The position numbers and the translations under genes are program-made. Positions 1-39,975 of a stretch of 39,975 nt of DNA are shown here, piece after piece. The number at the start of each line of letters is the position of its first letter. Within the stretch, counting starts at the first letter, position 1. The notes below the pieces were generated by a model that was given only the letters and a program-made list of their open reading frames with translations, searched no databases and was not told where the DNA came from. The DNA is taken from the sequence record SRR20825010_3006; one strand, 5' to 3'.

Positions 1-68
1 TGAGCATGCAAGGAGTTATTCAGAGGTTCCTTAGTAACAACAAAAATAGCGATTATTAGGGAGTAGCT

Positions 69-863
69 ATGAGAAAGCGTCTTCTGGGGTGTCTCATTGC
101 GATGGTGTTGCTGCCAATGCAGGGATTTGCGTCAATCAGCAATGCAGAACTCGAAGATTTTGAATTGGCGCTGTGGAAAGTCCGCGCCGATTTTCACATG
201 TTGACCGTGATGGTTGGCAGCAAAACCTATATTTCCAATCTGGATGATGCTATTGCCCAGGCACAGTCCGGCATGGCGGCTTTGCGCAGCAATGCAGAAG
301 GCAGTGAAGAGCGCGCGCTGGTTAACGATCTGGACAAGAATTGGGGCATTCTAAAAGCAGCGGCCCAGGGTAATACCATGGCCGAGCAAGGCTTTACCAA
401 CGCCTACACCATTCAGGATGTGAATGAGCTGCCGACAGAGATGTCACTGCGGATCGAATCCTTCAACGGTGCCACCGAAGGCCAGTACGATGATATCCGT
501 GAGCTTTCAGCGTACCTCCAGCGCATGACCTCCGAGTACCTGAATATCGCTGCAGACCCGGCAGGGGGGATGGCGTCAGGGTCGGATGAAGGTCGCCTTG
601 AGTTCAAGGATGCGGTGCCTGAGTTTGAGCGGATGCTGGCCGCGGCGAAAAAGAACCACGCCAACGATGAAGCCATCAGCCGTGCCTTGAACCAGGTGGG
701 CGTGAAGTGGATGTTTATCCGTGAATCCATGGTGAAGTTTTATGAAAATGCGGTGTCGTACCTGATTTATCGTTACACCAACCAGATGGTAGACACCATG
801 AGTCAGGCAATCAGTCTGGCGTCTACGGATGTGGAAAAGCCCAGCTTCGGGCCGGTTGAATAA
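69..863 (+). CDS. Secreted all-alpha hypothetical protein, possibly tandem PilJ/NarX-like four-helix domains
   Basis: 264-aa ORF with RBS GGGAG; Sec signal peptide (MRKRLLGCLIAMVLLPMQGFA); helical pattern with LQRMTSEY and V..KWMFI; clearly similar to the next ORF. Confidence 0.7.
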   Translation: MRKRLLGCLIAMVLLPMQGFASISNAELEDFELALWKVRADFHMLTVMVGSKTYISNLDDAIAQAQSGMAALRSNAEGSEERALVNDLDKNWGILKAAAQGNTMAEQGFTNAYTIQDVNELPTEMSLRIESFNGATEGQYDDIRELSAYLQRMTSEYLNIAADPAGGMASGSDEGRLEFKDAVPEFERMLAAAKKNHANDEAISRALNQVGVKWMFIRESMVKFYENAVSYLIYRYTNQMVDTMSQAISLASTDVEKPSFGPVE

Positions 864-866
864 GGC

Positions 867-920
867 GGAGCCATCACTGGCTCCTTTGTGCTGACCCTCG
901 CATGTGTGCGGGGGTTTTTT
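867..920 (+). terminator. Two consecutive hairpins; the second is a rho-independent terminator
   Basis: GGAGCCA-TCAC-TGGCTCC-TTT (867-887), then ACCCTCGCA-TGTG-TGCGGGGGT-TTTTT (894-920) just after the stop at 863. Confidence 0.75.
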
Positions 921-974
921 GATGGTGGCTTATATCAAGCCGCTCTTGTTTAAAATGTATAGGGGGAGTTCGGG

Positions 975-1736
975 GTGAATAAGGAAATTCGACATGGCCT
1001 GGTTGCGGCACTGCTATTGGTGTCAGCAGGGGCTCAGGCAGCGATGTCCGCCACGGAATTGGCACTGGTTCAGGCAGATGCATGGCGGGTCCGGATGGGA
1101 TTTCATCTGCTATCGATTCGTGGGGATAACCCGGAAGACCGGGCAGCACTGAAAGCCTTGCTGGCGGATGGAGAGCAACATCTTGATGCGCTGAAGGCGC
1201 AGGCCGCACCCGGCGAGAAAGACACTGCGGCGCAACTGGATGCGTCCTGGGATGCCCTCAATCAACGCGCTCTGGATAACCCGCTGGCTTCATTGGGCTA
1301 TGCGGACTACAGCGCCATGAGTGAAATCAATACCACCACGCTGGCGGTGGATGCGCTGGTACGCAAGGCAGAAGTAGCGGGCGATGCAACCTACCTGGAT
1401 ATCGCCCAGTTGTCTGTGGCCATGCAGCGTCTGGCCAGTGAGTATGCCGCTCTGGCAGCCTTTCCCTCGGCGGGCCTGAAAACCGGTACTGGCTTGCAGT
1501 CCATGGACTTTGGTGCGGAAGCCCGGGCTATCGACGAGTCACTGGTCAGCCTGAAAGGCAAATATGCGGGGGATGAGCAGGCCCGTGAAGTGCTGGCATT
1601 CATCGATCAGCGCTGGGCGTTCGTGCGCAAATCGATTCCCGGTATGGATGACCCGAACACACAGAAAATCCCGTATCTGTTCTATCGGTATGCCACGCAA
1701 ATGGCGGAACGGGTGAGTGACCTGGCCCAGCCATAA
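975..1736 (+). CDS. Secreted hypothetical protein, paralog of 69..863
   Basis: GTG start after GGGGAG; signal peptide ending AQA; shared motifs WRVRMGFHLL/WKVRADFHML, MQRLASEY/LQRMTSEY, RWAFVR/KWMFIR, YLFYRY/YLIYRY. Confidence 0.7.
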   Translation: MNKEIRHGLVAALLLVSAGAQAAMSATELALVQADAWRVRMGFHLLSIRGDNPEDRAALKALLADGEQHLDALKAQAAPGEKDTAAQLDASWDALNQRALDNPLASLGYADYSAMSEINTTTLAVDALVRKAEVAGDATYLDIAQLSVAMQRLASEYAALAAFPSAGLKTGTGLQSMDFGAEARAIDESLVSLKGKYAGDEQAREVLAFIDQRWAFVRKSIPGMDDPNTQKIPYLFYRYATQMAERVSDLAQP

Positions 1737-1766
1737 CGGGCTGATGTTCCCGGCTTGGTGGCGTGG

Positions 1767-2888
1767 CTACTGCGAGCGCGCCACCAGCCAGTCTGCGCTG
1801 ATGCGCCAGGCGTGGGAGGGGGCTTTGGAACCCGAAAATACCCCCGCATGGCCGCCTGGCACTTCCTCGAAGCGCTTCTCTTTGCTACCGACAAGGTGCA
1901 TCACATCCCGTGCTGCGCGCAGGCTGACAATGTTGTCGGTGATGCCGGCAAAGGAAAGCAGGTCCTGCTGAATGGATGAGAAATCCACGCTGCGCCCGCC
2001 TATCCGGATTTTGCCTCTGGCCAGGCTGTTAGCCAGAATCATTTTCTCGATCACCTCGCGGACTACCGCACCGGGATAATCCACCATATCGTTGAACCAC
2101 TGACCCATGGTCATGTACTCGGTCACGTATTCACGGTCACCAAGATTGCGGATCAGATCCATGTAAGCCTGTACCACGCCGGGGGGGTTGGTCATCTTGA
2201 AGCCCAGCGTGAGCAGGTTGGCAGGAATGTGAAATAGCTTGTCGCTAAGTGGCTCAAGGCGAATCTGGAACCAGTCGTGAACCTGCATGGCAGGAATGGC
2301 CGCCAGGCCCAGGGCCTTGCCAAAGGGGCCACTTTTGTGAAAATTCACCGGGCTGGCAATGGTGATAAGGCTGCGCACTGGCGCATCACTGTGCCCTCCC
2401 AGGTACATCAGGCACAGTAACCCGCCCATGCAGTAGCCCATCATGTTGATGGTCTCGGTTTCCGCATGGGTCTTTACGGCCTCTACCGCAGAAGGAAGCC
2501 AGCGATTGACGTAGGTGTCCAGGTCCAGGCTGCGATTGGCGTTGGACGGTTTGCCCCAATCCACCAGATACACGTCGTAACCGCGGGCCATCAGATAACG
2601 GACCATTGAGCGGTTGGGCATCAGGTCATAGGTCCAGCAGTGGATGCCCAACGCTGGCACCAGCAACAGGGGAATGCGGTGCTTGTCGGTGGAAACCGGG
2701 AGGACGTCGTCGTTAAGCGGAATTTCGGCCATCGGCGGGAGGCTGTAATGGCGCACAGCCATAATACCGTCACGATAAATTTCATCCCACGGGCATTTAT
2801 CCACCTGGATAAAGCGTTGGGGATGGCGCCTGCGTTCCACAATGTGGCCAACGGCCCGCAGGCTGTTCTTTAATCGTGATGTCGCCAT
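1767..2888 (-). CDS. phaC: Class III PHA-synthase-like (PhaC-like) alpha/beta hydrolase
   Basis: PLLLVPAL, DLMPNRSMVRYL, YLVDWG, Cys lipase box GYCMGG, Asp in FAGITDNIV, His in PGGHAG; RBS AGGAGG. True PHA synthase activity is unproven. Confidence 0.7.
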   Translation of the reverse strand: MATSRLKNSLRAVGHIVERRRHPQRFIQVDKCPWDEIYRDGIMAVRHYSLPPMAEIPLNDDVLPVSTDKHRIPLLLVPALGIHCWTYDLMPNRSMVRYLMARGYDVYLVDWGKPSNANRSLDLDTYVNRWLPSAVEAVKTHAETETINMMGYCMGGLLCLMYLGGHSDAPVRSLITIASPVNFHKSGPFGKALGLAAIPAMQVHDWFQIRLEPLSDKLFHIPANLLTLGFKMTNPPGVVQAYMDLIRNLGDREYVTEYMTMGQWFNDMVDYPGAVVREVIEKMILANSLARGKIRIGGRSVDFSSIQQDLLSFAGITDNIVSLRAARDVMHLVGSKEKRFEEVPGGHAGVFSGSKAPSHAWRISADWLVARSQ

Positions 2889-3003
2889 TTTAACGCCTCC
2901 TGAAATGGGCGGAGAAGGCTAGCAGAGAGCAAGACCGCTTCTATGGTAAAACGGTAACACTTGCAGATTAGCCAACAGCCGTTAATCTTGCCCCCGATAT
3001 CAC

Positions 3004-3492
3004 TTGGAGACATTGGCCGCCGTGACAGAAAAAACACTTCCGTATACACGCTTGGACATATGCAACCGCTTCCTGGAGTCTGTGCGTCACTCCGTTGTGC
3101 TGGGGCTTGAGGTCGTCAGCGCTACTGAGGAGTGCGTCCGGGTCCGAATGCCCTGGCGAGACGATCTGGTCGGTAACCCGGAGACCGGGGTCATGCATGG
3201 CGGGGCCATTTTCGCGATGATGGATCAGGCTGGAGGGATGGCGATTACTTGCCGTACCTTCCCCACGTTTGAGATTACCCCGACCATCGATTTCCGCGTG
3301 GATCATTTGCGTAGCCCCGGAAAAGGCCGGGCTGTGGTGTGTGAGGCCAGATGCTATCGGCTCACCACCCATGTGGCTTTTGTCAGTGTAACGACCTGGG
3401 AGGAAGAGGGGGATGACGAACCTATTGCCACCGGGTTGGCAACCTATACGCGGCTAAAAATTGACAAGGCAGGCACGGTGGTGGGCCAATGA
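3004..3492 (+). CDS. PaaI-family hotdog-fold thioesterase
   Basis: LVGNPETGVMHGGAIFAMMD motif and TIDFRVDHL; true start may be GTG at 3022. Confidence 0.85.
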   Translation: METLAAVTEKTLPYTRLDICNRFLESVRHSVVLGLEVVSATEECVRVRMPWRDDLVGNPETGVMHGGAIFAMMDQAGGMAITCRTFPTFEITPTIDFRVDHLRSPGKGRAVVCEARCYRLTTHVAFVSVTTWEEEGDDEPIATGLATYTRLKIDKAGTVVGQ

Positions 3493-3944
3493 AAGCACTG
3501 AAAACGCTGATCGAAGAGTGCCGCAGTGGCGAGGCAGACTATCAGGCCCTGATCGACCGGGTGCCGTATGCACGGTTTCTGGGCATTCAGGTCATCGCCC
3601 AGGGGGATGAGCTGACCTTTGTGTTGCCCAAGCACGACAATGTGGTAGGCAACCCTACTTTGCCTGCGCTGCATGGCGGGGCGGTGGCCGGTTTTATGGA
3701 GCAGGCGGCGATTATCTTCATCCTGCTGCAAATGGGCGAACCCAAAGTGCCGAAAACCATCGATTTCACCATCGATTATCTGCGTGCGGGGCTGTTCCGT
3801 GACACTTACGCAGAATGCAGCGTCACGCGTCTGGGGCGACGAATTGCCAACGTGCACATCAGTGCCTGGCAAAAAAACCGCCAGGAGCCAATCACCATTG
3901 CCCGCGCTCACTTTCTCCTCTCTGACGATGGCGCTACGGACTGA
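3489..3944 (+). CDS. PaaI-family hotdog-fold thioesterase
   Basis: VVGNPTLPALHGGAVAGFME and KTIDFTIDYLR; ATGA overlap with the upstream gene indicates translational coupling. Confidence 0.85.
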   Translation: MKALKTLIEECRSGEADYQALIDRVPYARFLGIQVIAQGDELTFVLPKHDNVVGNPTLPALHGGAVAGFMEQAAIIFILLQMGEPKVPKTIDFTIDYLRAGLFRDTYAECSVTRLGRRIANVHISAWQKNRQEPITIARAHFLLSDDGATD

Positions 3945-3961
3945 TATCACATCCATTGTGT

Positions 3962-4065
3962 TTAGGCGCCACGGACGGCGCTAATTGTCATAACACGACA
4001 TTGCTCCCTTCCCGGCATCCACCTAGCGTTGAGTTATGACTTAGCGCTACCAAGGATGCCTAATG
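3962..4065 (+). promoter_or_regulatory. Structured leader or operator array upstream of the di-iron protein
   Basis: Hairpin TAGCGTTGAGT-TATG-ACTTAGCGCTA (4024-4049) closed by GGCATCC/GGATGCC (4014-4020/4054-4060) that covers the RBS; 3978-3994 is complementary to 4033-4047. Confidence 0.45.
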
Positions 4066-5175
4066 AAAATAACCAAAGTCAGCACGCCGCCTACCCAAGT
4101 CAGTATTTACGACAACTGGGATGGGCCAGGCCACGAAGACATCGAAGACAAATTGAGTGCGCAACACGTAGAAGATGTGGTGGAAATATTCCAGACCCCG
4201 CTCACGGGTCACTACAACTGGGATTATTCTTCCGCCGATGGCCGCATCCGCAAGCTCTACAAACTGGGCAAAGAGCTCAACTGGAATGCGGACATGGATG
4301 TGGATTGGTCAGAGAGCTTCCCCAAATCCGAGGTGCCACTGGATCAGTCGTTCAACCCGTTTCACGGCTGGGACACCTTCGAAGCATTAAGTGAGGATGA
4401 AAAGCTGCGTTTTGGCTGGCATAACCTGGCCTGGATGCTCGCGCAGTTTGTACACGGTGAGCAGGGGGCGTTACTGGTGGCCTCCCAGCTGGCTAGCTGC
4501 GCGCCCACCTATGACGCCAAACTCTATGCGGCAAGCCAGACCTTTGACGAAGCCCGCCACGTGGAAGTGTTCACGCGTTACCTGCAGGAAAAGATCGGCA
4601 TTCTCTACCCGGTGAATCCGAACCTGAAATCCCTGCTGGACAAGATTCTGTCCGACCCCCGCTGGGATCTGAAGTTTATCGGTATGCAGATCATTATCGA
4701 AGGGCTGGCGCTGGCCGCATTCAATACCTTGAAAATGACCGCCCAAGACCCTCTGTTGAAGCAGATCATTCATCTTGTTATTCGCGATGAAGCGCGGCAC
4801 GTTACCTTTGGTGTCAACTACTTGGAGGATTTTGTTGAGACTCTATCTGAAGAGGAAAAAGAAGAGCGTGCCCACTTTGCCTTCGAGGCTTGTGTGGTCA
4901 TGCGGGAGCGATTGATCAGCACCGAAGTGTTCGAACACTTTGGCTGGGATGTGGAGGCTGCCCGCGAGCAGGTATTGTCGTCCACCATCATGGCGCAGTT
5001 CCGTAACCTGCTGTTCACCCGCATTATGCCCAACCTCAAACGCATTGGCTTGCTCACGGATTCCGTGCGGCCGCGCTTCGAGGAGCTGGGTATCCTGCAG
5101 TTTGAAAACCTGGTGGACGACGGCCAGATCGACTGGGCCGAGCTGTCCAAGCCGCTCTACGACGAGGCGTCCTGA
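4063..5175 (+). CDS. Ferritin-like di-iron carboxylate protein (AurF/R2-like superfamily), substrate unknown
   Basis: E...DExRH...E...DExRH ligand pattern: HGEQGAL, FDEARH, IEGLALAAF, RDEARH. Confidence 0.8.
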   Translation: MKITKVSTPPTQVSIYDNWDGPGHEDIEDKLSAQHVEDVVEIFQTPLTGHYNWDYSSADGRIRKLYKLGKELNWNADMDVDWSESFPKSEVPLDQSFNPFHGWDTFEALSEDEKLRFGWHNLAWMLAQFVHGEQGALLVASQLASCAPTYDAKLYAASQTFDEARHVEVFTRYLQEKIGILYPVNPNLKSLLDKILSDPRWDLKFIGMQIIIEGLALAAFNTLKMTAQDPLLKQIIHLVIRDEARHVTFGVNYLEDFVETLSEEEKEERAHFAFEACVVMRERLISTEVFEHFGWDVEAAREQVLSSTIMAQFRNLLFTRIMPNLKRIGLLTDSVRPRFEELGILQFENLVDDGQIDWAELSKPLYDEAS

Positions 5176-5990
5176 ACCGATTCGATAATCAGCGCATCTC
5201 CCACCGGCCGGGCCAATGCCCGGCCGGTGGCGTTATAGGCCTGTTGCATGGCCTGGCGCCCCTGTTCCAGCTTGCCGGGACCGGAGCGAACCAGGCCGTC
5301 AATGGCAAGGGTGACCAGATTTGGGCGAGAAGGATGATGCAGAGCCTTGCTGTGCGGGCCGCGCCAGGGAGAGCGGGACTGCAAATGGTGATAGAGTACG
5401 CGCTCTCCGGGGTAGGTTGCGGCCAGCCCGTGCCGGTCGGCAATACCGCCGTCCCAGTAGTAGCGCCCGCCAATCCGGGCCGGCTGAAACAGCAAGGGGA
5501 CGGCGCAGGAGGCGTATATCGCTTCCACCAGGTTACCTTGTTGTAACACCTGCGTACGCCTGCTTTTCGCCTGCCAGGCAGAGACCGCCAGCGGGGTACG
5601 AGCCTCTTCCATGCGCTGAGCGGGTAGCAGGCCTGCCAGCATTCGGCGAAAAGCCTGACCGGATAACAAACCCAGCCCGGGGGAGGGATCCCAGAACTGG
5701 GATCGATCAAGACCGAGCAGCATGTCTTCGATGGCATTGATGCTGGCGCCGGAGGCCACGCAGGCCCCCACCAGCGCGCCGGCGCTGGAGCCACAGAAAC
5801 GAGCAGGAACCAGGCCGTGCTCAAGCAGGGCGCGCAGAGTGCCGAAATGGGCAAAAAAACCGAAAAACCCGGATGACATGGCGAGAGTAAAAGGTGTCTC
5901 GCCCAGCCAGTCCGCCAGCACCCCCTGATGCGATGTGCCCCGCAGCGGTGCGTAATCTGCCACACCTTGAACCGGAATCTGTAATGTCAC
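5157..5990 (-). CDS. Patatin-like phospholipase
   Basis: Gly-rich SSGFFGFFAHFG, nucleophile GSSAG, catalytic DGG; start may be GTG at 5963; 3' end overlaps the convergent di-iron gene by 19 bp. Confidence 0.85.
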   Translation of the reverse strand: MTLQIPVQGVADYAPLRGTSHQGVLADWLGETPFTLAMSSGFFGFFAHFGTLRALLEHGLVPARFCGSSAGALVGACVASGASINAIEDMLLGLDRSQFWDPSPGLGLLSGQAFRRMLAGLLPAQRMEEARTPLAVSAWQAKSRRTQVLQQGNLVEAIYASCAVPLLFQPARIGGRYYWDGGIADRHGLAATYPGERVLYHHLQSRSPWRGPHSKALHHPSRPNLVTLAIDGLVRSGPGKLEQGRQAMQQAYNATGRALARPVGDALIIESVQDASS

Positions 5991-7228
5991 AGCTTGACCC
6001 TTCCACCGAAATCGCTGGCAAGCCTACCTCGCGGACCTTCAGTCACACAATGCTGTTGGCGGCAGTGGCGGTAACAGCACTGGGGCAGACTCTGGTTTTT
6101 ACCATGCTGCCGTCATTGGGGCGAGCCACCGGTATGACGGAAATGCAGGTAGGACTGATCATCAGTTGTTCATCACTGGTGTTTGCCCTGGCCAGCCCGG
6201 TGTGGGGCACCTTGAGTGAATCGCTGGGTCGCAAGCGGGTCATGGTGATTGGGTTGTCGGGGTATTCGCTGGGCACGCTGTCGTTCGCTGTGGTGTTTGA
6301 TCTGGGCCTGCGCGGGGGATTGGTGGGCGTCGGTCTGGTGGCGGCTCTGGTACTGAGCCGTATGCTGCAGGCGGCGATTATGGCTGCAACGCCGGCAGCG
6401 GCAGCTGCGTATACCGCTGACATTACCACCCCGGAGCAGCGCACTCAGGGCATGGGACGCATCGGCGCGGCCAACAATATCGGTACCGTCGTCGGGCCTG
6501 TGTCCGGCGGCATTCTGGCTGCCATTGCATTGGTGTTCCCGCTGTACGGTGTGGCGGTTCTGACTGCCCTTATGGCGATTAGTGTGGCTCTGTGGCTGCC
6601 GCCATCACCGCATCGCCCCACGGCTCGCACCGTGCCGCTGCGTTCCGTGTTGCGCCACGGGCTGGCCGCCTATGCGGACCCGCGCTTGCGTGATCTGTTG
6701 CTGACCGGGGTGATGCTGTTTATGAGCTTCGCGCTCATTCAACAAACCCTGGGTTTCCTGTTCCAGGACCAGTTCCTGATGAGCCCTGCCGAAGCGGCGA
6801 GGGCACTGGGGCTGACCATGATGATGGCTGCACTGACATCGCTGTCGGGACAGTTGATTGTGGTGCAGTGGCTAAAAGCCCCGGCGACCCTGTTGATTGC
6901 GCTGGCTGTGCCCAGTATCGGTGCCGGTGCCGTTATTCTCTGGCTGGCGGACACGGAGGCCCTGATGAGCGGGGCGGTGCTGCTGGTCGGGCTGGGCCTG
7001 GGGTTTGGCATGCCGGCAATCATGTCCCTGGCCAGCCTGCGGGTGCCCACGGAAGAGCAGGGGCGCGTGGCGGGTCTGGCCAGCGCCTGTCCCGCGCTGG
7101 GGTTTATTGTCGGGCCGCTGGTGGGTACGGGGTTATACACTTTGGATCACCGCTGGCCGTATCTGTTGGTGATCGCGTTGCTGGTGCCGATGTCCGTGCT
7201 GGCCTGGCGACTTGCTCGCAAGGTCTGA
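5984..7228 (+). CDS. MFS transporter (DHA1/TetA-like)
   Basis: About 12 hydrophobic helices; motif A-like WGTLSESLGRKRV; GTVVGPVSGG. ATG at 5984 preferred over the ORF-track start at 5894. Confidence 0.85.
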   Translation: MSQLDPSTEIAGKPTSRTFSHTMLLAAVAVTALGQTLVFTMLPSLGRATGMTEMQVGLIISCSSLVFALASPVWGTLSESLGRKRVMVIGLSGYSLGTLSFAVVFDLGLRGGLVGVGLVAALVLSRMLQAAIMAATPAAAAAYTADITTPEQRTQGMGRIGAANNIGTVVGPVSGGILAAIALVFPLYGVAVLTALMAISVALWLPPSPHRPTARTVPLRSVLRHGLAAYADPRLRDLLLTGVMLFMSFALIQQTLGFLFQDQFLMSPAEAARALGLTMMMAALTSLSGQLIVVQWLKAPATLLIALAVPSIGAGAVILWLADTEALMSGAVLLVGLGLGFGMPAIMSLASLRVPTEEQGRVAGLASACPALGFIVGPLVGTGLYTLDHRWPYLLVIALLVPMSVLAWRLARKV

Positions 7229-7236
7229 GTCAGCGG

Positions 7237-8115
7237 TTAGGCCTGCACGTTCAGCGATTGCCACAGGTGTGCCGCAACCAGTGCCCGCCATGGTGTGAAT
7301 GCGGCCAGCCAATCCCGGGTCGCTTTCGCAGTCGGGCGTGCCTTCAAGCCCAGCAATTGCTGCAGTGCTTTCTGCACTGCTACATCGCCGTGCAGGCTGC
7401 CATCCAGATAGCCATACCCTCTCAGCAGGGTGTAATTCACACTCCAGGGCCCCAGCCCGCGAATGCCAAGCAGGGCCTGCTCCGTGCTCTGTGCATCAGC
7501 GTCAGAGTGCAATGCGTCAGGCAGCAGGGCGTGCTCACAGCAGCGCTGCGACACCGTCAACAATGTGTCTGCCTTACTGGCTGAAAAGCCGACACTGCGT
7601 AGTGCGCTGGCATCCAGCTTGTTCACCGCGGTGGCGTCAGGGTAGCAGTACAGGCCGCTGACCCGCGCTTGCCCCGCCAGCTGAATAAACCGTCGTCGGA
7701 TGGCGGTGGCCGCACTGACACTGATCTGTTGCCCGATGATGGCCCAGCTTAGTGCCTCGAATGGGGTCGCGGACTGTGGCACACGCAGCCCGCGCTGCCT
7801 GTCGATCAGCTGGCCGAGTGGTGCCGCCTCTCCGGTAACCGTTTGCTCGAATGTGTGTACAGGTTGGTCGAGGCCAAGCATGGCACGAGTCTGTCGGGAT
7901 AATGCGGTACGGGTGAGTGTGCTGGCCGCGGCGCGGACCTGCCCGGGATGATTGAAATCCAGTGCGAGCAAGCAGGGGTGGCCATCAAGAATCACGGCCT
8001 TGCGAAGCACATTACCTTCTACCTGCTCGGAAATGGCGTGCTGGTCACGGCCGTGGAAATCAAGGAAAGCGGGCACGCTAAAGTGAGACGGCAAGGCAAG
8101 GGTGAGGCTGCTCAC
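7237..8115 (-). CDS. alkA: DNA-3-methyladenine glycosylase II (AlkA family)
   Basis: PFEALSWAIIGQQISVSAA, HhH motif LLGIRGLGPWS, catalytic Asp in HGDVAV, PWRALVAAHLW; GTGA overlap with ada. Confidence 0.88.
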   Translation of the reverse strand: MSSLTLALPSHFSVPAFLDFHGRDQHAISEQVEGNVLRKAVILDGHPCLLALDFNHPGQVRAAASTLTRTALSRQTRAMLGLDQPVHTFEQTVTGEAAPLGQLIDRQRGLRVPQSATPFEALSWAIIGQQISVSAATAIRRRFIQLAGQARVSGLYCYPDATAVNKLDASALRSVGFSASKADTLLTVSQRCCEHALLPDALHSDADAQSTEQALLGIRGLGPWSVNYTLLRGYGYLDGSLHGDVAVQKALQQLLGLKARPTAKATRDWLAAFTPWRALVAAHLWQSLNVQA

Positions 8116-9200
8116 GCCTTTTTGTTTCCCTGTTCCCGGGCGAGCAGAGCGGCCTTGCGCTCAACCCCCCAGCGGTAGCCAGACAGACCGCCGTCGGCGC
8201 GGACAATACGGTGGCAGGGCACCAGAACCGCCAGCCTGTTACTGGCGCAAGCCCTGGCCACGGCGCGAGCAGCAGTGGGCCGCCCCAGCGTTTCTGCCAG
8301 CGCCTGATAGGAAAGGGTTTGTCCTGCCGGAATAGCCCGGAGCGCGGCCCACACCTGTTCTTGAAAAGCCGTGCCGCGTATATCCAGTGGCAGGGCATCC
8401 GGCAGCGGAGTTTGTGTGGCAAGGGGGGCGTCAATCAGCGTAATGACCATGGCAACACGTTGTTCAAATGCGCTATTGCCGGGTAACAGCTCTGCACCGC
8501 TGAATTCCTGCTCGAAATCGCCCAGCAGGGCATCCGGATCATCGCCCATGGCAACGGCACAGATACCGTTTTCGCTTTCTGCTACCAGTACGGCGCCCAG
8601 TGAGCTGTCAGCAATGGCGACGCGCAGCGCCAGGCCCTGGCCTGCCTGACGATACTGCCCCGGTTTCATGCCCAGGGTTTGCCCGGCGGAGCCATGGAGA
8701 TGGCTACTGGAATCAAAGCCGGCGTGATGTGCGGCGCGGGTCAGCGGCTGGTCGTCGCGTAACTGTTGGCGGACTCGACGGCGACGGACGGCAACACCGT
8801 ATTGATGCGGGGAAATTCCGGTAATGGCCTTGAACTGGCGCTGAAGGTGGGAGGGACTCCAGCCAGATTGCTCGGATAATTCCGCCAGTGTGGGTTTGTG
8901 TTCCGCCGTGTCGATGGTGCGGCACAAGGCAATCACTGTGGCCGCGATGGGCGATGGGGAATCCCCCAGAGGGTGGCAGCGGCGACAGGGACGATAACCG
9001 TTCCGCAGAGCTGCCCCGGCATTATCGAACAGACGAATATTCTCGTTGCGTGGACGGCGCGAAGGGCAGGTGGGCAGGCAGAAAATACCGGTTGTGACGA
9101 CCCCATACACAAAGGTATCACCGGGGATGCATCGATGTTCATCGATGGCTTGCTGCCGTTGCTGGTCTGCATTCATCGTTGTGCGTTGGCCTGTTCGCAT
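8112..9200 (-). CDS. ada: Bifunctional Ada transcriptional activator / O6-methylguanine-DNA methyltransferase
   Basis: Zn domain TTGIFCLPTCPSR and YRPCRRCHP, AraC HTH, active site PCHRIV; alternative start at 9176. Confidence 0.93.
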   Translation of the reverse strand: MRTGQRTTMNADQQRQQAIDEHRCIPGDTFVYGVVTTGIFCLPTCPSRRPRNENIRLFDNAGAALRNGYRPCRRCHPLGDSPSPIAATVIALCRTIDTAEHKPTLAELSEQSGWSPSHLQRQFKAITGISPHQYGVAVRRRRVRQQLRDDQPLTRAAHHAGFDSSSHLHGSAGQTLGMKPGQYRQAGQGLALRVAIADSSLGAVLVAESENGICAVAMGDDPDALLGDFEQEFSGAELLPGNSAFEQRVAMVITLIDAPLATQTPLPDALPLDIRGTAFQEQVWAALRAIPAGQTLSYQALAETLGRPTAARAVARACASNRLAVLVPCHRIVRADGGLSGYRWGVERKAALLAREQGNKKA

Positions 9201-9214
9201 GGGTCCTGCCCCGT

Positions 9215-9245
9215 AGTATGAAGGGAAGTATGAAGGGAAATGAAG
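9215..9245. repeat. 12-bp tandem duplication in the ada leader
   Basis: AGTATGAAGGGA twice (9215-9238), followed by a partial copy AATGAAG. Confidence 0.8.
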
Positions 9246-9291
9246 CTAACGGGGAGCATGGCGAAAAGGGCGCGGGCGCACATTCGAAATG

Positions 9292-9304
9292 TTGCGGTTG
9301 TATT
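9292..9304 (-). promoter_or_regulatory. Ada box (AAT-N6-GCAA)
   Basis: Minus strand reads AAT-ACAACC-GCAA, matching the E. coli meAda A-box/B-box spacing; lies about -56 to -44 relative to a candidate -10 CATGCT (9260-9255). Confidence 0.7.
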
Positions 9305-9360
9305 GGAAAAAGCTGAATGGGCAAAAAGGGGAACTAAAAATAACGAAGAGGGCGAAAACA

Positions 9361-9387
9361 ATGGCGGCGAGCCAGGCTCGCCGCCAT
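9361..9387 (-). terminator. Terminator of the OmpA-family lipoprotein gene
   Basis: Perfect inverted repeat ATGGCGGCGAGCC-A-GGCTCGCCGCCAT, followed on the minus strand by TGTTTT. Confidence 0.75.
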
Positions 9388-9406
9388 GCGGGAATCGCTG
9401 CTGTGC

Positions 9407-10072
9407 TTACTTGGTGTAAGGCAGCAGTGTCAGTTCCACGCGACGGTTCTGTTCCCGGCCGCTGGCCGTATTGTTGCTGGCAATGGGCTGGGTTTCACCA
9501 AAGCCCACGGTGTCCAGACGAACCTGTTCAACGCCATAGCCAGAAAGTTTGTTGGATACCGCCTGGGCCCGTTGCTGGGACAGCAGCAGGTTGTAGCGAT
9601 CGCCGCCAGTGCTGTCTGTGTGACCAGCCACCTGAATCATGGTGGATTTGTATTCATTAAGCACTTCGGACACCGCATCCAGCACCGGATCGAAAGAAGA
9701 CTTCACGCTGGTGCTGTCAGTGGCAAAGGTCAGGTTACCCGGCATGTTGAGGATGATGTTTTCGCCATCACGGGTAACGGAAACACCGGCGCCTTCGAGC
9801 TTCTGGCGCAGCTTGGCTTCCTGAACGTCCATGTAATAGCCCACACCGCCGCCGGTAACCGCGCCAATGCCAGCCCCGGCCAGAGCGCGCTCTTTACGTT
9901 CTTTGGCGCTGTCGGAGGTGGCGATACCGATCAGCGCACCGGCTACCGCACCAATTGCCGCACCGGATGTGGCTTTGGAGGTCTGTTTTTCACCCGTATA
10001 GGGATTAACCGTGCTGCAGCCCGTAACGGCAATCGCACTCGCCAGCGCAAGTGACCCGGCAAATCGTTTCAT
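9407..10072 (-). CDS. yiaD: OmpA-family outer-membrane lipoprotein (YiaD-like)
   Basis: Lipobox VTGC, NPYTGE, glycine zipper, GYYMDVQEAKLRQ, OmpA C-domain GHTDS...LSQQRA...NRRVE. Confidence 0.88.
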   Translation of the reverse strand: MKRFAGSLALASAIAVTGCSTVNPYTGEKQTSKATSGAAIGAVAGALIGIATSDSAKERKERALAGAGIGAVTGGGVGYYMDVQEAKLRQKLEGAGVSVTRDGENIILNMPGNLTFATDSTSVKSSFDPVLDAVSEVLNEYKSTMIQVAGHTDSTGGDRYNLLLSQQRAQAVSNKLSGYGVEQVRLDTVGFGETQPIASNNTASGREQNRRVELTLLPYTK

Positions 10073-10144
10073 GAAAGCTCCTTGGGATTCGATAACATAT
10101 TGGTTTTTTTACTGGTTTAGGCCTGAATGAACCATAGCGGTAGT

Positions 10145-10159
10145 GTAAAAGCTGGTAAA
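10145..10159 (+). promoter_or_regulatory. CpxR-like box GTAAA-N5-GTAAA
   Basis: GTAAA-AGCTG-GTAAA is an exact match to the CpxR consensus, in the divergent yiaD/acyltransferase gap. Confidence 0.5.
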
Positions 10160-10211
10160 GTGCCGGCGTCACGACTGCACCCAATTTGATCAAATCATTA
10201 CAGGAAATCGC

Positions 10212-11030
10212 TTGGTTATTCAGGATTTTTCCCCGCCATCGCTGGCGACAATGGACCGGCTGCTGGCTGTGTCCCGGCATTATTTTGCTCCCCTGTTATT
10301 GGGTGCCGACAATGTAGACCCACAGCGCCCGGCGCTGTTTGTGGGCAATCATGGTCTGTACGGCCTGATTGATTCCCCGCTTTTCGTGCTCGAGCTGTAC
10401 CGGCAAACCGGCGTTTTCCCCAGGGCCCTTGGAGACCGGGTGCATTTCCGCGTGCCGGGCTGGGGGCCCTTGCTGAAACGCTGGGGGGCAGTGGAAGGCA
10501 ATCCTGACAATTGCACGCAACTGATGCAGGCCGGACAGCCGGTGCTGGTGTTTCCCGGCGGCGCCCGGGAAGTGGCCATGCGCAAGGATGAAGTGCACAA
10601 GCTGGTGTGGAAGCAACGTACGGGATTTGCACGCATGGCCATTGAGCACGGCTACGACATTATTCCGTTTGCCTCGGCCGGTTGTGACGAAGCTTACCGC
10701 GTACTGGTTGACGGTAACGATTTCCAGCAATCCTGGCTGGGCCGCACTTTGCTGAAGCGCCCACGGCTCGACAAGCTATTACGTGGCGGGGACATGTTCA
10801 TGCCGTTGAGCCGGGGCGTGGGGCCGACCCTGATTCCCAAGCCGGAGCCGCTCTGGTTCCAGATCGGGGAGCCTATTTCTACCGCTCCCTGGGCCGGCAG
10901 TGAAGGGGATGGCGACGCCTGCTGGGCGGTGCGTGAAACCGTCGCAGCCTCGATCTACAGCATGCTGGGGTCTCTGAATCAGGAGCGCGCGGTGGCTCGC
11001 AAGCAAGGCTGGCGACGCTGGTTGCTGTGA
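10212..11030 (+). CDS. Lysophospholipid/glycerolipid acyltransferase (DGAT2/MGAT-like LPLAT)
   Basis: ALFVGNHGLYGLID (NH...D), VFPGGAREV, RTGFARMA; start TTG 10212 or ATG 10251. Confidence 0.82.
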   Translation: MVIQDFSPPSLATMDRLLAVSRHYFAPLLLGADNVDPQRPALFVGNHGLYGLIDSPLFVLELYRQTGVFPRALGDRVHFRVPGWGPLLKRWGAVEGNPDNCTQLMQAGQPVLVFPGGAREVAMRKDEVHKLVWKQRTGFARMAIEHGYDIIPFASAGCDEAYRVLVDGNDFQQSWLGRTLLKRPRLDKLLRGGDMFMPLSRGVGPTLIPKPEPLWFQIGEPISTAPWAGSEGDGDACWAVRETVAASIYSMLGSLNQERAVARKQGWRRWLL

Positions 11031-11100
11031 TCGGTTCGCAACTCCGACCCTGGCCTGTTGCTCCCCCAAACCTCCTTTGTCACAAATAGTCCATGCAATG

Positions 11101-11135
11101 TCCTGCCACGCCAGTGAAAGCCCGGCGTGTCAGGA
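11101..11135. promoter_or_regulatory. Inverted repeat upstream of the FAD-oxidoreductase operon
   Basis: TCCTGCCACGCC-N11-GGCGTGTCAGGA (11 of 12 bases pair), about 30 nt before the ATG. Confidence 0.45.
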
Positions 11136-11165
11136 TTACTATGGGGAAAAATAAGGAGTGCATGC

Positions 11166-12758
11166 ATGCGACGCTGGAATGGCTGGGGTGACAGTAACAA
11201 TCACTATCCGTTAAAACCGTCAGGACTGACCTTCATTCAGTCCCGCTTAGGCCGGGCGGAGCCGCTGCCGGACGCGGAAATGGCCGCAGTGATCGCCCAG
11301 GTGCCGGCGTCCCGGCTGCCGGACCATCCGGGCGTGAAGACAGACCCGGAAACCCGACTGCGCCATGCGCGCGGCCAGAGCCTGCCAGACTGGCTGGCCA
11401 TGCGCTCCGGCGAGTTCGAGCGATTTCCGGATGGGGTTGCCACGCCCTCCAGTAGCGAGGAAGTTCGCGAACTGCTCGATTGGGCTCTGGCCCAGGGCAT
11501 TACCGTGATTCCCTATGGCGGTGGCACGTCCGTGGCAGGGCATATCAATCCCCCCGATGGCGATGCACCGGTTCTGACCTTGAGCCTGGCGGCCATGGAC
11601 CAGCTGATGGATTTGGATACGCAAAGCCAGATCGCCACCTTTGGTGCAGGCACACCGGGCCCCAAGGTTGAGCAGCAGCTTCGTGAGCGGGGCTACATGC
11701 TGGGGCACTTTCCCCAATCCTGGGAGCTGTCCACCATTGGCGGCTGGGTGGCCAGTCGTTCCAGCGGCCAGCAATCCATGCGTTATGGGCGTATCGAACA
11801 GATGTTTGCCGGTGGTCGAGTGGAAACGCCCAAAGGTACATTGACGATTCCTACCATTCCGGCTTCATCAGCAGGGCCTGACCTGCGGGAAATTATCCTC
11901 GGCTCGGAAGGGCGCATGGGGGTGATCACCGAAGTCAAAGTGCGGGTCACGCCCTTACCGGAAACGGAAACATTTCAGGTGGCCTTTGCCCCCGACTGGG
12001 ATACCGGCAAAGAGCTGGTACGGCAGATGACCCAGGCGAAGATACCGCTTTCCATGCTGCGCCTGTCCAATGCAGAAGAAACCCGCACGCATCTGATGCT
12101 GGCCGGCCACGAAAAGCTGGTCGGTATTTTGCATCGTTACCTGGGGGTGCGTGGCTGTGGTGACGGCAAATGCATGATCACGTTCGGTGTAACCGGCGAA
12201 AAGGCCCAGGCGCGTCACGTGCTTTCTCAGGCTCGCAAGCGCATCCGTCAGGCTGGCGGCGTTATGGTGGGCACCCTGCTGGGGAAAAAATGGGAAGAGT
12301 CCCGTTTTCGCTCGCCGTATCTGCGCCACGGATTGTGGGAGCACGGTTATGTGGTCGATACCTTTGAAACCGCCGTGGACTGGAACCGGGTGACTCCGGC
12401 CATGGTTGCCATGGAACAGGCGGTCCGCGATAACGCGGGTGACGGCGAGCAAGTGCATGTCTTTACGCACCTGTCACATTTGTACTCGCAAGGTTCCAGT
12501 ATCTATACCACTTACGTGTTTCGCTGCGCGGACAGTTACCAAGCCACGCTGGCTCGCTGGCGGGTGCTGAAGCAGGCAGCCAGTGAGGCCATTGTGGCGA
12601 ACGGTGGCACCATCAGTCACCAGCATGGCGTAGGCCGTGACCACGCGCCCTGGTTGCACCATGAAAAAGGCGAGCACGGAATGGCGGTGTTGAACCGGCT
12701 GGTCGATCACTTCGATCCCCAGCATCGCCTGAATCCCGGTTGCTTGATCGACGACTGA
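11166..12758 (+). CDS. FAD-binding oxidoreductase, alkyl-dihydroxyacetonephosphate synthase (ADPS)-like
   Basis: Start MRRWNGWG after RBS AAGGAG; VAO-fold motifs PYGGGTSV, GHFPQSWELSTIGGWVA, GSEGRMGVIT; C-terminal SHQHGVG and LNPG. Confidence 0.85.
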   Translation: MRRWNGWGDSNNHYPLKPSGLTFIQSRLGRAEPLPDAEMAAVIAQVPASRLPDHPGVKTDPETRLRHARGQSLPDWLAMRSGEFERFPDGVATPSSSEEVRELLDWALAQGITVIPYGGGTSVAGHINPPDGDAPVLTLSLAAMDQLMDLDTQSQIATFGAGTPGPKVEQQLRERGYMLGHFPQSWELSTIGGWVASRSSGQQSMRYGRIEQMFAGGRVETPKGTLTIPTIPASSAGPDLREIILGSEGRMGVITEVKVRVTPLPETETFQVAFAPDWDTGKELVRQMTQAKIPLSMLRLSNAEETRTHLMLAGHEKLVGILHRYLGVRGCGDGKCMITFGVTGEKAQARHVLSQARKRIRQAGGVMVGTLLGKKWEESRFRSPYLRHGLWEHGYVVDTFETAVDWNRVTPAMVAMEQAVRDNAGDGEQVHVFTHLSHLYSQGSSIYTTYVFRCADSYQATLARWRVLKQAASEAIVANGGTISHQHGVGRDHAPWLHHEKGEHGMAVLNRLVDHFDPQHRLNPGCLIDD

Positions 12759-12797
12759 TACGGGCACGATTCGCTTACCACCAACAGGAAAATTTCT

Positions 12798-14360
12798 ATG
12801 CTCGGCCAACGCCGCACGCTGACAGAACTGGCCGCACCCTCCACACAGGGAAAGCCGCAATGGGACCTGATCGTCATCGGTGGCGGAATCACGGGTGCCG
12901 GTGTGATGCTGGAAGCGGCTCGTCGCGGACAACGGGTGCTGCTATTGGAGCAAACCGATTTCGCCTGGGGGACCTCGAGTCGTTCCTCCAAAATGGTGCA
13001 CGGCGGCTTGCGCTACATTGCCCAGGGCGATATTGCCCTGACACGCCATTCACTGCTGGAGCGTGAACGGTTGCTCAATGAGTTGCCGGGGCTGGTTGAG
13101 CGCGCGACCTACCTTTTCCCGTTGCGCAAGGGCGTATTCCCCGGGCGCTGGCCCATGAAGGCGGTGTTGTGGCTGTATGATTTCCTGGCCGGTATTCGCG
13201 ATCATCGTTACCTCAACCGGACGCAATTGCTAGAGCGGGTGCCCGGGCTGCAGGATCAGGATCTCACCGGGGCCATGTGCTATACCGACGCGCTCACCGA
13301 CGATTGCCGCCTGGTCATGCGTACGCTGTTGGAGGGCGCGCGTCATGGCGGTGTAGCACAGAATTACGCCCGTGTCGTTCAGGCTGAGCGGAGTGAAAAG
13401 GGGGAGCAGGGCTTCTCTGTTACCGTGGAAGACCGGGTCAGTGGCGAACTGTCCACGCTCAAGGCGACTGCGGTGGTGAGTGCCACCGGCGCCTGGGCGG
13501 ACCGTTTTTCCGGTACCGAGGCCAGGGTGCGACCATTGCGTGGCAGCCACCTGTTTATCGACCCGGCGGTATTACCGGTCAACGATTGCCTTACGGTGAT
13601 GCATCCTGACGATGGCCGGCCGGTGTTTGTCTTTCCCTGGGAGGGGGTGACCTGTGTGGGCACCACGGACCTGGATCACCCCCAGGACATGGATATTGAG
13701 GCCTCAGCCAGTGACCGGGAGGTGGTCTATCTGCTCAAGCTCATCAATACCCAGTTCCCCGGCCGAAACGTAACCCGCGAACACATCTATTCGACCATCG
13801 CCGGCGTGCGCCCGGTTATCGCCTCAGGCAAGGGCGTGGATCCGTCCAAGGAGCGTCGGGATCATGCGGTTTGGGGTGAAAATGGCATTGTCACCGTCAG
13901 CGGCGGCAAGCTCACCACCTTTCGGTTGATTGCACTGGATGCGCTGTTGGCCACCGGTTTGATTGACGATAAAGAGCACCGTCGCAGCCAGAAAAGCAAA
14001 GCACGTGGTTTTGAGCCCATCGAGAATGCCCCCCAGGCGGTGGAGGCGTTTCTGCATGCGGATCAGACGAATTCAGCCTTTATTGCGTGGATTCTGGCCC
14101 ATGAATCGGTGGTGCATCTGGATGACCTGATGTTGCGTCGCACTCGCCTTGGGTTGGTCAAACCCGCTGCAGGGATCGCGGTACTGACCACCTTGCGTGT
14201 GCAAATCCAACAGGCCCTGGGCTGGGATGACACCCGTTGGGATAAGGAGCTGATCCGCTACCGGGAAATTCACCAGCGCTACTATGGCGTGCCCACGCCT
14301 GTTGGCGATGTTGCTGAGCCGAACGTCTCGGCCGAGCACCGGGAGAGGCAGGCAGGATGA
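12798..14360 (+). CDS. glpD: FAD-dependent glycerol-3-phosphate dehydrogenase/oxidase-like protein
   Basis: DLIVIGGGITGAG, GTSSRSSKMVHGGLRY, VGTTD, AGVRP, GGKLTTFR, DLMLRRTRL. Confidence 0.85.
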   Translation: MLGQRRTLTELAAPSTQGKPQWDLIVIGGGITGAGVMLEAARRGQRVLLLEQTDFAWGTSSRSSKMVHGGLRYIAQGDIALTRHSLLERERLLNELPGLVERATYLFPLRKGVFPGRWPMKAVLWLYDFLAGIRDHRYLNRTQLLERVPGLQDQDLTGAMCYTDALTDDCRLVMRTLLEGARHGGVAQNYARVVQAERSEKGEQGFSVTVEDRVSGELSTLKATAVVSATGAWADRFSGTEARVRPLRGSHLFIDPAVLPVNDCLTVMHPDDGRPVFVFPWEGVTCVGTTDLDHPQDMDIEASASDREVVYLLKLINTQFPGRNVTREHIYSTIAGVRPVIASGKGVDPSKERRDHAVWGENGIVTVSGGKLTTFRLIALDALLATGLIDDKEHRRSQKSKARGFEPIENAPQAVEAFLHADQTNSAFIAWILAHESVVHLDDLMLRRTRLGLVKPAAGIAVLTTLRVQIQQALGWDDTRWDKELIRYREIHQRYYGVPTPVGDVAEPNVSAEHRERQAG

Positions 14361-15922
14361 TGGATGAGCCGCTGGTACTGGCGCTGGATCAGGGCACGCA
14401 AAGCGTGCGTGCCATGCTATTCAATCGCGACGGCGAGCTGATCGCCCGTTACCAGCAACATATCGAGCCTTATTTCTCCCACGAGCCGGGCCAGGCAGAA
14501 CAACATGCCAGCTATTTCTGGGAACAACTTGGACTCGCTTGCCAGGGGCTATGGGAGCAGCACGGCGCACTCAAACATCAGGTTAAAGCGGTGGCACTGA
14601 CCACGCAGCGCGCTTCGGTGGTGTGTCTTGATGAACACAAGCAACCGATACGCCCGGCGATTATCTGGCTGGACCAGCGTCGCACGGATTCCATCCCCCG
14701 GCTGCCCTGGTGGCTGGCTGCCCCGGTGACGGTGATGGGGCAGGGGGAAACCCTGCGGCAGTTCCAGGCCAAGGCCGAGTGCAACTGGCTGGCAGTGGAT
14801 GAGCCTGCGCTGTGGCAGAAAACCCGATACTTTTTGCTGCTGTCGGGCTACCTGACCTATCAGCTTACCGGGCAGCTGCGCGACTGTACCGCGTCGCAGG
14901 TGGGCTACATTCCGTTCGATTACAAAGGGCGCTGCTGGGCGCCGGCCCATGATCTTAAATGGCAGGCCTTGCGGGTTCGGCGTGAACAGTTGCCGGAGCT
15001 AGTGGTGCCTGGCAAACCACTGGGTACGATCACCGGGCAGGCCAGCCTCGCCACAGGCATCCCCGAAGGGTTGCCCCTGATTGCGTGCGGCGCGGACAAG
15101 GCCTGTGAAGTGCTGGGAGCAGGCGCGTTCACCCCGGAAATCGGCAACCTGAGTTACGGTACCACCGCCACGTTCAACACCTGTAACGCGCGTTACGTGG
15201 AGCCGATCACCTTTGTCCCGGCCTACGGTGCCGCCGTGCCCGATCGCTATAATTCCGAAATCATCGTTCAGCGCGGTTACTGGATGGTCAACTGGTTCAA
15301 ACGCGAATTCGGGCAACAGGAAGTGCAGCAGGCAGAGACACTTGGCGTGGCACCGGAAACGCTCTTTGAAGCCTTGCTGGAAGAGTCTTCGCCGGGCGCC
15401 ATGGGGTTAATGCTGCAGCCATTCTGGAACCCCGGTGTGCGCATTCCCGGTCCAGAGGCCAAGGGGGCCATTATCGGGTTTGGCGATGTACACACCCGCG
15501 CTCACATGTACCGGGCGATTATCGAAGGCATTGCCTATGCCCTTCGCGAGGGAAAAGAGCGGCTGGAAAAACGTAACCGCATCCCGGTCACCTCCCTGCG
15601 CGTGTCCGGCGGTGGCTCGCAAAGTGATGCGATCATGCAGATCACCGCGAACATCTTCAATTTGCCTGCAGTGAGGCCCCACACCACGGAAACTTCCGGC
15701 CTGGGGGCTGCGATCAATGCGGCCGTCGCTTTGGGTCTGCACCCGGACTATCCCTCTGCGGTGGCCGCAATGACACGCCCGGGTGACACTTTCCTGCCAG
15801 AGGCGGCTCCGGCACGTCACTACGACGCCCTGTACCGGGACGTCTACCGCAAGTTGTATCCCCGCCTGGCACCTCTATACCGCTCCATTCGCCGTATTAC
15901 CGGCTATCCGGCTCGGGTTTAA
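14357..15922 (+). CDS. FGGY-family carbohydrate/glycerol kinase
   Basis: LALDQGTQSVR, PAIIWLDQR, GADKAC, SYGTT, RAIIEGIA, SGGGSQS; ATGA overlap with the glpD-like gene. Confidence 0.88.
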   Translation: MMDEPLVLALDQGTQSVRAMLFNRDGELIARYQQHIEPYFSHEPGQAEQHASYFWEQLGLACQGLWEQHGALKHQVKAVALTTQRASVVCLDEHKQPIRPAIIWLDQRRTDSIPRLPWWLAAPVTVMGQGETLRQFQAKAECNWLAVDEPALWQKTRYFLLLSGYLTYQLTGQLRDCTASQVGYIPFDYKGRCWAPAHDLKWQALRVRREQLPELVVPGKPLGTITGQASLATGIPEGLPLIACGADKACEVLGAGAFTPEIGNLSYGTTATFNTCNARYVEPITFVPAYGAAVPDRYNSEIIVQRGYWMVNWFKREFGQQEVQQAETLGVAPETLFEALLEESSPGAMGLMLQPFWNPGVRIPGPEAKGAIIGFGDVHTRAHMYRAIIEGIAYALREGKERLEKRNRIPVTSLRVSGGGSQSDAIMQITANIFNLPAVRPHTTETSGLGAAINAAVALGLHPDYPSAVAAMTRPGDTFLPEAAPARHYDALYRDVYRKLYPRLAPLYRSIRRITGYPARV

Positions 15923-15983
15923 TCACGCCCGAGCTGTCCTCTGTGGTAGGGTCTTCCCTCCATTGTCCTCACGGTTTGTGTCC

Positions 15984-16964
15984 ATGTTCCGCTGGTGCTC
16001 AACGCTGTCTCTGCTTGCCGCTGTGTTGGTGCTGCCTATGGCTGCGCACAGCGACGATAACAGCAACACTCTGAGCCAATTACGGGCCGATCTCTCGCAG
16101 GGCCAACTGGGTGTGCTGCTACAGCGGCAGGATATCGTGCCGCTGCCTGCATCGACCATCAAACCCTGGATACAGGCGCAGCCCATCGACCGTTTTGCGA
16201 TCACTGGCTTCAATGAAAGCGACAGTCGTTTTGCGGCACGGGTACGGCTGCATTTTCCCAGCGGGGGAATCAGCTTTCTCCGCCTGGAAGGCACCCCGGC
16301 CAAGCCCTACACCTTGACCGACTGGTACGACTATAGCTCCGGGCTGCGGCTAACGGCGTTGCTGAAAGAAGGGCGCTGGTTGCAGAGTGAGGGCGGCAAG
16401 GCGTTTCTGGAGGCACTCGGCGAGTCGCCAAACGAGGCTCGGGTGGCCGATTTGGCTGAAGGGCGATCCGCAGCCTTGACCTTGTGGCTGACCCAGTGCC
16501 TGGGCAAGCCCTGTGAGCGCATTGCGGCCGCCCATCAGCTTGAATCCGAACAGCCGATGATCTGGTTGTTGCGCCGGGCCATCGCCAGTGGCGACACCGA
16601 TCAATATCGGCAACAGCATGATGCGTTGCTGGGCGCACTGGGCGATGATGCTTACCTGTGGTGGCTGGAAGGGCAGTATGCGCTGGAATTCCAACAGTGT
16701 GCCTGGCTGGCCTCGCCATTGCGTGAGGCCTGGCAGCGCCATAAGGATGAGCTGTTGCTGGCCGATGTGGCGCTGCAATGCACACTGAATCACACGCCGG
16801 AACAGACCACTTTTGGCACCGCGCTGACCCGGCAGCTGTCTGTCTCGACTATCATGGATTCTGTAACGGCGTTTTTTGCCGCCCATAGCCGACCGGTGCC
16901 GCAAAGCTGGCAGCTGTGGGGGCAGACCTATCTATCACCCATCCTGCCCGCTGATCAGGAGTAA
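15984..16964 (+). CDS. Exported hypothetical protein
   Basis: Signal peptide MFRWCSTLSLLAAVLVLPMAAHS; fills the gap between the kinase and MerR genes; C-terminal part looks helical-repeat-like. Confidence 0.6.
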   Translation: MFRWCSTLSLLAAVLVLPMAAHSDDNSNTLSQLRADLSQGQLGVLLQRQDIVPLPASTIKPWIQAQPIDRFAITGFNESDSRFAARVRLHFPSGGISFLRLEGTPAKPYTLTDWYDYSSGLRLTALLKEGRWLQSEGGKAFLEALGESPNEARVADLAEGRSAALTLWLTQCLGKPCERIAAAHQLESEQPMIWLLRRAIASGDTDQYRQQHDALLGALGDDAYLWWLEGQYALEFQQCAWLASPLREAWQRHKDELLLADVALQCTLNHTPEQTTFGTALTRQLSVSTIMDSVTAFFAAHSRPVPQSWQLWGQTYLSPILPADQE

Positions 16965-16968
16965 CAGC

Positions 16969-17403
16969 ATGCGTGTATCGGAACTGGCAAAACAGGGGAA
17001 TACCACCGCTGAAACCGTTCGCCATTACACGGATATTGGTTTGCTGTCACCGAGCCGTGACAGCCATAACGGATACCGCTATTACGGGGCAGAAGATTTA
17101 CGTTTGTTGCGCTTTGCCCTGAAAGCACGCTCTCTGGGATTCACGCTAGGCGACATCCAGTCCCTGACCCAGGCATCCCGTGAAGGGGAAACGCCTTGTG
17201 GGCAGGTCCGCACCTTGATTGAAAACCGGTTAACGCAGGTAGAGGCCCGCATCGCCGAGCTGCAGGCGTTGAGCACGCGTATGCGTGATGCGATGAATGA
17301 ATGGCAGGGCGCGCCAGATTGTCGACTGGATGATGGCCGGGTATGCGGCCTGATTGATTCGTTTGTGGGTGATGAGGCAGAGCAACCGCGCACCACAGGC
17401 TGA
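16969..17403 (+). CDS. MerR-family metal-responsive regulator (ZntR/CadR/CueR-like)
   Basis: MRVSELAK...TVRHYTDIGLL...NGYRYY, ARSLGFTLGDI; Cys in TPC and DCRLDDGRVC; RBS AGGAG. Confidence 0.88.
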   Translation: MRVSELAKQGNTTAETVRHYTDIGLLSPSRDSHNGYRYYGAEDLRLLRFALKARSLGFTLGDIQSLTQASREGETPCGQVRTLIENRLTQVEARIAELQALSTRMRDAMNEWQGAPDCRLDDGRVCGLIDSFVGDEAEQPRTTG

Positions 17404-17450
17404 GCTCTTGCAGTCTGCCTGGACGCGCCCGACTCCGTTGAGGAGAGCGC

Positions 17451-17488
17451 GCACGCCTGTCGCCGCTCATTTGGGGCGACAGGCGTGC
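17451..17488. terminator. Hairpin between convergent merR and antiporter genes
   Basis: Perfect 14-bp stem GCACGCCTGTCGCC / GGCGACAGGCGTGC with a 10-nt loop. Confidence 0.7.
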
Positions 17489-17499
17489 TTGCGGAAGCG

Positions 17500-19470
17500 C
17501 TAAGCGCCTGGCGTTTTCTGAGAGTTTCCTGTCTCTTTGCCCACAGGGGCTGGCCCGGACTTGTCCTTGTTGGATTTGTCGTCAGCTTTTCCTTCTGCCT
17601 TGCTGTCCGCTTTGTTCTCCGCAGCGGTTTTCTCCGCGGCGGCTTCCGCACGGGCTTCGGCTTTCTTTTCTTCCTTGGCGGCGTCTTCCTTCACCAGCCC
17701 AAGAATATGCCAGCCGGCCTTGGGATCGGGCTGTACTTCTGCGGAGAACACATGAATGCGCTCGCGGGCATCAATAGCAAATAGTGGCCAGACCTGGCGT
17801 CCTGGTGCTTCATTGTAGGCTTGGAAACTAAACTCTTCAGTGAGGCGTGTTTTACGAATTTCCGCACCCTGGCTGAGCAAACTGGCCAGTCGGGCGTAGG
17901 TCATGTCCGGCGCAAACAGGGTGGCACCACGATGCTCCGGCGCCACTTCATGCTTCACCTCTTTTTCCGTTTTCTGGGTTGGCAGACTGAAAATGTTCTG
18001 CTCCCCGAATTCCAGCCGATAGCGCATGGTCGCCATGGTATTAAGTTCACGGCGGGGGCTGAGGCCAAGTAACTTGCCATAGCCCACCAGATCCAGATAT
18101 TGATCCGCATGCTGGGATACCGGGTTGCCATAGAATGTCCCCAGCCCCTCCATCCGGGCAGAGCGAATGGATTCCCAGCTGGAATCGGTGACGACCACCG
18201 GGTATTGGTTTTTCTGCAAGGCCGCGCCAATGGCTCGGGCCACCGGGTTAGCGCCGATGATCAGGAAGCCGCGTGCGGCAGGTTCCGCCACTTTCAGCAG
18301 GCGGGCTAAAGGCCGAGCCGTGAGGCTCTGCAACGCCACCGTACCAATAATCACCATAAACGTGAGCGGCACCAGTTTTTCTGCCCCGGGCACCCCGTTT
18401 TGCTGCAAGCGTTCGGCAAACAGGGCGGAGATCGCCGCGGCAACAATGCCGCGCGGAGCAATCCAGGCGAGCAGGGACTTTTCTCGCCAGTTTAGCGATG
18501 AGCCCAATGTGGATACCCAAACCGACAGGGGGCGAGCCACGAACTGGATGATCGCCAATACCGCCAGAGCGGTGAGCCCAAGCTGACTCAGTTCACTCAT
18601 TTCCAGCCGGGCTGCCAGTACGATAAAGAGGCCGGAAATCAGCATGACGGACAGGTTCTCCTTGAAGTGGAGAATGTCGTCGGTGCGCACGCCTTTACGG
18701 TTGGCGAGCACGATACCGGTGACGGTAACCGCAACCAGCCCGGATTCCTCACTCAGGCCGTTGGCCAGAACGAATTCACCGATGATCGATGACAGCACCA
18801 GAAAACTGCGCAGGTATTCGGGGATCAGGTGGCGACGTAACAGCTCAGCAAGCCCGAACGCCACAGCGCAACCGATAGCAGCACCCACACCGATGGTCTG
18901 GAAGAACAGCCAGAGCGTATGAAGTACCGCGCCATCCTGACCGCTCGCCACTACCAGTTCGTAGGCCAGTACCGCGAAAATCGCCCCCAGAGGGTCGATC
19001 ACGATCCCTTCCCAGCGCAACAGTCGCGCCACGCTGCTCACCGGTCGCACGCTGCGCAACAGGGGAACAATTACGGTAGGGCCGGTCACCACCACCAGGG
19101 CGCCGAACAGCAAAGCCAGGCCAAGCGGCAGCTTCAGCACCCACCAGGCGGAAACTGTCACGATACTCCAGGTCACCAGGGCGCCCCAGGTGACCAGCCG
19201 GCGCACCGTTTTTTCCAGCCCACGAATTTCATCGAAGCGCAGGGTCATCGCGCCTTCGAACAGGATAATGGATACCGCCAGTGAGACACCGGGAAGCAGC
19301 AAGTCGCCGAACAGCTCCTTGGGTTGCAGTACGTCGAAAAAAGGGCCAAGGGCAAGGCCGGTAAGCAGCAACGGCAAAATGGCGGGGAGCTTGATTCTCC
19401 AGGATAGCCACTGGCAGGCGAACGCAACCACGGTGATGATGGCTAACTGGAAAGGGACGCTTAAATCCAT
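17500..19470 (-). CDS. CPA1 (NhaP-type) cation:proton antiporter with C-terminal RCK/TrkA-N-like domain
   Basis: ILFEGAMTL, VVTGPTVI, RWEGIVIDPLG, WIAPRGIVAAA, LIIGANP; ATG at 19470 after AGGA; Lys/Ala/Glu-rich tail. Confidence 0.85.
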   Translation of the reverse strand: MDLSVPFQLAIITVVAFACQWLSWRIKLPAILPLLLTGLALGPFFDVLQPKELFGDLLLPGVSLAVSIILFEGAMTLRFDEIRGLEKTVRRLVTWGALVTWSIVTVSAWWVLKLPLGLALLFGALVVVTGPTVIVPLLRSVRPVSSVARLLRWEGIVIDPLGAIFAVLAYELVVASGQDGAVLHTLWLFFQTIGVGAAIGCAVAFGLAELLRRHLIPEYLRSFLVLSSIIGEFVLANGLSEESGLVAVTVTGIVLANRKGVRTDDILHFKENLSVMLISGLFIVLAARLEMSELSQLGLTALAVLAIIQFVARPLSVWVSTLGSSLNWREKSLLAWIAPRGIVAAAISALFAERLQQNGVPGAEKLVPLTFMVIIGTVALQSLTARPLARLLKVAEPAARGFLIIGANPVARAIGAALQKNQYPVVVTDSSWESIRSARMEGLGTFYGNPVSQHADQYLDLVGYGKLLGLSPRRELNTMATMRYRLEFGEQNIFSLPTQKTEKEVKHEVAPEHRGATLFAPDMTYARLASLLSQGAEIRKTRLTEEFSFQAYNEAPGRQVWPLFAIDARERIHVFSAEVQPDPKAGWHILGLVKEDAAKEEKKAEARAEAAAEKTAAENKADSKAEGKADDKSNKDKSGPAPVGKETGNSQKTPGA

Positions 19471-19738
19471 GAAGTTCCTAGGTGATGAAACGAAATCCAC
19501 ATCTGACGAGCACTTATCCATGGGCCGGCGAGACGGGGCATTGACGATGCCAACAGGGCAGGCGCATATCGTTGCCGGCCATGCTGCCACGAGGTAAGCC
19601 GCATTATGCATGATTGCCGGTGCCGGTAAACGTGTATTGCGGCACGGTGCATCGGGCCGGCTACCTGCTGAGCCGGGTAATAGTCACAGCCCACCCGCTG
19701 CGCCGCAACTCGTTTTTTATGCTTTTTGTTCAAAGAAA

Positions 19739-19753
19739 ATGAATCGGATTCAT
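19739..19753. promoter_or_regulatory. Palindromic operator candidate (LysR-type T-N11-A)
   Basis: ATGAATC-G-GATTCAT in an AT-rich patch of the antiporter/Bcr divergent gap. Confidence 0.4.
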
Positions 19754-19929
19754 AAAACAACTGAAAGGGCGCAGCCATTGCGGTACCATTCCGGGCGATT
19801 GTGCTCTTGGGGGAGGAACTCCAGGCATCGTGGTGCTGCTCTGGCGCCCCATCTACCCTGTGCATCATTCCCAATCCGGTCCCGCGAGGTGAGACAACCT
19901 GCACTCGCGGACCAGCACCAGGATCTTCC

Positions 19930-21111
19930 ATGCAAAATCTGTCTCCCGGCCGCTTGGCATTGATGCTCGCCACGCTGGTGGCATTGGGGCCGCTGGCCAT
20001 CGATACCTACCTTCCCGCCTTGTTGGCCATGTCCGGCCATTTCTCCGTTGAAATCCATGCGGTTGAAGTGTCGGTGAGTGTCTATGTGTTGGGGGTGGCG
20101 GCAGGGCAGTGGCTGGGCGGACCGCTGTCTGATCAGTTCGGACGCAAGCCGGTTGCCTATGTGGGCTTGACCCTGTTTATCCTCGGCTGTCTGAGCATCC
20201 CGCTGTCTTCGACTATCGACATGCTTTACATGCTGCGGTTTTTGCAGGCCCTGGGCGGGGGCGCCACGGTGGTAATCGCGGCGGCCTCGGTACGAGACCA
20301 TTTTACCGGCAAGGAAGCGGCCAGGGTGATGACCACCATTGGCCTGGTGATGCTGGTGGCGCCCCTGGTAGCGCCGGCAGTCGGTGCACTGCTACTGAAG
20401 CTGTTTGGCTGGCAAAGCATTTTCTACATGCTGGCGATGTACGGGTTCATGCTGTTCGGTATTGTGCGTTTTCTGCTGCCCACCGTGGCGGTGAAACCGA
20501 GTACCGAACCGCTGCGCCAACGCATGTTTCTGGCCTATGGCCGGGTGCTGCGAAACCGTCAGGCCATGGGGTTTATTCTGGCCAACGCCCTCGCATTTGC
20601 CGCCATGTTCACCTTTATTACCGATGCGGCGTTTCTCTACATGGAATACTTCGGTATCAGCCCGGAACAATTTCCACTGTATTTCGGCGCCAACGTGGTG
20701 ACCATGCTGGGCATGAACCGCTTGAACGTCTTGCTGCTGCGCCGGTATTCCAGTGCCGCGATCATGCAGGTGGCGCTGACGCTGCAGGTGATGGCCTGCG
20801 CGGCCATGCTGGCACTGACCCTCGCCGGGATGCTGACCCTGTGGCTGGTAGTGCCGCTGATCATGATCGCAGCAGGCATGGTGGCGCTGATCATGCCCAA
20901 TGGCATCGCCAGCTTTCTCAACCTGTTTGATCGGGACAGCGGTGCCGCCACCGGCCTGAACGGGGCGTTGCAGTTCCTGCTGGCCGGGCTGATCGGGACC
21001 GTGTTGGGCATGCTCCACGACGGCAGCACGCTGCCCATGACCGGGTTGATGGCCGCCAGCAGTGTGGCGGCCTGGGTGGCGTTTTCTCTATTGGCTCGCC
21101 GACAGGCCTGA
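19930..21111 (+). CDS. Bcr/CflA-family multidrug efflux MFS transporter
   Basis: LAIDTYLPA, GPLSDQFGRKP, LRFLQALG, APLVAPAVG; ATG at 19930 after AGGA. Confidence 0.88.
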   Translation: MQNLSPGRLALMLATLVALGPLAIDTYLPALLAMSGHFSVEIHAVEVSVSVYVLGVAAGQWLGGPLSDQFGRKPVAYVGLTLFILGCLSIPLSSTIDMLYMLRFLQALGGGATVVIAAASVRDHFTGKEAARVMTTIGLVMLVAPLVAPAVGALLLKLFGWQSIFYMLAMYGFMLFGIVRFLLPTVAVKPSTEPLRQRMFLAYGRVLRNRQAMGFILANALAFAAMFTFITDAAFLYMEYFGISPEQFPLYFGANVVTMLGMNRLNVLLLRRYSSAAIMQVALTLQVMACAAMLALTLAGMLTLWLVVPLIMIAAGMVALIMPNGIASFLNLFDRDSGAATGLNGALQFLLAGLIGTVLGMLHDGSTLPMTGLMAASSVAAWVAFSLLARRQA

Positions 21112-23499
21112 GCCTTTTGGCATCAACGGTGGCGCCAACAGGGCGGCCACCGTGACCAGTCCGGCCACGGCCCACGGCAGTAACAGCCAGCCGCTCAATG
21201 GCAACTGACTGTCGAACAGGCGTGCCCCGAGCGGGATCAGCGCTGCCAGATGGATCAGGTTGGCCAGCAGTGCGGCCCCGCCGAACAGGTAGAACGCCTG
21301 CAATGCCGCGGTTTTGCGCAGTAAGGCACGGCGCCCGCCGATAACGATCAGCAAGCGGTTGTCCCGGCGCAGGGCGTCGGTCATGGCCAGCAGAGCGGCC
21401 ATCAGCACCAGCAGGGCCGCCAGCAATAACAGGACGCCGACCACAAAGGCCGCACGGCTCGCCTGGGCGATAATGTCCTGCAGTGTGGCCAGGATGGCGT
21501 TCACGTCCAGCAGGCTGATTTGCGGAAATTGCTGCACCAGTTCGCCCAGCTCGCCCTGTTGATCTTCAGGAAGGAAAAAGCTGGTGATCCAGGTCCGACC
21601 CTGGCTCTTCAGGGTGTCGGGGGAGAAGATAAAATAAAAATTGGGAGCAAAGCTCTCCCAGTCCACCTCTCGCAATCCCACCACGGTGGCACTGATTGCC
21701 GGGCCAGCACCGGTGAAGGTAAGCGAGTCCCCAAGCTTGAGTCCCAGCGAGTCCGCCAGTTTGCTTTCCACGGTGACTTCCTGAGGGCCGCTGGCCCAGC
21801 GACCCTCGGTGAGGACGTTGCTGTCCGGCAGGGCATCCGCTTCAGTAAGAGACAGGTCCCGGTTCAGGGCACGCTCCGCTCGGTCTTCTTCCTTGGTAAC
21901 GGCGCTGCGCACGGGTTCGTCGTTAATGGCGGTGAGCCGGGCCCGGACCACCGGATAGAGCGGTTGCGACTCGCTGTTGTGTGCGCCAAGCCAGTCATTG
22001 AAAGCGTCCAGATCCTGATCAAAAAGATTGATCACAAAATAGTTGGGCGCCTGTTCCGGGAGTGTTGCCCGCCAGTCGCCCAGCAACTCCCGACCGGTTT
22101 GCACCGACAGGGAAAGCACCGTCAGGGAAATGATCAGCGCCGCCAACAGGGGCAAGGTGGTTGCCTTGCGGCGACTCAGGCGGCGCAGGGCCAGCCGGGC
22201 AGGCAGGCTCAGGCGCGCACTGAAACGATCCAGCAGCTGCACCAGCGGCCACAGAATCATCGGCAGCCCCAGGGAGACCGCCAGGGTGAGCAGCAATAAT
22301 GGCCACAGCGCGGCCAGTGAGCCGGTCATGATGGCGGCCAGCGGAACAGGGGTCACAATGGCGATGAGCAAAACCCGCCGCCCCAGCCGGGTCGGCGCTT
22401 CACGCCCACTGAGCAGTGCGGTGGCGGGCAGCGACAGGCTGACCCACAGCGTCGGCGCGGCAAAGCCCAGCCAGAGCAGAATCGGCCCCACAAGCCCCCA
22501 GATAATCGGCGCCAGGAAGAGCTGTTCCGCACCGAGCAACGCGGAGAGTTGCCAGCCCACCAACACCGCAAGCGCGACACCGGCAACAATCGGTAACACC
22601 AGCGCAAGCACATCACCACCCAGCAGTCGCCTGACGATTTGTTGCTGCCGGGCGCCCACGGTTTTCATCACGGCACATAATGTTTGCTGTTGCCGTGCAC
22701 GATGGCTTGCGGTGAGGTAAATGGCGGCGGCGCACAGTAGCACGACCAGCATGACCGCCAATTGCGACCACAGGAACATTTGCTCCACCGGGCCACGGCT
22801 ACGCAAGTCGGTGGTGGCGACGGTTTCGATGGACTGGTCCGGACGCAGGGTGGCGCCAAGCAGTTCATCCAGTTTGCTGCGCTGCTCTGCATTCGCGGCG
22901 ACCATAAGGTGGTGCCGATAGCGGCTCCCCGGGCCGAGGACGCCGGTGCTCTCCAGGTCTGAGAGATGGATAAGGGCTCGGGGATTCATGCTGTAGAAGC
23001 CTGCCTGCTGGTCCGGCTCCTGAACCAGTACCTTGTCGATCAGCAAGCTGCGCTCCCCGAGCGTGATGAACTCGCCGGTTTTCAGGCCCAGCCGATCCAG
23101 CGCCTGACCGGCCAGCCAGACCGTTCCCGATGCGGGGCCATGGTCCACGGTGTAAGGGTTGCTGAAACGCGAGTCGCTCACCGATAGCTCACCATAAAGC
23201 GGGTAGCCGCCGGACAGCGCACGAATGCTGGCGAGCAAAAACTGGTCTTCATTGATCAGCACGCTGGCAAAGCTGACTGCCTCGGCATGGTGTAAATCGG
23301 CAACGGCCTGTTGTTGAGCGGCTTCCGGGAAGCGGGTGCCTTCCAGAATCCAGTCCGCCCCCAGTGCCACGGCGGTGCGTTGATTAAATCGCTGGTCCAC
23401 GCTGTCACGCAGAATCAGCATGGCCGTCATGGCAAAGGCAGCCACCAGCAAGGCCAGGGCCTGAACCCGAAACGCGGGCGATCGCCAGGGTTTAAACAC
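21088..23499 (-). CDS. ybbP: ABC transporter permease (YbbP, duplicated FtsX-like)
   Basis: YPLYG, APNYFVINL, LYPVVRARL, REVDWESFAPNFYFIF; downstream of the ybbA-like gene. Confidence 0.85.
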   Translation of the reverse strand: MFKPWRSPAFRVQALALLVAAFAMTAMLILRDSVDQRFNQRTAVALGADWILEGTRFPEAAQQQAVADLHHAEAVSFASVLINEDQFLLASIRALSGGYPLYGELSVSDSRFSNPYTVDHGPASGTVWLAGQALDRLGLKTGEFITLGERSLLIDKVLVQEPDQQAGFYSMNPRALIHLSDLESTGVLGPGSRYRHHLMVAANAEQRSKLDELLGATLRPDQSIETVATTDLRSRGPVEQMFLWSQLAVMLVVLLCAAAIYLTASHRARQQQTLCAVMKTVGARQQQIVRRLLGGDVLALVLPIVAGVALAVLVGWQLSALLGAEQLFLAPIIWGLVGPILLWLGFAAPTLWVSLSLPATALLSGREAPTRLGRRVLLIAIVTPVPLAAIMTGSLAALWPLLLLTLAVSLGLPMILWPLVQLLDRFSARLSLPARLALRRLSRRKATTLPLLAALIISLTVLSLSVQTGRELLGDWRATLPEQAPNYFVINLFDQDLDAFNDWLGAHNSESQPLYPVVRARLTAINDEPVRSAVTKEEDRAERALNRDLSLTEADALPDSNVLTEGRWASGPQEVTVESKLADSLGLKLGDSLTFTGAGPAISATVVGLREVDWESFAPNFYFIFSPDTLKSQGRTWITSFFLPEDQQGELGELVQQFPQISLLDVNAILATLQDIIAQASRAAFVVGVLLLLAALLVLMAALLAMTDALRRDNRLLIVIGGRRALLRKTAALQAFYLFGGAALLANLIHLAALIPLGARLFDSQLPLSGWLLLPWAVAGLVTVAALLAPPLMPKGSGLSASQ

Positions 23500-24169
23500 T
23501 GAGACGGCCCTCCGTCAGGGAAACGGAGCGCTGGCAGCGACCGGCCAGTTGAGGGTCATGGGTGACCAGCACCAGCGCGGTTTTTTGCTCCGCGTTCAGC
23601 GAGAACAGCAGATCGGCTACGTGTTCACCGTTAGCGAAATCCAGGCTGCCGGTGGGTTCATCGGCAAACAGCAGGGCGGGTGACACCACAAAGGCTCGCG
23701 CAAGGGCAACGCGCTGCTGCTCGCCGCCGGAAAGCTGTGCCGGGAAGTGGTGCTGTCGGCGCCCCAGGCCCACCTGTTCCAGCCAGTGCATGGCCTGCTC
23801 CCGGCGCTTCTCCCGGTTGAGAATTTCCAGCGGCAGCATGACATTTTCCAAGGCGGTGAGATCGTTGATCAGCTGGAAGTGCTGAAACACAAAGCCGCAC
23901 TGTTCGCCGCGCAACCGCGCCCGTTCATCTTCATTGGCCTGGCTGAACGAAGCCCCATTCAGCTTCACGTCGCCGGCGGTGGGCACATCAAGACCGGCCA
24001 GCAGCGACAACAAGGTGGATTTGCCGGAACCGGAGGGGCCGGTAATGGCCAGGCTGTCACCGGCATTCACTTCAAGCGTGATATCCTGCAGCAAATCGAG
24101 CCCACCCTCCGGGCCTTGAACGCGCTTACTGACATTGTGGGCAAGCAAAACGGGAGACGCTGTATTCAT
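23492..24169 (-). CDS. ybbA: ABC transporter ATP-binding protein (YbbA)
   Basis: Walker A GPSGSGKS, signature LSGGEQQR, Walker B LFADEPTG, H-loop VTHD. Confidence 0.92.
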   Translation of the reverse strand: MNTASPVLLAHNVSKRVQGPEGGLDLLQDITLEVNAGDSLAITGPSGSGKSTLLSLLAGLDVPTAGDVKLNGASFSQANEDERARLRGEQCGFVFQHFQLINDLTALENVMLPLEILNREKRREQAMHWLEQVGLGRRQHHFPAQLSGGEQQRVALARAFVVSPALLFADEPTGSLDFANGEHVADLLFSLNAEQKTALVLVTHDPQLAGRCQRSVSLTEGRLSV

Positions 24170-24794
24170 GGCAAGATATCTTCTACTGGTTCAATTGTTG
24201 TGCCTGACGGTATCGGTTCACGCCAGCGGTGTGCTGATACTGGGCGATAGTATCAGTGCTGCCTATGGCATTGAAAAGTCAGCCGGCTGGGTTGCACTTA
24301 TGGACCAGCAGTTGCAAGAAAGGTGCCCGGGTTATCCCGTCATCAATGCATCGGTTAGCGGTGAAACCACCGCTGGCGGCAAATCACGTTTGCCGGCGCT
24401 GTTGTCACGTCATCAGCCGGAGTTGGTGGTCATCGAGCTGGGTGGCAACGATGGTTTGCGCGGCCTGTCGCCCATGGCCATGGCGAGCAACCTGGAACAA
24501 ATGATCATGCTGTCACGGGAAGCGGGGGCCACCGCAGTGCTGTTGGGCATGCGCATTCCGCCCAATTACGGTCAGCAATACACGGTCTTGTTTGAGCAAC
24601 AATTTCGTGACGTTGCGCAATCCACATCCGTCTCCTGGGTGCCTTTTTTTCTTGATGGCGTGATTGAGCAAGGCTGGGTGCAGGGTGACGGGATTCACCC
24701 CACCATTGATGCCCAGCCGCTGTTACTGGATACCGCCTTGTCAGTGATAGAGCCGCAACTGCCGGAGCGCTGTGAGGCCAAGGGCGGTCAGTAA
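24168..24794 (+). CDS. tesA: Arylesterase / acyl-CoA thioesterase I (SGNH hydrolase)
   Basis: Signal peptide, GDSIS, NASVSGETT, ELGGNDGLRG, DGIHP; divergent from ybbA. Confidence 0.92.
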   Translation: MARYLLLVQLLCLTVSVHASGVLILGDSISAAYGIEKSAGWVALMDQQLQERCPGYPVINASVSGETTAGGKSRLPALLSRHQPELVVIELGGNDGLRGLSPMAMASNLEQMIMLSREAGATAVLLGMRIPPNYGQQYTVLFEQQFRDVAQSTSVSWVPFFLDGVIEQGWVQGDGIHPTIDAQPLLLDTALSVIEPQLPERCEAKGGQ

Positions 24795-24814
24795 ATAAAA
24801 CCGAGTGAGAGTCG

Positions 24815-25429
24815 ATGTTTGATTTAGGCCCATCGTGGCAGGAAATACTGGATTACTGGTTTAAGGATGGCATGGCGCTGGGCTGGCCATCGGGCAATAT
24901 GGCCAAACGGTGGTTTGCAGCTACGGCTGGAGACGACGCGGACATCGAGCATCGCTTTGGCGTGCTGGTGGATGCGGCACTGCAACAGGAGCTGGTGGAC
25001 TGGGAGAGAAACCCCCAGGGGCGACTGGCGTTGATTCTGTTGCTGGACCAGTTCACTCGCAACATCTACCGCGGCCAGGCCAAGGCTTTCCGTGGCGATC
25101 ACCGAGCGGCTACGCTCGCCATCGAAGGGGTGTCACGGCAGATGCACAGCAAGCTGCCGCTATGCGGGCAGGTTTTCTTTGTGATGCCGTTAATGCATGC
25201 CGAAGACGAGGATTTGCAGCAGCAATGTCTGTCTGCACTGGAAGTGATCAAAGCCGAGGCTCCGGACGCATTAGCCGGCCATGTGGACAGTTCGCTGAAA
25301 TCGGCGCGGGAGCATCAGCAGATCATTCAGCAATTTGGCCGCTTCCCTCATCGCAATCGCGCACTGGGTCGGGACAGCACCGCGCAAGAGCTTCGTTTCC
25401 TGGAAAACAGTTCCGGGTTCGGGCAGTAA
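24815..25429 (+). CDS. DUF924-family protein
   Basis: ILDYWF, ILLLDQFTRNIYR, MPLMHAED, FGRFPHRN. Confidence 0.88.
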   Translation: MFDLGPSWQEILDYWFKDGMALGWPSGNMAKRWFAATAGDDADIEHRFGVLVDAALQQELVDWERNPQGRLALILLLDQFTRNIYRGQAKAFRGDHRAATLAIEGVSRQMHSKLPLCGQVFFVMPLMHAEDEDLQQQCLSALEVIKAEAPDALAGHVDSSLKSAREHQQIIQQFGRFPHRNRALGRDSTAQELRFLENSSGFGQ

Positions 25430-25457
25430 TGAAGCCAGTTTTGCGGTTGAGAAGGGG

Positions 25458-25931
25458 CTACGTGGGCTTTCGGCGAATGTAGAGCGTCTTGTTGACCACC
25501 GCAACGCGGTTGCCATCAGCATCCACGATTTCGACTGGCCAGCACGGCAGGTATTTTTCACCCCCATCGGTGTTCGCACGGATATCGTCGATCATGGCAT
25601 CGGTGAGCTGAAAATGGGCGAAGACCCGGCCTTTGCCGGGTCGGACAAACTCGATATCCGCCGCCTTGTCCCACACCACGTAGTCGCGACCAAGCACGGT
25701 CATCACCATCAGCATGTAGAACGGGTCCACCATGGAGTAGAGGCTGCCACCGAAATGGGTGCCTACATAGTTTCGGTTGTACCAATGCAGTCCCATGGAG
25801 ACATTCAGTTCGCGGAAGTCTGCTGCCAGATAGTCCACCCGAACACCGGCGCCCAGATAGGGCCCGTACAGGTTCAGAAACCATTGCAGACCTTTCGGCG
25901 AGCGCGTAAAGCGCGAGAGCATATTACGCAT
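25458..25931 (-). CDS. DUF4442 hotdog-fold thioesterase-like protein
   Basis: NLYGPYLGAG, NRNYVGTHFGGSLYSMVDP, VWDKAADIEF. Confidence 0.85.
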   Translation of the reverse strand: MRNMLSRFTRSPKGLQWFLNLYGPYLGAGVRVDYLAADFRELNVSMGLHWYNRNYVGTHFGGSLYSMVDPFYMLMVMTVLGRDYVVWDKAADIEFVRPGKGRVFAHFQLTDAMIDDIRANTDGGEKYLPCWPVEIVDADGNRVAVVNKTLYIRRKPT

Positions 25932-28524
25932 TGCCGGGCTCTAGAACCGCGATGGCGCTGTCCAGTCGCGCCTTGACCGCGGCGGACACGGGGGCTGGGT
26001 GCTGTTTGAGAAGCCGCTGCATTTCTTCACGGGCATCAAACTGCTGCTGCTTCATGGCGCTGGGGAGTTGCTCCAGCTGCCATTGCAAGCGGCGCTGGCG
26101 CTCCGGTTCCGGGCTGGGCACGCCGGCGAGGGCTTCAAAGGCCACAGCCAGGGTCAGGGCGGTATCAGCAGTTGTGTCACTGTCTGACTCGTCAGACGAT
26201 CCGGTACTTTCCGGCAGGGCAGCAACGGCGTCACGCAGCTGCTGCCACTGCTGCCAACGGCCAAGTTGTTGGAGCCGCTCGCTGGCGCGCCGCTTCAGCT
26301 GCTGCGCTTTGCGAACCAGCGGCTGGGGCTGATTGCCATCCAGGTGTTCGTCCACGCTAGCGGCTGCATTGCGCAGGTTGTTAGCCGTGTCATCGCTGAA
26401 TGGCTGCGCCAGAGACTCCTCCAGTGCTTCAATGTGTGCTGTTAGCCGTTGGCTGGCCTCCGCCTGCTGCTCGCGCCGGGCAGCGATATCCCGATTGCGG
26501 GCATCGAACAGCGCATCCATGGTTTTGCGGAACGGTTTCTGAAGCGCACGGTGCTGACTCGGTGGCAGCCAGGCGGATTGCCTCCAGCGTTTCTGGATCG
26601 CCTGCGCTTCACGCGTGGCTTGCTGGGCATCGTCCAGTTCTGTTAGGGCGCGGGCCTGGTCCAGCAATTGCTGGCGCTCGCTTTCGGCTTTTTCAATATA
26701 GGTATTCAATTGTTCGTCGAGCCGGGTGAGCAGGGATGAAAACTGTTTCTGCACATCCCGCCCATCGGTGAACCGGATCGGCTGCAGGGCTTTCCAGTCT
26801 TTCGGGGCCTGTTGACGAATCTGCCAGACACCGTGCCAGTCAGCCGTTTCCCAGTTTTGCGCGGCGATAAAGCCTTCCAGTTGCTGGCACAGCGCCCGGC
26901 GCTTTTCCAGGTTGCGGGCCTTGATTGCGTCCAGTTCGGCAAAGTGTGCATGGCAAGGCTCATAGGCCTGGTCGGAGGCCTCTTTGAAGCGTGCCCACAA
27001 AGCCTGATCCTCGCCCTGGTCCGAACTCATCAGGGCACGCCATTCGTCATGGAGAGCCTGGATGGCAGTGGCCAATTCCGGGGCGTCCATGCTGGTGTCC
27101 TTAAGCGCCTCCATGCTTTCGCACAACGCTACTTTTTTGGGCTCCGCGGCAAAACGGTGCCAGTCCTGCAGTTCAGCGCGGCGCGGCGCAAGTTTGGACA
27201 GTTCAGCGTCGAGGAGGGCGTCACCGTCGCTCTCGATGATGGATTGGGCCTTGTGCCAAAGGCGATTGGCATGGCGAAGATTGCCTTGGCGAAGCTCCCG
27301 CTTCAGGGCAACCAGTAGCCCCCGATGGGGTTGGGCAGGTTGTGATGGCCGGGTTTCTTTTGTTGTGTTTGCATCAGCGGCTTCGGTCTTTTGGCTGCGT
27401 AGCGCCACTAACGCTGAGGGTGGCTGATATTCGTCTGGCCAACGCTCGGCCAGCTCGGCTAGCGCGTCCGGTGATTCTGCCGCATTGATATCGGCCGCCA
27501 GGGCCAGCAGCTGCTCAAACGCTGTTACCAGGTCGTTGAAAGCCAGTCGGTCTTCATCGAAGGCCTGCGATTGCTCATCGGCGCCGTCCCAGCGGCGGCG
27601 CTGGGTGGCCAGGGCGGAGCGCATTTCGCCCAGCTGATGATCCCAGGTTTCCGGTGTCGCCTGACTCAAGAGTTGATACAAACTGTGCGCGGCCGCTTCC
27701 CGCTCGGCTTTTGCGGTTTCTGCCAGAGCTTGTTGGCGAGTCTGTTCCTGCAATTCGGCGAGCTGATTACGGCACTGGTGAAGTGCTTGCTGCACACGGG
27801 AGGCCAGATCCGGTGTTGCCTGGCGTGTCAGTTGCTGCCACTGCTGCTCCAGCTGTTCCAGCTGCGGCCCGTACAGAGCATCCACGCGGCGGCGCGCGTG
27901 TTGTTCGAGGCGGTCCGCGAGATGATAGACCTTGGCGGTTTCCTGTTCATTCTGTTGCTGCTGTTGCTGTAGTGCTCGGGCCTGGTCACGTGCCAGGCGG
28001 GTGACGCGCTTGTCGCGGCCCTCCTTTCCCAGGCGCTTCAGCAGGGAAAGGGAGGCGATATTCTGTACCGAGGCGACACGCAGCGCTTCAGTGGGGGCAT
28101 CCAGTGCCAGCTGATAAAGCACGCCCTCATCCTTGAGACGCTCAATGGCGGCCATGCGGCTGTGCATATCCGGGCTGTGGCTGGCTACATGAGCAAGTAC
28201 GTTTTCGTTACCCGTGAGTCGAATCAGGCGCAAGCGGGTGTCGCTATTGGGGGCGTCATCGGTGGTGCCGGCGAGGAGGGCCATGATGCGCATGGAGGCG
28301 GCTTCGCGAACGGAAGGCGCTTCATCACGCTGGTGTACTTCGTCCAGCGCAGCAAAATCCGTGAGGCGGCCAGTGGCAGCTGCGCGGACCAACGCGCTGG
28401 CATCCCCCCGCGCCAGCTGATTCAGCAGGGTCGCGTCCTCGCAGAGATCCAGTTGCTCAACGGCTTTGAGGCGAATATCGGGGTTGGCGTGTTGCCAGCG
28501 GGGTTTCAGAAATCGGCCAAACAT
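25924..28524 (-). CDS. DUF349-domain protein with N-terminal HEAT-like repeats
   Basis: KPRWQH..P..R..A start; repeated K..LC...E.L....W..........W...LW.RF units; ATG at 28524. Confidence 0.8.
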   Translation of the reverse strand: MFGRFLKPRWQHANPDIRLKAVEQLDLCEDATLLNQLARGDASALVRAAATGRLTDFAALDEVHQRDEAPSVREAASMRIMALLAGTTDDAPNSDTRLRLIRLTGNENVLAHVASHSPDMHSRMAAIERLKDEGVLYQLALDAPTEALRVASVQNIASLSLLKRLGKEGRDKRVTRLARDQARALQQQQQQNEQETAKVYHLADRLEQHARRRVDALYGPQLEQLEQQWQQLTRQATPDLASRVQQALHQCRNQLAELQEQTRQQALAETAKAEREAAAHSLYQLLSQATPETWDHQLGEMRSALATQRRRWDGADEQSQAFDEDRLAFNDLVTAFEQLLALAADINAAESPDALAELAERWPDEYQPPSALVALRSQKTEAADANTTKETRPSQPAQPHRGLLVALKRELRQGNLRHANRLWHKAQSIIESDGDALLDAELSKLAPRRAELQDWHRFAAEPKKVALCESMEALKDTSMDAPELATAIQALHDEWRALMSSDQGEDQALWARFKEASDQAYEPCHAHFAELDAIKARNLEKRRALCQQLEGFIAAQNWETADWHGVWQIRQQAPKDWKALQPIRFTDGRDVQKQFSSLLTRLDEQLNTYIEKAESERQQLLDQARALTELDDAQQATREAQAIQKRWRQSAWLPPSQHRALQKPFRKTMDALFDARNRDIAARREQQAEASQRLTAHIEALEESLAQPFSDDTANNLRNAAASVDEHLDGNQPQPLVRKAQQLKRRASERLQQLGRWQQWQQLRDAVAALPESTGSSDESDSDTTADTALTLAVAFEALAGVPSPEPERQRRLQWQLEQLPSAMKQQQFDAREEMQRLLKQHPAPVSAAVKARLDSAIAVLEPGNA

Positions 28525-28587
28525 AACAAGTCTCAAAAATGCGCAAATGCCCGACGCTTGAGGCACGACGCCATGATGATGCTTGTG

Positions 28588-28615
28588 TCAGGCGTCCGGC
28601 GTCAGGCGTCCGGCG
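28588..28615. repeat. Heptamer tandem repeat (TCMGGCG)x4
   Basis: TCAGGCG TCCGGCG TCAGGCG TCCGGCG spans the acyltransferase stop; a degenerate inverted copy lies at about 28550-28561. Confidence 0.7.
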
Positions 28616-29496
28616 TTCTTTTTGTCGAGTAATGCGTCCTTGTCTTCCCAGAGTTCGCCAATCCATTGCTGAAAACGGGCGCGGAATTCCGCGTCATCTT
28701 CGTAGTTGCCCTCTGAGGCCCAGGCCGGAATAACACGCTGCTGCACAACGATTTCCACCTCGTCCATGGCACCACCAAGAAAGGCCATCAGCGAGCGAGG
28801 TGTGCCCGGGGGATAGATAATGGTCACATCAAGCAGATTTCGCAAATGCCCGGACATGGCATTCAGGGTAAAGGCGGCACCACCTGCCTTGGGTTTCAAC
28901 AAATGTTTATACGGTGAGCCTTGTTTGGCGTGCTTTTGCGCGTCAAAGCGGGTGCCTTCAAAGAAATTCATCACCGAGGTCGGAAAGTAGGCAAACTTCT
29001 CGCAGGCTTTGCGGGTGGTTTCCAGATCCTTGCCTTTCAGTGAAGGCGTTTTTTCCAGCTCAGCCTTGGTGTAGCGCTTCATGAAGGGGAAATCCAGTGC
29101 CCACCAGGCGAGTCCAAGCAAAGGAACCTTGATCAGTTCCTGTTTCAGGAAAAACTTGAGGAAGGGGATGCGGCGATTGGAGATACGTTGCAAGACCAGA
29201 ATGTCAGCCCAGGACTGGTGGTTGCAGGTCACCAGATACCATTGGTCTTTGCTCAATGTGTCCATGCCGCTGATGCGCCATTTGATCTGGCTGGTCAGGG
29301 CGATGATGGCGTTGTTATTGCCAATCCAGGTTTCCGCAATGACAACAAGGATTCGGGACAGAACGACTTGCGCCTTCTCAAATCGAAGCACCAGCCGCAG
29401 CAGGGCGAAGGCGTAAAGTGGCAGACAGAGGAGCAGGGTGTTGATCAGCATGCCTAGCAGGGCGAGGGCGCCCCGGATCTTGTGCCAAATGGTCAT
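28588..29496 (-). CDS. yihG: PlsC-superfamily acyltransferase (YihG-like)
   Basis: CNHQSWAD, KFFLKQEL, WWALDFPFMKRY, FFEGTRF, LLKPKAGG. Confidence 0.85.
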   Translation of the reverse strand: MTIWHKIRGALALLGMLINTLLLCLPLYAFALLRLVLRFEKAQVVLSRILVVIAETWIGNNNAIIALTSQIKWRISGMDTLSKDQWYLVTCNHQSWADILVLQRISNRRIPFLKFFLKQELIKVPLLGLAWWALDFPFMKRYTKAELEKTPSLKGKDLETTRKACEKFAYFPTSVMNFFEGTRFDAQKHAKQGSPYKHLLKPKAGGAAFTLNAMSGHLRNLLDVTIIYPPGTPRSLMAFLGGAMDEVEIVVQQRVIPAWASEGNYEDDAEFRARFQQWIGELWEDKDALLDKKNAGRLTPDA

Positions 29497-29630
29497 AGCG
29501 CGATTCGTTCAGTCAACGTAAACGGGCATGCTACCCAAAGGTAAACGCCTTGTCCCGTGTCCGTTTCGGTCAGATTGCCGTTTATCATTGCAGGATTCCG
29601 CAAATGATTTCATGTCGCTATGCTGCTGGT

Positions 29631-30755
29631 ATGCGCACTGTGGAACGATGTTTGTTGGGCTTATTACTTGTGTGTTCGGTATCCGGACTGCTGCTGCCGG
29701 CTTACGCCCGGAGCGCTCCGCAAACACCCAGTGAAAGTGACCGGGGGCTAAATGCGACGGTTTCTGGTGAGCAAGCGTCGATCGCCACGGATAACTCCCC
29801 CGACGCAGATCTGGAAGGGCCGCCCAGGCCGTTTCATCCCAACCCCTGCGGGCATCTTTCCGGTGAGGCCGGGTGGGTCGACAGGACCCATGACTGGATG
29901 TCCCGGACCGTGTGTGGCCCTACCCGGTGGGTCGATGGCTTCTTTATCGGCCCTAATGAAATTGATACAGAACAACCCGGTACCCAGCTGCGCATTATTG
30001 GCGCCAGCCGTTGGCAGGATAACGATGACGATGGCAGCGAGGTAAAGGTACGCGCCAGGGTCGAACTGCCTAACGCCCAGGAACGGCTGAGCCTGCTTTT
30101 TCAGAATGACGATGATGTCGATGATGAGCTGCGTAATGATCTGGATAGTCGCCCGGAAGAGGTGGGCAATGATTCCGGTGGTTTCCGCACTGCCTTGCGC
30201 TGGGTGACCAAAATGCCGGACCGCATGAATCTGGATCTGGATGCCGGGCTGCGCTCTGAGTTTACGACCTTTTTACGTGCCCGCTATCGCTGGTATACGC
30301 CCTTGCCGGGAGGGAAAACTTACTTCCGGTTTACCCAGAAAGGTTACTGGGAGGACCCGGAAGGGTTTGGGATTAACTCCCTGTTCGAGCTGGATCGCCC
30401 GCTGACGCAGTTATCGACCGTTCGTTTCAGTAGTGAATACGAATTGACTGAAGAGAATAACGCGCTGAACCGGGACTGGTATTTCAATCAGACGGTCAGT
30501 CTCTACACCCGGCTGGGCAAGCAATCGGGCATCGGTTATTCGGTGGGCTTTGACGGTTTTACGGATCCCGTCGCTGCCATCGAAACCTGGCGCACCAGTG
30601 TGCGTTTTCGGCGCAGCGTCTGGCGTCCCTGGTTTTTTTATGAAATCGAACCCTATGTGTTCTGGCCCCGCTCGCTGGGCTACGAGGGCATCACCGGGAT
30701 TGTGCTCAGGCTGGAGGTTCAGGCAGGTTTGCCCGTGTGGGAATATCCAGAATAG
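29631..30755 (+). CDS. Hypothetical exported protein, probable outer-membrane beta-barrel
   Basis: Signal peptide; alternating aromatic beta-strand pattern in the C-terminal two-thirds (RARYRWY, FRRSVWRPWFFYEIEPYVFW). Confidence 0.6.
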   Translation: MRTVERCLLGLLLVCSVSGLLLPAYARSAPQTPSESDRGLNATVSGEQASIATDNSPDADLEGPPRPFHPNPCGHLSGEAGWVDRTHDWMSRTVCGPTRWVDGFFIGPNEIDTEQPGTQLRIIGASRWQDNDDDGSEVKVRARVELPNAQERLSLLFQNDDDVDDELRNDLDSRPEEVGNDSGGFRTALRWVTKMPDRMNLDLDAGLRSEFTTFLRARYRWYTPLPGGKTYFRFTQKGYWEDPEGFGINSLFELDRPLTQLSTVRFSSEYELTEENNALNRDWYFNQTVSLYTRLGKQSGIGYSVGFDGFTDPVAAIETWRTSVRFRRSVWRPWFFYEIEPYVFWPRSLGYEGITGIVLRLEVQAGLPVWEYPE

Positions 30756-30772
30756 GGAGAAGAGCAGGGAGG

Positions 30773-30797
30773 TGCGGCCCGGGCTGCCCGGGCCGCA
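30773..30797. terminator. GC-rich hairpin between convergent genes
   Basis: TGCGGCCCGGG-CTG-CCCGGGCCGCA. Confidence 0.65.
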
Positions 30798-30802
30798 TTG
30801 AA

Positions 30803-31465
30803 CTAGTTGGCCCAGCCGCCTCGCTGGCGACGGCCGGAACGGGAGCGCATCAATACGCCGGCAATCAAGCCGATAACCAAAATGCCGACACCGGTGATCC
30901 ATTGCTGGGAGGTATTATTGTTGCGCAGCATCACGTTCTCGCCTTTGACCTGATCCAGCTCGGAACGCAGCAGGCTCAACTCTTCATTGAGGCGACGGTT
31001 GGCCTGGTCCAGGCGTATAGGGTCAGAGGCGACCTCCTGAAGCTGCTCCAGCTCATTGCTTCGTGAGCTGAGGGAGTTTTTCAGCTCACTGGATTGCTCG
31101 GACAAAGCATCACGCTCACCCTTGATTTCGGCGAGCTGGGTGCGCAGCTTGGCCACTTCCGCCTTGGCCTTTTCGCTGGCCTGGGTGGCGCGCTCCAGGC
31201 GAATCTCTGCGGTAGGGCTTTGGCTCAGGTACTGCTTGCCAATATAGCCTTCGGTATCGCCATAGCGAATCTTCGCCCAGTCACCCTCGAAACCGAGAAA
31301 TTCAATGCGGGTGCCACTTTTAATCCCGCGGTGCAGGATGCGGCCGCTGGGATTGGCGGCGGCACGAATCGGCACATAAATACTGTCATCTACCCATGCC
31401 GCAGCAGCGAGGGCGGTGCTGGATGCACTCAGCAATGCCAGTACACAGAATAATCTAGCGAGCAT
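30803..31465 (-). CDS. ygiM: SH3-domain membrane protein (YgiM/HtrG-like)
   Basis: Signal peptide, SH3b domain (WVDDSIYVPIR...EGYIGKQYL), coiled coil, C-terminal TM helix and basic tail ending GGW. Confidence 0.85.
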   Translation of the reverse strand: MLARLFCVLALLSASSTALAAAAWVDDSIYVPIRAAANPSGRILHRGIKSGTRIEFLGFEGDWAKIRYGDTEGYIGKQYLSQSPTAEIRLERATQASEKAKAEVAKLRTQLAEIKGERDALSEQSSELKNSLSSRSNELEQLQEVASDPIRLDQANRRLNEELSLLRSELDQVKGENVMLRNNNTSQQWITGVGILVIGLIAGVLMRSRSGRRQRGGWAN

Positions 31466-31564
31466 CAGTTACTCCTTGAAGTCAGGCCGCGCAGTCTAAA
31501 GAAGTCATACCGGTAGGGGCGCTACGATAGTCACATTTCGCCGCGTGAGCCGTGGTGTCTTTGT

Positions 31565-31584
31565 AAAAAATGGCAAATTGCCAT
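31565..31584 (-). terminator. Probable terminator of yciB-yciI
   Basis: Minus strand ATGGCA-ATT-TGCCAT followed by a T run. Confidence 0.5.
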
Positions 31585-31612
31585 GATCGCCGCCTGCCAT
31601 GGCCGGCTACTT

Positions 31613-31912
31613 TCAGGGCAGTACGCGCTTGAACGGTTTCACCGTGACATTGGCGTACACGCCGGCATCAATATACGGATCCGCATCTGCCCAGGCCTGG
31701 GCGTCACCCAGGGATTGGAATTCGGCAATGACCAGTGAACCGGTAAAGCCGGCAGGGCCGGGGTCGTCGCTATCGATCGCGGGATGTGGGCCAGCCAGTT
31801 GCAGGCGCCCTTGGTCACGAAGGGCTTCCAGGCGCGCCAAGTGCGCGGGGCGAGCCTGTTTGCGTAACGGCAAGGAGTCAGGGACATCTTCACTGATGAT
31901 CGCGTACAGCAT
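31613..31912 (-). CDS. yciI: YciI-family protein
   Basis: [33 protein letters not shown]; start MLYAII at 31912 (or 31918). Confidence 0.93.
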
Positions 31913-32552
31913 GGTCATCCTTTTTTTCGTTGTCGGTGGGGGGCTTTTCAGTGCTGGCCTCAGCGCTGTCCTGTTTCATGATGCGTTTGCGATCTTCTTC
32001 AGGCATTTTCTTAAAAACATACGCGAAAACACTGATATAAAAGATCATTTGCAGAGCGGTAAAGCCGAATAGTTTAAAGTTTACCCAGAAATCAGTGCTG
32101 AAATTGAACGCGATGTAGAGGTTGAGCGCGCCGATAAAGGCAAAGTAGAGCACGAATGCGATATTCAGCAGCGCCCAGTCCCGACGCGACAGCGCCACCA
32201 CAAATCCGAAGCCGGAAACCATCAGTGATTCGCACAGCCGTTGCAGCAGGTTGCGTTCGCGTAGAAAGTGGCCAAGCAGCAAAATGCCACCCAGGGTGAA
32301 GCTGATAATGGAAGGGCGCCACTTGATAAAGACATCGTTCTGGAAAAACAGGGTCATGGAGCCGAAGATCAGGGTGATCACAAAGACGATCAGGTGCATT
32401 TTTTGCACCTTGCGCCAAATTAGCCAGCCGAGTGTGACCTGGGCAGTAGTGGCAATCAGGATGCCCCAGGTGGCCAGCATGATGTCTCGGCCGCCAAGAA
32501 AGTAGAGGCCAAAAAATACAATTACCGGAAGGTAATCAAACAGTTGCTTCAT
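31890..32552 (-). CDS. yciB: Inner-membrane protein YciB (IspZ)
   Basis: [26 protein letters not shown]. Confidence 0.9.
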
Positions 32553-32777
32553 TTACAGCGCCTTATTTCGTGCCGGTCCAGTAGCCTGAAAAGGGTGCGG
32601 GAGCCGCACGGCCGACCATCCGCAGGGCAACGATGGTAACGGCAACAGGCGGGCAATTCACCCTGCCACCCTGCATTATTTTTTGCTTCATTGTGGTAGC
32701 GTAATCGACCCGTTTTCCACGAGACGGTTCCTGCGATGCCGCTGTTGCTTGCGAAATAACCTGATAGCCACCTTTAT

Positions 32778-33614
32778 ATGACCGTGTGTTTTGACCTGCA
32801 TTGCCACAGCCTGGCCTCTGATGGCGCCTTGTCGCCTACTGATTTGGTGGCGCGGGCGGCGGATTATGGCGTTACCCATCTGGCCTTGACCGACCACGAC
32901 ACCCTGCGCGGCCTGGATGAGGCCCGCCAGGCCGCGCAAGCGCACGGGATGACCCTGATTAACGGGATCGAGCTGTCGGTTCGGCACGAAAACCGTGAAT
33001 TCCACGTCCTGGGGTTATGGGTAGATGTGGCAGACCCGGTCTTGCAAGCCCGAGTCAGTGCCCAGAATGACGCCCGCATCAACCGCGCCAAGGAGATCGG
33101 TCGACGACTGGATCGGGCTGCCGGCTTGGCAAACAGCTACGAGCGAGCCTGTGAGTTGGCGGATAACGATGCGCCGGGCCGCCCTTGGTTTGCTAAACTG
33201 CTGGAAGAAGCAGGTCGGGTCCGCAACCACCGGCATGCCTTCAATCGTTTCCTTAAACAGGGTCAGTCGGCCTTTGTCGCCACGCCCTGGTGCACCCTCG
33301 AGGAAGGCATTGCCGCGATCCATGCCGCCGGCGGCACCGCGGTGCTGGCGCACCCCCATGCCTACAACATGACCCGCAAGCGCTTGCGGCACTTCCTGGG
33401 GCAGTTCAAGGCGGCAGGCGGAGATGGCCTGGAGGTGGCCATGCCTGGACTGACGCCCCATCAGCAGGCGCTACTGGACGAATGCTGGCAGCATTTCGAC
33501 TTGAAAGTGTCAGCTGGGTCCGATTTTCATTCCCCGGAACAGCGGTGGCTGGCACTGGGCCGGCTGCCGCCGGTGCCAGCCGGCGCCACGCCCGTGTGGG
33601 AAGGGCGCTACTGA
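32778..33614 (+). CDS. yciV: PHP-domain nuclease/phosphatase (YciV/TrpH/RNase AM-like)
   Basis: DLHCHSLASDG, LTDHDT, GIELS, VLAHP, GSDFH. Confidence 0.88.
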   Translation: MTVCFDLHCHSLASDGALSPTDLVARAADYGVTHLALTDHDTLRGLDEARQAAQAHGMTLINGIELSVRHENREFHVLGLWVDVADPVLQARVSAQNDARINRAKEIGRRLDRAAGLANSYERACELADNDAPGRPWFAKLLEEAGRVRNHRHAFNRFLKQGQSAFVATPWCTLEEGIAAIHAAGGTAVLAHPHAYNMTRKRLRHFLGQFKAAGGDGLEVAMPGLTPHQQALLDECWQHFDLKVSAGSDFHSPEQRWLALGRLPPVPAGATPVWEGRY

Positions 33615-33693
33615 AAGAGGCGCGCCCCTGATATCGGGTTTTATACGTAAAGCGGCTTGCACCGTTCCGTTGCGACGCTCAGAATTGCCAGCC

Positions 33694-34317
33694 ATGACTG
33701 AAACGCTATACATACACCCTGAAACCCCGCAGCCACGGCTGATTCGTCAAGCTGTGGAAGTGATACGTGGCGGCGGGCTGATTGCTTACCCTACAGACAC
33801 CACTTATGCGCTGGGATGCGGCATTGGTGAAAAAAATGCCCTGGATCGACTGATCCGCCTGCGCCAGCTGGACAAGAAGCATGAGTTCACGCTGCTGTGC
33901 CACGATCTGTCCGCCCTGGCGGTGTATGCCAAGGTCGATAATCCGGATTATCGCTTGCTCAAGGCCCACACCCCTGGGGCCTACACCTTCATTCTGCAGG
34001 GCACCACGGAAGTGCCGCGCCGATTGATGCACCCGAAAAAGCGCACTATTGGCATTCGCGTCCCTGACCATGCCATCTGTCAGGCACTGCTGGCCGAGCA
34101 CGGCGAGCCGATAATGACGTCGACTTGCCACCTGCCCAACGATGAGTTCCCGCTCACCGACCCCCAGGACGTACGTGATTTTCTGGAAAACCACGTGGAT
34201 TTGGTCATTGATGGCGGCTTTTGCGGCACCACCGAAACCACCGTAATCTCATTGTCTGAAGGTGAGGGGCCGGTGGTGGTGCGCGAAGGGGCAGGCCCAA
34301 TCGACGCCATCTATTAG
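33694..34317 (+). CDS. yciO: YciO (Sua5/YrdC family)
   Basis: IHPETPQPRLI, AYPTDTTYALGC, TPGAYTFIL, TIGIRVPD. Confidence 0.9.
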   Translation: MTETLYIHPETPQPRLIRQAVEVIRGGGLIAYPTDTTYALGCGIGEKNALDRLIRLRQLDKKHEFTLLCHDLSALAVYAKVDNPDYRLLKAHTPGAYTFILQGTTEVPRRLMHPKKRTIGIRVPDHAICQALLAEHGEPIMTSTCHLPNDEFPLTDPQDVRDFLENHVDLVIDGGFCGTTETTVISLSEGEGPVVVREGAGPIDAIY

Positions 34318-34390
34318 CCAAATTGCAGGGATTTGCTCAGGGTTTGATCAGACACTGACAAGTCGCTGTCCCTCACGGCGCGGTTCACCG

Positions 34391-34396
34391 TATAAT
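34391..34396 (+). promoter_or_regulatory. Sigma70 -10 element for trpS-scpA-scpB-rluB
   Basis: Perfect TATAAT about 60 nt upstream of the trpS start; no clear -35. Confidence 0.5.
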
Positions 34397-34457
34397 CGCG
34401 GGCTTTCCCCGCAGCATTCCCTAGGGAATGCCACCTATAGGGTATAAGGAGTTGGCT

Positions 34458-35672
34458 TTGAGTTCCGTGGTTCCCTCCCAGCGAGTTGTTTCCGGCATGC
34501 GCGCCACCGGCCGCCTGCATCTGGGGCATTACCATGGCGTGCTGAAAAACTGGGCGCGTCTGCAGCATGAGTTTGAGTGTTTCTTCTTTGTCGCAGACTG
34601 GCACGGACTCACCACCGAATACGAAAACCCGCACAAGATCGAGCAGCATGTCTGGGACCTGGTGATCGACTGGCTGGCCGCCGGTGTAAACCCGGGGTCT
34701 GCCACGCTGTTTATCCAGAGCCAGGTGCCGGAGCACGCGGAGCTGCATCTGCTGCTGTCGATGATGACACCACTGTCTTGGCTTGAACGGGTGCCGACCT
34801 ACAAGGATCAGCAGGAAAAGCTGCGCGAGAAAGACCTGAGCACCTATGGCTTTCTCGGTTATCCGCTGCTTCAGTCTGCTGATATTCTCGCCTACCGCGC
34901 AGGCCAGGTGCCGGTGGGGGCGGATCAGGTTGCCCATGTGGAGCTGACCCGGGAAGTGGCGCGTCGCTTCAATCATCTCTATGGCCGTGAACCGGGCTTT
35001 GAAGAAGCCGTGGATGCCGCCATCAAGAAGATGGGCAAGAAACAGTCCAAGATTTACCTGAACCACCGTCGCCAGTATCAGGAAAAAGGCGATGAAGCCG
35101 CACTGGAAACGGCGCGCGCACTGGTGGACGGGCAACAGAACATCACCCTGGGTGACAAGGAGCGCCTGCTGGGCGATCTGGAAGGCGGTGGTAAGGTGAT
35201 CCTTGCCGAGCCCCAGTCATTGCTTACCCAGGCGTCCAAGATGCCGGGGCTGGACGGTCAAAAAATGTCCAAATCCTACGGCAACTTTATCAGCATGCGT
35301 GAAGAGCCTGCGGATGTGGACAACAAGATTCGCCGCATGCCGACAGATCCGGCTCGGGTGCGCCGCACCGACGCGGGCAACCCGGATAACTGCCCGGTAT
35401 GGCAGTTTCACATGGTGTATTCTGACGAGACTACCCGGCAGTGGGTGCGTGAAGGTTGCACTAGTGCGGGGATCGGCTGCCTGGATTGCAAGAAGCCGAT
35501 CATCGAAGCGGTTCAGGAAGAGCTGGAGCCCATTCGCAAACGTGCGGAAGAACACCTGCGCAACCCGGATCTGGTTCGCACCATTGTGGCTGAAGGGTGC
35601 GAGGAAGCACGCGAAGCCGCCCGCGCCACATTGGAAGAAGTGCGCGCAGCCATGGGCCTGAATTACCGCTAG
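34458..35672 (+). CDS. trpS: Tryptophan--tRNA ligase
   Basis: SGMRATGRLHLGH, YPLLQSADIL, VPVGADQ, KMSKS; TTG start after AAGGAG. Confidence 0.95.
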   Translation: MSSVVPSQRVVSGMRATGRLHLGHYHGVLKNWARLQHEFECFFFVADWHGLTTEYENPHKIEQHVWDLVIDWLAAGVNPGSATLFIQSQVPEHAELHLLLSMMTPLSWLERVPTYKDQQEKLREKDLSTYGFLGYPLLQSADILAYRAGQVPVGADQVAHVELTREVARRFNHLYGREPGFEEAVDAAIKKMGKKQSKIYLNHRRQYQEKGDEAALETARALVDGQQNITLGDKERLLGDLEGGGKVILAEPQSLLTQASKMPGLDGQKMSKSYGNFISMREEPADVDNKIRRMPTDPARVRRTDAGNPDNCPVWQFHMVYSDETTRQWVREGCTSAGIGCLDCKKPIIEAVQEELEPIRKRAEEHLRNPDLVRTIVAEGCEEAREAARATLEEVRAAMGLNYR

Positions 35673-35684
35673 GCGGAGCAGAGC

Positions 35685-36683
35685 ATGACGGAAACGGTAG
35701 AGCAGACGGCAGAAGAGACCCCGGGACCTGAGCAACCAGCTGGTATGCTGGGGCCCTTGCACCCGAGCCAGTCGGAAATGCCGTTTGGCCTGGTGTATGG
35801 CAAAGCCATCACCAAGTTGCCCGATGACCTCTATATTCCGCCGGATGCGCTGGAAGTTTTTCTGGAAGCCTTTGAAGGTCCGCTGGACTTGCTGCTCTAC
35901 CTGATCAAACGCCAAAATCTCGACATTCTCGACATTCCCGTGGCCACCATCACCGTTCAGTACATGGAGTACGTGGAACTGATGAAGGCCATGAACTTCG
36001 AGCTGGCGGCGGAATATCTGGTCATGGCAGCCATGCTGAGCGAAATCAAATCGCGCATGCTGCTGCCACGCCCAAAGGAAGACGAAGAAGAGGATGGGGA
36101 AGACCCCCGTGCAGAGCTGATTCGTCGTCTGCAGGAATACGAACGTTTCAAGAAAGCCGCAGAAGACATTGATGAGCTGCCACGCCTGGAGCGGGATATC
36201 TTCCCCGCAGAGGCCAAGCGCCCGGAGTACACCCGCGAGAAAGCCCAGCCAGATGTGGACATGCGCGAGTTGTTGCTGGCCTTGAAAGAGGTGATGCATC
36301 GGGCTGACATGTTCGAAAGCCACCAGATTTCCCGAGAGAAACTGTCTACCCGTGAGCGCATGGCCAGCGTGCTGGACAAGCTGAAAGGTCGAGACTTTGT
36401 TCCTTTCATCGAATTGTTCAATCCGGAGGAAGGCAAGCTTGGCGTGGTGGTGACTTTCCTCGCCACACTGGAGCTGGTCAAAGGCTCACTGATCGAGCTG
36501 GTGCAGACCGAAGCATTTGCACCGATCCATGTTAAGGCCAAGACCCTGGTGCTGGAAGAATCCGATCTGCTCGCCAGTCTTGAAGTCGATGATGAACCGG
36601 GCGCCACACCGGATGCCTACGAAAGTGATACAGACTCCCTCGACGTCGCGGATGACGATGCACACGATGGAACCAAGGGGTAA
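35685..36683 (+). CDS. scpA: Segregation and condensation protein A (kleisin)
   Basis: FEGPLDLLLYLI, AEYLVMAAML, IKSRMLLP, VVTFLATLEL. Confidence 0.95.
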   Translation: MTETVEQTAEETPGPEQPAGMLGPLHPSQSEMPFGLVYGKAITKLPDDLYIPPDALEVFLEAFEGPLDLLLYLIKRQNLDILDIPVATITVQYMEYVELMKAMNFELAAEYLVMAAMLSEIKSRMLLPRPKEDEEEDGEDPRAELIRRLQEYERFKKAAEDIDELPRLERDIFPAEAKRPEYTREKAQPDVDMRELLLALKEVMHRADMFESHQISREKLSTRERMASVLDKLKGRDFVPFIELFNPEEGKLGVVVTFLATLELVKGSLIELVQTEAFAPIHVKAKTLVLEESDLLASLEVDDEPGATPDAYESDTDSLDVADDDAHDGTKG

Positions 36684-36685
36684 GC

Positions 36686-37642
36686 GTGGACGCTGAGCAA
36701 ATAAAAAGAATCGTTGAAGCCGCTATTCTTGTAGCCGAAGGGCCGCTGGACCGTGACGGCATGCTGGCATTGTTCGATGAAGAGGACCGACCCAGCAAAC
36801 AGGACTTGTCTAAATATCTTGAGCAGCTGGCCGACGAATACGACGGTCGCGGCATTTTCCTAAAGGAAGTGGCGTCCGGATTCCGCTTTCAGGCACGCTC
36901 GGAGCTGGGCTCCTGGGTCAGCCGTTTGTGGCAGGAAAAGCCGCCACGTTATAGCCGGGCCATTCTGGAAACCCTGGCCCTGATCGCGTATCGCCAGCCA
37001 ATTACCCGTGGCGAAATCGAAGAAATTCGTGGCGTTTCGGTAAGCTCCCATATCGTCAAAAGCTTGCTGGAGCGAAACTGGGTGCGCGTTGTCGGACACC
37101 GTGATGTGCCGGGCCGTCCGGCCATGTTCGCGACCACCAAACAGTTTCTGGACTACTTTGACCTCAAGAGCCTGGAAGACTTGCCGTCGCTGGCAGAAAT
37201 CCGGGACCTGGACAAACTTAACGAAGAGCTGGCCCTGACTGATGTCCCCCCCAGCAAGGCGGGAGAGGGCGATGCCGACGAAGCTTCGGAAGGTGATATT
37301 GACGATGATGACTTTGGTGAGCGCGAAGCGCGGCTGCCGGGTGATCAGGAAAGTATCCCCGGCTTTGAGCCGGAACCGGAAATTGATGATTCCACACAGA
37401 TGAGCATGGACAAGGTGGACTCCGTGCTCGCCAGCTTTGAACAGGAATTTCGCCGCAAACCCGGCGAGCAAAATGACGAAGCGCCAACCCCGGCCAGTGA
37501 AGACGCCGGGGCGGATGATAATACCCCCGCGGAGCCGAGCGGGGCGGCAAACGATAGTGATGATGTCGCGGTAGACAATACTTCTGATCAGAAGCTGGAA
37601 CCGACCGACAGCGCAGAGGAAAGCCGAACGCCCCATGAGTGA
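36686..37642 (+). CDS. scpB: SMC-Scp complex subunit ScpB
   Basis: SRAILETLALIAYRQPITRGEIEEIRGV, PGRP, TTKQFLDYF; long acidic C-terminal tail. Confidence 0.95.
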   Translation: MDAEQIKRIVEAAILVAEGPLDRDGMLALFDEEDRPSKQDLSKYLEQLADEYDGRGIFLKEVASGFRFQARSELGSWVSRLWQEKPPRYSRAILETLALIAYRQPITRGEIEEIRGVSVSSHIVKSLLERNWVRVVGHRDVPGRPAMFATTKQFLDYFDLKSLEDLPSLAEIRDLDKLNEELALTDVPPSKAGEGDADEASEGDIDDDDFGEREARLPGDQESIPGFEPEPEIDDSTQMSMDKVDSVLASFEQEFRRKPGEQNDEAPTPASEDAGADDNTPAEPSGAANDSDDVAVDNTSDQKLEPTDSAEESRTPHE

Positions 37643-38477
37643 GAAATTACAGAAAGTCCTGGCCCGTGCCGGGCTGGGTTCCCGCCGGGAGCTCGAAACC
37701 TGGATCAGTGACGGTCGCGTCTCGGTCAATGGGACTGTTGCGACCCTGGGCGACCGAGTTGGCAGTGAAGATACCCTACGTGTAGATGGCAGGATTATTA
37801 AAGTGAAGGCCGAAGAAGATACCGTTCAGCGTGTCATTATGTACCACAAACCCCCGGGGGAAGTGTGTTCGCGCAATGACCCGGAAGGCCGCCCGACGGT
37901 TTTCGATAACCTGCCGCGCCTGCAGGGTATGCGCTGGGTGCAGGTTGGCCGGCTGGATATCAACACCACCGGCATGATGTTGTTCACCACTGATGGCGAA
38001 CTGGCTCACCGGTTAATGCACCCCTCAAACGGCTTTGTGCGTGAATACGCTGTGCGTGTGCGCGGCGGCATGACGCCGGAAAAACGCCAGGCCATGCTCG
38101 ACGGCGTATTGCTGGAAGACGGTGTTTCCAAATTCGACAGCATTGAAGACGCCGGTGGCGCAGAAGAGGGCGCCAACCATTGGTACAAGGCTACGCTTAC
38201 TGGCGGTAAATACCGGGAGGTGCGTCGCCTGTTCCAGTCACAGGATCTGGAAGTGGCACGCCTGATGCGGATCCGTTTTGGTGACCTGACACTGCCCCCG
38301 CAATTGCGTCAGGGCCGCTGGATGGAGCTGGAGCCGGAGCAAATGAAAGCGCTGATCGACAAGGTGGAACTCAAGGGCAAGAAGTACACGGGGCTTTACG
38401 GCCGTGCTCGCCTGCGCCACCAGCGCAGCGGTAGCAAGCCGCCCCGCAAGGCCCGCCGCGGACCGTATCGCCGCTAG
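37635..38477 (+). CDS. rluB: 23S rRNA pseudouridine synthase B
   Basis: S4 domain EKLQKVLARAGLGSRR, catalytic VGRLDINTTG, LMHPS; canonical position after scpB. Confidence 0.92.
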   Translation: MSEKLQKVLARAGLGSRRELETWISDGRVSVNGTVATLGDRVGSEDTLRVDGRIIKVKAEEDTVQRVIMYHKPPGEVCSRNDPEGRPTVFDNLPRLQGMRWVQVGRLDINTTGMMLFTTDGELAHRLMHPSNGFVREYAVRVRGGMTPEKRQAMLDGVLLEDGVSKFDSIEDAGGAEEGANHWYKATLTGGKYREVRRLFQSQDLEVARLMRIRFGDLTLPPQLRQGRWMELEPEQMKALIDKVELKGKKYTGLYGRARLRHQRSGSKPPRKARRGPYRR

Positions 38478-38540
38478 CACCTTTCCTGTCTTTGCAGTCG
38501 AGGCCGTGATTCGTATGCGGTTCGGCTGCAGGGCATGCTG

Positions 38541-39260
38541 CTACGGCAGCCTCATCAGCCGGCCGACCAACGCTGGCAATGCCGTTTCCACGCGTAAGAT
38601 TCTTGCTCCGAAACGGTGACAGGCAAATCCCTGTCGCTGCAGCATATCCACTTCATAATCCGTCCAGCCTCCCTCCGGGCCCACGGCCAGCGTGACTGGC
38701 TCGCTCAGGTCACAGGGAAGGGCGGGGTAATCATCCCCTGGGTGAGCAAGGATGCGCTGGCCGGTACCGGCCCATTTACCCAGCGAATCTTCCACAAAGG
38801 GTTTAAAGCGGGGGGCCAGAATCAGCTCTGGCAACCGGGTGTCGCGTGCCTGCTCAAGACCGAGAATCATCTTCTCGCGAAGCAGGTCGGCTTTCAGGTT
38901 GGGGGTTTGCCAGTAGCTCTTGTCCACCTTCCAGCTGTTGATCAGCACAATGCGTTTGATGCCCAGACTGGTGGCGTCGATCAAGATTCGCTTGAGCATT
39001 TTGGGGCGAGGTAACGCCATCAACAAGGATAACGGCAGGGGAGACTCTGGCTGAGATTCTTCTTTAAAATAAACCGTTATTTCATTGTTTATTATGGATT
39101 TTATGGTGGCCGTTCCCGTGCCGCCACCCAGCAATCCTGCTCGGCATTGAGCCCCCTCCGCCAGGTTAAGCACGGTGCGCACATGGGTGCACTGGCGGGG
39201 ATTCAGGCGCCAGAGGGCGTCGTGCAGGTATTGGTCGGGGTGCAGCAGGAGCAAATTCAT
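38541..39260 (-). CDS. rsmE: 16S rRNA m3U1498 methyltransferase RsmE family
   Basis: LPRPKML, GLEQARDT, VGPEGGW, ILRVETA (SPOUT fold). Confidence 0.88.
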   Translation of the reverse strand: MNLLLLHPDQYLHDALWRLNPRQCTHVRTVLNLAEGAQCRAGLLGGGTGTATIKSIINNEITVYFKEESQPESPLPLSLLMALPRPKMLKRILIDATSLGIKRIVLINSWKVDKSYWQTPNLKADLLREKMILGLEQARDTRLPELILAPRFKPFVEDSLGKWAGTGQRILAHPGDDYPALPCDLSEPVTLAVGPEGGWTDYEVDMLQRQGFACHRFGARILRVETALPALVGRLMRLP

Positions 39261-39463
39261 GGCGCGGATTATGGCACACAGCGTAGCCCCTAGAACAAAG
39301 GTTTACAGGTCAGGCCGATTGCGCCACAAGCAGGATTGACAGCAATCTGTTGACGCAAATCACTGTTTCCTTGGCTATTATGGCCCTTTGCCCGGCGGCA
39401 CTGGATTGCTAGAGTGTGCCGCCTGATCACCCGTTCGATTAACTGTTCAGTTTGGAGAATTTC

Positions 39464-39975
39464 ATGCAGTTTCAGGGTACTGACCAATATGTGGCCACAG
39501 ATGACCTGAAAATGGCCGTGAATGCAGCCATTGCCCTCAAGCGCCCGCTGCTTATCAAAGGCGAGCCCGGTACCGGCAAAACGCTGCTGGCCGAACAGGT
39601 TGCTGAATCCCTGGGTCTGCCACTGCTGTCGTGGAATGTGAAGTCCACCACCAAGGCTCAGCAAGGCCTGTATGAATACGATGCAGTATCGCGTCTGCGT
39701 GATTCCCAGCTCGGCGCCGAAGGGGTTGAGGATGTGTCCAACTACCTGAAGAAGGGCAAGCTCTGGGAAGCCTTTACCCATGAGGGTCAGGTGGTGCTGC
39801 TGATTGACGAAGTCGACAAAGCCGATATCGAATTCCCCAACGACCTGCTCCAGGAGCTGGATCGGATGGAATTCTTCGTTTATGAAACCGGCGAACTGAT
39901 CAAGGCGCAACAGCGCCCGATCGTGATCATTACGTCCAACAATGAGAAAGAGCTGCCGGACGCCTTCCTGCGCCG
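39464..39975 (+). CDS. MoxR-family AAA+ ATPase (runs off the window end)
   Basis: My translation from ATG 39464 (RBS GGAG): MQFQGTDQYVATDDLKMAVNAAIALKRPLLIKGEPGTGKT...LYEYDAVSRLRDSQL...LLIDEVDKADIEFPNDLL...TSNNEKELPDAFLR; absent from the ORF track because no stop codon is reached. Confidence 0.92.
   Translation, partial: MQFQGTDQYVATDDLKMAVNAAIALKRPLLIKGEPGTGKTLLAEQVAESLGLPLLSWNVKSTTKAQQGLYEYDAVSRLRDSQLGAEGVEDVSNYLKKGKLWEAFTHEGQVVLLIDEVDKADIEFPNDLLQELDRMEFFVYETGELIKAQQRPIVIITSNNEKELPDAFLR

Follow-up and report, generated by a model that had tools for sequence, protein, structure and literature searches.

The window analyzed here, the whole stretch of 39,975 nucleotides in sequence record SRR20825010_3006, is Alcanivorax DNA (98% to Alcanivorax sp. 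DG881) and carries four co-oriented genes of interest on the + strand. The host type is a marine, oil-degrading bacterium. The genes and the one putative regulatory feature at the locus are the following:

10212..11030, + strand: lysophospholipid-acyltransferase-family gene (272 aa; PF01553 at 1.4e-13 and partial DAGAT PF03982 in Pfam)
11078..11145, + strand: candidate promoter/operator of the three genes that follow (the trio), with a conserved block at 11078-11120 and a -10-like TACTAT at 11137-11142
11166..12758, + strand: AGPS-like (alkyl-DHAP-synthase-family) flavoenzyme (530 aa; N-terminal RWNGWG and an SHQHGVG loop)
12798..14360, + strand: GlpD-like FAD-dependent glycerol-3-phosphate-type dehydrogenase (520 aa; DAO and DAO_C in Pfam)
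14357..15922, + strand: FGGY-family kinase (521 aa; FGGY_N and FGGY_C in Pfam)

This layout agrees with the original prediction, which had been made from the letters and their open reading frames: the four same-strand ORFs lie at 10212-11030, 11127/11166-12758, 12798-14360, and 14357-15922, and the last two are coupled, the GlpD-like stop and the kinase start sharing a 4-nt ATGA overlap (14357-14360) preceded by GGAGAGG. Pfam concurs with the proposed VAO fold of the FAD enzyme (FAD_binding_4, PF01565, and FAD-oxidase_C, PF02913, the VAO/PCMH fold), and its SHQHGVG motif occupies residues 484-490. The true start of this flavoenzyme is most likely the ATG at 11166 and not the GTG at 11127, judging from the alignment; the ATG follows AAGGAG, and M-R-R-W-N-G-W-G begins all 21 aligned orthologues there. 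The sole support for the TTG start of the acyltransferase (10212) is protein-level conservation from residue 2-5 on in its relatives.

The order AGPS-like, GlpD-like, FGGY kinase was kept in 73 of 80 related loci, and five of the seven loci without the full order end at contig ends. The best explanation is that the functional unit is a three-gene operon in this order with its own promoter region. By sequence comparison the trio is orthologous to PA3026-PA3024 of P. aeruginosa, where members of these three families likewise follow one another in this order on one strand, and the kinase, dehydrogenase, and AGPS-like enzyme, previously proposed as one set, do form a conserved unit equal to that operon. 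The PA3026-PA3024/GliR operon had been cited beforehand, and its existence is confirmed in the sections of Kotecka et al. (2021, PMC8151288) drawn on here. The window differs from P. aeruginosa in having no divergent AraC gene and, instead, an acyltransferase and a YiaD lipoprotein gene upstream. Divergent AraC (GliR-like) genes were present in 22 gammaproteobacterial loci of other genera, and an unlinked GliR-like homologue, 43-44% identical, was found in 5 of 5 related Alcanivorax genomes.

An alignment of 13 Alcanivorax intergenic regions revealed the conserved upstream block, TGTCAC...GCCAGTGAAA (11078-11120), which is present with the acyltransferase upstream and also in two species without it (L016 and L027). 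Together with TACTAT it is a candidate promoter/operator of the trio, a reading made from inspection by eye; a promoter consensus scan of the window did not list the block, and a GliR motif A match at 11100-11114 with 3 mismatches does not rise above chance, the window holding 187 matches of this quality versus 135 expected.

Synteny across homologs did not bear out the earlier inclusion of the acyltransferase in the pathway. Only 12 of 80 loci have the gene next to the trio (<=150 nt), and in a further 6 of 80 it is separated from the trio by 0.7-2.4 kb containing other ORFs. In 8 of 24 Alcanivorax genomes it is unlinked, elsewhere in the genome, so that its linkage is not conserved across lineages. 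A search at E<=1e-10 gave no match for it in G028 and G029, two genomes that belong to other families and carry the trio, and the promoter-like block stands between it and the trio. The protein was placed in an atlas cluster named "lysophospholipid acyltransferase family," had no NCBIfam match and no PDB relative, and bears no specific likeness to the AT domain of the AT::AGPS fusion described below. It is a separate, lineage-specific neighbor rather than a conserved module member, and a part in the pathway is not supported.

In a PDB search, the flavoenzyme matched Dictyostelium ADPS (2uuu; E 2.7e-73 over residues 41-527, 30% identity) and guinea-pig AGPS (4bby; 2e-61), with the next family at 1e-21. 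Counted on the PDB-search alignment, its R299 and Y447 align with guinea-pig R419 and Y578, which Nenci et al. are said to have identified in 2012 as the catalytic Arg and Tyr. This pair occurs in all AGPS-family rows except one mis-extracted ORF, whereas the GlcD-like outgroup has F/H at these positions. The WNGWG segment near the N-terminus is fully kept. The full-length match to 2uuu and 4bby and the kept Arg and Tyr argue for AGPS-family membership, upholding the ADPS-like identity first suggested for this enzyme. An identity as a D-lactate/glycolate dehydrogenase was rejected, given the AGPS matches of 2.7e-73 and 2e-61 versus 1e-21 and an Arg/Tyr pair that is not in the GlcD-like outgroup.

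The His-His-His loop (HHHGVG) is altered to S-H-Q-H-G-V-G, with the first and third His kept and the middle His replaced by Gln, a substitution found in 24 of 25 rows of the window clade and in none of the 71 other rows. A quick maximum likelihood (ML) tree of 96 rows, which left out MXAN_1676, placed eukaryotic AGPS including Dictyostelium in its own 11-row clade (SH-aLRT 96) and the flavoenzyme in a separate 65-row GlpD-linked group (support 94), with the deep forks poorly resolved; no experimentally characterized AGPS grouped with it. On these comparisons, the flavoenzyme is a genuine AGPS-family protein belonging to a prokaryotic branch distinct from that of eukaryotic AGPS. With eukaryotic AGPS/ADPS (EC 2.5.1.26; 2uuu, 4bby), which converts acyl-DHAP and a fatty alcohol into alkyl-DHAP and a fatty acid, it shares the fold, a full-length alignment, WNGWG, the Arg/Tyr pair, and two loop His, but its middle His is Gln, and its gene is accompanied by those of a dehydrogenase and a kinase, whereas the eukaryotic enzyme is partnered by GNPAT and FAR.

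The GlpD-like protein matches PF01266 at 1-351 and PF16901 in part, and it scored 256 bits on NF008899 (cut-off 360, from a model for which only 1 of 14 control genomes reaches the cut-off). Its motifs GGLRY, GSH, GTTD, AGVRP, and GGKLTTFR align with 3da1 and match ordinary GlpD; they appear to give no sign of room for a C1 substituent, which would count against a catabolic lipid reading. In 24 of 24 Alcanivorax genomes this gene is the sole GlpD-family match (E<=1e-30). A sister genus (G025) has, at the syntenic locus, a copy of 55-57% identity with neither AGPS nor FGGY beside it, so the enzyme may simply oxidize G3P. Two genomes (G029 and G035) encode a canonical GlpD (785-790 bits) besides the trio copy. 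The best NCBIfam match of the FGGY kinase was XylB TIGR01312 (250 bits, cut-off 380), and it scored 147 bits on GlpK TIGR01311 (cut-off 590); equivalog identity with either was rejected, both scores being below cut-off. A canonical GlpK is encoded elsewhere in 5 of 5 related Alcanivorax genomes (723-729 bits versus the cut-off of 590), its gene isolated without glpD or glpF beside it. The low score on the GlpK model and this canonical GlpK make a second glycerol kinase unlikely.

Related clusters in other phyla inform the likely substrate. The AGPS-GlpD-YegS clusters (L093-L172; Mycobacterium, Chloroflexota, Bacteroidota, Parvibaculum) share with the trio an AGPS-like enzyme adjoining or fused to a GlpD-like one plus a kinase, but they differ in having a DAGK/YegS kinase instead of FGGY, an HHH loop, and TetR or FadR regulators; the M. 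tuberculosis representative is presumably Rv2249c-Rv2252. AGPS::GlpD fusion proteins of ~1100 aa, found in 4 representative clusters that include Fidelibacterota and Calditrichota MAGs, argue that the product of one enzyme is passed on to the other. Of 80 loci in other phyla, 20 have a YegS/DAGK-type lipid kinase next to AGPS/GlpD and 1 has FGGY there, whereas YegS occurs in 0 of 80 gammaproteobacterial loci, which suggests that the kinase step is integral and that its slot is filled elsewhere by a lipid kinase. Regulators of the FadR type, an acyl-CoA-sensing family, are encoded directly upstream in L147, L151, L157, L159, and L169. The fusions, the YegS-type kinases, and the FadR-type neighbors would all point to lipid substrates. 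A PF01553 acyltransferase::AGPS fusion (P0166) also exists, and in L101 the AGPS gene is overlapped by a FAR-like gene. P. aeruginosa has both an FGGY and a YegS-type kinase (PMC8151288, in the sections consulted), which may mean that one does not substitute for the other; the PA3023-type lipid kinase lies downstream of its operon, whereas 0 of 80 loci of the window trio type have one there.

We tentatively favor the possibility that the trio serves the turnover of 1-O-alkylglycerol-type lipids. The kinase would phosphorylate a 1-O-substituted glycerol, most likely a long-chain 1-O-alkylglycerol from ether lipids, and the membrane-linked GlpD-type enzyme would oxidize C2 with electrons going to quinone, yielding a 1-O-substituted DHAP. 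The AGPS-type flavoenzyme, through covalent flavin-N5 chemistry, would then exchange the C1 substituent, releasing a fatty alcohol and leaving DHAP or acyl-DHAP; the released alcohol and the remaining product would both feed pathways already present in an alkane degrader. It is more doubtful that each step is as specific as an FGGY kinase recruited to a lipid, a GlpD-type enzyme forming alkyl-DHAP, and a flavoenzyme that splits it, working in reverse relative to ether-lipid synthesis, with the His-Gln-His loop tuning alkoxide release. The catabolic direction is favored because the three enzymes alone complete the route; the AGPS::GlpD fusions, YegS lipid kinases, and FadR/AraC regulators fit both it and a lipid substrate, and RNA-library contigs spanning the AGPS>GlpD and GlpD>FGGY junctions are also counted for it. 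Against it, FGGY kinases are not known to act on lipids, and known AGPS chemistry comprises only acyl exchange and acyl-DHAP hydrolysis, the alkyl-DHAP-to-alcohol direction not being among them; further, the related loci do not consistently pair the trio with a transporter, lipase, or alcohol dehydrogenase. In P. aeruginosa, according to the sections of PMC8151288 used here, a phospholipase C and a lipid kinase are induced together with the operon by GliR, which favors catabolism of lipids, and a strain lacking the operon showed no phenotype on the tested media (the substrates named there did not include ether lipids), which weakens the catabolic ether-lipid reading. Such a route would reach the same end, cleavage of the 1-O-alkyl bond of alkylglycerols, as AGMO, described in the portions of PMC9192799 and PMC7911779 consulted as the only enzyme known to do so; AGMO is a tetrahydrobiopterin-dependent membrane oxygenase, whereas the proposed route needs ATP and quinone and no oxygenase. 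If true, this would be a second, widespread route of ether-lipid degradation.

The same enzymes might instead run biosynthetically, the GlpD-like enzyme oxidizing G3P or 1-acyl-G3P to DHAP or acyl-DHAP and the AGPS-like enzyme forming alkyl-DHAP with a fatty alcohol derived from alkanes; the acyl-DHAP would come, in Alcanivorax, from the neighboring acyltransferase. The AGPS-family catalytic residues, a GlpD-like enzyme resembling an ordinary G3P dehydrogenase, and the acyltransferase::AGPS fusion agree with this, as do the many genera of hydrocarbon degraders that make fatty alcohols among the bearers of orthologues (Alcanivorax, Marinobacter, Oleiphilus, Bermanella, Thalassolituus, Alkanindiges, and Ketobacter), on a list biased by its ranking by similarity to the Alcanivorax query. 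We nevertheless regard this route as unlikely. Two further enzymes, a fatty-acyl reductase and an alkyl-DHAP reductase, would be required, and neither is present in or near the operon. The acyltransferase is inconsistently linked and not specifically similar to the fused AT domain, a dedicated kinase and dehydrogenase make little sense for DHAP, a central metabolite, and regulators of the AraC and FadR types usually go with catabolic operons. The bacterial AGPS of biosynthetic context (L101 and the AT::AGPS fusion) sit in another clade of the ML tree. M. xanthus MXAN_1676, counted with them on the literature (PMC9131029), belongs to an operon, MXAN_1676-1674, of AGPS, FAR/GNPAT-like, and NAD epimerase family proteins; this operon resembles the trio in including a bacterial homologue of AGPS, but its fatty-acyl reductase and acyltransferase domains give it a biosynthetic logic that the trio does not have. 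Our literature search found no report of ether lipids in Alcanivorax or Marinobacter, the enzyme name being absent among the matches listed. For PA3026-PA3024, a biosynthetic route and a link to glycerolipid metabolism have both been proposed (Kotecka et al., PMC8151288, as far as the consulted sections go).

Two further readings dispense with ether lipids. In Brucella erythritol catabolism, EryA (FGGY kinase) is followed by EryB, a GlpD-like dehydrogenase whose substrate is a phosphorylated polyol other than G3P, and by analogy the trio could break down a small soluble glycerol-like compound (a polyol or short 1-O-substituted glycerol), the AGPS-fold protein serving as a lyase or redox enzyme; the Brucella pathway differs in having no AGPS-like enzyme and a soluble C4 polyol as its substrate. 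The FGGY kinases known from characterization all act on small sugars or polyols, XylB is the best match here, and the clade-marking His-Gln-His could reflect an altered reaction. The lipid kinases and FadR-type regulators of the related clusters, the fully kept catalytic residues and WNGWG, a lack of any consistently linked sugar or polyol transporter, and the co-induction of phospholipase C by GliR (PMC8151288, in part) speak against such a compound, to which we assign a low probability. Ordinary glycerol/G3P catabolism, with the GlpD-like protein as the housekeeping aerobic G3P dehydrogenase, the FGGY protein as a second glycerol-type kinase, and the AGPS-like protein as an independent accessory, seems quite improbable. 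It would account for the single GlpD homologue of the 24 Alcanivorax genomes, the isolated canonical glpK, the lone copy in G025, and, in the consulted sections of Kotecka et al. (PMC8151288), some non-Pseudomonas operon carriers without other glpD/glpK genes. Yet an AGPS>GlpD order this strict, together with the four fusion clusters, suggests that the steps are coupled, the kinase is far from GlpK, and G029 and G035 have a canonical GlpD as well. P. aeruginosa, too, has GlpD and GlpK besides the operon, and its operon deletion strain grows normally on glycerol (PMC8151288, same sections).

ORF calling on the window, which is Alcanivorax DNA (its flavoenzyme protein is 98% identical to that of Alcanivorax sp. 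DG881), confirmed the four co-oriented genes originally noticed at 10212-15922.

Genes of the trio and their surroundings in the window
1767-2888, minus strand: alpha/beta hydrolase
3004-3944, plus strand: two 4HBT thioesterases
4063-5175, plus strand: AurF-like di-iron oxygenase
5157-5990, minus strand: patatin-like phospholipase
7237-9200, minus strand: ada and alkA-like genes, upstream flank, beyond YiaD
9407-10072, minus strand: YiaD-type OmpA lipoprotein, upstream flank
10212-11030, plus strand: acyltransferase, 272 aa; PF01553 and partial DAGAT
11166-12758, plus strand: VAO-fold flavoenzyme, 530 aa; PF01565 and PF02913
12798-14360, plus strand: GlpD-like dehydrogenase, 520 aa; PF01266 and partial PF16901
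14357-15922, plus strand: FGGY kinase, 521 aa; FGGY_N and FGGY_C
About 15984-16964, plus strand: secreted protein without a known family, downstream flank
After the secreted-protein ORF: MerR-type regulator and KefC-like antiporter, downstream flank

The stop of the GlpD-like gene and the start of the kinase gene share ATGA, preceded by GGAGAGG, and 39 nt separate the flavoenzyme stop from the dehydrogenase start, which lies behind AGGAA. The most likely flavoenzyme start is the ATG at 11166, behind AAGGAG; MRRWNGWG begins 21 of 21 aligned orthologues at this position.

We compared the 80 best related loci, taking one genome per species and counting the trio by tblastn. The AGPS-like, GlpD-like, and FGGY kinase genes follow one another on a single strand in 73 of the 80; five of the seven exceptions are interrupted by contig ends (L039, L043, L064, L072, and L082), and the other two are an uncertain case (L066) and a flavoenzyme gene without GlpD-like and FGGY genes (L088). 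The acyltransferase gene lies no more than 150 nt upstream of the trio in 12 of the 80 loci, exclusively of Alcanivorax type, and 0.7 to 2.4 kb from it in six further loci with other ORFs intervening (in L028, L029, L032, and L044, an MpaB/Lcp-like oxygenase gene and an opposite-strand GNAT gene); its neighbor throughout is the divergent YiaD gene. Six Alcanivorax-type loci have no acyltransferase gene beside the trio (L016, L017, L026, L027, L038, and L064). Whole-genome searches recovered a flavoenzyme orthologue in every one of the 24 genomes of the genus and in 3 of the 17 from other genera of the order. The acyltransferase is also present in 24/24 Alcanivorax genomes, adjoining the trio in 16 and unlinked in 8 (in G007 the two lie far apart, 758 kb and 2319 kb), and a whole-genome search at E<=1e-10 found no homologue of it in the trio-bearing genomes G028 and G029. 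The window acyltransferase had no significant similarity to the acyltransferase domain of P0166, a representative protein in which such a domain is fused to AGPS. The original prediction had counted the acyltransferase as a pathway member and proposed checking its synteny; linkage across homologues is not conserved (12/80 loci), and with the gene unlinked in a third of the Alcanivorax genomes (8/24), membership was not borne out. On this comparative evidence, the acyltransferase is a lineage-specific neighbor outside the module, and the conserved unit is three genes rather than four. The parallel drawn with P. aeruginosa PA3026-PA3024 was right, judging from passages of the paper on that operon (PMC8151288) and the shared trio order in 73/80 loci.

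An intergenic alignment of 13 Alcanivorax species revealed a conserved block at 11078-11120 upstream of the flavoenzyme gene and a conserved -10-like hexamer at 11137-11142, both retained with or without an acyltransferase gene upstream. We read block and hexamer as a putative promoter/operator of the trio itself. A consensus promoter/terminator scan between the genes gave nothing useful. RNA-library contigs from two seawater runs span the AGPS>GlpD and GlpD>FGGY junctions. No contig among those listed for runs X2, X3, X8, and X9 bridges the acyltransferase>AGPS gap, where depth is low; X2 and X3 come from a single study, X8 and X9 possibly from a single data set, and contigs cannot show absence, making the missing bridge at most a weak hint that the acyltransferase is transcribed apart from the trio. 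An X2 contig starts at 11131 with a fold-back loose end; this was not accepted as a transcription start.

The best match of the flavoenzyme among solved structures was Dictyostelium alkyl-DHAP synthase (2uuu; E of 2.7e-73 over residues 41-527; 30% identity), followed by guinea-pig AGPS (4bby; E of 2e-61), while D-lactate, glycolate, and 2-hydroxyglutarate dehydrogenases reached 1e-21 or worse and matched in the FAD domain only; its identification as AGPS-like thus stands. By manual count on the structure-search alignment, R299 and Y447 align with guinea-pig R419 and Y578, which, together with the HHH loop, we take to be catalytic in AGPS. Across 96 aligned rows, every AGPS-family row bar one mis-extracted ORF has R and Y at these positions, and the GlcD-like paralogue of the nearest Alcanivorax genome has F and H (paralogue row L175, a mis-extracted ORF, was disregarded). 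The flavoenzyme retains the N-terminal WNGWG, and the eukaryotic HHH loop (THHHGIG, SHHHGVG, or SHHHAVG in six eukaryotic rows) is replaced by H-Q-H, which occurs in 24 of the 25 rows forming the window's clade and in 0 of 71 others.

The phylogeny suggested with the original prediction was run as a quick maximum-likelihood tree of the 96 rows (LG+G4, SH-aLRT support alone, deep forks open), and it placed the flavoenzyme inside the AGPS family, apart from the 11-row clade holding the eukaryotic enzymes. The window protein falls in an 18-row orthologue clade (support 100), with the full trio present for 16 of its members. Adding GlpD-adjacent Chloroflexota and Holophagales genes gives an enclosing clade of 25 rows (100); Parvibaculum-type alphaproteobacterial genes extend this to 35 rows (95) and actinobacterial genes to 65 (94). 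The separate 11-row clade (96) contains six rows of eukaryotic AGPS, including the characterized Dictyostelium enzyme, three actinobacterial proteins, the fusion P0166, and L101, a Bacteriovoracaceae gene overlapping at its stop with a FAR-like "male sterility" reductase gene. By this tree the flavoenzyme therefore belongs to a prokaryotic branch within the AGPS family, and tree topology and neighboring genes together indicate that the partners of this branch are unlike those of known biosynthetic enzymes.

The AGPS-like/GlpD-like module is represented by thousands of members in many phyla, Pseudomonas and Mycobacterium included; the family comprises 16376 representative clusters at E<=1e-3 and 1183 at E<=1e-30. 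Four of the best 150 representatives are AGPS-like/GlpD-like fusions of about 1100 aa, the named members coming from Fidelibacterota and Calditrichota MAGs, and one, P0166 (801 aa, with the eukaryote-type clade), is the acyltransferase::AGPS fusion. In a second set of 80 loci, found by a fusion-alignment search, AGPS-like and GlpD-like genes are adjacent or fused in Chloroflexota, actinobacteria, Parvibaculum, Bacteroidota, Bacteriovoracaceae, and some archaeal MAGs, with a divergent arrangement in Mycobacterium and other actinobacteria. ORF clustering of this set found a GlpD-like gene in at least 41 of 80 loci, a YegS/DAGK_cat lipid kinase gene (PF00781 and PF19279) in at least 20, and an FGGY kinase gene in one (L157); these counts are lower bounds because greedy ORF calling mislabeled some AGPS and GlpD genes in high-GC loci. 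Wherever seen, the lipid kinase gene adjoins the AGPS/GlpD pair or lies within three genes of it; no YegS-type gene turned up in any of the 80 gammaproteobacterial loci. Further recurrent neighbors encode TetR regulators, beta-ketoacyl synthases, an acyl-CoA-synthetase-type protein, alpha/beta hydrolases, and a CDP-alcohol phosphatidyltransferase. Another representative, P0130 (597 aa), has an AGPS-like N-terminal part followed by a domain of the histone-deacetylase family and may be an assembly chimera.

The P. aeruginosa operon is flanked by a divergent AraC gene encoding its activator GliR (PA3027), whereas the window has no AraC gene beside the trio. A divergent AraC gene (Arabinose_bd and HTH_18) lies directly upstream of the trio in at least 22 loci, none from Alcanivorax, and a co-oriented FadR-type regulator gene (GntR and FadR_C) occupies this position in five loci of the trio clade's sister lineage (L147, L151, L157, L159, and L169). 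A GliR-like homologue unlinked to the trio is present in 5 of 5 related genomes (43-44% identity, 283-294 bits; second-best match, 159 bits or less). In G007 (L177, G007:C1:1050400-1063400) this gene (44% identity; 6013-7041) lies just 5' of a DUF3336 and patatin lipase gene (7692-9257), a pairing that echoes the phospholipase C of the P. aeruginosa GliR regulon. A candidate site at 11100-11114 (minus strand) for GliR motif A, given in the GliR paper as YYGGCGHTDTYSGMC (PMC8151288), had three mismatches and was dismissed as not above chance, because the window holds 187 such matches versus 135 expected.

We tentatively favor catabolic ether cleavage as the most attractive single reading of the trio. 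The kinase would convert 1-O-alkylglycerol to 1-alkyl-G3P, the GlpD-like enzyme would oxidize this to 1-alkyl-DHAP, and the AGPS-like enzyme would release a fatty alcohol and DHAP (or acyl-DHAP), so that, by family assignment, the trio could suffice for the entire degradative route. AGPS::GlpD fusions argue for a pathway that is tied to lipids and in which the AGPS-like enzyme receives its substrate straight from the dehydrogenase, and the lipid kinases filling the kinase slot in other lineages, the FadR and AraC control, and the joint induction by GliR in P. aeruginosa of a lipid kinase and phospholipase C (PMC8151288) point the same way. So does a true GlpK encoded elsewhere, by an isolated gene, in 5 of 5 Alcanivorax genomes, which would leave no need for a second glycerol kinase. 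Two more activities, fatty-acyl reductase and alkyl-DHAP reductase, would be required for ether-lipid synthesis; fatty-acyl reductase genes accompany the other AGPS clade, as at L101 and, according to PMC9131029, at M. xanthus MXAN_1676-1674, and we consider synthesis improbable.

The GlpD-like gene itself speaks for a simpler substrate. Searched at E<=1e-30, each of the 24 Alcanivorax genomes gave this gene as its sole GlpD-family match, and the encoded protein aligns at its GlpD motifs with the structure of an ordinary GlpD. In G025, a genome from a sister genus in the same family (L178, G025:C3:224500-238500), a lone GlpD-like gene (6024-7574, minus strand; 55-57% identity) sits between YiaD and a MerR-KefC block, a window-like neighborhood, and no AGPS-like, FGGY, or acyltransferase gene is present at this locus; either two of the three genes were lost or they were gained later in Alcanivorax. 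Sole copy, lone copy, and ordinary motifs together imply that the enzyme can act alone, most simply on G3P. The GlpD-like enzyme may use substituted G3P as well as G3P. Plain G3P catabolism seems quite unlikely to us, and a soluble glycerol-like substrate is also unlikely. G029 and G035 carry a canonical GlpD (785-790 bits) besides the trio's copy. A complex prediction for the AGPS-like enzyme with GlpD-like residues 1-395 scored 0.00 and bears neither way.

Supplements aside, literature searches yielded no paper assigning a function to the module or the trio, and for a bacterial alkylglycerol pathway they gave the GliR paper (PMC8151288) and passing mentions only. A proteomics table in PMC5491041 lists PA3026 as scarcer on C18 than on C16 alkane, and the abstracts of PMC9192799 and PMC7911779 call alkylglycerol monooxygenase (AGMO) the sole known ether-lipid-cleaving enzyme. 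If the module acts in either the breakdown or the synthesis of ether lipids, alkylglycerol biomarkers from the sea and from sediments would have to be reinterpreted as to their origin and turnover, the list of ether-lipid-cleaving enzymes would extend beyond AGMO, and the substrates ascribed to FGGY kinases and to GlpD-type dehydrogenases would need revision. The window contributes another copy of a known operon, and its comparison adds that the acyltransferase is not among the conserved members. Alcanivorax, which is non-pathogenic and experimentally tractable, would be a clean host for a functional test because of its single GlpD homologue.

Several further observations concern the surroundings of the trio. 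In Bermanella (L046, L050, and L055), genes for a DUF1302 outer-membrane protein and a PF04116 fatty-acid-hydroxylase-family protein lie 3' of the kinase gene; PF04116 is presumably the superfamily to which AGMO belongs. In G007 (G007:C1:2318911-2325587), two equal-scoring acyltransferase homologues flank a third copy with 8 stop codons, which looks like a local duplication with one copy decayed. The window ORF at 15984-16964 (plus strand), 3' of the kinase gene, has a signal-peptide-like start (MFRWCSTLSLLAAVLVLPMAAHS), matched nothing in Pfam or NCBIfam, and is kept in place in Alcanivorax only (13 loci, 38-92% identity). Further lipid genes of the window, at 24135-24794 (plus strand) and 28588-29496 (minus strand), are a GDSL/TesA-like lipase gene, next to which lie paired ABC transporter genes of MacB type, and another acyltransferase gene of family PF01553; by position they are unrelated to the trio. 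The ada gene, encoding a bifunctional regulator/O6-methylguanine methyltransferase (391 bits above its cutoff), shares 4 nt with the alkA-like glycosylase gene as an adaptive-response pair (7237-9200, minus strand), and the lipid-type gene run at 1767-5990 is kept upstream across Alcanivorax species.
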